Shown here: piece after piece, positions 1 through 31,544 of the stretch
How the letters are laid out: each line of letters starts with the position of its first letter
Position numbering within the stretch: position 1 is the first letter of the stretch
Origin: Sandaracinaceae bacterium
Lineage (GTDB): Bacteria > Myxococcota_A > Polyangia > Polyangiales > JAFGIB01
DNA length: 31,544 bases
NCBI GenBank assembly: GCA_017881145.1
Contig: JADGRG010000153.1
Location: 1-31,544 of the forward strand
Reading direction: 5' to 3'
Notes under the pieces: generated by a model
Databases searched by the model: none
Seen by the model: only the letters and a program-made list of their open reading frames with translations
What the model was told of the DNA's origin: nothing
Position numbers and translations under genes: made by a program

Positions 1-141
1 CAGGATCGCAAGATGTTCCATGACCTGCTCATGGAGGTCATCGAGGCTGGCGACGTGCCCGAGTATCGCTTGACCAACAAGTTTGCTCGCCATGCAGCCG
101 AGAGGCTTCTCAAAAAGCAAGCCGACCTCTTCTACGACTGA
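1..141 (+). CDS. tatT: TatT-like component of a TPR-associated TRAP (TPAT) transporter, 3' end only
   Basis: Frame 1 reads QDRKMFHDLLMEVIEAGDVPEYRLTNKFARHAAERLLKKQADLFYD-stop (TGA 139-141). This resembles the recalled TatT C-terminal pattern QDR..F..LL.EV...D.PE.RL.N..A...A..LL....LF. It lies upstream of TRAP permeases. Confidence 0.65.
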   Translation, partial: QDRKMFHDLLMEVIEAGDVPEYRLTNKFARHAAERLLKKQADLFYD

Positions 142-262
142 AGAGCTGTCCAGAAATGGCTCATAGCGGCTTACGTCCTCGAAAAAATCCTCGAAATACG
201 AGAGTATTCCTGCGGTTCTTTCTGCGGGCGCGCTCGCTCTGAGCCGATTTCTGGACAGCTCT
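142..262. repeat. MITE-like palindromic element, copy A
   Basis: Terminal inverted repeats AGAGCTGTCCAGAAATGGCTCA (142-163) and TGAGCCGATTTCTGGACAGCTCT (240-262), with one extra base. Flanked by TGA on both sides (139-141, 263-265). Internal hairpin AATAC-GAGA-GTATT. Confidence 0.8.
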
Positions 263-265
263 TGA

Positions 266-425
266 GAAGTGCCGCCGAGAAACGGCTCATAGTCATCTAC
301 GCGCCGAGCAGCCTTCGGCTCTCGGCGCAGCGGCTTACGTCCTCGCAACCTCGGTCACGCTACAGAAGTAGCGCTCCCTCGGTTGCTGCGGGCGCGCTCG
401 CTCTGAGCCATTTCTGAACAGCCCT
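266..425. repeat. MITE-like palindromic element, copy B
   Basis: Shares GGCTCATAG, GCGGCTTACGTCCTCG and TGCGGGCGCGCTCGCTCTGAGCC with copy A. Hairpins GCCGAG-C-AGCC-TTCG-GCT-CTCGGC and GCTAC-AGAA-GTAGC. Followed by TCA (426-428). Confidence 0.8.
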
Positions 426-714
426 TCAACCTGTGCTGCGCATCACGCGGAAGTGATCGCTCTGAGGTGATTTTTGGTTGGCTCTTTGCAGCCTGATCAC
501 TGCGTTGTGCTTGGGTTTGCGAGCGTGTGCTCGATGCTCTGGTGCTCGATTGCGAGCGCGCACCAGCTGGATAAATCCATCATTGCGCTCTTGTCATTCT
601 GAGGCTTTTTGAGTTAGCTCCGCGTGCCGCCTGGGTGCGATCTCTGCGCACGCATCCGCTGGCTGCAAGAGCGAAAGACGGCTCCCTGCTTGAGCCGTGA
701 AAGGTAGTGGCAAC

Positions 715-1491
715 ATGGAGTTCTGGCGTCGACTCGATCGTGTCTGGGCCCGCTGGGAGGGCCGCATGATCGTCGCGGTTCTGCTCTCGATGGTTTTCGT
801 CGCGAGCTTCTCAGCTAGCGTTCGTAACCTCACGCGCTTCGACGTCCAGTGGGCGAATCACTTGCTCATGGATATGGAGTGGGCCGACTCCTTTCTGCGC
901 AAGGGCACCATGTGGCTGGCGTTCTTCGGTGCATCGCTTGCGACCCACTACCGCAAGCACATCAGCATCGACCTGCTGACGCGCATCGCACCGCTCAAGG
1001 CGAAATACGCGATGCATGCGTTCTCGGGCGTCGCCGCTGGCGTGATCACCATGGGACTCGCCTATGCTTTCGCGTCGGCCTGCTACCTGAATCTCACCGA
1101 GCGTCCGATCGAATACGAAATGCTCGGCGGTACTGGCTCGATGCACGTCTGCGACGCCACCGACGATCAGATCAAGGACCTCGCCGACTTCTCGCGTCCC
1201 ACGGGCTTCTGCGTGTTGCGCAAGGTGCTCAATACGGTGGGAGTTCCCGCCGAGACACCAGGCGCCGCTTTCCAGGTCATCGTGCCCTTGATGTTCATGG
1301 CGATCGCGTTGCGCTTTCTCGGTCAGGGAATCAGCGCCGGCTTTGCGTTGAGCAAGGGTACGGCTGCCATGGAAGAGCTGGAGGCCGAGGAGAAGTCTCG
1401 TATGGACGCCGTGCACGCCTCGGTGTCTGGAGCGCCAACACCACCACCTGATCCAGCCGGCTCAGCCGGGGGTCATGGAGGTGCGCTATGA
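715..1491 (+). CDS. dctQ: TRAP transporter small permease (DctQ/TatQ family) with a loop insertion
   Basis: About four hydrophobic segments. The motifs 'W..FFGASLAT..RKHISIDLL' and 'FQVIVPLMF..IALRF' are typical of DctQ. Stop overlaps the dctM start (ATGA 1488-1491). ATG 715 preferred over GTG 697. Confidence 0.85.
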   Translation: MEFWRRLDRVWARWEGRMIVAVLLSMVFVASFSASVRNLTRFDVQWANHLLMDMEWADSFLRKGTMWLAFFGASLATHYRKHISIDLLTRIAPLKAKYAMHAFSGVAAGVITMGLAYAFASACYLNLTERPIEYEMLGGTGSMHVCDATDDQIKDLADFSRPTGFCVLRKVLNTVGVPAETPGAAFQVIVPLMFMAIALRFLGQGISAGFALSKGTAAMEELEAEEKSRMDAVHASVSGAPTPPPDPAGSAGGHGGAL

Positions 1492-3020
1492 CCCTGGTCA
1501 TCACAGTCGGTCTGGTCCTTCTCGCCTTCGTGGGTGTGCCGCTCTTCTCGCTCTTCGGAGCTGCGGCCATCATGCTCTTCTTGAGCTTACCCGAGGGCAC
1601 TTGGGCATCGCCCGCCATCGACGTGTTCGGCGTGAACTTCGCCGAAAATCCGTCGCTCATGACCATCCCGCTCTTCACTTTCGCGGGCTATCTGCTCGCC
1701 GAGTCGGGCATGCCGCGGCGGCTGATTACGGTCTCGCGCGCGTGGCTCGGCTGGATGCCTGGCGGCCTGGCCGTGGTGTGCTTGGGCGCCTCGGCGTTCT
1801 TCACCACCTTCACCGGCGGCAGCGGCATCACCATCGTCGCCGTCGGCGGTCTGCTTCTGCCCGCCATGCTGCAGGAAAAATATCCTGACCGCTTTGCCCT
1901 CGGTCTGGTCACCACGGGTGGCTCGCTCGGCATCCTCTTTCCGCCCAGCGTTCCGCTGATCCTCTACGGCATCATCGCGAACCTCTCGATGAACAAGCTG
2001 CTGGTCGCAGGCATCATGCCCGGCATCTTGGTCGTGGTGGTGCTCGCGATCTACTCCGGGTTCGTCGGCGTCAAGACCGGCTTCACCAAGACACCCTTCG
2101 TGTGGAAGACCGCGTGGTCAACCCTCTGGGCGATGAAGTGGGAGGCTGCGATCCCGGTCGTGCTGCTCATCGGCATGGGCACGGGCGTGTTGCGCATCCA
2201 CGAGGCGTCGGTGTTCACCGCCGTTTACGTGCTCTTCATCGAAGTGGTCGTCTACCGCGACATCAACATCCGCCGCGACTTGCCGCGCGTGGCTGTCGAG
2301 TCGATGACCCTGGTCGGCGCGATCCTGATCATCATGTCCTGTGCCATCGGCTTCACGGCGTGGATGATTCAGGCCGAGATTCCGATGCGCGTGCTGGACT
2401 GGATGCAGACCCTGATCTCGTCGCAGTTCGTGTTCCTGGTCGTCCTGAACCTCTTCCTCATCTTCATCGGCATGCTGATGGAGATCTTCACGGCCATCAT
2501 CGTCGCGGTGCCACTGGTTCTGCCGCTGGCGCGCGCGTATGGCCTCGACCCCTACCACTTCGCGATCATCTTCCTATTGAACCTGGAGATCGCGTATCTG
2601 GCGCCGCCGCTCGGCATCAACCTCTTCATCTCGAGCATCCGTTTCGGCCGACCCGTCACCTATCTCTATCGGTCGGTGCTCACCTTCATCGCCGTGCTCT
2701 TTTGCGCGCTGATGCTGGTTTGCTACGTGCCCATCATCACCACCTGGTTGCCCAGCATGATGAAGAGCGACGACATGTCCGATGTGATGGGTGAGGCAAG
2801 CCAGCCGGGTGCGCCGGGCAACGACGAGAAGCTGCAGGGCCAGGACTTTGGCATGACAGGCGAAGACCTCGCGAAGCTCGATCAAGATGCCGGTACGGAC
2901 GGCGACACGTTACCGGATGAGATCTTGCCGGACGCTGGCAAGCCCTCAGCCGACAAGGCGGCGCCAGCGGCTGACACCGAGAAGCCTGCTCGACCCAAGA
3001 AGAAGGCCAAGCATCCCTGA
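1488..3020 (+). CDS. dctM: TRAP transporter large permease (DctM/TatM)
   Basis: DctM motifs 'L..IPLFTFAGYLL', 'GGSLGILFPPSVPLILYG', 'I.IVAVPL..P.A..YG.DP.HF', 'PPLG.NLF'. Ends in a ~85-aa acidic, Pro/Ala/Lys-rich tail. Confidence 0.93.
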   Translation: MTLVITVGLVLLAFVGVPLFSLFGAAAIMLFLSLPEGTWASPAIDVFGVNFAENPSLMTIPLFTFAGYLLAESGMPRRLITVSRAWLGWMPGGLAVVCLGASAFFTTFTGGSGITIVAVGGLLLPAMLQEKYPDRFALGLVTTGGSLGILFPPSVPLILYGIIANLSMNKLLVAGIMPGILVVVVLAIYSGFVGVKTGFTKTPFVWKTAWSTLWAMKWEAAIPVVLLIGMGTGVLRIHEASVFTAVYVLFIEVVVYRDINIRRDLPRVAVESMTLVGAILIIMSCAIGFTAWMIQAEIPMRVLDWMQTLISSQFVFLVVLNLFLIFIGMLMEIFTAIIVAVPLVLPLARAYGLDPYHFAIIFLLNLEIAYLAPPLGINLFISSIRFGRPVTYLYRSVLTFIAVLFCALMLVCYVPIITTWLPSMMKSDDMSDVMGEASQPGAPGNDEKLQGQDFGMTGEDLAKLDQDAGTDGDTLPDEILPDAGKPSADKAAPAADTEKPARPKKKAKHP

Positions 3021-3072
3021 AGTGTGGTTTCGGGTGGCGGTTGCCGTCACCCGGGCCTGAGCTCCAGAACGC

Positions 3073-3114
3073 AAAGCGTCGCCCACCGTTACGGTTGGGG
3101 CGGCGCTTTTTTTT
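3073..3114 (+). terminator. Rho-independent terminator after dctM
   Basis: Stem AAAGCGTCGCCC-ACCG-TTA-CGGT-TG-GGGCGGCGCTTT running into a T8 tract (3107-3114). A second hairpin, GGGTGGCGG-TTG-CCGTCACCC, lies at about 3030-3050. Confidence 0.85.
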
Positions 3115-3197
3115 GTGCTTCGGGTCTGAGCTGGCTCGCGCGGCGCAGCTCCCCGATGTCGCAGCGGGTCTTGGCGCGTCCAGCCCGACGGCCGGGT

Positions 3198-4106
3198 CTA
3201 GGGCGCGGCTGCCGCAGGCGTTCGTGCTTCCGGCAGGGTCAGCGCTCGGTGGCCCGTCAGCGCCTTGAGTTGGGCTGCAATCGAACAGTCGCTGGCTGCA
3301 CCACTGCCGTGTGCATCAGCTGCGGGCTTGGGCGACGCTGGCGCTCCCTTGGAAAGGATCCGTGTGGTTAGCAACGCGCCCTGTGATTGCACACGGGCGC
3401 GCAGCAGCGCGTCGCCGTGCCGCAAGTCCCAGAGAAAGACCTGCACGGGCCAATCGCTGCGGTTGGGGCCCTCTTCCAAGACGAGCAAGAGCCAGTCCGA
3501 GCGCAACAGGCCGAGCACGCTAGGCAGATCGGCGCGGATGTGGCGTGAGAGCACCTCGTCCTGCACGCGCAGGCTCATCACATCGCTGAGTTTCTTGGTC
3601 TGCTCGACGAATTCGGGCGTCAGGAATTCACCCTTCTCGTAGAGGCCGCGTGCCGACGTCGGCAGTAGCCCGAGGCACGTCGTGATCAGATCTGGCTGCA
3701 TGGCCTTGGCGCCTGCGGCAATCCCGGCTTTGGTCTTCGCCGCCGTCAGCGGCATGCGCAGGTACAGGCCCACCCCGGAGCGCAGCCCAGAGAGGTTGAG
3801 GCGCGGGTCGACGAGTGTCGCTGGTTCGCTCTGCGATGCTGAGAGCACCAGAGTCTCGATCTTGTCGCGCAGCGCCGTGTAGGCGTCCTTGGCCTGCGCC
3901 AGCTCCTCCTGATGCACGTGCAGGATCGAGGCTCGCAGTTCGTTCGCCTTGTGACGCTCCTTCAACCAGTAGCCGCCTACCACCGTCGCGATCGAAAGCG
4001 TTCCGATCACCACTACGCGCCAAGGAATCCGCGGCATGTAGGCTCTGGCATCGTCCGTGGCGTGGGGCCTTGCGGGCGTGAGCTGCGACGGTTTGTTGGC
4101 ACTCAT
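3198..4106 (-). CDS. Hypothetical single-pass membrane protein downstream of aglS
   Basis: Long ORF with high-GC3 codon usage. ATG at 4106 preceded by GGGGA. N-terminal TM segment WRVVVIGTLSIATVVGGYWL. Confidence 0.75.
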   Translation of the reverse strand: MSANKPSQLTPARPHATDDARAYMPRIPWRVVVIGTLSIATVVGGYWLKERHKANELRASILHVHQEELAQAKDAYTALRDKIETLVLSASQSEPATLVDPRLNLSGLRSGVGLYLRMPLTAAKTKAGIAAGAKAMQPDLITTCLGLLPTSARGLYEKGEFLTPEFVEQTKKLSDVMSLRVQDEVLSRHIRADLPSVLGLLRSDWLLLVLEEGPNRSDWPVQVFLWDLRHGDALLRARVQSQGALLTTRILSKGAPASPKPAADAHGSGAASDCSIAAQLKALTGHRALTLPEARTPAAAAP

Positions 4107-4220
4107 GCTGGTATCCCCAAAGCAGCATGGCCCCGCCCGCACTTGCTCGGACGAGGCCACGGTCTGAATCGTGTCGCCATCAGCCTCACGGCTTCTGGCT
4201 CTCTGCTTCCCCTTCCGCGC

Positions 4221-4763
4221 CTACTTCTTCACGTTCAGCCGGTTCACGGCGAAGCTCACATTGGCGTAGCCGGCCTGCGCTGCCGAGAACATCAGCTTCT
4301 TGATCACGCGATAGTCGATCGCAACGTCGGCCTGCAGGATGACCTGGCCGGGGAACGGCTCCTGCGGATGCAGGATGCTCCAGTTGCGCTTGAGCGTCTC
4401 GAGGTCTTGGATGAGCTGCTCGATGCGCTCCACTTTGGCGTCTGCCGCGAGCGTCGCGGTGTCCGCCATGCGGCGACCGTCCAGCGTCACGACCACCGCA
4501 TCCACTGCGATGACAGGGGAGACGCCGATGTCGACGACGTTTGCCGCCTTCGGCATCTTGAGGCTCGCCTTCTGAGCCAGCAGCTCGCCGCTCGCGCTGA
4601 ACGAGATCAGCAAGAAGACCACGAGCACGATCAGAAAGTCGATGAAGGGCACCAGAGGAATCGACACGTCGACCGATTTGGCGCCATGGCCGCTGACCTT
4701 CTTCGAGACGAACTTGAGCGGGACTTCCCGCAAGAGAACTTTGCCTGGCTGATTGATGGGCAT
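4221..4763 (-). CDS. aglS: ExbD/TolR-family motor subunit, AglS-like
   Basis: TM 'LVPFIDFLIVLVVFLLISFS' with Asp42. C-terminal 'VILQAD..IDYRVIKKLMFSAAQAGYANVSFAV' and N-terminal 'PGK...GHG.K' resemble recalled M. xanthus AglS (Asp41). Confidence 0.75.
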   Translation of the reverse strand: MPINQPGKVLLREVPLKFVSKKVSGHGAKSVDVSIPLVPFIDFLIVLVVFLLISFSASGELLAQKASLKMPKAANVVDIGVSPVIAVDAVVVTLDGRRMADTATLAADAKVERIEQLIQDLETLKRNWSILHPQEPFPGQVILQADVAIDYRVIKKLMFSAAQAGYANVSFAVNRLNVKK

Positions 4764-4778
4764 GAGATGCTCTTTTGC

Positions 4779-5252
4779 CTAGAGGGCCGAACCGTCCGAG
4801 AGCGACATATCCGAGAAGCCTTCACCGACGACCATGTCCATCGACGAGACCACGTCTTCGTAGCGAACACCATCTTCCGGCGCGACCACGAGATCCTTAC
4901 GGTTCGGCTCCAGGCGCTTGCGCTCCTGCAGCTTCTCGCGAAGGCCTTCCATGTCGTACTGGTCGCCGGACTTGGGGATCTCGATGCGATCACCCGCAGT
5001 CGATGAGATCACGAAGCCCGAGCCCGAGACCTGCAACACCAGCTTGATGTGCTCCTCGGGCGGCGGCTCGTTGGGCGCCGACTGACCAGGCTGCTGCTGG
5101 TTCGCGTTCAAGCGCGCCAGCTGGTTCCACACCGCCGTGACCAGCAGAAACATCACGCAGCAGAGCAGGAGATCGATGAAGGGGACCAGAGGTATCTCCG
5201 AGTCGACCGACTTCTTGCCGCCGTGGCCGCCACCTACGTTTATGCCACCCAT
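4779..5252 (-). CDS. aglQ: ExbD/TolR-family motor subunit, AglQ-like
   Basis: MGGINVGGGHGGKKSVDSEIPLVPFID (Asp27) closely resembles the recalled AglQ N-terminus with its essential Asp28. C-terminal 'PEDGVRYEDVV..MD' ExbD motif. Confidence 0.78.
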   Translation of the reverse strand: MGGINVGGGHGGKKSVDSEIPLVPFIDLLLCCVMFLLVTAVWNQLARLNANQQQPGQSAPNEPPPEEHIKLVLQVSGSGFVISSTAGDRIEIPKSGDQYDMEGLREKLQERKRLEPNRKDLVVAPEDGVRYEDVVSSMDMVVGEGFSDMSLSDGSAL

Positions 5253-5353
5253 CGTTGCGCCTCGTTACGTTGGAGCTGAAAACAGTTGCGAGGTTGGGGC
5301 CTGGGGTCGCGCGCGCTCACAGGACGAGCGGCCCCACAGCCTCGCTTCGCGAT

Positions 5354-6004
5354 TCAGACCGCCTGTGACTCGTCCAGATTGACCTTCGAGCGGTTGTTCA
5401 CCACCAGATTGACCACCTGCACGGTCGCGGAGTTGATGTCGTCGATTAGCTTCTGCGTCTTGGTGTTGTGCGCAGCGAAGCCGACCAGTGCGACGATGGC
5501 CGCGATCAGCCCGAAGGCCGTGCAGTTCATCGCTTCCGAAATGCCCTTCGCGAGCATCGTTGCTTTCGACGAAGCGTCGGCGTTGGCAACCGCGCCGAAG
5601 GCCGCGATCAGGCCCGTGACAGTTCCGAGCAGACCCGAGAGCATCGCGAGGTTCGCGAAGAGCGCGAGCAGCGGCGTACGGTGCTCGATCAGTGGCAGCT
5701 CGACCAGAGCGGCCTCATCCATCGCAGCCTGCACTTCGGCGTCGGGACGGTTCACCTTCATCAGGCCGGACTTGACGATGCGCGCGAGCGGCGCGTTGGC
5801 TGCTGAACAGAGTTTGATGGCGCGGCCGATGTCGCCGGCCAAGATGCACTTCTGCATCGTGGCGAGGAACACCTCGCGGTTGATCGAGCTCCGGTAGAGG
5901 TAGATCGCGCGTTCGACGATGATGCCGATCGAGAGGACCTGCCAGAACAAGATGGGGTACATGCCCCAGCCGCCTTCTTCGAAGTGATGCGCGAGCATTG
6001 ACAT
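5354..6004 (-). CDS. aglR: MotA/TolQ/ExbB proton-channel subunit, AglR-like
   Basis: Motifs 'WGMYPI', 'IIVER', 'GLLGTVTGLI', 'GISEAMNCTAFGL'. Strong SD GAGGAGGAG at 6012-6020 on the minus strand. First gene of a 1+2 cluster. Confidence 0.8.
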   Translation of the reverse strand: MSMLAHHFEEGGWGMYPILFWQVLSIGIIVERAIYLYRSSINREVFLATMQKCILAGDIGRAIKLCSAANAPLARIVKSGLMKVNRPDAEVQAAMDEAALVELPLIEHRTPLLALFANLAMLSGLLGTVTGLIAAFGAVANADASSKATMLAKGISEAMNCTAFGLIAAIVALVGFAAHNTKTQKLIDDINSATVQVVNLVVNNRSKVNLDESQAV

Positions 6005-6088
6005 ACCGTGTCTCCTCCTCAGGGCCGGCGATCGCGCCGGACTTCGTGTTGCGTTTGTGAGCGTTGTATCAGATCTGCCCAGCCCTGC

Positions 6089-6170
6089 GATCTAGCGCGA
6101 TCTAGCGATCTAGCCGATCCAGAATGGCGTCGGGCGAAGTCTTGGGGCGAACTCTCGGGGCGAACTCTCA
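6089..6170. repeat. Short tandem repeats upstream of aglR
   Basis: GATCTAGC at 6089, 6099 and 6107. 13-bp unit GGGCGAA(G/C)TCT(T/C)(G/A) at 6132, 6145 and 6158. Confidence 0.75.
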
Positions 6171-6186
6171 GGCTAGGACAGCGAAG

Positions 6187-6229
6187 TTAGTGATTCCACA
6201 GCTCTTTTTCGAACAATTTCAATCACTAA
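6187..6229. promoter_or_regulatory. 9-bp inverted repeat with 25-bp spacer in an AT-rich stretch (candidate protein-binding site)
   Basis: TTAGTGATT (6187-6195) and AATCACTAA (6221-6229) are exact reverse complements. Function is inferred only. Confidence 0.35.
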
Positions 6230-7023
6230 GTCGCGCCAAGTCGGACCATGGATCAAAAGTGAGTAGGCATCATATCGTCCGAACGTCCCATGTCAACTGC
6301 GATCTGCGCACATTTCTCACACCCGCTGAGGACGTATTTTTACATAGCGTCTTCCGGTGCCGCGGCCCTGGCCTCGCCCGCTGCAAATCGACACCGCCCA
6401 GCTCGCGAAGTTCCAAGCGGCGCCGTCCTTCCACTACTAGCGGACGCATGCGCTCGGGCACGCGCGCTCGGTCTGGCTGCTCGGCGGGTGCGGCGCCGCA
6501 CGCGCTGCGACCACGATCGCATTTGCTCCGCACACGCGCCGATGGGAGTGCGATAGTGGACAGCATCCGCCGCAGCGGAAGGCGCGTGCCCATTCGGAAA
6601 GCTTTCGACGCAGCGCTGAGCAGCGCGCGCAAGGCTGCTGCACCGCAACACCGACACGCACCTACGCGTGACTGGTACGACGGTCTGCGTCGCGTCGCGC
6701 GAGAGCTTGGTGTGTTCGTTGACAATCGTCGCAACGGTAAGATAGCGTTTGCCCCTCGACATTCGCCCACCGTCGTTTCATTCGACAAGCGCGATACGCG
6801 TCTGGCGTCTCGCGTCTCGCTCGATGGACACGCGACAAGCGACACGGACACGAACTCTTGAAACGATCGACGACGCCACCACTAGTAGATGGAAACCGTG
6901 TGGTTTCTGTAGCGACGCAATGGGAGTGTGCCGTATCCTCTCGTTGCGTCTTTTCGGAGTTTGCGACGGGGATCTTCTTAGGGGCGGTGCGGCCTCTCGG
7001 CGAATGAAAGGAGCCGCGATTTC

Positions 7024-7647
7024 ATGGAAAAGATTTGGGGCTTTCTGCGCGACGGCGCGCCGTTCTCGTTCATCAACGTCGCAATCTTAGCGTTCGTCAT
7101 CGCGATCATCGCGGACCGCTTCGTGCACATTCTCACGAAGCACCAGGTGAACGGCGAAGAGTTCATGGCGCAGATCCGTAAGCTGGTTCAGGCCGGCAAC
7201 ATCGATCGCGCGATCAAGCTCTGCGAAGCCGAGCCCTTGCCGCTTCTGCAGGTCGTCAAAGCGGGTCTCACCCAGGTGAACCGTGGCGAAGAGGCCATCA
7301 TCGCTCAAATGGATGAGCGCATGAGCGAAGTGGTGCCGCTGCTCGAAAAGCGCATCGGCGTGCTTTGGGCACTGGCCAATATCGCGACCCTGGTTGGTCT
7401 GCTCGGAACGATCTCCGGTCTGATCAAGTCGTTCGCCGCCGTGGCTTTCGCCGAGCCGGCGCAGAAGTCTGCCTTGCTGGCGCGCGGTATTTCGGAAGCC
7501 ATGTACAACACGGCGCTCGGCCTCGGCATCGCCGTGCTCTGCATGTTCTTCCACATGGTGCTGCACGGCTGGGCGAAGCGGATCAAGCATGACCTCGAGC
7601 GCACGCAGATGAAGCTCGAGAACCTGCTGACTCTGAAGCGCGAGTAG
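7024..7647 (+). CDS. MotA/TolQ/ExbB proton-channel subunit (AglR paralog)
   Basis: Motifs 'AGNIDRAIKLC', 'GLLGTISGLI', 'LARGISEAMYNTALGL'. SD AAAGGAG near 7005-7011. Confidence 0.92.
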   Translation: MEKIWGFLRDGAPFSFINVAILAFVIAIIADRFVHILTKHQVNGEEFMAQIRKLVQAGNIDRAIKLCEAEPLPLLQVVKAGLTQVNRGEEAIIAQMDERMSEVVPLLEKRIGVLWALANIATLVGLLGTISGLIKSFAAVAFAEPAQKSALLARGISEAMYNTALGLGIAVLCMFFHMVLHGWAKRIKHDLERTQMKLENLLTLKRE

Positions 7648-7720
7648 TTGGCGAGGAGCTCCATTCGCTCACCCATAGGTCCGGCCCTCAGGTCGGGAAA
7701 AAGCCACGGGATAAGCACGG

Positions 7721-8275
7721 ATGCCTAAGTTCACGCCAAGACAGCGCAACTTCATACGCAAGCACGGTAAGCCCCCTCAGCTCGATCCTTCCGAGGCGGT
7801 GGGCGAGCTGAACATCGTGCCGTTTCTCGACATCGTCATGAACTTGATCATGTTCTTGCTCGCGACGAGCGAGGCTGTGCTCTTGATCTCGCAGATCGAG
7901 TCCGACCTGCCGAAGATCGCGCGCGGACGCAGCCACGGTGCCGATGTCGCGACGCCGCTCAACCTCAACGTGACCATCACGGAAGTGGGCGTCATCGTCA
8001 GCGGTTCGGGTGGCAAGCTCGCGCCCGGCTGCACGACCGTCGACATGGGCCGCACGATCACGGTGCCCAAGAAAGCCAAGGACTACGACTGGCCCGGCCT
8101 CACGGAATGCGTGTCGCGGATCAAGCAGCAGTTCAAGGACGAGAACTCGGTCACGGTCAGCGCCGACCCGCAGGTGCAATATGAGCACATCGTGGCGGCG
8201 ATGGATGCGGTGCGCATCGGCAAGACCAAGCAGGAGCTCTTTCCGCAAGTATTGATCTCGGTGGGCGTGCGTTAG
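7721..8275 (+). CDS. ExbD/TolR-family subunit (second motor cluster)
   Basis: TM 'ELNIVPFLDIVMNLIMFLL' with Asp37. C-terminal 'SADPQVQYEHIVAAMDAVR'. Two periplasmic Cys. Confidence 0.9.
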   Translation: MPKFTPRQRNFIRKHGKPPQLDPSEAVGELNIVPFLDIVMNLIMFLLATSEAVLLISQIESDLPKIARGRSHGADVATPLNLNVTITEVGVIVSGSGGKLAPGCTTVDMGRTITVPKKAKDYDWPGLTECVSRIKQQFKDENSVTVSADPQVQYEHIVAAMDAVRIGKTKQELFPQVLISVGVR

Positions 8276-8332
8276 GGCTTATTTTGCTGGGCTCTGGCGT
8301 GGCCGGAGCACGGATGGGAATGCGGTCTCTCC

Positions 8333-8905
8333 ATGGCAGAGCAAGACAACGAACGGCCAGCGACTCTCGGTGACTGCAAGCGCAAAGTGCGTCGCTTGCT
8401 GGGGAAGCACCAAGAGGAAGAGGAAGTCGGCCTCAACATCTATCCGATGATGGATATGATGACGATCCTGCTCGTCTTCTTGATCCAGAGCTTTGCCTCG
8501 GGCGCGGCTGCGGTCGTGCAGTCCGAGGAGCTGCAGATTCCTGTCTCGACCTCGCAGGTGGATGCGTCCGAAGCGCTTGCGCTGGTCATTTCTTCCAGCG
8601 AGGTGTCGGTCGAGGGCAAGCACGTGCTCTCACTGCGCAACGGCAAGGTCGATTCGAGCTTGAAGCAGGGCGGAGGCAACGGCTGGCTGATCACGCCGCT
8701 CTTCAACGCGCTGAAGCAGCACCGTGATCGCCTGAAGCTGATTGCCGCCCAGAACACCAAGCGGCCGTTCCGTGGCGAGGTTCGCATCATCGCCGACAAA
8801 CGAACGCCGTTCCGTTCTCTGGGCGAGGTGATCTACACGCTCGGCCAGTCGGAATTCGGCTCGCTACGGTTCATCGTACTGAAGCAAGAAGGCCACAAGG
8901 GCTAA
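8333..8905 (+). CDS. ExbD/TolR-family subunit (second motor cluster)
   Basis: TM 'LNIYPMMDMMTILLVFLI' with Asp41. C-terminal 'IIADKRTPFRSLGEVIYT'. Confidence 0.9.
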   Translation: MAEQDNERPATLGDCKRKVRRLLGKHQEEEEVGLNIYPMMDMMTILLVFLIQSFASGAAAVVQSEELQIPVSTSQVDASEALALVISSSEVSVEGKHVLSLRNGKVDSSLKQGGGNGWLITPLFNALKQHRDRLKLIAAQNTKRPFRGEVRIIADKRTPFRSLGEVIYTLGQSEFGSLRFIVLKQEGHKG

Positions 8906-9111
8906 GGAGCCGCCCCGAAGCGGCGCTTGGTGGTCTACCCGCCGAGCAGCCTTCGGCTCTCGGCGGAGCGGCTTTTGGATTCGCGCCCTCGGTCACGCTA
9001 CGGGTGTAGCGCTCCCTCGTTCGCTGCGGGCGCGCTCGCTCTGAGCCACTTCTGGACCTCTCCTTATCGCGGTGCGGGTGCGCTCGCTCTGAGCCACTTC
9101 TGGACGCCTCT
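8906..9111. repeat. MITE-like element, copy C, plus a duplicated right end
   Basis: 8930-9064 aligns with 290-425 (GCCGAGCAGCCTTCGGCTCTCGGC; CTCGGTCACGCTAC; GTAGCGCTCCCTCG; CTGCGGGCGCGCTCGCTCTGAGCCA). A second right end spans 9073-9111. It fills the whole gap between two convergent stop codons. Confidence 0.85.
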
Positions 9112-11457
9112 TCACTGCGACGCGGCAGAGCGGCGTGCGAAGGCGATGCGCTGCAGCCAGTCGCTGGCTTCGGCGGCGTGCCCGGCGTGCCCGTCCTGCG
9201 CTAGAGCGCTGAAGGCTTCTGCGGAGCTCGCGAGCTCGCCTTGCGCAAAGTGGGAGATGCCGAGCAAACGTAGCGCCTCTGCACTTAGCTCTGGCGTCGG
9301 CAAGCCGCGCGCGCGAGCTTGGGCCAGCAGGTCGCTGGCCATCCCGAAGCGTCGTTGGAAGTAGAGCTGGCGCGCCTCCAGGTAGTGCGGCAACCCGTCG
9401 CTGCGCTCGGCTCGCAGCTCGCGCGCCAGATGAACGGCCGTGGCCCCGTCGGCTCGCTCGCCGTTGTCGCCGACCAGAAGCTCGAAGATCAGCTGGGCCT
9501 GACGAGCGCCGCCTTCCAAGCCGAGCAGCTTCACCTGCAGCAGTCGCAGCGTGTCGTCCTCGCTTGGCCGGCCCAGGAGCCGCTGATAGGCGCTCTTGGC
9601 AGTCGCCAGATCGCCGCGTCGGAACGCTTCGTCGGCGAGGCTCTGGCGAGCGAGCGCGATGATGGAGTCTGGGGCGCGCCTCGGACCCTCCAGCTCTGCC
9701 AGCTCTGCGTGGGCGCGCCCTTGCTCTCCGATGCGAGCCAGCACCGAAACCAGGATCGCGCGCGTGCTGGCATCCGAGCCGTCGACGTCCAGAATCTGGA
9801 TGCACTCGCGCTGGGCGGCCGGGTCGTCGCCAGCAGCGAGATCACTTCCCAGGGACTCGCGCAGCTTGGCAAGCGCGTGCGGACACACCTCCGAGAAGAT
9901 GCTGCTGCCAGCGAAGCGAGCCCGGGCGAGCGCCAGCGCCGAAGCGGGCAGCGGCACTCGACGAAGATAGGCATGCCACTTCTGCTCCAGCTCGTTGAGG
10001 GGCACGGAAATCGCGCGTGAGAGGTCGTCGCTTTGGTAGGCGCGCCGCACGGCGGCGCTTCCGTAGCGCTCGTCGACGAAGCGCAAGAGTGAGCCGCTGA
10101 GCGTGTAGGCCATGCCTCGCTCCTGGCCGAGAAAGCCCGCGCCCAGGAGCGCAGACAGTCGCGGTGCCATGCCGAGATCGAGCATGGCGCGCGCCCACTG
10201 ATGAGGCGTGAGCCCGCCCTGCGGCTGCCACGCGGCTGCGACCGCCACGCCCTCGATCAGCGCAGGGTCCGGCCAGAGGCCGCCGTTAGCTGCAGCCACG
10301 CGCAGCGGTCCGCGTCCAGCCCCGCGCGCCACGACGTGCACCAGCTCGTGGCCGAGCACGGGGTTGGGCCAGCCTGGCTCGCTCACATAGGCTTCCGAGC
10401 GCCAGGGTTTGGCGATGTTGGTCCCGGCCGCACCCATCAGCGCGGCTTTCTCGGCGTGTGAACGAAAGAAGAAGACCGAGATGCGGCCCGGATGCGTGAG
10501 GCCCAGCCAGTGCTCGGCTTGCCAGGTGCGAAAGTCACATTCCTCGCCCAGCCTCCGCGCCGTGCGCCGCTGCAGCTCCCGTGGAAAATACAGGTGACAG
10601 CGCGCGCTCAGCAGCTCTCCGCCGAGGCCCTCGCGGATCATCGCAACGCTGCTGGCGTGGCCGAGCTGTGGCGCGAAGATCTCGGCCGTGAATGCGCCAG
10701 CCAGGCAGAGCAGCGCGACCACGAACGCGGAGCGTCGCCCCTGCCGCGGACGAAACGACAAGCGCAGCCTGCTGGGATCGCCCGTGCTGACCACCAGCAA
10801 CGCCAGGCCTGCGATGAAGGCGCTGGTCGCGACGCGCAGCGACACAAACGCCGTGGTGATCGCGACCCCTTCGTCGTAGAGCGTGCCGGCGAAGTAGCCG
10901 AAGTAGTGACCGTAGGCGAAGATGGCTGGCGTCGCGTAGAAGCGAGACGCGCCCAGGAGCATCTCGCCGACGGGCAGGCCAAACGCGAGCCAACCCGCAA
11001 GGCGCGGCCTGGCTACCAGCATCCCGCATATGACGCCGGTCATGCTGCCGAGCAATACGCCGAACCCGGGGCCGAGGAGCATGAAGAGCAGACCGGTGAG
11101 CGGCGTGCAGTTGCGCACGCGCAGAGCGTCGAGCCAGAGCAAGACACAGGGCAGCACGAAGAGCGAGAGCGCGTGGCCCAGCGCTGCGTCGAGCACTTGG
11201 GTCACGCTGGAAGAGTCGCCCCGTTGGCGCGCGTGGCTGGTCAGTTGTGCTGCGACCAGTGCAGCCATTGGCGGCAAGAGCATTCCGAGGCAGAGGGCGC
11301 TCTCGGGGCCCTGCACGCCCAAGAGAGGCACCGCACACAAGCCAAGTGTCGCCGTCCCGGCTATCGCGAGCGAGACGCGTGCGCTCGGCACCGCAAACGA
11401 GCTGGCAAGCCAGCGGCGCAACGCGCCAGCGAACGAAGCACTCGGCGAAACCAGCAT
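9112..11457 (-). CDS. Polytopic membrane protein with HExxH gluzincin-like (peptidase MA-type) domain and C-terminal TPR-like helices
   Basis: About seven hydrophobic segments in the first ~270 aa. HELVH at 10336-10350, followed 28 residues later by the E of 'LIEGVAVA'. Ala/Leu-rich helical C-terminus. ATG overlaps the lon stop (TGATG). Confidence 0.75.
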   Translation of the reverse strand: MLVSPSASFAGALRRWLASSFAVPSARVSLAIAGTATLGLCAVPLLGVQGPESALCLGMLLPPMAALVAAQLTSHARQRGDSSSVTQVLDAALGHALSLFVLPCVLLWLDALRVRNCTPLTGLLFMLLGPGFGVLLGSMTGVICGMLVARPRLAGWLAFGLPVGEMLLGASRFYATPAIFAYGHYFGYFAGTLYDEGVAITTAFVSLRVATSAFIAGLALLVVSTGDPSRLRLSFRPRQGRRSAFVVALLCLAGAFTAEIFAPQLGHASSVAMIREGLGGELLSARCHLYFPRELQRRTARRLGEECDFRTWQAEHWLGLTHPGRISVFFFRSHAEKAALMGAAGTNIAKPWRSEAYVSEPGWPNPVLGHELVHVVARGAGRGPLRVAAANGGLWPDPALIEGVAVAAAWQPQGGLTPHQWARAMLDLGMAPRLSALLGAGFLGQERGMAYTLSGSLLRFVDERYGSAAVRRAYQSDDLSRAISVPLNELEQKWHAYLRRVPLPASALALARARFAGSSIFSEVCPHALAKLRESLGSDLAAGDDPAAQRECIQILDVDGSDASTRAILVSVLARIGEQGRAHAELAELEGPRRAPDSIIALARQSLADEAFRRGDLATAKSAYQRLLGRPSEDDTLRLLQVKLLGLEGGARQAQLIFELLVGDNGERADGATAVHLARELRAERSDGLPHYLEARQLYFQRRFGMASDLLAQARARGLPTPELSAEALRLLGISHFAQGELASSAEAFSALAQDGHAGHAAEASDWLQRIAFARRSAASQ

Positions 11458-13838
11458 CAGGCGTGCGCGGAAGAGAGTGCGGCCGGCGGCGGCTTGATTT
11501 CGAGCGGCTCGGTGAGCGCGATTTTCAAGACCTCGTCGACGCGTGAGATCAGGTGCACCGTGAGATCCTTGCGGATGCGTTCGGGCACCTCGTCGAGGTC
11601 AGGCGCGTTCTGCTTGGGGATCACCAGCACCTTGATACCCGCGCGGTGAGCCGCCAGGCACTTCTGCTTGAGTCCGTCGACACGGAGCACTTTGCCGCGC
11701 AGCGTAATCTCACCGGTGAGCGCCACATCGGGTCGTACCGGGATGGACCGGAGCATGGACACCAGCGAGAGGAAGATGGAGAGCCCGAGCGCCGGACCGT
11801 CCTTGGACATGCCCCCCTTGGGAAGATGGATGTGCAGGTCGATGCGATCGAGGAAGTCATCCTTGAGGCCGTAGGAGGACGCGCGGGCTCTCAGATACGA
11901 AAACGCCGCCTGGGCCGATTCCTTGAGCACTTCGCCCATCTTGCCGGTCAGATGCACCTCGCCCTTGCCGGGCATCTGCGTGCACTCGACCAGCATGATC
12001 TCGCCGCCGCCGGGCGTCCAACACAGCGTTGTAGCGATGCCGATCGCTGCCACCTTCTCTGCCACGTCGAGCTCGATCTTGGGTGGGCCGAGTAGTGTCT
12101 CGACGAGCTTGGGATCGGCATCGATGTGCGTGCTGTCGCCGCCTGCCACCCGCACCGCGACGGCGCGACAGAGCGCGGCCACCTGCTGCGCCAGCTTCCG
12201 AACGCCGGCTTCCGAGGTGTATTCGTTGACCAGCTTTTCGATCGCGGCGTCGCTGATCTCGAGGTGCTCGGGCGTCAGGCCGTGATCGGCGAGCTGTCGG
12301 GGAACCAGGAAGTCGCGTGCAATCGCCAGCTTGTCGTCGCGCGTGTAGCCGGGAATCTCGATGATCTCCATGCGATCGAGGAGCGGGCGCGGGATGGTGT
12401 CACGGCGATTGGCGGTGGCGATGAAGAGCACCTGCGAGAGATCCACCGGCACGTTCAGGTAGTGGTCCACGAACGCGTGGTTCTGTTCGGGGTCGAGCGC
12501 CTCGAGCAGCGCACTGGCCGGATCACCGCTGTAATCGGCGCTCATCTTGTCGACTTCGTCGAGCACGAAGACCGGGTTGCCGGCACCGGCTTTCTTGAGG
12601 CCGGCGACGATGCGACCCGGCAAGGCGCCCACGTAGGTGCGTCGGTGGCCGCGGATCTCGGCCTCGTCCTGCACACCGCCAAGCGCAATGCGCTGAAAAG
12701 CTCTGCCGGTGGCGCGGGCGATGGAGTGGCCGAGCGAAGTCTTGCCGACGCCCGGCGGACCGATGAAGCAGAGGATCGGGCTGCGCTTGTTGGTGCGGAG
12801 CTTACGAACCGCGATGTATTCGACGATGCGCTTCTTGGGCTCTTCCAGGCCGTGGTGATCTTCGTCGAGCACGCGCCGCACTTCGCTCACGTCGAGGCGG
12901 TCGGGCGTCTGCCGACTCCACGGCAGATCGGAGAGCCACTCCACGTAGTTGAACGCCACCTGATATTCGGCGCTGGCTGAGTTCATCGAGCTCATTCGCG
13001 AAAGCTCGCGCCGTCCGGCTCGGTCCGCCTCGGGGGGCGGGTTGGCTTTGCTCAGCCGCTCGCGCAGGTTGTCGAGCTCGTCGTCCTCGGTGCCGGCGTC
13101 GCCGAGCTCGCGGCGGATCGCGCGCAGCTGTTGTCGCAAGAGCAGCTCGCGCTGCGACTTGGACATCTCCTGCTCGACCATCGAGGCGACTTCTTGTTTG
13201 ACGCGGTGAATTTCGTGCTGGCGTTTGATCAGATCGAGCACCGCCTTGAGCCGCGCGCGCACATCCAGCGTTTCGATGATGCGCTGCTTCTTGTCGGTGG
13301 GGATGGGTAAGTGGGAAGCGACCAGATCGGCGAGCGCACCGGGGTCCTGCACGTTGTCGAGGACCACGCCCATCTCGCGCGGTGGCGAGGGCAGAGTGCG
13401 TGCCAAGTCGCGCGCGATCTCGCGCAGGTGCACGGTGAGAGCGTCGATCTCTTCGTCGCGCTGCAGGTGTTCAGCGAGGCGTTCCACGCGTGCACGCAGC
13501 CAGGGCTCGCGGCCCACCGGACGCACCACCCGCATGCGTGCGATACCCTGCAACACAACGCTGTAGTGGCCCGAGCTCAACCGAATCACTTTGAGCACGC
13601 GCGCCAGCGTCCCGAAGTTGTAGAGCCGCTCGAAGCCCGGGTCTTCCTCTTCGGCGTCGCGCTGCGCGAGCACGCCGATGGTCGGTCGCTCTTGGCCGAA
13701 CGCTTCCTCGATCAGCCGCACCGAGCGCGCACGACCGACGTTGACCGGCACCACCGATGCGGGGAAGAGCACCGAGTTACGAAGCGCGAGGATAGGCAAC
13801 GCATCGAGCGCGCTCTCCGGAATGATCGACTCAGCCAT
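11457..13838 (-). CDS. lon: Lon-family AAA+ protein (LonA type) with catalytic Ser replaced by Ala
   Basis: LON N-domain 'LPILALRNSVLFP', Walker A GPPGVGKTS, pore loop RRTYVGALPG, Walker B VLDEVDK, Arg finger PLLDRME. Protease domain reads KDGPALG where KDGPSAG is canonical. Confidence 0.95.
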   Translation of the reverse strand: MAESIIPESALDALPILALRNSVLFPASVVPVNVGRARSVRLIEEAFGQERPTIGVLAQRDAEEEDPGFERLYNFGTLARVLKVIRLSSGHYSVVLQGIARMRVVRPVGREPWLRARVERLAEHLQRDEEIDALTVHLREIARDLARTLPSPPREMGVVLDNVQDPGALADLVASHLPIPTDKKQRIIETLDVRARLKAVLDLIKRQHEIHRVKQEVASMVEQEMSKSQRELLLRQQLRAIRRELGDAGTEDDELDNLRERLSKANPPPEADRAGRRELSRMSSMNSASAEYQVAFNYVEWLSDLPWSRQTPDRLDVSEVRRVLDEDHHGLEEPKKRIVEYIAVRKLRTNKRSPILCFIGPPGVGKTSLGHSIARATGRAFQRIALGGVQDEAEIRGHRRTYVGALPGRIVAGLKKAGAGNPVFVLDEVDKMSADYSGDPASALLEALDPEQNHAFVDHYLNVPVDLSQVLFIATANRRDTIPRPLLDRMEIIEIPGYTRDDKLAIARDFLVPRQLADHGLTPEHLEISDAAIEKLVNEYTSEAGVRKLAQQVAALCRAVAVRVAGGDSTHIDADPKLVETLLGPPKIELDVAEKVAAIGIATTLCWTPGGGEIMLVECTQMPGKGEVHLTGKMGEVLKESAQAAFSYLRARASSYGLKDDFLDRIDLHIHLPKGGMSKDGPALGLSIFLSLVSMLRSIPVRPDVALTGEITLRGKVLRVDGLKQKCLAAHRAGIKVLVIPKQNAPDLDEVPERIRKDLTVHLISRVDEVLKIALTEPLEIKPPPAALSSAHA

Positions 13839-14017
13839 GGAGCCGCACTATTGCCGATCTTCCGAAGCACGCCAACACACGCACCATTCCCAGAGTCAGG
13901 ACACAGGCCGCACGGTTTTTTTTGGTGGCCATTTCGTGCACGTCTGTAGTAGAAGTTTTGACTAGCGGGGGACGCTGTAGGATATTGGATCACAGGTCAG
14001 GAGTGACTGGAACGCAC

Positions 14018-14170
14018 ATGCACAAGAGATGGCTCAGCACTTTGGTTTTCGCAGCGCTCTGTGCTTCTGGCTGCACCGGCATACCGGGCGCCATCTGGGG
14101 AAACCTTGCAGTGTTCGGCATGAGCGTCGGCATCTTCATGGGCACGCTTTCTTTAGGTCGCGGCCGCTAG
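14018..14170 (+). CDS. Small (50 aa) predicted lipoprotein or membrane protein
   Basis: MHKRWLSTLVFAALCASGC: basic N-terminus, hydrophobic core and lipobox-like ASGC, then a second hydrophobic helix. AGGAG at 13999-14003. Confidence 0.55.
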   Translation: MHKRWLSTLVFAALCASGCTGIPGAIWGNLAVFGMSVGIFMGTLSLGRGR

Positions 14171-14258
14171 GCCAGCAGCTCTTAGGGATGCGGTCGCTAG
14201 TAACGCAGCCACCAAGCCAGGGTCGCTAGCGGTTTCCACTTGGTTCTTGATAGCCTAG
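14162..14258. repeat. Phased GG(T/C)CGCTAG direct repeats
   Basis: GGCCGCTAG 14162-14170, GGTCGCTAG 14192-14200, GGTCGCTAG 14221-14229, partial GCCTAG 14253-14258. Spacings of the CTAG ends are 30, 29 and 29 bp. Confidence 0.5.
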
Positions 14259-14271
14259 AGGGCTGGGTCCC

Positions 14272-15378
14272 ATGTCGCCCGCGCGCCTCACTCCGGAAAC
14301 CGACAAGTCTTTCCGACGCCTTTCGGACTTTCGGCTCGCTGACCTCGAAGCGATCCGTCTGCTCTTGCGCGGCGGCTCGGTCATCGATTGGCACCGCATG
14401 AACTTCGCCTCCGAAGAGGAGGCCGTCGAGTTCATCGGTTCGCAGGATTTCGATCTGGACGATCAGCGCGACCTCGATCGCATCAGCGCGATTCGCGACG
14501 AAGCGATCGCGTTTCTGCGCCGGCACTTCGACTTCCCGGTGCCGCGTCCGGTCGCCGCGCTCGACCTGCCCGGGTTGCTCATGCTGGCCTCAGGCTCAGG
14601 TCACAGGCAGATGTGCGCCTGCGCGATTCTCAAGGCGATGCACATCGTGCACCACCTGGAAGGCCGAGAGCTGCTCTTCATGCTGCCCTTTTCCGACCAG
14701 GAGCTCTTCCACTTGGTCGAGGAGAAAGTCTATCGCGTGATGGGTGGCATGCTGGCCCACGGCTTTCCGATCCTGGAGTTCACTGGCGGGCGCAAGAACA
14801 AAGACTCGCTCTACCAGAAGCTGCTCTCCAAGTCGGATACCATCGCCGCCAACATCTACGACAAGCTGCGCTTCCGCATTGTGACGCACGCACCGGAAGA
14901 CGTCTTTCCGACGCTCAACTACATGCTGCGGCACATCTTCCCGTTCAACTACGTGATCCCGGGGCAGAGCACCAACACGCTCTTCCAGTTCAACTCCTAT
15001 TGCGAGCACGACCCGCACCTCTCCCTGCTGCTGCCGGAGATGCAGACCAAGCCCGATCAGGAAGACGCGCTCACGCGCATGGATAATCGCTTCAGCGCGC
15101 AGAGCTACTCCATCGTGCACTTCGTGGTCGATATGCCGTTGCGTGTGCCGCAAGAGATGCTCGACCGCGCGCCGCCGCAAGCGCGAACGCTGGGACCGGT
15201 CGTCTTCGTGCTCACCGAGTTCCAGATCCTCGACCGCGCTACCGAACAGCGCAATGAGCTCGGCGACGCGAGCCACGCCGCGTACAAAGAGCGTCAGAAG
15301 CGCGCCGTCATGCATCGGCTCAAGGTCGGCGAGGGTTTCGAGCCCGGCAACACCGCACCACCGCCGCGCAAGGGTTAA
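14272..15378 (+). CDS. TIGR04552-like protein with RelA/SpoT synthetase motifs (small alarmone synthetase-like)
   Basis: Motifs GRKNKDSLYQK, IYDKLRFRIV, YSIVH, EFQI and ELGDASHAAYKE line up in order with the RelA synthetase motifs. The family name is recalled, not searched. Confidence 0.7.
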   Translation: MSPARLTPETDKSFRRLSDFRLADLEAIRLLLRGGSVIDWHRMNFASEEEAVEFIGSQDFDLDDQRDLDRISAIRDEAIAFLRRHFDFPVPRPVAALDLPGLLMLASGSGHRQMCACAILKAMHIVHHLEGRELLFMLPFSDQELFHLVEEKVYRVMGGMLAHGFPILEFTGGRKNKDSLYQKLLSKSDTIAANIYDKLRFRIVTHAPEDVFPTLNYMLRHIFPFNYVIPGQSTNTLFQFNSYCEHDPHLSLLLPEMQTKPDQEDALTRMDNRFSAQSYSIVHFVVDMPLRVPQEMLDRAPPQARTLGPVVFVLTEFQILDRATEQRNELGDASHAAYKERQKRAVMHRLKVGEGFEPGNTAPPPRKG

Positions 15379-15727
15379 CTACATACCCGCCGAGCATCCT
15401 GCTGCTGCTTTGCCAGATCGCGGCGGGCTTGCCGGCGTCGATTCGCGTCCGTGGTTGACAGCGCTGGCGTCGGTGCGCAGGTGCACGCATGCGTGCGCGC
15501 GTGTGCCGTGAGGTGCCTGGAGCAGATGGCGACGCTCTGTCGCCGTGGGTGGGAGATCGTGCTGCGCTGCTGCGTGCGTGCTGCGCCGCTGCGTGCGCGC
15601 TGCGCTGCTGCAGCCCGGCTGCAGCGTGCGCGCTGCACCGCCGCCGCAGCGCTGCAGAAAGCGCTCCACAAGCAGCCATTTTTCGGTGAATTCCCGGGTC
15701 AAGCCTGGGTAGCCGCGCGCCTTCGGG

Positions 15728-15744
15728 TTGGCACGCGACTTGTA
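15728..15744 (+). promoter_or_regulatory. Candidate sigma54 -24/-12 promoter
   Basis: TTGGCACGCGACTTGTA matches YTGGCACG-N4-TTGCW except C to T at the -12 position. About 80 bp upstream of the ATG at 15826. Confidence 0.4.
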
Positions 15745-15825
15745 TTAGCCCTGGTCATAGATGCTGAGGCGACACCCCCCCGGTGGGCTGGTCCACTTCA
15801 ACATCACAGACCGTGGAGGCACGTC

Positions 15826-16317
15826 ATGGACACCGACCTCACCCTCTTCATCGTCGTCGCAGCCGTCGCCCTCGGCACCGCACTGTCTGCGATGATGACT
15901 CAATGGCTCAAGGCCGATGATGCGGCCGCCGACGCTGAGCTCGGTGTGCGCACGAGCCTCAGAGAGTTCCACGGCGAGGCTGGTTCTGTGGGGATGGGCG
16001 CCAGCACACAGGCCGCTGCCGTCGTGGCCGCGTCCACCAGCATGGCCGACGACGAGACCACGCTGGCTCGGCTCTTGGCTGGTTGGGGCGGCTCTGGCAT
16101 GGTGCTCGGCATCGCCTTCGGCGCCACGATGTGGGGCGCGACCGGTGCACTCTTGGGTGGCATCCTGGCCTCGACGCTCTCGATTGGCGCGGTCGTCGTA
16201 GCCGTGTCGGTGCTCGACCGAGTGCATGCGCGACACGCCGAGGAGACGCGCCTGGCGGCCGAGGCCCGCGAGCAAGCAGCTGCCGCAAGCCCAGACGGTG
16301 CAGTGCGCGCGAGCTAA
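15826..16317 (+). CDS. Hypothetical membrane protein (163 aa)
   Basis: GGAGG at 15815-15819 precedes ATG 15826. N-terminal TM plus two Gly-rich TM segments. The longer start at 15451 runs through low-complexity DNA and is unlikely. Confidence 0.7.
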   Translation: MDTDLTLFIVVAAVALGTALSAMMTQWLKADDAAADAELGVRTSLREFHGEAGSVGMGASTQAAAVVAASTSMADDETTLARLLAGWGGSGMVLGIAFGATMWGATGALLGGILASTLSIGAVVVAVSVLDRVHARHAEETRLAAEAREQAAAASPDGAVRAS

Positions 16318-16413
16318 TCACTACGTCGCGCCGACGATTCCCACTACCGACGCTCCCCGGCCTCCACCGCGGGAGCGTTGGCAATTGTGGCAGGTGGGCG
16401 CGACGCCAGCTCT

Positions 16414-16962
16414 TCAGCGCTTCTTCAGCTGCTGCGTAAGCGTTTCCTTGCCGCGCTGCCAGTTGACGGCACAAAGCTCCCCGGTCTTGAAGCCGTCGAG
16501 CACGCGCAGAATCTCATCGACGTTGCGACCGACCGCGAGGTCGTTGGCTGACGCATAGCGCACGACGCCGTCGGGATCGGCGACGATGGTGGCGCGCAGT
16601 GCTACGCCGGCCGTGGGATGCACGATGCCCAGCGCCTGCGCGAGCGTCGGCGACACGAAGAGCAGCGGATGCTGCAGGTTCTTCAGGTCCGGATGCGACT
16701 TGCGCCACGCGAGGTGGGAGTGTTCGTTGTCGGTCGAGCCGCCGAGCACCACCGCGTCACGTTCCGCGAAGGCTGCCAGCTTGTTGTTGAAGTCGACGAT
16801 CTCGGTCGGACACACGAAGGTGAAGTCCTTGGGATACGTGTAGAGCACGATCCATTTGCCGGGGAAGTCCTTCGAGCTGATGTCAGCGAACTCTTTGCCG
16901 GCCTCGATGCTGACGCACGCGGTGGCTTTGAACTCCGGGAGCTTGGTGCCTGGGATGATCAT
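16414..16962 (-). CDS. ahpC: 2-Cys peroxiredoxin (AhpC)
   Basis: Peroxidatic motif YPKDFTFVCPTEI and resolving Cys in ELCAVNW. SD AGGAG at 16971-16975 on the minus strand. Confidence 0.95.
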   Translation of the reverse strand: MIIPGTKLPEFKATACVSIEAGKEFADISSKDFPGKWIVLYTYPKDFTFVCPTEIVDFNNKLAAFAERDAVVLGGSTDNEHSHLAWRKSHPDLKNLQHPLLFVSPTLAQALGIVHPTAGVALRATIVADPDGVVRYASANDLAVGRNVDEILRVLDGFKTGELCAVNWQRGKETLTQQLKKR

Positions 16963-17252
16963 GGGGTCGTCTCCTGTGTGGGTGAGTTACGCGAGCGGGT
17001 TGGCTCGCGGGTTTGCGCGTTGGTTTGCTCGTGGCCACATACCTGACGCAACGGAATCCTGGCAAGCGTTCCCGCGCGCGACGGAGTACTCCCACCACAG
17101 GTCGGGTAGCAACCGAGCTTGCGATGAGGTACGCAAAGGCCTGCGTATGTGTGACGGGCCGGCAGGTTGCAGCGGCTTGGAGATTTCGCGGCCTCGGCCC
17201 TACAGAAAGGCTCGACGTCGGCCGTAAACAAGCAAGGACACTAGCGTCGAGC

Positions 17253-20200
17253 ATGCGGACTACCGGGCACTGGGTCGAGCAGTTGAGCCAGCTTCACCGG
17301 CTGAAGACGCTCGAGGAGCAACGCGCGGTCTGGCGCCAGGGCATGGCCCAGCTTGCGGCCGCGGCGGCAGACCAACGTGCGGTGCCTCTCGAAGGCGCCA
17401 ACCCGGAAGACCTGGTGGCCAGTGCGCGGGTGGCGCTGCAGGCCTGCCTGGTCGATGACGTCGATTGGCTCTCGCCGCCAGCAGCTGCAGCCGCCATCCA
17501 TGAGCTGGCTACGGCCTTGCCGCATGGTGCCGAACGCAAGGAGCTCTCGCGCCGAGCCCTGCAGCGCATGGAGCACGGCGATGGCTCGACCTTCGTCGCG
17601 CTGGCGACGGCGCTTGCTCTCGGAACGACCGAGGGCATCGCGCCGGAGACGTTGCGCAGCCGCATCGCGCTCTGTCTGGCACTGCCCACCGGTGGTGGCA
17701 CGCAGGTGGACGCCATGGCGCTCGCTCTGATCTCGCGCACCGAGTTGCAGAGCGAATACCTCTTGCGTGGAGCCACCGGCTCACTGCCGTCGCGGCGTCT
17801 GGCTGCACGCTTGCTCGAAAGAGCTGCGCGCGAGGCCGCTCGACGATCGAGTCTGGGTGACGACGCCGGCCTCAAGGTCTTCGCCAGCGAAGCCGTGACT
17901 GCCGTGTGGCGGCGCCTCTTGGCGGATCGCGAATCGCTGGTCTGGCGTCACGTTGCCACCGCACGCGGTCTGCTCTCGCGCGCGGTGAGCGAGCTCGACG
18001 CGGAGATCGAGCGCAACCTGGAACCCGATCTCTCCCCCACCGAGTGGCGTCGCGCGGCGGCCTCGCTCGCGGCGCGCATCGCCGTCGCTCCCAGTGCAGC
18101 GCTCGCCCGCGCTCGTTCGCTCTTTGGCACACAGCTCTTCGTCAAGGACCGTGGTTTGGCGGGAGCCATGGTCTTCGGTCTACCTCGCGCCGCCGAGATC
18201 GAGCCGGAGACCGCCGAGTTGCTGCTGGAATCGCTGATCGAAATCGGCGGAAGCTACGCCATCGAATCGCTGGTGGAGCTCCTGCGCGAGCAACCGGGCA
18301 GCGGCTTTGGACGGCGTGCCGCGGAGCTTGCGGCTCAGCGCTTGCGTGGCGAGCTGCAGCGACCCGAGACCAGCGACACCGCCGGCAACCGCGCCAGCGC
18401 TTCGCTGATGCTCGATCACTTGCAGGCGGCGAAGAATGGCCGGGTCACGCCGCTTGCCGCGCGGTTCTCGCAGGCTCTCGAGGTGTTTGCCGAGCACAGC
18501 GCCGACGCTGCCTTTGCAGCGGCCGCAGCCGGCCTCGGCGACCTCGATGGCGCGCTCGAACAACTGGCGCGCACCAGCGAGACCAGTGCAGCGGGGCGCC
18601 ACCAAGTCCTGCGTTTGCTCAGCGACATCGATACCGGGTTGTTGCAGTCGTCGCTGGTCAGAGATCTGCTCGCGCTCGGCGGTGACCTGGGCCGCTCGGC
18701 GTTGCAGCATGTGGACGAGCTCTTCGAGCAGCTCAACACTTGGCTGCTCACACATGAGAGCGCCGCGGCTTCGGGCGCGGTCGTCGACGCCACGCTGCGC
18801 ATGCGACGCTTGGTGACGCTCCTACACTTGATGGACGCGGAGTCGGGCCACGAGCCGAACTCCGCGCCCGGCAAGTCGCGGCGTGTGCGCGTCGCCAACA
18901 CGCTCCTGACGGAGCTGCGGCAGCATGCGGCAGGAGGTTTCCGGCGCGTACTCTGCGCGACCTTGGCGCGTGCCTTCGACGCCATGGAGCGCGAAGACGC
19001 CTTCGAGATCTCGGACCTGGTACTGGTGGTTTCAAGCACTCTCGACTCCGCCGACGACATCCAGACGCTGGCCGAAGCCTCCATGGTGCCTGCGCTAGAG
19101 ACCAGTCTCTTCGCGTTGGCCCAGCTCATGCGCAGCGGCGTGACAGCGGCCAACGACGGTCCGGCGCGGCGGCAGCGGTTGGATGCGCTGCGCGCTTTTG
19201 TTGCAGCTCTGCCTGCTGCCAGCTCGCCGCGTGTTTCGGCGTTGCGCCGCGCGCTGCTCGATCTACACCGCAGTCTCGACGCGCTGGCCGGCTTGCGTTG
19301 CCTTGCGGACATCGATCCCAACGGTGTAGCGCTGCTCGAACAAGCCACGCACACGCTTGCGCTCTTGCTGGCCGGAGCGAGCCGACGCGTGCTCCTTTCA
19401 CCCAGCCTGCGAAGCATGAGCTTCGGCGATGCGCTGCGCGAGCTCACGCTGGCGCTCGACGGAGTGCGCGACGGCTCTCGACTCGCGAGCTTCGAGTGCT
19501 CGCTCAACGCGCTCAGCGAGTCCCTGGCCACTGATCTGCCGCGCTGGCTCGCACAGACCATCGAATCGGTTCTGGAGACGCTGCGCAGGCTGCCACTGCA
19601 GGCGCTCTCCAGCCACGGCAACAGTATGCCGCCGGCAGCTCGCGAGAGACCGCTGCCCCCGTGGGTGCCACCGAGCCGTACGCTCGGTGGCTTCCACATC
19701 GTCGAGCCACTCGGAGAAGGCAGCGGTGGCTCGGTGTTCGTGGTCAAGCGCGTCGACGAGCGTCACAAACCCAATGCCCAACGCTTTGCGCTGAAGGTGC
19801 CCTCCTACGATGGACAGGCTGCGCGCGCTCTCTCGGAACAGCAGTTCTTGAAGCTCTTCCGCGAAGAGGCCGGCGCGCTCCTGGCTCTCCCTGACGACCA
19901 TCCGAACCTGGCGGGCTTCGTGACCTTCGACGCAGGCGTCAAGCCCAAACCCGTGCTGGTGATGGAGCTGGTGGAAGGAATCTCGCTTGCCCGTCTGCTG
20001 GAACGGCGCAACCTTTCGACCATCGACGCGTTGGACATTCTCGACGGTGTGGCAGCGGGACTGCAGGCCATGCACGACCTGGGCATCGCGCACCTCGATC
20101 TCAAGCCGCTCAACATCGTGCTGCGCGAGAGCGTTCGAGACGCTCTGCTCGACCGCGCAGCGCCCGCCAGCGCGCTAGATCCGGTGCTCGTCGACTTCGG

Positions 20201-20612
20201 GCTTTCCGGAAGGCGACTGCGGCCGGGCTGCGCGACCGCGAACTACGGCGCGCCGGAGGTCTGGGGCTTCATGTCCAAAGGCGAGACCAGCGACCCTCGA
20301 CCTGCAGACGTCTACGCCTTTGCTTGCCTCGCCTACGAAACCCTCACTGGCTCCGATCTCTTCAAGGCACCGAGCGAGATGGCGATGATTGCAGCTCATA
20401 TCAGCCACGATGGTCTGCCCGACCCGCTGGCCAGCTGGCAGAGTGATCCCACACTCGCTCTACTTTCGGCATGGCTGCAGCACGGCTTGCGCCGCAATCC
20501 CGGCGATCGTCTGACCATCGATGGGTTGCGCGAACAACTCAGAGAGCTGCGACCCGCGCTCCACGAAGTGAGCTGGCCCTTGTCGCTGGCTGCGCCACAT
20601 CGCGCCGCGTAG
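17253..20612 (+). CDS. Hanks-type Ser/Thr kinase with C-terminal kinase domain and a large helical N-terminal region
   Basis: Motifs GEGSGG, ALKVP, HLDLKPLN, DFG, YGAPE, DVYAFAC in the last ~310 aa. ATG 17253 follows AAGGA; the ORF-track start at 17013 is probably too far upstream. Confidence 0.88.
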   Translation: MRTTGHWVEQLSQLHRLKTLEEQRAVWRQGMAQLAAAAADQRAVPLEGANPEDLVASARVALQACLVDDVDWLSPPAAAAAIHELATALPHGAERKELSRRALQRMEHGDGSTFVALATALALGTTEGIAPETLRSRIALCLALPTGGGTQVDAMALALISRTELQSEYLLRGATGSLPSRRLAARLLERAAREAARRSSLGDDAGLKVFASEAVTAVWRRLLADRESLVWRHVATARGLLSRAVSELDAEIERNLEPDLSPTEWRRAAASLAARIAVAPSAALARARSLFGTQLFVKDRGLAGAMVFGLPRAAEIEPETAELLLESLIEIGGSYAIESLVELLREQPGSGFGRRAAELAAQRLRGELQRPETSDTAGNRASASLMLDHLQAAKNGRVTPLAARFSQALEVFAEHSADAAFAAAAAGLGDLDGALEQLARTSETSAAGRHQVLRLLSDIDTGLLQSSLVRDLLALGGDLGRSALQHVDELFEQLNTWLLTHESAAASGAVVDATLRMRRLVTLLHLMDAESGHEPNSAPGKSRRVRVANTLLTELRQHAAGGFRRVLCATLARAFDAMEREDAFEISDLVLVVSSTLDSADDIQTLAEASMVPALETSLFALAQLMRSGVTAANDGPARRQRLDALRAFVAALPAASSPRVSALRRALLDLHRSLDALAGLRCLADIDPNGVALLEQATHTLALLLAGASRRVLLSPSLRSMSFGDALRELTLALDGVRDGSRLASFECSLNALSESLATDLPRWLAQTIESVLETLRRLPLQALSSHGNSMPPAARERPLPPWVPPSRTLGGFHIVEPLGEGSGGSVFVVKRVDERHKPNAQRFALKVPSYDGQAARALSEQQFLKLFREEAGALLALPDDHPNLAGFVTFDAGVKPKPVLVMELVEGISLARLLERRNLSTIDALDILDGVAAGLQAMHDLGIAHLDLKPLNIVLRESVRDALLDRAAPASALDPVLVDFGLSGRRLRPGCATANYGAPEVWGFMSKGETSDPRPADVYAFACLAYETLTGSDLFKAPSEMAMIAAHISHDGLPDPLASWQSDPTLALLSAWLQHGLRRNPGDRLTIDGLREQLRELRPALHEVSWPLSLAAPHRAA

Positions 20613-20749
20613 GTGGCACCAGCGAAGGTGCGCATCGCGCGTTGCACGAACGCCAGCGCGACGCTGGCTGGCGGCGCAAGCGTCTGCTAAGAGGTCAAGT
20701 CGACTTCGGGACCAGCAACGCAGTGATGTAGAAAGAGCGCCAGGCGAAG

Positions 20750-22105
20750 ATGCGCAACCTCGATGGACTCTGGGCGGAACCGAAACACATAGTGGCCATC
20801 TGTGGAGGCGCCGTCTCCGGTGCAGAGGCCGCAGCGTACTGCGCCTCGCGCGGGGTGCTGGCTGTGGTCTTCGAGCAAAACGCGCGTCCCTATGGCAAGA
20901 TCGAAGACGGTTTGCCGCGCTGGCACGACAAGCTGCGCACGCAGGAATATGCGCGCATCGACGAGAACCTCTCGCGCGACGGCGTGCTCTTCGTGCCGAA
21001 CACTCTGGTTGGCCGTGACATCGCATTTGCCGAACTCGCGCAGGAGCTCGGTTTCTCTGCTGTGATGCTCGCCAACGGTGCGTGGCGAGATCGGCCGCTC
21101 GCCTTGCCGGGTGTCGAAGCGTTCTTGGGCCGAGGTCTGGTTTATCAGAACTCGTTCGTGCACTGGTTCAATCACTGCGATGAGCCCGGCTACGCTGGGC
21201 CGAGCTATCAGGTCACCGATAACGCGATCGTGGTGGGTGGTGGTTTGGCTTCGATCGACGTCGTGAAAGCCATCAACCTGCAGCTCTACCGCGATGCGCT
21301 GGCGGCGCGCGGGATCGCCGTGTCCATCGTGGAGCTGGAGCACCAAGGCATCGCCAAGACGCTGGCCGCGCACGGGCTCACCCCCGAAACGCTGGGGGTC
21401 GCCGGCGCGACGCTATACTACCGCAGACGCAAGCGCGACATGCCGGTGGCGTTTCCCAAGGACCAGAGCGCCGAGCAGGTGGCCAAGACCGAAGCCGTGC
21501 GAGACAAGCTCGTGCAAGTGCTGGCGCAGAAGTACTTCGTGAAGGTCGCCGAGTGCGAAGTGCCGGTGTCGCCCATCATCGAAGCCGAGCGCTTGGTCGG
21601 TCTGCGCTTTCGCAAGAGCGAGTTGCAGGACGGAAAGTGGGTCGAAGTCCCCGGCTCGGAGCACGACGTGCGTGCAGGCTTGATCGTGAGCTCGATCGGC
21701 AGTGTGCCCCAGCCAATCGCAGGCGTTCCTACCAAGGGTGAGCTTTACGACTACGCGGACTGGTCCACCGGCGAAGTGCGCGGGCTGCCTTCGGTGTTTG
21801 GGCTCGGCAACGTGCTGACCGGTAAGGGCAACATCAAGGACAGTCGCGAGAATGCGCGACAGGTCTCGCAGAAAGTCGTGGAACCCTACCTGGGCGTGAC
21901 TGACCAGCCTTCGGATGGCTGGCTCGACGGTGCACACGAGCGGGCGCGTGAGGCAGCAGGCCAGGTGCTCGCTCGCGCGACGCAGACGCCAAAGCTCGCA
22001 GCGGAACGGGTTCGGGCCATCGTGGAGCGCGTGCAAGCGCGCTGGCAGCAGGTCGGCTACACCGGTGACTATCGCACTTGGCTCGCCGCGCACCCCGCGA
22101 AGTGA
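20750..22105 (+). CDS. FAD-dependent NAD(P)H oxidoreductase (ferredoxin/adrenodoxin-reductase-like)
   Basis: N-terminal Rossmann-like 'AICGGAVSGAEAA...VFEQ', 'PYG.IEDG.P.WH', second dinucleotide motif 'VVGGGLASIDV', basic 'YRRR', C-terminal 'SIGS.P' and 'GNV.TGKGNI..S'. Confidence 0.8.
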   Translation: MRNLDGLWAEPKHIVAICGGAVSGAEAAAYCASRGVLAVVFEQNARPYGKIEDGLPRWHDKLRTQEYARIDENLSRDGVLFVPNTLVGRDIAFAELAQELGFSAVMLANGAWRDRPLALPGVEAFLGRGLVYQNSFVHWFNHCDEPGYAGPSYQVTDNAIVVGGGLASIDVVKAINLQLYRDALAARGIAVSIVELEHQGIAKTLAAHGLTPETLGVAGATLYYRRRKRDMPVAFPKDQSAEQVAKTEAVRDKLVQVLAQKYFVKVAECEVPVSPIIEAERLVGLRFRKSELQDGKWVEVPGSEHDVRAGLIVSSIGSVPQPIAGVPTKGELYDYADWSTGEVRGLPSVFGLGNVLTGKGNIKDSRENARQVSQKVVEPYLGVTDQPSDGWLDGAHERAREAAGQVLARATQTPKLAAERVRAIVERVQARWQQVGYTGDYRTWLAAHPAK

Positions 22106-22292
22106 AGCTCAACTTGCAAGACTGGGCTCGGCTCGGCCGGTCCAGCTGGTGCCTTGCGGGCCGCTTCCCGCTGCGTAGACTTCGCCCCTACCCTCGATTG
22201 TGGCTCGGGCCTCAGGTCCGTTCCCGGCCGCGCAGACGGCCGTGCTCTATCGTGTCAGGCGGGTGTTTCCGCCGGAAGAATGGGTCTGTGTA

Positions 22293-24065
22293 GTGCGCTT
22301 AGGCTTCTTGGCAACGCTTGTCTTGGTTGGCAGCTTTCTCTGCGCGCGCTCTGCTCTGGCCGAACCATCTGAGCGCGCAGTGCAGGCTGGGACCTCCGAG
22401 CTCGATCGAGATGCTGCGGAGCGAAAGGCTCTCGGGCTCAAGGCCAGCGGCATGTCGGGTGAGCGGGCCGCACGCGAGCTTCGGGCGGCACGGGCGAGCG
22501 TGGTCACCGCGGTGGTCGCGCTGCGGCGAGCGGGCTACGGCAACAAGGACGTTGCGGCTGCGCTTTCGACGTTCAATCTGGTCGACACCGACCACCAAGC
22601 CGCGACGCTGCAGAGTGCGGAAGTCTCCGCGGACGAGATCGTCGCCATCCTGAAGGAAGGCCACTCCGCATTTGCACCGGTTCTGGCTCGTGCACTCTCC
22701 AAGTTGAAGGTCGACGACGCCGAGATCGCCAAGGCCCTGCGCCACAACGGCTACGAGCCTGCCAATATCGTCCACGCGCTCGAAGCGTTGGGCATGGACG
22801 CAAGCGACAGCGCCAAGGCGCTCGCTCAGGCGGACTACGCGCCCGGCAAGGTGGCGCTGGCCCTCAAGGACTCACAGCACACGGCCACCGCCACGGCCGT
22901 CGCCTTGCGCGCGACTGGGCTGGCGCAAGGCGCGGTGGTAGCCGCACTGGAGGAAGCTGGGCTCTCCGCCAAGGACATCGCCAAAGAGCTGCGTTTGCAG
23001 GGAAATTCGTTCAATCAGGTCGCACAGGCGTTGCAGGCCACGGGCTACGCGACCACGGCCATCGGGCAGGCGCTCAAGGACGCTGGCGCCGACACGCAAA
23101 CCCAGGTGGCGGCGCTGCGCAGCGTCGGCACCAAGGGTAGCGAGCTCATCGCCGTGTTGCAGGCCCAGAAGCTTGCACCTGCAGAGCTCGGCAAAGTCCT
23201 GCTCGGCGCCAAGCTGACTCCGGAGGCCGCGATCGATGCGATGCGCAACGCTGGCATGGATTGGCGCTCGGTGATCAAAGCGTTGCATGGCGCGGGCGTT
23301 CGCGCGGACCTGATCGCCAAGAGTGGCAAGGCGCGCAGGCTGGATGCCGGTGAGCTGGTCGCGGGCCTGGCGGAGAGCGGCTTGGCCACCTCCGAGCTGA
23401 TCGCCGCGGTGCAAGCTGCCAAATACTCGCTGCGAGACATCGCGTGGGCGTTGCGAGCCGGCGACGTGGCGCCCACGGAAATCGCGCTCGCGCTCAAGGC
23501 CAACGGCGTCAAGCAAGCCGATGTGACCGTGACCTTGCATGCGCTCAAGCTGAGCGACGAGCAGATCGTCGCCGCGCTCAAAGGCGCTGACTATCCGCTG
23601 GCTTCGATCGCGAGCGAAATCACCTCCCAAAAGCTCTCGCTCGGCAAGATCGCCTTCGTGCTCAAAGAGGCTGGCAGCACCTGTGAGGCTCTTGCCGAAG
23701 CGTTCAAAGCCAACGGCGTGGCTCGCGGCAAGATCGCCGACGCGCTCAAGCAAGCCAATTGCGACGCGCTGGAGCTGGCGCGTGCGCTCTTTGCGCTGGG
23801 CGCCTCGCGGCAAGATCTCGCAGCTGAGCTCAAGCGCCTCAACTACGATCGGACATGGGTCGCCCGCGCGCTCAAGACTCTGGGCGCAAGTGCGAGTGAG
23901 ACTGCCGCCATCATGCGTGCCTCGCGCTATTCCACCGGCGATGCAGCGCTCGCGCTGCGCCTCTGCGAGCTCTCCGCAGCCGCCGTCAGCAGCGCGCTAA
24001 AGTCGGCGAACTTCCCTCAAGCCGAGATCAAGCCCGCGCTCAGCTACGCCGGCTTCAAGGAATAG
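22293..24065 (+). CDS. Secreted protein made of tandem 14-aa helical repeats
   Basis: GTG 22293 gives signal peptide MRLGFLATLVLVGSFLCARSALA|EP. Thirty-three in-register 14-aa units run from 22674 to 24059 (consensus xxx[IV]AxALxxxGxx). Confidence 0.8.
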   Translation: MRLGFLATLVLVGSFLCARSALAEPSERAVQAGTSELDRDAAERKALGLKASGMSGERAARELRAARASVVTAVVALRRAGYGNKDVAAALSTFNLVDTDHQAATLQSAEVSADEIVAILKEGHSAFAPVLARALSKLKVDDAEIAKALRHNGYEPANIVHALEALGMDASDSAKALAQADYAPGKVALALKDSQHTATATAVALRATGLAQGAVVAALEEAGLSAKDIAKELRLQGNSFNQVAQALQATGYATTAIGQALKDAGADTQTQVAALRSVGTKGSELIAVLQAQKLAPAELGKVLLGAKLTPEAAIDAMRNAGMDWRSVIKALHGAGVRADLIAKSGKARRLDAGELVAGLAESGLATSELIAAVQAAKYSLRDIAWALRAGDVAPTEIALALKANGVKQADVTVTLHALKLSDEQIVAALKGADYPLASIASEITSQKLSLGKIAFVLKEAGSTCEALAEAFKANGVARGKIADALKQANCDALELARALFALGASRQDLAAELKRLNYDRTWVARALKTLGASASETAAIMRASRYSTGDAALALRLCELSAAAVSSALKSANFPQAEIKPALSYAGFKE

Positions 24066-24152
24066 GCCGGGCGCCACGCGCTGGCGCAAGCGCGCACAGC
24101 AGGCTAGATCAGCGGACGCAGACCTGCGGTTTCCGGTTCATCGAGCAGCAAG

Positions 24153-24647
24153 ATGCACACTCTTCTCATCGTCACCTCGCTCCTGGGCGCGGCTGTGATC
24201 ATCGCCTGGCGGCTGCGGGAGACCTCGCGGCCGATCACCGCCCGCAAGATCGTGATCCCGCCGCTCGGCATGAGCACGGGTTTCAGCATGTTCGTATATG
24301 CGCCGACACGCATCCCGCTCGCTTGGGGCCTGTCCGCCTTCGCCGTGGGTGCCTGCGTATTCGCCTATCCGCTGGTGAAGACCTCCAAGCTGCTGCGCCA
24401 CGGCGACGACGTTCTCTTGCACCGCTCCAAGGCCTTCCTGTGGATCCTGCTCGGCCTCTTCGCGATCCGCTTTGCCGCGCGCACCTACGTCGAGCAGCTG
24501 ATCAGTCCGATCCAGACCGGTTCCATCTTCTTTCTGCTGGCCTTCGGCATGATCCTGCCCTGGCGCGTGCTGATGTTGCTGGAGTATCGGCGGCTGCTTG
24601 CGACCAGCCCCGCAGAAATCCGCACGCAGAGCGCGACCACAAACTAA
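24153..24647 (+). CDS. ccdC: CcdC/DUF1453-family membrane protein
   Basis: Motifs 'P.TARKIVIPPLGMSTGFSMF', 'L.KTSK', 'L.RSKAFLWIL', 'FFLLAFGMILPWR' resemble recalled Bacillus CcdC. Confidence 0.85.
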   Translation: MHTLLIVTSLLGAAVIIAWRLRETSRPITARKIVIPPLGMSTGFSMFVYAPTRIPLAWGLSAFAVGACVFAYPLVKTSKLLRHGDDVLLHRSKAFLWILLGLFAIRFAARTYVEQLISPIQTGSIFFLLAFGMILPWRVLMLLEYRRLLATSPAEIRTQSATTN

Positions 24648-24676
24648 AGAGCTGTCGAAAAATGGCGCAGAGCGAG
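24648..24676. repeat. Terminal segment of the MITE-like family, copy D
   Basis: AGAGCTGTCGAAAAATGGCGCAGAGCGAG closely matches the reverse complement of the copy A/B right ends. It starts directly after the ccdC stop TAA (24645-24647). Confidence 0.7.
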
Positions 24677-24869
24677 AAGCTCTGCGCAGAGCAGGCCAGC
24701 AAGAACCTGGCGCCTGCACCGTCAACGAAGCAGAGCGCGCATGCGCATCGAGTCCCGCTCCGGCGCGAGTGCCAGGCAAAAGACAAGACCGGCCCAAGCA
24801 TGAGAGTGTCGCAAGACTCGCCGCCCAAACCCCGGCTGCGGCGGCGTGCCTGAAGAAGTGCCCGGCGAC

Positions 24870-25664
24870 ATGCAGACCGACCGCAGCAGAAAAGACCAGG
24901 TGTCCGCGAGCTCCTCGGACGCCAACATCAGAGACCCGAGCGCCTCGGTTGCTGCGCCGACGCGCGCGAAGATCGTGTCGCACCTGTCGGCCGGGCTCGC
25001 TCCTTTCGGTCTCGACTTCGTGCATTCTTTCGACGTGCACCGCTACAACGCAGCAGTGCAGGGTCACCGCTCGCTCTTGGAGCTGCCCGGGTTCGGAAGA
25101 ACCACTGCACTGGCCGTCTTGATCGCAAACTCACGCGCTCTCTGGTCGCCCTTTCTCGCGGCCATGCGCGATACGGTCGCGCTGCGAGAGGCCGCGGATC
25201 CGCTCGATGCCTACGTGGAATCCAGTGTCCGCAGCGTCGTCGCCGAGCTGACCGTTAGGCACGAGGTCTACTTCGCCAGCGAGCGTGAGCTACGACGCGT
25301 CTCCATGCTGCATGCCGCCGATGCTTCCGGCTTTGCACGACGGAGCCCCATGCATTTGGCGGTGCACCCAACGCTGGGGCCGTGGTTTGGGCTGCGCGCT
25401 CTCTTGGTCTTCGATGTCGAAGCCACTGAACGCGGTAGCGATCGGCCGTCCCCGTGCGTGGGTTGCGCGATGCCCTGCGCTCTGCCCTTGCAGCAAGCGC
25501 TTGCGGAGTACCGGCGGCTCGGCGAAGCCTCTGTCAAGTCAGGTTGGAGCTCGTGGCTCGCCGTGCGTGACGCCTGTCCGATTGGGCGCGAGCACCGCTA
25601 TGACGCCGAGCAGATTCACTACCACTATACCAAGGATCGCTCTGCGCTAGCGCGTCTTCTCTAG
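24870..25664 (+). CDS. MMACHC/CblC-like cobalamin-processing protein with a Cys cluster
   Basis: Motifs 'PFGLDFVHSFDV.RYN', 'DPLDAYV', 'AA.ASG.A', 'VHPTLGPWFGLRA.LVF' and 'RDACP.G..HRY..EQI.YHY' follow the recalled CblC motif order. Extra CVGCAMPC motif. Confidence 0.65.
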   Translation: MQTDRSRKDQVSASSSDANIRDPSASVAAPTRAKIVSHLSAGLAPFGLDFVHSFDVHRYNAAVQGHRSLLELPGFGRTTALAVLIANSRALWSPFLAAMRDTVALREAADPLDAYVESSVRSVVAELTVRHEVYFASERELRRVSMLHAADASGFARRSPMHLAVHPTLGPWFGLRALLVFDVEATERGSDRPSPCVGCAMPCALPLQQALAEYRRLGEASVKSGWSSWLAVRDACPIGREHRYDAEQIHYHYTKDRSALARLL

Positions 25665-25863
25665 CGCATTGTGGCGAATCGGCTTGGACGGAGGCGCTGG
25701 CACGCTGCGTGGCAGGCAGAGCAGGTTGGGCCGTGTCCGCCACCCTGAACGTGGCCAGAACACCCTGGTGTTCGCGGTGAGTGGCGCTAGCTTCTGCTGA
25801 AACGATCGCTCCAGGTCTGGTTGCCACCACGACTCGTCAATGATGACCGCACCGTAGCGATGG

Positions 25864-26343
25864 CTACGCAGCGCGCTGCGGATGCTCTTGCACGCGGGCG
25901 CCAGCCGTCTGCGTCAAGCAGAGCAGCCTGGCGGCAAGGATGAAGGGGACACTCGGCAAGAGATCAGAGCGCCAGAACGCCAGCTTGTCGGGCAGGTCGA
26001 TGCCGTGGGCGCGCGGCAGCTCGAAGACGTAGTAGCGATACCAACCGTGGCTAATCAGACCGAGGAGCGCCGTGCTTACCAGCACGACGCAGGCGAACGC
26101 GGCTCCGCAGACGATGGTGGGCGACACGTAAAGCGGCTGGCCATGCAGCACACGCGCTACGTGTTCGAGCGGCCCGCTCTCCATCCACTCGACGTCGTAG
26201 GGATAGTTGAGGCGAAGGAACGCAATGCGCAGGTAAACGAAGACGTAGTAAGACGCCCCGAGGAAGAGGCCGAAACGTAGAGCCTGCATGAGCCGCGGAC
26301 CGATCCACGACCACGATCGACTGGGCGCAACGGAGCTGATCAT
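25864..26343 (-). pseudogene. Internally deleted remnant of a GT-C (ArnT/PMT-like) membrane glycosyltransferase
   Basis: N-terminal 'RL.YPYDVEWMESG..EHV.RVL.GQPLY' is joined directly to a normally distant 'S.GWY.YY.FELP..H' segment at about 26110-26116. The frame then decays into non-hydrophobic sequence. Confidence 0.55.
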
Positions 26344-26392
26344 CGCTGCGCCATAGCAGAGCGCCTTGCCGGGGGAAAGTTGGGTCGTCGCG

Positions 26393-29300
26393 TCAGGGGG
26401 CGGTGCCGCTGCACGGCTTTTCGGCCTTGCACATGGGAAGCTGGTCGGTGATCTTCCCGGAGGTCTTGCTCTTCAAGAGGTTCTCCGCGGCGCTGCCCAG
26501 ATGGAGCGCTTTGGAGATGGGGATGTGGTCGGCGAGAATGTCTCCGAGGACCGAGCATACGATGGTGTCGCCGAGCTGCAGGATGCTGGGATCGATCAGC
26601 GGATCGGTGAAGCTCAGCGCGGCTTCGGCAAAGGCCACCGCGGCCGCTCTGCCCACTGCGGCGATGATCACGAAGGTATTGACCATGCCGGAGTCGATCT
26701 CGGAAACCAAGATGCCGAGCGCATCGATCTGATCATTGGCGGTGTCGACGATCTCCTGGCAGCTCTCGATCGCGCCCCCGGTGCCGTCGCGCAGAATGCC
26801 GAGCGCTGTGCCGCTCGATGCATCGACGGCAAAGAACGCGGAGCTGGAGCCATCGCTGGCGAGGATCCGGTAGGTGCTGCTGTAGCGATCCAGAAGCGCA
26901 GCCTGCGAAGCCCGTGCGCTCGCGGGAAAGCCAGACAGAGCGGCCGTGGTGTCACCGCCTGGTACCAGGACGCTGAGAGGTGCACTGGCAAGATACGAGC
27001 GCGTCGAGCCCTTCGACATGAACGATTCGGCGATGGCGAGCCGTAAGGACGCCTGGAATGTGGTGTCGAAGGCCGCCTTGCCATCGGCAGCGCCGAGGGT
27101 CGTGAAGCGCGTGGTCGGAAGCAGGTCGACCGAGGTTCGGCGCGACAGGGGCAGCGTCAGGTGCACGGCGGCACGCAACGCCGTCTCAACGACGCTCACG
27201 CCATCCGGATAGGGAAGCGGCGCGTGAGCCAGGAGCGAGCGCAAGAGCGGTCGCGCAGGCGCGTGCTGGGCTTGGGCGTAGGCCTCCTGTGCGTTCTTCG
27301 CGTCGATGGCGTGCTGCACCGGCTCGCCAGCGATCGCGGTCGAGAGCGCGTCGTCGAGCCACGCGGAGAGCGTGGGTGCTGCGCCCTCGAAGGTGATCCA
27401 CGCCGAAGAGAGAAAGAAGTCCCGCACGGCCGCAGACGCTGCGGCCAGTTGGACAGAGGCGTCCACGTCGCCGGGCAGTGGAGCTACCGGCAGGCCAACC
27501 AAGGTTCGATCGACGCTCTGACCGTCCATCTCGACGTGGAGCTGGATACCGACGAATTCCGAGAGCATCGCGCTTGTAGGCTGGCCCGAGGTCGAGGTCG
27601 AGGCCGTGAGCGTGTAGCTGGTGCTGGCGTCGGCGCGTCCGACCCGCACCTGAACCTGATGGGTTCCAGCAGCGCCGCGCGACGCATAGGCGAGTCGATA
27701 CGGAAACGCGCTGCGACTGGCACCGAGCTCACTCAAGGCAGCTTTGGCCACCGTTAGATCCGTTAGGTCGCCCGCATCGACCAGACGTCCGCCGCTCTTC
27801 TGCGCGATCGGGCTGAGCGCATCCGGATTGAGCTTGGATGAGGCGACGTAGCAGCCGATGACGAGGATGGGACATGAGGTGGTCGTGGCGAGGAACTGCG
27901 CCGCGCGGCCCGCAGCCTGCGTGTCGTTGCCGTCGGTGAAGACGAGCATGAGTGAAGGGCCGGCAGCCAGTCCTGCGAGCACGCCATCGTAGAGGGGTGA
28001 GGTAGCGCCAGCCGCGCCAAGCAACGCTTGCTTCACGGCACTGCTCGCGGTCTGCACGAACCCGGCAGCAGAGGGCGCACCGTCGAGGGAGCAGACTTGC
28101 ACGGCCGCCCTGGGCACGGCGGAGAAGACCGCGTCTGCGATGGCACCCGCCTGGGAATCGGTCAGCACGGGTTGGCTGCCAGTGCCGTCCCAGAGCAGAA
28201 GCACGCGTGGCGCACCGCCGTTTTCGCGCACCAGCGCCGAAACGCGCACGCCATCCTCTTCGATCACGAAGCTCGATGCGGGCAGGCCGGCGACGATCGC
28301 GCCGTTGCTGTCGACCGGCGCAAGCGTAAGCTCGATGATCGGCGCATGAGCCACCGATGCCTTGGCCGTCACCGCGCTCACTGTGCTGGCATCGCCGCCG
28401 GTGACCAGCGGTATGCCGTTGATGGTCGTGGTCCCGGCTTTGGTTTCCGCCACGTCCCCGAAGGCGCTGATGGCTGCACCGGCGATGTAACGTTTCTGCT
28501 TTCCGTCGGACCCGATCAGCGCGAAGCCTGCCACGAAGTTCGTGATGTCTTGAGGTTTCGCCGCCAGGAACACGGGCAGCGAAACCGTCGGTTGCGGCGA
28601 AAGCTTCACGCGTGCACCCGCTAGCTCATCGTAACCGAACTCGCCTTGCGCGAGCGTGATGGGCGTCTGTGGCGCACCCGCCCTCGTGGCACTGAGGCGC
28701 AGTGTGAGCTTGCGCGCACCGGCGAGTGCTGCCGCAGGCGCGATGTTCGTTGCGTAGCTTTCACCGTAGCTTGCGTCGGGGAGCAGCGTGTTCAGATAGA
28801 CGGTGGCGCCTTTGTCTTGCACTGCGACCAAGGGCACCCCGGAGAACGGGGACAAGTAGGGCGTGTTGACGGAGATATCGGCGGGCAAGAGCGGGCGCAG
28901 CTTGGCGAAGAGCGCCGCGCTTTCGGCGCCGTCCGGGTCGATGATGGTCGGAGCGGCGGCGTTCTGCGCGGGCATGAAGGGCAGAGGTCCCGGCTCGAAG
29001 GCGAGCGCGATGCTGCGCAGGTAGACCTTCTTCGGCGCATCCGACGGATAGAGCGCCCCTGCCGGATCGCCTTTCACGATGGACGCAGAGAGCCCGGCCT
29101 GCCCGAGCAGTGTCGCCAGCAACTCGGCGCGCTCGCGCGGAGTCCCCACACCGGTGCGTAGCAGGTTGTCGACGCCGAAGCGGACCGCCGTCTCGATCGA
29201 CTCCGCGGCGCCGAGCGGGGGAACCGCCGCGATGTTGTCGCGCACGAACGCGAAGATCAGCTTCGGATCTTTGGTGGCGACCGCAATGGCCGCACGTGCA

Positions 29301-29527
29301 GCCAGATGGTCAGGGCTTTCCTTCAGCGCGGCGAGCAGCGCACGCAGGCGGTCGAACTCGCTGGTGACGCCGGCGACGACGGCTGCGTCCGCACCTGCAT
29401 CTCCGGCGTCATGGGCAAGGCCAGCGTCCCCAGTCTTCGTCGAAGCCGGATTCGATCCGCAGCCTGGCGTGACGCGCGCCGCGATCAGGGCCAGTGCAGA
29501 GGTGAGCCACTCGCGACGGGTGATCAT
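26393..29527 (-). CDS. Large Tat-exported lipoprotein with transglutaminase-like and vWA-like regions
   Basis: Twin-arginine TRREWL, lipobox-like TPGC (Cys23), DAG-rich linker, 'FAFVRDNI...GVGTPRERAELLA.LL..AG', and MIDAS-like WDGTGS / T / FTDG. Confidence 0.8.
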   Translation of the reverse strand: MITRREWLTSALALIAARVTPGCGSNPASTKTGDAGLAHDAGDAGADAAVVAGVTSEFDRLRALLAALKESPDHLAARAAIAVATKDPKLIFAFVRDNIAAVPPLGAAESIETAVRFGVDNLLRTGVGTPRERAELLATLLGQAGLSASIVKGDPAGALYPSDAPKKVYLRSIALAFEPGPLPFMPAQNAAAPTIIDPDGAESAALFAKLRPLLPADISVNTPYLSPFSGVPLVAVQDKGATVYLNTLLPDASYGESYATNIAPAAALAGARKLTLRLSATRAGAPQTPITLAQGEFGYDELAGARVKLSPQPTVSLPVFLAAKPQDITNFVAGFALIGSDGKQKRYIAGAAISAFGDVAETKAGTTTINGIPLVTGGDASTVSAVTAKASVAHAPIIELTLAPVDSNGAIVAGLPASSFVIEEDGVRVSALVRENGGAPRVLLLWDGTGSQPVLTDSQAGAIADAVFSAVPRAAVQVCSLDGAPSAAGFVQTASSAVKQALLGAAGATSPLYDGVLAGLAAGPSLMLVFTDGNDTQAAGRAAQFLATTTSCPILVIGCYVASSKLNPDALSPIAQKSGGRLVDAGDLTDLTVAKAALSELGASRSAFPYRLAYASRGAAGTHQVQVRVGRADASTSYTLTASTSTSGQPTSAMLSEFVGIQLHVEMDGQSVDRTLVGLPVAPLPGDVDASVQLAAASAAVRDFFLSSAWITFEGAAPTLSAWLDDALSTAIAGEPVQHAIDAKNAQEAYAQAQHAPARPLLRSLLAHAPLPYPDGVSVVETALRAAVHLTLPLSRRTSVDLLPTTRFTTLGAADGKAAFDTTFQASLRLAIAESFMSKGSTRSYLASAPLSVLVPGGDTTAALSGFPASARASQAALLDRYSSTYRILASDGSSSAFFAVDASSGTALGILRDGTGGAIESCQEIVDTANDQIDALGILVSEIDSGMVNTFVIIAAVGRAAAVAFAEAALSFTDPLIDPSILQLGDTIVCSVLGDILADHIPISKALHLGSAAENLLKSKTSGKITDQLPMCKAEKPCSGTAP

Positions 29528-30042
29528 CGGGGGAGGGTAGCTCAGGGAGCGAAGGAACGCGCCCGAAGAAAGTCATGGCTCGGTGCACGGCGCTGGCGAA
29601 CGTCGATGTCTCCGCGCACGCCGAGCGCGAATCAGACCGGCGGAACAGGCGGTGGGAGCACAGGTAGAGCGACGCAACCGAACTCGAAGCGGAGCTCATC
29701 ATAGGTTCCAGCTTTGGCGTTCATGCAGAGATCGCCGAAGAGGTCGACACCTGCGATGCTGCCCAGCGTTAGCACGGGGTAGTGGGGTGCGCACAGGCCG
29801 CGCCAAGTAGTGTCCATCGCCGCTGAGATCACCCGTTGTCTGTAGTGAATCGGCGTGGCTTGCTGGTCTCTCGGGCACTGCGAGCCACAGCCAATCGCGC
29901 CACTGCCACAATGTGCGTGTACTTGCATATGTGCTCCGCGGTGTCCACAGCGGGAACGCGTTGACGAGTGCTTCGCGCAGCGCAAGCGCACCCAGCCCTG
30001 GTACCATCGGTTGACCCACTGCGCGTGCCGCTCGCCGACCCG

Positions 30043-31323
30043 ATGCCGAACAATGAAAAGCCCTCTCGTCCGAGCCTGACCAGCGGCTTGCGCCAAACGG
30101 CGCGCGACGTGTTCGTGGCGCGGCAACCGATCTTCAACGTCGCGCGCGAGGTATTTGGCTACGAGCTGCTCTTCCGCTCGGGTGGCGACAAGAACAGCTA
30201 CGACTTTCCGGACGGCACGGTCGCGACCACGCAGGTGCTGGTCAACAGCTTTCTCCTCTTCGGCATGTCGAACCTGACGCAAAACAAGATCGCGTTCGTG
30301 AACATCACGCGCGAGATCATGATGCGCGAGGTGCTCGATCTCTTTCCACCGGCGCTGGTGATCCCGGAGTTGCTCGAATCCATCGTGCCTGACGCGGAGG
30401 TGCTCGCGGCCTGCCGCAGGCTCAAGGCCCAGGGCTATACGCTGGCGCTCGACGACTTCGTGGCGCTCGAGGGCTTCGAAGAGCTGGCCACGCTCGCCGA
30501 CATCATCAAGGTCGACTTCCTGCAGACCACGCCGGAGGTGCAGGCCGAGCTGGCACGTCGCCTCTTGCCGGGCGGCGCCCGGATGCTGGCGGAGAAGGTG
30601 GAAACGCACGAGGACTTCGCACGCGCAGTGGCCGACGGCTACACGCTCTTCCAAGGCTACTTCTTCGCCAAGCCCGAGATCGTCCAACGCAAGGAAATCC
30701 CAGGCTACAAGTTGCACTACCTGCAGCTCCTCTGTGAGCTGGGCCGCCAAGACTCGGAGATCCGCGACATCGAGGACATCGTCAAACGAGACGTGTCGCT
30801 CTCCTATCGTTTGCTGCGCTACATCAACTCGGCTGGCTTTGGTTTCCGTAAGCCGGTGGAATCCATCGGCCATGCGCTCTTGCTGCTCGGCGCTCGCAAC
30901 GTGCGCAAGTGGGCAAGCCTGGTGGCCCTCTCCGCCATGGGCCAAGACAAGCCGGCGGAGTTACTCAGCGTTGGACTCACGCGCGCGCATTTCTGCGAGG
31001 CCGCCGCGGGCCTGGTGGGCTTGCGCAGCGAAGCCTCCAACCTCTTCTTGATGGGCCTCTTCTCGGTGCTCGACGCCGTTGCCGACAAGCCCATCGCCGA
31101 GATCCTCGAGCAGATTCCAATCATGCCCGAAGTGCGAGAAGCATTGCTCGGCCACGCGAATCGCTATTGCCGGCTGCTCGATCTCATCCGCGCCTACGAG
31201 CGCGCGCGCTGGGACGACGTGCAGGTGATCTCGACCGAAGTGGGCATCGATGGCGACCTCGTCCCAGGCCTCTACGTGAACGCCATCGCGTTTGCCGCCG
31301 AGAGCCTGAGCCTGCTCAAGTAA
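30043..31323 (+). CDS. EAL-HDOD domain protein (YuxH/CdgJ-like c-di-GMP phosphodiesterase family)
   Basis: Motifs VARQPI, GYELLFR, AFVN, LALDDF, IIKVD, LAEKVET, FQGYFFAKP, then HDOD 'D.SLSYRLLRYINS'. The start is uncertain (29968 or 30043). Confidence 0.9.
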   Translation: MPNNEKPSRPSLTSGLRQTARDVFVARQPIFNVAREVFGYELLFRSGGDKNSYDFPDGTVATTQVLVNSFLLFGMSNLTQNKIAFVNITREIMMREVLDLFPPALVIPELLESIVPDAEVLAACRRLKAQGYTLALDDFVALEGFEELATLADIIKVDFLQTTPEVQAELARRLLPGGARMLAEKVETHEDFARAVADGYTLFQGYFFAKPEIVQRKEIPGYKLHYLQLLCELGRQDSEIRDIEDIVKRDVSLSYRLLRYINSAGFGFRKPVESIGHALLLLGARNVRKWASLVALSAMGQDKPAELLSVGLTRAHFCEAAAGLVGLRSEASNLFLMGLFSVLDAVADKPIAEILEQIPIMPEVREALLGHANRYCRLLDLIRAYERARWDDVQVISTEVGIDGDLVPGLYVNAIAFAAESLSLLK

Positions 31324-31454
31324 GCGCGCCGCACGCGCGGGGGCTGCGCGCGCTCGCCCGGTAGCGCGCCCGCTCCGTCTCGCGCTTCTTTCCGTAACGA
31401 CAGATTATGGTTCGACGGCGGAGCCCTGCCCGCGGTGACCTTGGCGCACCAACG

Positions 31455-31493
31455 ACGAAGCCGGTGAGCTCCGAAGAGTTCCACCGGCTTCTT
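31455..31493. terminator. Hairpin between the convergent EAL-HDOD gene and tRNA-His (possible terminator)
   Basis: GAAGCCGGTG (31457-31466) pairs with CACCGGCTTC (31482-31491). On the minus strand the inner stem carries a C(UUCG)G loop. U-tails are weak. Confidence 0.5.
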
Positions 31494-31517
31494 GGTCACA
31501 GCTTCTTGGTCACACTT

Positions 31518-31544
31518 TGGGGTGAATGACGGGGATTGAACCCG
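31518..31544 (-). tRNA. tRNA-His, 3' portion (truncated by the window edge)
   Basis: Minus strand reads CGGGTTCAATCCCCG-T-CATTCAC-C-CCA: T-loop GTTCAAT, 3' acceptor strand, C73 discriminator typical of bacterial tRNA-His, encoded CCA. The anticodon is not visible. Confidence 0.75.

Follow-up and report, generated by a model that had tools for sequence, protein, structure and literature searches.

What does a Lon protease without its catalytic serine do beside a gene for a membrane-bound zinc peptidase? The question arises from a stretch of DNA of 31,544 nucleotides from Sandaracinaceae bacterium (the window), in which the stop codon of a lon gene overlaps the start codon of the gene downstream, encoding a protein called here the partner. 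In FtsH, a membrane anchor, an AAA+ module, and a peptidase are joined in one chain, and the cytoplasmic peptidase is stacked under the AAA+ ring. A sequence-only reading of the window proposed that the two genes encode a split machine of this kind, the Lon ATPase unfolding substrates for, or regulating, a peptidase made separately. The pertinent features are these (positions are those of the window):

7024..8905 (+): ExbB-ExbD-ExbD cluster (Pfam), a neighbor conserved in part and convergent with the partner gene
9112..11457 (-): partner, 781 aa, with 7-TM anchor, gluzincin domain, and TPR domain (open reading frame and AlphaFold2 model)
9115..9897 (-): TPR-like helical domain of the partner, residues 521-781 (profile match to TPR chains)
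9898..10677 (-): gluzincin peptidase domain, residues 261-520, predicted to be periplasmic (structure matches)
10252..10254 (-): Glu402 of EGxAxA, presumed third zinc ligand, invariant in 112 orthologues
10336..10350 (-): zinc-binding motif HELVH (H370/E371/H374), likewise invariant in 112 orthologues
10678..11457 (-): TM domain, residues 1-260, with an amphipathic N-terminal helix, six helices like those of ABC-2/type V exporters, and TM7 (AlphaFold2)
11455..11459 (-): TGATG (CATCA on the plus strand), in which stop and start share one base
11457..13838 (-): LonA paralog, 793 aa, of the partner-linked clade (TIGR00763 and Pfam domains)
11511..12113 (-): Lon_C protease-fold domain with degraded active site (PF05362)
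11661..11663 (-): codon of Lys726, equivalent of the catalytic Lys, 43 residues past position 683, in the motif GLKQK
11790..11792 (-): codon of Ala683, which stands where the catalytic Ser would be (KDGPALG here; all unlinked paralogs read KDGPSAG)
12546..12566 (-): Walker B, VLDEVDK, residues 425-431 (sequence motif)
12738..12761 (-): Walker A, GPPGVGKT, residues 360-367, kept across linked Lons except for T/S and V/T variants
14272..15378 (+): RelA_SpoT-like gene (weak PF04607 match), divergent from lon, a conserved neighbor

A Lon paralog with a degraded protease site

The Lon of the window has the architecture of LonA, with the Pfam domains LON_substr_bdg (PF02190, E 8.4e-48), AAA (PF00004, 5.6e-23), Lon_lid, and Lon_C (PF05362, 2.4e-74) in one chain and a TIGR00763 score of 887 bits, above the cut-off of 608. 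It shares with the LonA enzymes of MEROPS family S16 (e.g., E. coli Lon) the N-domain, the AAA+ module, the lid, and the fold of Lon_C, and, as had been noticed from the sequence alone, it lacks the nucleophile but keeps the AAA+ motifs: Walker A and B are in place, as are the catalytic Lys and the Tyr of the pore loop. It differs from those enzymes in that half of the Ser-Lys dyad is gone, Ala having replaced Ser in this Lon and in 41 of 68 linked orthologues, and in that the active-site columns near the nucleophile are degraded, here and in the linked clade. A further difference from LonA is that the clade is restricted to the Polyangiales, where it lies in an operon with a membrane metallopeptidase. 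The protein is thus a LonA homologue, but one for which activity as an S16 peptidase is not predicted.

The changes fall unevenly on the protein. Unlinked Lons are invariant at 52 columns of the protease domain and at 90 of the AAA+ module. The Lon of the window departs from 9 of the former and 1 of the latter, and the linked clade is degraded at 11 and 2, respectively, its protease-domain changes being grouped at positions 682-687, 707-708, and 721. Every linked Lon nonetheless carries the GLKQK motif with the catalytic Lys, and pairs of Ala-type sequences give dN/dS ratios of 0.06-0.20 for the protease domain, which is therefore still under constraint. A conserved C-terminal tail was sought in the linked Lons and none was found.

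In trees made with FastTree and with IQ-TREE (LG+G4), the Lons linked to the partner (n=70) form one monophyletic clade with support of 100, whose sister is a clade of paralogs with KDGPSAG. Lons devoid of Ser were seen only inside the linked clade, so the association of such Lons with the partner, suspected from the sequence, is upheld. The loss was not a single event. The distribution of Ser and Ala on the maximum likelihood tree calls for nine changes, still at least six after all branches with support below 95 are collapsed, and 27 of 68 linked Lons in the Polyangiales (about 40%) keep Ser. In one lineage of relatives the motif reads KDGAASG, with Ser shifted one residue downstream. The source genome has further Lons with KDGPSAG, and each Polyangiales genome examined has two to three such LonA genes; the linked Lon is just 52-55% identical to its nearest paralog.

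Architecture and orientation of the partner

The seven TM helices and the TPR-like helices first recognized in the partner's sequence reappear in an AlphaFold2 model of the whole protein (pLDDT 94.3), and the HELVH motif with a Glu downstream in EG.A, also recognized there, is invariant among orthologues. In the model, the seven TM helices fall within residues 24-260 and are followed by an alpha/beta peptidase domain and then by the TPR-like helices. No Pfam or NCBIfam model matched the first 520 residues, a profile built from the partner alignment hit nothing but TPR chains in the PDB (E 1e-32), and Foldseek with the full 781-residue model gave weak rows of collagenases and TPR proteins. The fold was assigned domain by domain with VIA-align.

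The peptidase domain matched Vibrio M9 collagenase (7wss_A) with a Z of 15.6 and an rmsd of 3.4 over 224 aa, followed by ColT (4ar8, Z 13.5), M30 lugdulysin (7bb8, 12.7), and an M1 peptidase (8sw0, 10.8). The modeled domain thus has a thermolysin-like catalytic fold of the M9/M30/M1 type. The gluzincin hallmark of HExxH plus downstream Glu is intact (H370, E371, H374, and E402, invariant in 112 sequences), as befits a putative zinc peptidase. The HExxH motif, the EGxA Glu, and the fold are shared with the TPR proteins of Peptidase_MA_2 (PF13485) and with M9 collagenases, and the C-terminal TPR repeats with the former. TPR_19 or TPR_16 matches most members of the partner family, and PF13485 itself touches 4 of 37 members (E about 0.025). 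What sets the family apart from other gluzincins with TPR domains is fusion to a 7-TM domain; BepA, for example, a periplasmic protease that has both HExxH and a TPR domain, is an M48 peptidase without a polytopic anchor. The family is large (about 1,988 cluster representatives at 50% identity) and spans the phylum, 183 of 301 genomes having a match.

The TM domain (AlphaFold2 model, pLDDT 92.9) resembles an exporter. VIA-align ranked NosY first (Z 14.4, rmsd 3.8 over 211 aa), and ABC-2 TM domains took every one of the top 15 places, ABCG1 (Z 13.0) among them; the next unrelated match had a Z of 8.5. Foldseek likewise placed NosY first, but with an E of 0.03. The partner possesses the six-helix fold and the N-terminal amphipathic helix of the ABC-2/type V permeases, and its residues 1-235 superpose on such permeases (NosY of NosDFY, ABCG, ABCA, Wzm, KpsM), from which it differs in its seventh helix and its fused peptidase. 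Pfam ABC2_membrane matched neither the partner nor other family members. A search for an ABC ATPase gene near the partner found none, either in the window or at 15 loci that are not linked to Lon; a cognate ATPase, if there is one, may be encoded elsewhere.

On which side of the membrane does the peptidase lie? Loops proposed to be cytoplasmic carry 11.4 K+R, compared with 2.4 in the remaining loops. Also, Cys287 and Cys307 co-vary: both are present in all partners from Polyangiales and both are missing in those from other orders. Because of these charges, the Cys pair, and the ABC-2-like fold with its extra helix, the N-terminus is predicted to be inside and the C-terminus outside, with the HExxH and TPR part in the periplasm. 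If so, a cytoplasmic Lon could not feed unfolded chains to the peptidase in the manner of the FtsH ring. The partner's cytoplasmic segments are short and are its least conserved (0.08-0.47, versus 0.64 in periplasmic loops), and a search of these loops for an element on which Lon might dock found no motif specific to Lon-linked orthologues.

Conservation of the gene pair

Lon and the partner form a conserved two-gene operon specific to the Polyangiales. Lon lies directly upstream of the partner in 68 of 75 assessable loci of that order and in 18 of 19 loci of a second set that overlaps the first, bearing out the suggestion that the pair is conserved. The TGATG overlap seen at the outset is real (the two open reading frames are in different frames), although in this exact form it occurs in this genome alone. 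In 85 linked loci the median gap is 6 nt; the genes overlap in 12 of these loci and are 1-50 nt apart in 54. A scan for promoters and terminators did no better than chance. Two apparent fusions of Lon with the partner (open frames of 1588 and 1608 aa in genomes G007 and G017) were rejected, as in both a TGA splits in-frame genes.

The dependence is one-way. In the genomes examined, Lons of the linked clade are limited to the order that has the partner and nearly always adjoin it, whereas the partner is common without them: none of 14 loci from other orders has a Lon within 3.5 kb, and two genomes (G129 and G032) have the partner with no linked-clade Lon at all, apparently through an in-place deletion in the case of G032. 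Adjacency of the two genes has been lost in five Sandaracinus-like genomes. Since 27 of 68 linked Lons retain Ser, the pairing predates the loss of the nucleophile and is independent of it.

The neighborhood extends beyond the pair. Of 60 loci that could be assessed, 56 have the RelA_SpoT-like gene transcribed divergently from the linked Lon; this gene does not occur next to Lon paralogs B or C. The ExbBD cluster lies downstream in 31-37 of 80 loci. With so much synteny preserved, adjacency taken by itself is weaker evidence that Lon and the partner are coupled.

What the Lon paralog may do

The proposal of a split FtsH, in which a Lon ring unfolds substrates and feeds them to the partner's HExxH peptidase, has the parts in its favor (a membrane anchor, an AAA+ ring, and an HExxH zinc peptidase, tightly coupled in an operon), as well as the confinement of nucleophile loss to the linked clade. 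The resemblance to FtsH (M41) fails at several points, however. The AAA+ module is that of a Lon, the components are divided between two open reading frames instead of making up a single membrane-anchored chain, and the peptidase has an M9/M1-like gluzincin fold, not that of M41, and by predicted topology does not face the AAA+ side, the cytoplasm. Moreover, two-fifths of linked Lons still have Ser, the partner family is older than the linkage and does mostly without a linked Lon, and no protein of the length of a Lon-partner fusion occurs among the best 150 representatives of the partner family. The split machine is therefore very unlikely. A looser link between Lon and the partner, regulatory or across the membrane, may exist. 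Nor is there much prospect that this Lon is still a protease, through another nucleophile or a displaced Ser. The constant presence of Lys726, the purifying selection on the protease domain, and the KDGAASG lineage would all suit that idea, but the Lon of the window has neither Ser nor Thr at 683 or 684, and the active site is degraded elsewhere as well (682, 684, 687, 708, and 721), making the idea highly improbable.

Perhaps the Lon devoid of Ser is a regulatory subunit, assembling in mixed hexamers with the intact LonA paralogs that every examined Polyangiales genome supplies, so that its neighbor is incidental or a client. FtsHi proteins are thought to assemble with active FtsH in this fashion, and selection continues to act on the protease-fold domain, the base of the hexamer, despite loss of the nucleophile. 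The low identity of the linked Lon to its nearest paralog speaks against such assembly, which we consider unlikely. A more serious contender, though still rather less than probable, is that nothing is shared but synteny and regulation: one transcript would yield an independent cytoplasmic Lon, chaperone or regulator, and an independent envelope protease, with neither substrate nor contact in common, and Lon might have a connection with the RelA_SpoT-like gene that is transcribed divergently from it. The partner's independence of the linked Lon elsewhere in the phylum and in genomes G129 and G032, the separation of the pair in the Sandaracinus-like lineage, the syntenic region as a whole, and the want of a conserved cytoplasmic docking element in the partner all fit this view. 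It has more difficulty with gaps and overlaps of a few nucleotides that have been kept across an order whose partners diverge to as little as 40% identity, and with a linked clade confined (in the genomes examined) to the order that bears the partner.

We tentatively favor a third arrangement, plausible if somewhat short of probable, in which an ATPase-only Lon paralog is accessory to the phylum-wide gluzincin, predicted to face the periplasm. A duplicated LonA, its Ser-Lys site degenerating while its AAA+ motor and protease fold stay under purifying selection, would have become an ATPase-only "pseudoprotease". The partner would be the older element, a phylum-wide inner-membrane protein with a six-helix ABC-2-like bundle, a seventh helix, and a periplasmic gluzincin plus TPR domain, and the Lon paralog would be its cytoplasmic accessory. 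Lon may use ATP-driven unfolding or chaperoning to grip, or to pull on, the cytoplasmic ends of clients that span the membrane, or those of the partner itself; cleavage by the zinc peptidase would take place at the periplasmic face. Working on opposite sides of the membrane, the two would have no single chamber such as that of FtsH. There are precedents for protease-independent action. Chaperone-like action of LONP1 requires its ATPase but not its protease activity, and LONP1 is in contact with the import machinery (PMC8368198). A second case is that of the FtsHi pseudo-proteases in chloroplasts (PMC8197885). Both are homologues of AAA+ proteases, as is the Lon described here, and both act, or are able to act, by means of the ATPase and without proteolysis, at or near a membrane. 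They differ in that FtsHi belongs to another family and LONP1 is an intact enzyme, whereas for the Lon of the window the role of motor or chaperone is one that we infer.

A bolder version of the accessory reading, decidedly doubtful, has Lon dock on the cytoplasmic face of the ABC-2-like domain, in the place usually taken by an ABC ATPase, where the power of the AAA+ module would pull membrane-spanning substrates or else drive conformational changes that pass through the bundle to the periplasmic peptidase. Were that true, the pair would represent a new class of transmembrane machine for proteolysis, two-sided and powered by AAA+, and the dispensability of Lon's own protease site would be explained.

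We found no description in the literature of a natural bacterial LonA without Ser, of the pairing of Lon with the partner, or of a LonA lineage that has repeatedly lost its nucleophile with ATPase and protease fold remaining under selection. The linked clade would be a natural system in which to ask about the non-proteolytic roles of Lon. The partner, for its part, represents a large family in which an ABC-2-like permease fold is joined to a predicted periplasmic gluzincin and a TPR domain. If Lon and the partner do cooperate across the inner membrane, they would constitute a new arrangement for proteolysis in the envelope of myxobacteria.

The gene pair and the linked Lon paralog

The contig is part of a MAG, 86% complete, whose nearest relatives bear the names Polyangiales or Sandaracinaceae (phylum Myxococcota). 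It carries the two genes head to tail, and the overlap described in the sequence-only reading is present:

11457-13838, minus strand: LonA ORF, 793 aa
9112-11457, minus strand: partner ORF, 781 aa, head to tail with the LonA ORF
11455-11459, minus strand (CATCA on the plus strand): TGATG overlap, the Lon stop and the partner ATG sharing one base

The Lon is a full-length LonA (887 bits against TIGR00763) with the domains LON_substr_bdg, AAA, Lon_lid, and Lon_C. As had been claimed, it keeps its AAA+ motifs (Walker A GPPGVGKT, Walker B VLDEVDK) and lacks its nucleophile: in the catalytic motif, KDGPALG, Ala683 replaces the Ser of other Lons. Lys726, 43 residues past that position, is kept, and the pore-loop segment reads RRTYVGALPG. 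Since the same genome encodes at least two additional Lons with the canonical KDGPSAG, the Ser-less Lon is an extra paralog.

Lon trees were made with FastTree and with IQ-TREE (LG+G4, catalytic-motif columns left out). All 70 of the Lons linked to the partner form one clade, with support of 100 in both trees; its sister in the IQ-TREE tree (support 94) is a clade of unlinked paralogs that includes the Bradymonadaceae-like (f33) genomes G052 and G209. KDGPSAG is found in all 13 unlinked Lons in the trees, and the linked Lons have KDGPA[LMVAQG]G, KDGAAAG, KDGASAG, KDGPSAG, RDGPSAG, and other variants. At the nucleophile position, 68 linked loci divide into 41 with Ala and 27 with Ser. The ML tree requires nine Ser/Ala changes, and at least six after all branches with support below 95 are collapsed and resolved most favourably. 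The Ser-type motif KEGPSLG of loci L067 / L008, from the same genus as the window, is nested within that Ala-type genus and is apparently a reversal from Ala back to Ser. The locus with handles L043, L104, and L128 (OZ245758.1) has KDGAASG, its Ser one position downstream of the usual one. At locus L040 (G262:C11), the alignment of the Lon (~1259-3597) is split over two frames (query 7-672 and 669-786), so there is a frameshift just ahead of the catalytic motif, reflecting either a pseudogene or an assembly error.

Degradation was scored on columns invariant in unlinked Lons; the AAA+ module has 90 of these, the protease domain 52. The linked clade is degraded at 2 of the 90 versus 11 of the 52 (for the window Lon, 1 and 9 columns are altered), and its protease-domain changes gather around the active site (682-687, 707-708, 721). 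Nevertheless, the protease-fold domain shows no decay: Ala-type pairs have a pairwise dN/dS of 0.06-0.20, compared with 0.02-0.19 for Ser-type pairs and 0.10-0.21 for unlinked paralogs. This fits selection of the linked Lon for its ATPase and overall hexamer architecture, Ser-Lys catalysis being dispensable, and from the sequences we infer a protein that would act as an ATPase only.

Fold and predicted topology of the partner

In Pfam the partner matches weak TPR models alone, and an NCBIfam search gave no match. An AlphaFold2 model built on 37 orthologues (pLDDT 94.3, pTM 0.92) agrees with the layout read earlier from the sequence: a short amphipathic helix and then seven TM helices within residues 24-260, an alpha/beta domain with HELVH at 370-374 and, supplying the downstream Glu, EGVAVA at 402-407, and TPR-like helices over the remainder of the chain from residue 521. 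H370, E371, H374, and E402 are invariant across 112 orthologues, linked or unlinked, in a set partly redundant between fetch rounds. The catalytic domain (268-504) superposes on the Vibrio M9 collagenase (Z 15.6, rmsd 3.4 over 224 aa) and also on clostridial collagenases, the M30 peptidase lugdulysin, and an M1 aminopeptidase; Pfam Peptidase_MA_2 matches weakly in 4 of the 37 members. By sequence and model, the partner is a gluzincin, and probably an active one. The ESM Atlas has full-length structural look-alikes (TM 0.87), in clusters with Ignavibacteriota as the commonest phylum, and a 513-aa form from Myxococcota without the TPR domain.

The TM domain modelled alone (pLDDT 92.9) has ABC-2/type V exporter permeases exclusively as its best 15 structural matches, led by NosY (Z 14.4) and by ABCG1 and a mycobacterial pump (13.0), with ABCG2, ABCH, ABCA3, ABCA4, ABCG5/8, PmtCD, Wzm, and KpsM following; unrelated bundles come after these at 8.5. 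Foldseek also placed NosY first, with a non-significant E-value. Neither in the window nor in any other lineage examined was an ABC ATPase gene found near the partner.

Lys plus Arg averages 11.4 over 37 sequences in the N-terminus and loops 2-3, 4-5, and 6-7, versus 2.4 in loops 1-2, 3-4, and 5-6. This bias, taken with seven helices, puts the N-terminus inside and the C-terminus outside. ABC-2 permeases have both termini in the cytoplasm, and so the partner's extra seventh helix would bring the chain to the other face. The cysteines point the same way: every Polyangiales sequence has both Cys287 and Cys307 and sequences of other orders have neither, and Cys117 (predicted to lie in outer loop 3-4) is invariant, as is Cys525; each pair shows the pattern expected of disulfides and may form one. 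From these three lines, the peptidase and TPR domains are predicted to be periplasmic. Conservation in the TM domain is 0.64 in the outward loops; the inward segments are short and least conserved (0.08-0.47), and no feature specific to Lon-linked orthologues was found in them.

Conservation and limits of the linkage

Of 41 genomes of the order Polyangiales, 38 carry a single copy of the partner. A co-directional Lon immediately precedes it in 18 of 19 assessable loci and in 68 of 75 assessable among 80 named Polyangiales loci, a set overlapping in part with the first, so the pair proposed from the window is indeed conserved within the order. Across 85 linked loci the median gap from Lon stop to partner start is 6 nt (12 overlaps, 54 gaps of 1-50 nt). 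What is conserved among them is an operon-like junction and not the exact TGATG overlap.

The partner family extends much further. Of 301 genomes searched across the phylum, 183 gave a match, all-or-none by family, and residues 1-520 as query gave 1,988 representatives of 50%-identity clusters. No Lon was found within 3.5 kb of the partner at 14 loci of other orders or classes, including those of Bradymonas sediminis and Microvenator marinus, where the partner is annotated merely as a TPR or hypothetical protein. Common neighbours there encode a DUF192 protein, a HEAT-repeat protein, and a SnoaL-like protein; outside Polyangiales, as at L027, L028, and L032 (Bradymonas-like, Microvenator-like, and other genomes), the first two usually precede the partner and the third follows it, and L028 has downstream a second TPR and Peptidase_MA_2 protein of 915 aa.

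Within Polyangiales, the genomes G129 (complete, 1.8-Mb) and G032 have the partner and only Lons of other paralog types. G032 has, 0.9 kb ahead of the partner, the RelA_SpoT-like gene that is the usual neighbour of the linked Lon, suggesting loss of this Lon by deletion in place. In five Sandaracinus-like genomes a linked-clade Lon persists, its Ser intact, but not next to the partner. At three Sandaracinaceae loci (L061, L063, L069), the two genes are 0.9-1.2 kb apart, probably through an inserted gene, and related genomes, in which Lon is not adjacent, have a 361-aa TPR protein and an MCP gene on the upstream side of the partner; the pair here looks to have been uncoupled step by step. Dependence is thus one-way, since the partner family is widespread without Lon and G129 and G032 keep it without a linked-clade Lon: the linked Lon was found only in a partner-bearing order, nearly always adjacent, and the partner thrives without it.

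Other genes noted in the window:

14272-15378, plus strand: RelA_SpoT-like gene, weak PF04607 match
17013-20612, plus strand: 1199-aa protein, C-terminal Ser/Thr kinase domain, ~890 N-terminal residues without annotation
26393-29527, minus strand: 1044-aa ORF, no Pfam match

At 56 of 60 assessable Polyangiales loci the RelA_SpoT-like gene and the linked Lon are transcribed divergently; this gene was seen beside none of 31 Lon paralogs B or C and beside the partner at none of the 14 loci of other orders. Downstream, 31-37 of the 80 loci carry an ExbB-ExbD-ExbD cluster. Because synteny extends past the pair in this way, adjacency is weaker as proof of coupling. A three-gene association of RelA_SpoT-like gene, Lon, and partner is possible.

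What the pair may do

The sequence-only reading saw in the pair a split FtsH, a Lon ring serving a separate HExxH peptidase. That Ser-less Lons go with the partner held to the extent that they occur only in the partner-linked clade, and this speaks for the idea; however, Ser survives in 40% of that clade, and the greater part of the partner family is without Lon. Nor would ring and peptidase share a side of the membrane, as the idea requires: the predicted topology sets them opposite each other. A partner usually unlinked or next to a Ser-intact Lon, and a periplasmic peptidase domain, were the outcomes named at the outset as speaking against a split FtsH; by these it is disfavoured, and we consider it very improbable. 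Just as improbable is residual proteolysis by the linked Lon through another nucleophile, and mixed hexamers of the Ser-less Lon with active Lon paralogs seem only slightly less so. Co-regulation of Lon and partner without contact, though unlikely, is to be taken considerably more seriously.

Cooperation between the two may be inferred because the operon is conserved and co-occurrence is one-way. The literature search turned up no paper on the pair, nor on any bacterial LonA naturally lacking its Ser. There are precedents for protease-independent function of Lon or AAA+ proteins at membranes: the chaperone-like action of LONP1, a protein in contact with the import machinery, depends on ATPase activity and not on proteolysis (PMC8368198), and the FtsHi group consists of pseudo-proteases (PMC8197885).

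The pairing is real and unusual, and both proteins are of known folds and kinds, the Lon being a pseudo-protease AAA+ paralog and the partner a TPR-bearing gluzincin. Our tentative preference is for an ATPase-only Lon paralog that would serve as cytoplasmic accessory to a periplasm-facing membrane gluzincin, the two perhaps acting from opposite faces of the membrane, either on shared membrane clients or on the partner.

Follow-up and report, generated by a model that had tools for sequence, protein, structure and literature searches.

A natural LonA paralogue of Polyangiales with alanine in place of the catalytic serine: a probable pseudoprotease paired with a membrane protein

The gene P0001, on the minus strand of the 31,544-nucleotide stretch of DNA analysed here (the window), encodes a LonA paralogue in which the position of the catalytic serine is occupied by alanine. 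Judged from its sequence, P0001 is a real, expressed-looking extra LonA that lacks canonical Ser–Lys proteolysis. We consider it probable (about 0.6) that the protein is a natural Lon pseudoprotease, working as an AAA+ unfoldase or remodelling factor in connection with a membrane partner, P0002. The window lies inside a MAG of the order Polyangiales and derives from a soil myxobacterium.

The P0001 coding sequence (11457..13838, minus strand, as are all features given below; 793 amino acids) was assigned from its ORF translation and from Pfam, TIGR00763 and PDB matches. An N-terminal substrate-binding LON domain (PF02190, E = 8e-48, residues 14–206) is followed by an AAA+ module and lid (PF00004 and PF22667) and by a Lon_C protease-fold domain (PF05362, E = 2e-74, profile positions 4–204 of 205). 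The match to TIGR00763 (endopeptidase La) scores 887.5 bits, above the curated cut-off of 608; against the enterobacterial-type model NF008053 the score is 714, below the cut-off of 891. This domain order is common to canonical LonA (E. coli; Thermus thermophilus, PDB entry 7p6u; Meiothermus taiwanensis, 7fd4), and P0001 aligns over its full length with the canonical structures (E = 1e-205 to 1e-221), with 7p6u at 1e-221. By homology P0001 is a LonA and, under the MEROPS criterion, a non-peptidase homologue.

Residues were mapped onto the E. coli Lon of NC_000913.3 (prefix Ec). The segment KDGPALG begins at residue 679 and retains Pro682 before the nucleophile position, where Ala683 (codon GCG, 11790..11792) aligns with EcS679. 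Lys726 (AAG, 11661..11663), 43 residues further on, corresponds to the catalytic EcK722; of the Ser–Lys dyad, the serine is absent and the lysine present. Leu684 replaces EcA680, and the tetrapeptide RVDG (residues 719–722, 11673..11684) replaces the canonical P[IV]GG (EcP715–G718), with R719 at EcP715, D721 at EcG717 and G722 at EcG718. Thr708 (EcT704; 11715..11717) is retained in P0001, and its position is variable within the clade of P0001 (L, S, M, I or A).

The ATPase motor has all six of its motifs. These are the Walker A sequence GPPGVGKT (residues 360–367, 12738..12761, with K366 aligned with EcK362), Walker B D427/E428 (12555..12560; EcD423/E424), the pore-loop Tyr402 (12633..12635; EcY398), sensor-1 N477 (EcN473), the Arg finger R489 (12372..12374; EcR484) and sensor-2 R547 (EcR542). 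Across 120 relatives there is little or no variation in Walker A, Walker B, the pore-loop YVG or the Arg finger. A previous sequence-only reading of the window had placed Ala683 43 residues before Lys726, which the ORF translation bears out, and had noted both altered neighbours (SAG to ALG, PIGG to RVDG) and an intact Walker A, Walker B, pore loop and Arg finger, on which the alignment with E. coli Lon agrees. Since the cutting serine is alanine and the gene is otherwise intact, P0001 is most likely an ATP-driven unfolding motor and no protease. With the AAA+ motor and the substrate-binding N domain kept, the protease fold would probably serve as a ring scaffold, and the enzyme most likely binds and then unfolds, translocates or remodels proteins with ATP, without cleaving them.

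P0001 falls within a Polyangiales-specific LonA clade. Of 148 members, 79 have Ala at the nucleophile position, 67 Ser and two Gly, with at least 17 state switches on their tree. Among family-level orthologues 13 of 14 have Ala, as do 64 of the nearest 120 clusters at 90% identity and 44 of 71 species representatives. Five same-genus genomes carry orthologues of 83–86% identity in identical synteny, four of them with Ala. Because Ala is common to independently assembled orthologues, there is no read or assembly error, as the sequence-only reading had argued from the altered neighbouring positions; the orthologue alignment at residue 683 that it had suggested gave the 13 of 14 above and not Ser throughout. 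No non-Ser residue was found at this position among 148 diverse LonA representatives or among 77 LonA loci from other phyla. With Ser in 225 of the 225 other LonAs checked, Ala is far from a chance variant. A 50%-identity representative library merged the clade, left no Ala member visible and was used solely as a LonA background sample. The source MAG holds at least three further LonA genes, on contigs C678, C738 and C689. The first two keep KDGPSAG and the C689 copy is cut off before the site; it is the only one of 43 paralogues in the tree not to reach the nucleophile, the remaining 42 all having Ser. The Ser-bearing paralogues of the same genome would carry ordinary Lon proteolysis.

The changes are not confined to the nucleophile. 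Within the clade 12 of 53 protease-domain columns that are conserved in other LonAs have been lost, compared with six of 100 in the AAA+ module, and the active-site positions EcA680 (to L or M), EcT704, EcP715 (to R or K), EcG717 (to D, E or S) and EcG600 are altered. The canonical site is retained in none of the 79 Ala-bearing members versus 26 of the 67 with Ser, so inactivity is not uniform across the clade. Ser reappears in some lineages, as in one member (L010) whose codon is TCG against GCG in its sister (L008); the choice between Ser and Ala could thus be near-neutral on some other ground, or activity could be toggled.

Several active-site residues have persisted. Lys726 is retained in 147 of the 148 clade members and Asp680 in 75 of the 79 that bear Ala. 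Cys727 (11658..11660), immediately 3' of the conserved Lys codon, is specific to the clade; it occurs in 77 of the 79 Ala-bearing and also in 41 of the 67 Ser-bearing members, the position being L, V or A in other LonAs. Such retention of the lysine, the aspartate and a near-fixed adjoining cysteine is unexpected for a wholly non-functional site and counts against our preferred explanation.

Selection on the gene was compared by domain, as the sequence-only reading had proposed. Across the five same-genus genomes dN/dS is 0.07 for the N domain, 0.095 for the AAA+ module and 0.19 for the protease domain, against 0.03–0.075 across all domains of the Ser-bearing paralogues B and C; with dS of 0.6–1.3 between the compared genomes these NG86 values are rough, and only the contrast between paralogues of the same genomes is used. 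For the protease domain this contrast is about 0.19 in P0001 versus 0.06–0.07 in the sister paralogues, with dN about four times theirs. The protease domain is relaxed approximately threefold yet still under purifying selection, and the gene, with a whole-gene dN/dS of about 0.11, is not decaying. Even where the canonical Ser site is kept, the protease domain changes at about 1.6 times the rate of the AAA+ module. Relaxation thus began before Ser was lost and does not simply follow from that loss. P0001 shows two marks of a pseudoprotease: an essential catalytic residue is absent, and purifying selection has kept the gene in many species.

The gene downstream of lon is P0002 (781 amino acids, 9112..11457). 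An AF2 model (pLDDT 90.6) and Foldseek indicate seven TM helices and, after them, a putative peptidase domain of the MA clan (gluzincin-like) together with TPR repeats. The lon TGA and the P0002 ATG share one base (TGATG). P0002 orthologues lie immediately downstream of Lon in about 27 of 30 Lon-bearing relatives; conversely, of 80 species with P0002, 71 have a Lon immediately upstream in the same orientation. No cultured, named species with the Lon–P0002 module was present among the best 80 genome matches, all of which are MAGs. The motif HELVH (residues 370–374, 10336..10350) conforms to an HExxH that is invariant in the 28 of 28 orthologues read, and Glu402 (10252..10254), within an invariant EGxAVA, is a putative third zinc ligand. 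Foldseek returned 'Peptidase MA-like domain' entries from AFDB and weak PDB matches, and no Pfam peptidase domain was matched at E <= 0.001. The peptidase/TPR domain is predicted to be periplasmic, away from the cytoplasmic Lon, on the basis of the seven-TM model, a K+R bias (counts of 8.3 for the N-terminal side and 2.0 for the opposite side of the membrane) and five invariant Cys residues. BepA-type envelope proteases consist of a periplasmic zinc metallopeptidase plus TPR. P0002 would resemble them in pairing a putative HExxH metallopeptidase with TPR repeats at a (predicted) periplasmic location; they have the M48 fold, whereas P0002 has a seven-TM anchor and an MA-like fold.

The idea of a Lon pseudoprotease, raised in the sequence-only reading, is strengthened by a conserved Lon without its nucleophile, the intact ATPase, the clade-wide Ala, the decay of the active site, relaxation under constraint and the presence of Ser-bearing paralogues. 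That reading had offered an unfoldase, a substrate trap or a regulator of active Lons as possible roles; the pairing with P0002 in a conserved operon is the strongest clue to function, and it favours a dedicated task at the membrane over general regulation of the other Lons. We infer the unfoldase activity, any physical link between Lon and P0002 and the membrane topology of the latter. Function would be tied to the co-transcribed P0002, with Lon acting for example on its cytoplasmic parts, its assembly or its clients. There is a precedent in yeast Pim1, which still supports membrane-complex assembly when proteolytically inactive.

Other explanations must be weighed against this. P0001 might sequester Lon substrates, or form mixed hexamers that dampen the Ser-bearing Lons. 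E. coli Lon S679A still hydrolyses ATP, binds substrates and sequesters them; P0001 has an intact N domain and ATPase, and the same MAG encodes the three or more other LonAs noted above. We nevertheless regard a trap or regulator as unlikely, since P0001 is merely 43–53% identical to the other paralogues and since so tight and widespread an operon with a membrane protein suggests a dedicated role. Quite unlikely, in our estimation, is a more elaborate arrangement in which two genes form a trans-membrane machine and the Lon without its serine, docked on the seven-TM P0002 from the cytoplasm, supplies the ATP-driven motor. Lon would extract, dislocate or remodel membrane or envelope proteins that the periplasmic zinc peptidase/TPR domain of P0002 recognises or cuts, and the protease of the motor itself would be dispensable and hence lost repeatedly. 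Were this so, the pair could be likened to Cdc48-driven dislocation, as its bacterial counterpart, or to an FtsH split in two and topologically inverted. A direct hand-off, with the Lon motor feeding the zinc peptidase domain of P0002 in the manner of FtsH and its own Ser made dispensable, would suit the overlapping start and stop codons, the conserved pairing, the invariant HExxH...E and the repeated loss of Ser within the clade. The pairing is, however, also found in members with the canonical Ser site, and with the P0002 peptidase predicted to lie across the membrane from Lon a simple transfer of unfolded chains is improbable; on account of this predicted periplasmic topology we consider the FtsH-like arrangement very unlikely.

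P0001 might still be a peptidase that employs another nucleophile, such as Cys727 beside Lys726, or a Lys-activated water. The near-universal Lys726, the frequent Asp680 and a Cys727 that is missing from the other LonA paralogues count in favour of this. Against it, Cys727 is frequent in Ser-bearing members also and so is not linked to the disappearance of Ser, the surrounding EcG717, EcP715 and EcA680 are lost too, and the protease domain has the fourfold dN. The sequence-only reading had also suggested Ser678 as a substitute nucleophile; 75 of the 79 Ala-bearing relatives have Pro there, and we reject it. We judge residual peptidase activity to be slightly less probable again than the FtsH-like arrangement. 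Almost no credence attaches to an artefact (sequencing or assembly error, or MAG contamination) or a decaying pseudogene. Fragmentation of the MAG into 749 contigs and its 4.9% contamination would favour such an origin, but the intact ORF, the low whole-gene dN/dS and the Ala of the syntenic same-genus orthologues effectively refute it.

Comparison with known systems places the pseudoprotease that we favour in context. Lon is the textbook fusion of ATPase and protease in a single chain, and protease-dead Lon is known chiefly as a laboratory mutant. P0001 shares the ATPase motifs and catalytic Lys of canonical LonA; unlike it, Ser has become Ala, EcA680, P715 and G717 have been replaced, the protease domain evolves three to four times faster than in the sister paralogues, and the gene forms a conserved operon with P0002. 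The identical Ser-to-Ala change has been engineered into protease-dead Lon (E. coli S679A; M. taiwanensis 7ypj), the 7ypj chain aligned with P0001 reading KDGPAAG, and by analogy with these mutants P0001 should retain ATPase activity and substrate binding. Unlike theirs, its change is natural, fixed in many species and accompanied by additional active-site changes. The FtsHi pseudo-proteases of plant chloroplasts, which have lost catalytic residues and retained non-proteolytic work (PMC8197885), and the inactive ClpR/ClpP subunits are likewise AAA+ protease-family members kept without catalytic residues. FtsHi and ClpR belong to other families (M41 and S14) and are eukaryotic-organelle or cyanobacterial, and FtsHi bears its own membrane anchor, whereas the membrane protein of P0001 is a separate gene. 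In LonC (MEROPS S16.007; the M. taiwanensis Lon-like protease, 4fw9), as in P0001, one of the two Lon activities has been lost naturally. LonC is the mirror image, lacking essential ATPase residues and keeping the protease (PMC9569914), whereas P0001 keeps the ATPase and has lost the protease nucleophile. A literature search for a natural Ser-to-Ala LonA, including in myxobacteria and Polyangiales, found no paper, the closest being a general remark that MEROPS S16 includes non-peptidase homologues (PMC9569914).

The clade is a species-rich natural group in which the nucleophile has been lost, and at times regained, many times, with the motor intact and the membrane partner constant. It offers a ready-made system for a Lon role without cutting, be it as chaperone, unfoldase or trap, and its graded series, from the canonical site through a degenerate site with Ser to Ala, is useful for the study of pseudoenzyme origin. 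Databases annotate the clade proteins as 'endopeptidase La', although about half of the clade is unable to use the canonical mechanism.

The focal lon gene (11457..13838, minus strand) translates to 793 residues, and Pfam, NCBIfam and PDB structure matches agree on a complete LonA architecture. Pfam assigns LON_substr_bdg (residues 14-206), AAA (356-493), Lon_lid (518-568) and Lon_C (576-776); the score against NCBIfam TIGR00763 'endopeptidase La' is 887 bits (cut-off 608), and solved LonA structures match end to end (T. thermophilus 7p6u, E 1e-221). On alignment with E. coli Lon (NC_000913.3; Ec numbering), Ala683 occupies the position of EcSer679 and Lys726 that of EcLys722. The sequence-only reading had reported a natural loss of the nucleophile in an altered site with an intact motor, and its factual statements all hold. 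KDGPALG starts at residue 679, with codon 683 GCG (11790-11792) and codon 726 AAG (11661-11663). Leu684, Arg719 and Asp721 replace EcAla680, EcPro715 and EcGly717, with Gly722 at EcGly718. Lys366 (Walker A), Asp427/Glu428 (Walker B), Tyr402 (pore loop) and Arg489 (Arg finger) are in register, as are Asn477 (sensor 1) and Arg547 (sensor 2).

The source MAG is fragmented (749 contigs, 86% complete, 4.9% contamination, 65% G+C) and carries at least three further LonA genes, at least four in total. The gene on contig C678 (469-3036) is complete, 43% identical to the focal Lon and reads KDGPSAG; that on C738 (3066-3950) is a C-terminal fragment at a contig end, 51% identical, with the same motif. 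On C689 (4272-6455) the contig end cuts the gene just before the nucleophile site. The paralog clade of this last gene has an insertion of about 50 residues right before Walker A.

Focal orthologs found in a search of 40 related genomes are 84-86% identical within the genus, 65-76% at family level and 54-66% across the order. Seventy-three LonAs from these genomes were placed on a maximum-likelihood tree, which resolves at least five paralog clades; the focal clade (30 rows, SH-aLRT 99) is sister to that containing the C738 gene. Outside the focal clade KDGPSAG is present in every row that reaches the site (42/43, the missing row being the truncated C689 gene), and P[IV]GG in those 42 except for L070 (AIGG) and L068 (GVGG). 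Basal members of the focal clade have the canonical site; in derived ones the nucleophile residue is Ser, Ala or Gly. Ala683 is shared by 13 of 14 family-level rows, the window counted. Only L010 departs from this, with codon TCG against GCG in its sister L008 and with Leu at the EcThr704 position; its Ser looks like a recent back-switch within an already degenerate site.

The 120 nearest 90%-identity clusters, publicly named 'endopeptidase La' or 'ATP-dependent Lon protease', divide into 64 with Ala and 56 with Ser, and all retain the Lys and the ATPase motifs. Among 80 species-representative genomes, located through the downstream gene P0002, 71 have a focal-type Lon directly upstream of the P0002 homolog; their dyads are Ala/Lys (44), Ser/Lys (25) and Ser/Arg (2). 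No non-Ser nucleophile occurs in 148 diverse background LonA representatives (146 Ser/Lys, 2 Ser/Arg), and Ser is present in 77/77 LonA loci from other phyla. In a few focal-clade relatives (L029, L260, L264 and P0005) Ser is kept and the catalytic Lys is replaced by Arg; this is a second, independent route to a putatively disabled dyad.

The substitution is part of a wider degeneration of the site. In a tree of 148 focal-clade members, built with the nucleophile column left out, the nucleophile position changed state at least 17 times. Of the protease-domain columns with 95% or more conservation among other LonAs, 12/53 are lost in the focal clade, including EcG600, S679, A680, T686, M703, T704, P715 and G717; the corresponding figure for the AAA+ module is 6/100. 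The canonical set A680/T704/G717/G718/K722/P678 is found in 0/79 Ala-bearing and 26/67 Ser-bearing members, and the clade is therefore a graded series from canonical to degenerate sites.

Per-domain dN/dS (NG86) was computed among five same-genus genomes. For the N, AAA+ and protease domains it is 0.07, 0.095 and 0.19 in the focal Lon, 0.03, 0.065 and 0.06 in Ser-bearing paralog B, and 0.05, 0.075 and 0.07 in Ser-bearing paralog C, values that are rough because dS is high (0.6-1.3). The focal gene has a protease-domain dN of 0.17, the paralogs one of about 0.04. The domain is therefore relaxed yet still under clear purifying constraint, as would be expected if it were retained as a structural ring. 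Protease-domain divergence exceeds AAA+ divergence by a factor of about 1.6 in each of the Ala, degenerate-Ser and canonical-Ser subgroups (1.07 in paralog B), so that the relaxation is clade-wide and older than the loss of Ser.

The best-supported reading is that the focal Lon is a natural LonA pseudoprotease, probably no longer able to use the Ser-Lys mechanism, with motor and N domain intact and Ser-bearing Lons coexisting in the genome, and that it functionally belongs with P0002, a predicted membrane MA-peptidase/TPR protein. Two protease-dead Lons, the S679A mutant of E. coli Lon and inactive Pim1 of yeast, offer an analogy for binding and unfolding or remodelling; by that analogy the focal Lon should still bind proteins and unfold or remodel them. 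We leave a small probability for residual or alternative chemistry at the site, since Lys726 is kept (147/148 focal-clade members), Cys727 is nearly fixed and Ser returns in some lineages. This clade-specific Cys (11658-11660), immediately after the conserved Lys, occurs in 77/79 Ala-bearing and 41/67 Ser-bearing members; at that position LonAs outside the clade carry L, V or A. MEROPS recognizes non-peptidase homologues within S16 in general terms (PMC9569914), and further AAA+ protease families also contain pseudoproteases, such as FtsHi (PMC8197885). Our literature search found no description of a natural Ser-to-Ala LonA clade or of its operon partner.

P0002 (781 aa, 9112-11457) is the next gene after lon, the stop and start overlapping as TGATG, and in about 27/30 relatives its ortholog immediately follows the focal Lon. 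Three homologs in Sandaracinus/Sandaracinaceae MAGs (L205, L206 and L220) have no Lon protease domain in the 3 kb upstream flank and are exceptions to the pairing. The only Pfam hit of P0002 is a weak TPR match. The AlphaFold2 model (pLDDT 90.6) places seven TM helices before a mixed alpha/beta domain and a long helical-repeat domain; Foldseek returned 'Peptidase MA-like domain' and 'Tetratricopeptide repeat protein' entries from AFDB, and weak matches to M9 collagenase, M1 aminopeptidase and TPR proteins from the PDB. HExxH (370) and EGxAVA (402) are invariant in 28/28 orthologs read. It is an attractive idea that the pair works as a split FtsH, Lon feeding chains into the putative zinc site of P0002. 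Loop K+R counts are, however, 8.3 on the N-terminal side versus 2.0 opposite. In addition, all of 20 orthologs share five invariant Cys, namely Cys117 in a predicted outside loop and Cys287, Cys307, Cys525 and Cys552 in the soluble domain, a set that would fit disulfides in a periplasmic domain. Together these favour an N-in P0002 whose putative peptidase/TPR domain lies in the periplasm, a prediction that argues against the split FtsH and makes it improbable.

Two ExbB/ExbD/ExbD-type gene sets (Pfam MotA_ExbB, ExbD) lie at 4221-8905, one of them convergent with the lon-P0002 operon. The neighbourhood is matched in a Sandaracinaceae MAG (L164), where Lon and its partner are followed by convergent ExbD-ExbD-ExbB. 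Divergent from lon, a 368-aa protein (14272-15378, plus strand) has a weak RelA_SpoT match (E 1.2e-4; 22.8 bits, under the cut-off of 27), and an ordinary AhpC/TSA peroxiredoxin gene (E 2e-27) is located at 16414-16962 on the minus strand.

Follow-up and report, generated by a model that had tools for sequence, protein, structure and literature searches.

A predicted RelA/SpoT-type synthetase fold in the two-domain TIGR04552 family of Myxococcota

In this study, we found that a gene in a Sandaracinaceae contig (31,544 nt, the whole stretch analysed and hereafter the window) encodes a member of TIGR04552, a protein family without assigned function, and that residues 138-352 of the protein are predicted to adopt a RelA/SpoT-type alpha/beta nucleotidyltransferase fold. 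Judged from the sequence and the structure model, this two-domain protein is probably an active RSH-type pyrophosphokinase, and its acceptor may be non-canonical. Myxobacterial development is started by (p)ppGpp from Rel. In addition, relatives of the RSH enzymes synthesize (p)ppApp or pyrophosphorylate tRNA, so the fold readily changes its acceptor. The TIGR04552 protein represents a second near-universal, previously uncharacterised RSH-fold enzyme in social, predatory bacteria; if active, it would either supply alarmone from a source so far missed or lead to a different nucleotide signal.

Family membership and distribution

The gene and the two domains of its product are as follows.

14272-15378, forward strand: TIGR04552-family gene, 368 aa, ATG start, open frame
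14272-14682, forward strand: family-specific N-terminal helical domain, aa 1-137, all-helical in both models
14683-15327, forward strand: predicted divergent RSH synthetase-fold domain, aa 138-352, from Foldseek, VIA and hhalign

The protein scored 336.7 bits against the NCBIfam profile TIGR04552 (curated cut-off 125), and its residues 23-350 covered positions 3-350 of the 352 profile positions. The second NCBIfam match was TIGR04562 (327.5 bits). The first-pass annotation, made from the sequence alone, had likewise placed the protein in a family of unknown function. The two-domain architecture is common to about 800 TIGR04552 clusters at 50% identity, and no informative fused domain was found in the longer members (459-501 aa). 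There is one copy of the gene in the Sandaracinaceae genome. A canonical long RSH (Rel) is also encoded there (contigs C594/C69); thus, the TIGR04552 gene encodes an additional enzyme.

The gene was present in 199 of 301 genomes of the phylum, in 47 of 48 of the same order (Polyangiales) and in 10 of 10 of the same class, almost always as a single copy, and in none of the 14 control genomes. It is vertically inherited, near-universal and single-copy in Polyangia, and it is widespread in Myxococcota.

Two members of the family seem to have been seen before. The RSH census of Atkinson et al. (2011) listed YP_633016 of Myxococcus xanthus and YP_001614396 of Sorangium cellulosum as unclassified 'SYNTH[S]' entries, with neither a subgroup name, a discussion nor a function, and the TIGR04552 members of Bdellovibrio, Haliangium and Anaeromyxobacter were not detected in that census. 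In a complete Sorangium chromosome, we found only two RelA_SpoT-like regions, Rel and, at a distance of 114 kb, the TIGR04552 gene. This spacing fits the gap of 89 genes between the census accessions, and thus the 'SYNTH[S]' entries almost certainly belong to the same family as TIGR04552. We infer that YP_633016 is MXAN_4858.

Predicted fold and relation to known synthetases

At the sequence level, the resemblance to RSH synthetases is faint and recurrent. The Pfam family RelA_SpoT (PF04607) matched the protein with 22.8 bits, below the gathering threshold of 27 (E 1.2e-4, profile positions 4-112 of 113). Among 62 diverse TIGR04552 members (29-64% identity to the query, mean about 35%), 26 matched this family similarly weakly (best E 3.6e-5), and no other family recurred in the Pfam scan of these members. 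A single-sequence phmmer search against the PDB gave no match, and the TIGR04552 family profile retrieved RSH enzymes only from the PDB sequences. Furthermore, hhalign aligned the protein with the Rel of its own genome (E 1.4e-4, 29% identity over 119 columns). The feature and fold searches of the ESM Atlas returned nothing beyond the TIGR04552 family itself.

The AlphaFold (AF2) model of the 368-aa protein had a pLDDT of 91.7 and a pTM of 0.89. In a Foldseek search of the PDB with this model, the top 41 matches were all RSH synthetases (E 7.9e-6). The best VIA match was RelQ (5ded_E; Z 10.2, 147 aa, rmsd 3.6, model residues 138-340), and RelQ, RelP, Rel and RelA reached Z 9-10.2 over residues 138-345, with RelA and RelSeq at about 9.7. 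The Pfam, PDB profile, hhalign, Foldseek and VIA results taken together mean that the likeness to RSH synthetases exceeds chance. A RelA-type nucleotidyltransferase fold, on which the first-pass annotation had made its reading depend, is what Foldseek and VIA recovered from the predicted model.

With RelQ and RelP (PDB 5DED, 5DEC, 6EWZ, 6FGK), the predicted domain shares the alpha/beta synthetase fold (Z 9.1-10.2 over about 145-150 residues), the Mg2+ Asp/Glu pair, the Lys-Ser-Lys clamp, the equivalents of Arg112 and His190, and the aromatic residue of the G-loop. However, the TIGR04552 protein is only 14-20% identical to these enzymes and lacks the equivalents of Arg78 and Arg91. It also has a 38-aa insertion in the G-loop, a 14-22 aa insertion between beta4 and beta5, Asp for the Thr of EIQIRT, and an extra N-terminal domain of 135 aa. 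The synthetase domain of Rel/RelA/SpoT (PDB 1VJ7, 5IQR) is also homologous (Z 9.6-9.7), but the TIGR04552 protein differs from the long RSH enzymes in that it has no HD hydrolase, TGS or ACT domain and its N-terminal domain is not HD-like. No Pfam match to these three domains was found in the 368 aa, and the structure searches with the N-terminal domain gave no HD-like match above noise, in line with the first-pass annotation.

The same annotation had described an N-terminal extension of about 170 aa. The extension is real, but it spans about 135 aa, with the RSH-like domain starting near residue 138. The N-terminal domain is conserved along with the C-terminal domain across the family and includes an invariant Lys121. 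Folded alone (pLDDT 87), it had no convincing structural relative (Foldseek E of at least 1.9), and in an exhaustive VIA-align search the best match, a helical hairpin of RbcX (Z 6.3, 69 aa), lay in the noise range for helical domains. A degenerate HD hydrolase domain was considered at this position and rejected, the HD-domain chain 5tk6 reaching only Z 4.0.

RSH synthetases that carry an accessory regulatory domain are already known from Deltaproteobacteria and spirochaetes, namely DsRel/SAS-TPR (Tde-SAS of Treponema denticola), in which an N-terminal catalytic domain is followed by a C-terminal TPR (PMC10434055). We rejected this assignment: in the TIGR04552 protein the catalytic-like domain lies at the C-terminal end, no TPR was detected, and the accessory domain is N-terminal, non-TPR and without a known fold.

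Putative catalytic residues and acceptor site

The residues discussed below were placed by alignment with RSH synthetases, their conservation was counted in the 62 members, and their roles in RSH synthetases were taken from PMC5794853 and PMC7983052.

14794-14820, forward strand: Syn1, triphosphate-binding Lys175...Ser179...Lys183, corresponding to RelSeq K243/S247/K251 and RelP K80/S84/K88
14860-14877, forward strand: Syn2, Asp197 (Mg2+), Arg200 and Arg202 (adenine stacking)
14977-15084, forward strand: acceptor-binding G-loop expanded by about 38 aa (about aa 236-271) that form two short helices
15106-15120, forward strand: Syn3, aromatic acceptor-stacking Tyr279 (..His283), aligned with 'YRSLH' of RelP
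15217-15234, forward strand: Syn4, Glu316 (Mg2+), Gln318 and Asp321
15274-15288, forward strand: Syn5, His335..Tyr338-Lys339, corresponding to HWAYK of RelSeq and HWKYK of the genome's own Rel

The five motifs quoted in the first-pass annotation (14788-15290) are present in the order given there, from Gly173 (nt 14788) to Glu340 (nt 15291). Its description of a full motif series is slightly overstated, because the register of the 'GR' in Syn1 and the His of Syn3 do not hold. The Arg of that 'GR' (Arg174) aligns with Pro242 of RelSeq and occurs in only 33 of the 62 members; the true adenine-stacking position is its neighbour Gly173. Similarly, the His of 'YSIVH' is present in this protein, but position 283 is mostly Asn in the family.

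We found that 10 of 12 functional positions are kept, each in 57-62 of the 62 members (Tyr and Phe pooled at 279). The kept positions are Asp197/Glu316, Lys175-Ser179-Lys183, Arg202, Tyr/Phe279, Gln318, His335 and Tyr338-Lys339. For instance, the Mg2+ ligands Asp197 (61/62) and Glu316 (62/62) align with D264/E323 of RelSeq and D107/E174 of SaRelP. The triphosphate clamp is kept in 61 (Lys175), 58 (Ser179) and 60 (Lys183) members, Arg202, the equivalent of SaRelP R112, in 59, and Gln318 in 61. The HxxYK of Syn5 is retained as His335 in 60, Tyr338 in 61 and Lys339 in 57 members. The Mg2+ carboxylates, the triphosphate clamp, Arg202, the ribose-contacting His335, Gln318 and Tyr/Phe279 are thus all kept, and pyrophosphate transfer is most likely retained.

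The changes are concentrated in other places. The two-Arg adenine sandwich (R78 and R112 in SaRelP; R241 and R269 in RelSeq) is incomplete, since the R78/R241 position is occupied by Gly173 here and by Ser, Gly or Asn across the family. The equivalent of the phosphate-binding Arg91 is also lost (Ser or Ala in the family). These two losses could weaken ATP binding. A family-specific Arg200 (61/62) occupies the Gly position of DxxGxR. The donor pocket would therefore differ from that of known enzymes in having lost the Arg78/R241 equivalent and gained a conserved Arg.

One alternative is that the protein is a catalytically dead RSH-fold pseudoenzyme that binds nucleotide as a sensor or scaffold, or a nucleotidyltransferase with another chemistry, such as nucleotidyl transfer. 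The loss of two ATP-contact arginines, the Pfam score under the threshold and the core fold common to Pol-beta-type nucleotidyltransferases would all suit this explanation. However, Glu316 is invariant, and 59-61 of the 62 members keep Asp197, Lys175, Lys183, Arg202, His335 and Tyr338 despite the low mean identity. Active enzymes typically show this kind of constraint on their Mg2+ and phosphate ligands, which counts against a pseudoenzyme. Another chemistry is opposed by the VIA comparison, in which the Pol-X nucleotidyltransferases (Z <= 5.9) fell about 4 Z units behind the RSH structures. We regard both forms of this explanation as highly improbable.

The distance from Asp197 to Tyr279 is 82 aa, as against 44 in SaRelP (D107 to Y151) and RelSeq (D264 to Y308), which bears out the longer segment ahead of Y..H noted in the first-pass annotation. 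The insertion appears as a gap in the hhalign alignment with the genome's own Rel. Its helices span residues 240-246 and 248-256 in the model, and the pLDDT is lower at 261-270. Tyr occupies position 279 in 47 of the 62 members and Phe does so in 14. The replacement of 'RT' after EFQI was also correctly read from the sequence: a hydrophobic residue is followed by a family-conserved Asp321 (61/62), which stands for the Thr of EIQIRT.

These features bear on whether the protein is a classical small alarmone synthetase, making (p)ppGpp from ATP and GDP/GTP independently of Rel, for example in development or envelope stress. In its favour, the nearest structures are RelQ, RelP and Rel, the protein retains Gln318, the Mg2+ carboxylates and the Tyr that stacks the acceptor, and a SYNTH domain was recorded for the Myxococcus and Sorangium members in the 2011 census. 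Nevertheless, the 38-aa insertion lies exactly in the guanosine-binding G-loop, Phe replaces Tyr279 in part of the family, the 'RT' is replaced, one Arg of the adenine sandwich is lost, and no characterised small alarmone synthetase has the conserved N-terminal domain. This explanation seems unlikely. In view of the two lost Arg residues, the insertion and the replaced 'RT', the production of (p)ppGpp, which the first-pass annotation had offered as one possibility, is not established, and the substrates could differ.

We thus favour a TIGR04552 protein that would be a cytoplasmic enzyme, composed of a helical N-terminal domain and the divergent RSH synthetase fold. Most likely, it would transfer the beta,gamma-pyrophosphate of ATP (or another NTP) to the 3'-OH of a nucleotide-type acceptor. 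Its acceptor, its regulation or both are probably unlike those of the classical (p)ppGpp synthetases, given the remodelled parts.

Gene neighbourhood and functional data on relatives

The following features lie upstream of the gene.

11457-13838, reverse strand: lon (LonA, endopeptidase La), TIGR00763 887.5 bits (cut-off 608), Pfam Lon domains
13958-13986, forward strand: sigma-70-like promoter candidate ahead of the micro-ORF, consensus match only
14018-14170, forward strand: lipoprotein-like micro-ORF, 50 aa, signal peptide with lipobox Cys followed by one hydrophobic helix

The promoter candidate is the sole promoter-like site in 13700-15600, where 0.2 would be expected by chance. The micro-ORF is separated from the TIGR04552 gene by 101 nt in which no terminator-like site was found, and in relatives it is annotated as a 47- or 65-aa gene. 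In a search of related loci built on an 8-sequence alignment, 55 of the 74 Polyangiales loci that were eligible had a homologous micro-ORF ahead of the family gene, and a lipobox-like Cys was present in 46 of 56 micro-ORF peptides. The micro-ORF is lineage-restricted, being absent upstream in four distant genomes that retain the enzyme. Among 65 eligible loci of Polyangiales, 39 had lon upstream of the family gene in divergent orientation. No RNA family was found by Rfam in the window, and NCBIfam offers no named system for the ExbB/ExbD/TPR block.

The small ORF often adjacent on the upstream side would suit a toxSAS-like growth inhibitor that pyrophosphorylates the 3'-CCA of tRNA or makes (p)ppApp, with the micro-ORF or another neighbour as antitoxin in defence or addiction. 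The RSH fold with altered acceptor-site features points the same way, and CapRel is among the structural matches, but its VIA score (Z 6.0) is far below those of RelQ and Rel. Moreover, toxSAS modules are bicistronic toxin-antitoxin loci with a patchy, mobile distribution, whereas the TIGR04552 gene is near-universal, single-copy and vertical, and its micro-ORF resembles a membrane lipoprotein and is missing upstream in the distant enzyme-bearing genomes. PADLOC found no defence-system match, and M. xanthus transposon mutants are only mildly affected in development. The TIGR04552 protein is most probably not a toxin module, and we consider a toxSAS-like role extremely improbable. The tRNA-modifying or toxic option raised in the first-pass annotation fits poorly with a gene that is near-universal and single-copy. 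The near-universal single copy, together with the micro-ORF and lon as neighbours, rather points to a function in housekeeping or signalling close to the membrane.

The only functional data on TIGR04552 in the searched literature are a BarSeq profile of M. xanthus MXAN_4858 and an indel in an evolved Bdellovibrio, and no biochemical data on any member were found there. The fitness profile of MXAN_4858 resembles those of gliding-motility genes (bioRxiv 10.64898/2026.08.28.747804); an earlier M. xanthus insertion was reportedly without an overt motility defect. Around the family gene in one genome, probably of Myxococcaceae, Pfam, in which the Glt proteins have no models, gave no recognisable glt genes.

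Tentatively, and with some doubt, the altered donor pocket, the enlarged acceptor loop and the distinctive N-terminal domain might allow this lineage-core, RSH-derived enzyme of Myxococcota to produce some nucleotide besides (p)ppGpp, or to pyrophosphorylate an acceptor that is macromolecular or not a nucleotide. In Polyangiales it might then act with the membrane micro-lipoprotein as a so far unrecognised signalling module with links to envelope or gliding-motility functions. The BarSeq phenotype of MXAN_4858 makes the question directly testable in a model organism, and the conserved micro-lipoprotein partner of Polyangiales offers a handle on regulation. In addition, TIGR04552 proteins are also annotated in Bdellovibrio.

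RelA/SpoT-type fold of the TIGR04552 family

The gene under study is as follows.

14272-15378, +, TIGR04552-family gene, ATG start, 368 codons

Its protein scored 336.7 bits against NCBIfam TIGR04552 (cut-off 125) and 327.5 bits against TIGR04562. Both models are titled only 'TIGR04552 family protein', and thus the first-pass annotation was correct in calling this a family of unknown function. An exhaustive phmmer search with the protein gave 801 clusters at 50% identity; among the 8,000 candidates scored, the 90%-identity clusters numbered more than 3,484. The phmmer family matches covered residues about 13-353; thus, conservation takes in the N-terminal part together with the C-terminal one. 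RelA_SpoT (PF04607) was the sole Pfam family matched, with 22.8 bits, below the 27-bit gathering threshold, over profile positions 4-112 of 113. When the 62 diverse full-length members of our alignment (A1; 29-64% identity to the query) were scanned singly (E <= 0.01), 26 matched PF04607 and no second Pfam family recurred. Thus, the signal recurs across a family lying just under the Pfam threshold and cannot be put down to chance in one sequence.

Against all PDB sequences, the A1 profile matched five chains only, every one a RelA/SpoT homologue (RSH) enzyme: RelP/YwaC, RelSeq, S. aureus Rel, and E. coli RelA. These alignments fell on synthetase motifs Syn1/Syn2 and then Syn4/Syn5. In addition, hhalign of A1 to the genome's own Rel N-terminal fragment gave E 1.4e-4 and 29% identity over 119 columns, with the register unchanged. 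The five motifs quoted earlier were all found in the proposed order, from Gly173 (nt 14788) to Glu340 (nt 15291).

The AlphaFold2 model built with A1 was confident (pLDDT 91.7, pTM 0.89). Foldseek against PDB gave 41 matches at E <= 0.001, all of them RSH synthetases, with 5dec_B at the top (E 7.9e-6). In VIA-align, where the RSH scores span model residues about 138-345, Z was 10.2 for RelQ (5ded_E; 147 residues, rmsd 3.6), 9.7 for both ribosome-bound RelA and RelSeq, 9.1-9.5 for RelP, 6.0 for CapRel, and at most 5.9 for Pol-X nucleotidyltransferases. On this model, the protein has an RSH-type synthetase fold; the RelA-type nucleotidyltransferase fold suggested from the motifs was the one predicted, and not another.

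The expected N-terminal extension exists, but its boundary at ~170 aa does not hold, with the RSH-like domain beginning near residue 138. The part ahead of it (residues 1-137) is an all-helical domain; it has conserved positions of its own, among them the invariant Lys121, and reached pLDDT 87.3 when modelled by itself. Neither VIA-align nor Foldseek linked this separate model convincingly to a known structure: RbcX led the VIA matches (Z 6.3, 69 residues), and Foldseek found no match below E 1.9. The N-terminal domain is novel. A likeness to the HD domain was considered and rejected, with an HD-domain chain at only Z 4.0 in VIA. As was also anticipated, the protein carries no hydrolase, TGS or ACT domain.

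Active site and G-loop

Equivalences to SaRelP and RelSeq were taken from the A1-PDB profile alignments and from hhalign to the genome's own Rel. Residue roles follow the SaRelP-AMPCPP structure (PMC5794853) and a RelSeq/RelP analysis (PMC7983052).

Table. Active-site positions: residue; equivalent; role; conservation (n = 62 members)
Lys175; SaRelP K80 / RelSeq K243; phosphates; 61/62
Ser179; SaRelP S84 / RelSeq S247; alpha-phosphate; 58/62
Lys183; SaRelP K88 / RelSeq K251; phosphates; 60/62
Asp197; SaRelP D107 / RelSeq D264; Mg2+; 61/62
Arg202; SaRelP R112 / RelSeq R269; adenine stacking; 59/62
Tyr279; SaRelP Y151 / RelSeq Y308; acceptor base stacking; Tyr 47, Phe 14
Glu316; SaRelP E174 / RelSeq E323; Mg2+; 62/62
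Gln318; RelSeq Q325; conserved Gln of Syn4; 61/62
His335; SaRelP H190; ribose; 60/62
Tyr338-Lys339; YK of HxxYK; Syn5; 61/62 and 57/62
Gly173; SaRelP R78 / RelSeq R241; adenine stacking; Arg lost, Ser, Gly or Asn in family
Ser186; SaRelP R91; phosphates; Arg lost, Ser or Ala in family

The metal and phosphate ligands are conserved, and two ATP-contact arginines are lost. Beside the lost positions, Arg174 occurs in only 33/62 members and Lys187 in 53/62. Among the family-specific residues, Arg200 (61/62) occupies the Gly position of DxxGxR, Asp321 (61/62) substitutes the Thr of EIQIRT, and Asn235, Pro289, Asn328, and Arg341 are invariant. The 'YSIVH' motif is present in this protein, but its His is Asn in most members.

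Asp197 and Tyr279 are 82 residues apart, compared with 44 in both SaRelP and RelSeq, which bears out the longer segment noted ahead of the Y..H motif. The beta3-beta4 'G-loop', where every (p)ppGpp synthetase holds its acceptor guanosine, is expanded here by about 38 residues, which form two short helices. The spacing from Tyr279 to Glu316 is longer as well: 37 residues here, 23 in SaRelP, and 15 in RelSeq.

Because the catalytic residues stay invariant or near-invariant in a family whose mean column identity is only about 35%, the protein is probably an active Mg2+-dependent pyrophosphotransferase; a pseudoenzyme or another chemistry seems quite improbable. For such a pyrophosphotransferase, we infer that the acceptor differs from that of classical small alarmone synthetases (SAS), and perhaps the donor too. 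The first-pass reading holds in part: it stands for the family of unknown function, the RelA-type fold, and the lack of hydrolase, TGS and ACT domains; (p)ppGpp synthesis is possible but rather unlikely in our judgement. Within the RSH enzymes, the protein represents a divergent subfamily that is uncharacterised and architecturally distinctive, and that NCBIfam already lists as TIGR04552. Such a subfamily will not surprise a specialist. It lends itself to direct testing in M. xanthus and may turn out to extend the RSH fold to a new product or acceptor. DsRel is an SAS of Deltaproteobacteria and spirochaetes. Identity with DsRel was rejected, its architecture being a catalytic domain followed by TPR.

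Distribution and earlier records

The source MAG is fragmented into 749 contigs, with a completeness of about 86%, and contains one TIGR04552 gene. Its canonical RelA_SpoT domains lie on two contig ends, in long-RSH fragments: an N-terminal one of 359 aa running off contig C594 (2-1078, -) and a C-terminal one of 438 aa entering from the end of contig C69 (2-1318, +). They are either one gene broken by assembly or two paralogues; their RelA_SpoT matches partly overlap.

The nearest TIGR04552 loci are in Polyangiales MAGs (84% and 77% identity), and the gene also occurs in Polyangium, Sorangium, Sandaracinus, Labilithrix, and Byssovorax; these named relatives put the source MAG in Polyangiales. 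It was present, nearly always as one copy, in 199/301 sampled phylum genomes, in 47/48 genomes of the same order, and in 10/10 further genomes of the class; the 14 control genomes lacked it, and PADLOC gave no match. Such a distribution marks a core gene with vertical inheritance and does not resemble that of mobile toxin or defence genes, which makes a toxSAS-like role very improbable.

In its supplementary tables, the RSH census of 2011 (PMC3153485) records one 'SYNTH[S]' protein each, left unclassified, for M. xanthus DK1622 and for Sorangium cellulosum So ce56. Across the census, three proteins in all bear this label, and in So ce56 the Rel and SYNTH entries are 89 accessions apart. On a complete Sorangium chromosome, RelA_SpoT-like sequence occurs in two places only, Rel at 154 bits and, 114 kb away, the TIGR04552 gene at 22.2 bits; this distance fits the gap. 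Therefore, the census almost certainly detected the family, without naming or discussing it. Accession order suggests that YP_633016, the M. xanthus census entry, is MXAN_4858. Insertions in this TIGR04552 gene, which lies near the gliding G1 cluster, gave fitness profiles like those of glt gliding genes in a 2026 M. xanthus BarSeq study, and an earlier insertion reportedly caused no overt motility defect (bioRxiv 10.64898/2026.08.28.747804). A Bdellovibrio evolution study found an indel in a TIGR04552 gene. The RSH relationship is unmentioned in both studies.

Gene neighbourhood

Synteny was compared in 80 Polyangiales loci with 8-kb flanks, with eligible loci as denominators. A LonA gene was divergent and upstream of the family gene in 39/65 loci; these always had a ~780-aa TPR gene and often ExbB/ExbD genes, as in the window. 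The lon/TPR arrangement was absent from Polyangium and Sorangium among the loci compared. A micro-ORF was more persistent, with homologues upstream of the family gene in 55/74 loci and a lipobox-like Cys in 46/56 peptides. The public annotation of two relatives includes it as a 47- or 65-aa gene.

13958-13986, promoter-like site ahead of the micro-ORF, the only one in the window region searched (consensus match only)
14018-14170, +, micro-ORF of 50 aa: signal peptide to lipobox Cys, then one hydrophobic helix with a GIF.GT core

Consensus matching found no terminator-like site in the 101-nt gap between the micro-ORF and the enzyme gene. The synteny with the micro-lipoprotein ORF and lon is lineage-specific: neither was seen upstream of the TIGR04552 gene in four distant Myxococcota genomes, and therefore both associations look Polyangia-specific.

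5354-6004, -, ExbB/TolQ-like gene
6124-6861, +, unannotated 245-aa ORF within the ExbB/ExbD block
7024-7647, +, ExbB/TolQ-like gene
7721-8275 and 8333-8905, +, two ExbD/TolR-like genes
9112-11457, -, weakly TPR protein, 781 aa

Many Polyangiales relatives share the synteny of this ExbB/ExbD/TPR block (5354-11457) with lon and the TIGR04552 gene. All its genes scored far under the NCBIfam TolQ/TolR/ExbB/ExbD cut-offs, which points to a putative divergent Ton/Tol-like energiser. In M. xanthus, where the orthologue of the enzyme reportedly neighbours gliding genes, the gliding motor is also TolQR-like.

Directly downstream of the enzyme gene, a 288-aa ORF (15451-16317, +) had no Pfam or NCBIfam match and no homologue in the 80 related Polyangiales loci (tblastn E < 1e-8, >= 40% coverage); it may be lineage-specific or no gene. 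Farther on, a 1044-aa ORF (26393-29527, -) had no Pfam or NCBIfam match, and a 437-aa ORF (29632-30945, -) had no Pfam match. In a 1199-aa ORF (17013-20612, +), a Ser/Thr protein kinase domain is confined to the C-terminal end (aa 894-1170), and the preceding about 890 residues gave no Pfam match. In relatives, the TIGR04552 gene instead has a PEGA-domain kinase downstream of it, encoded on the opposite strand.
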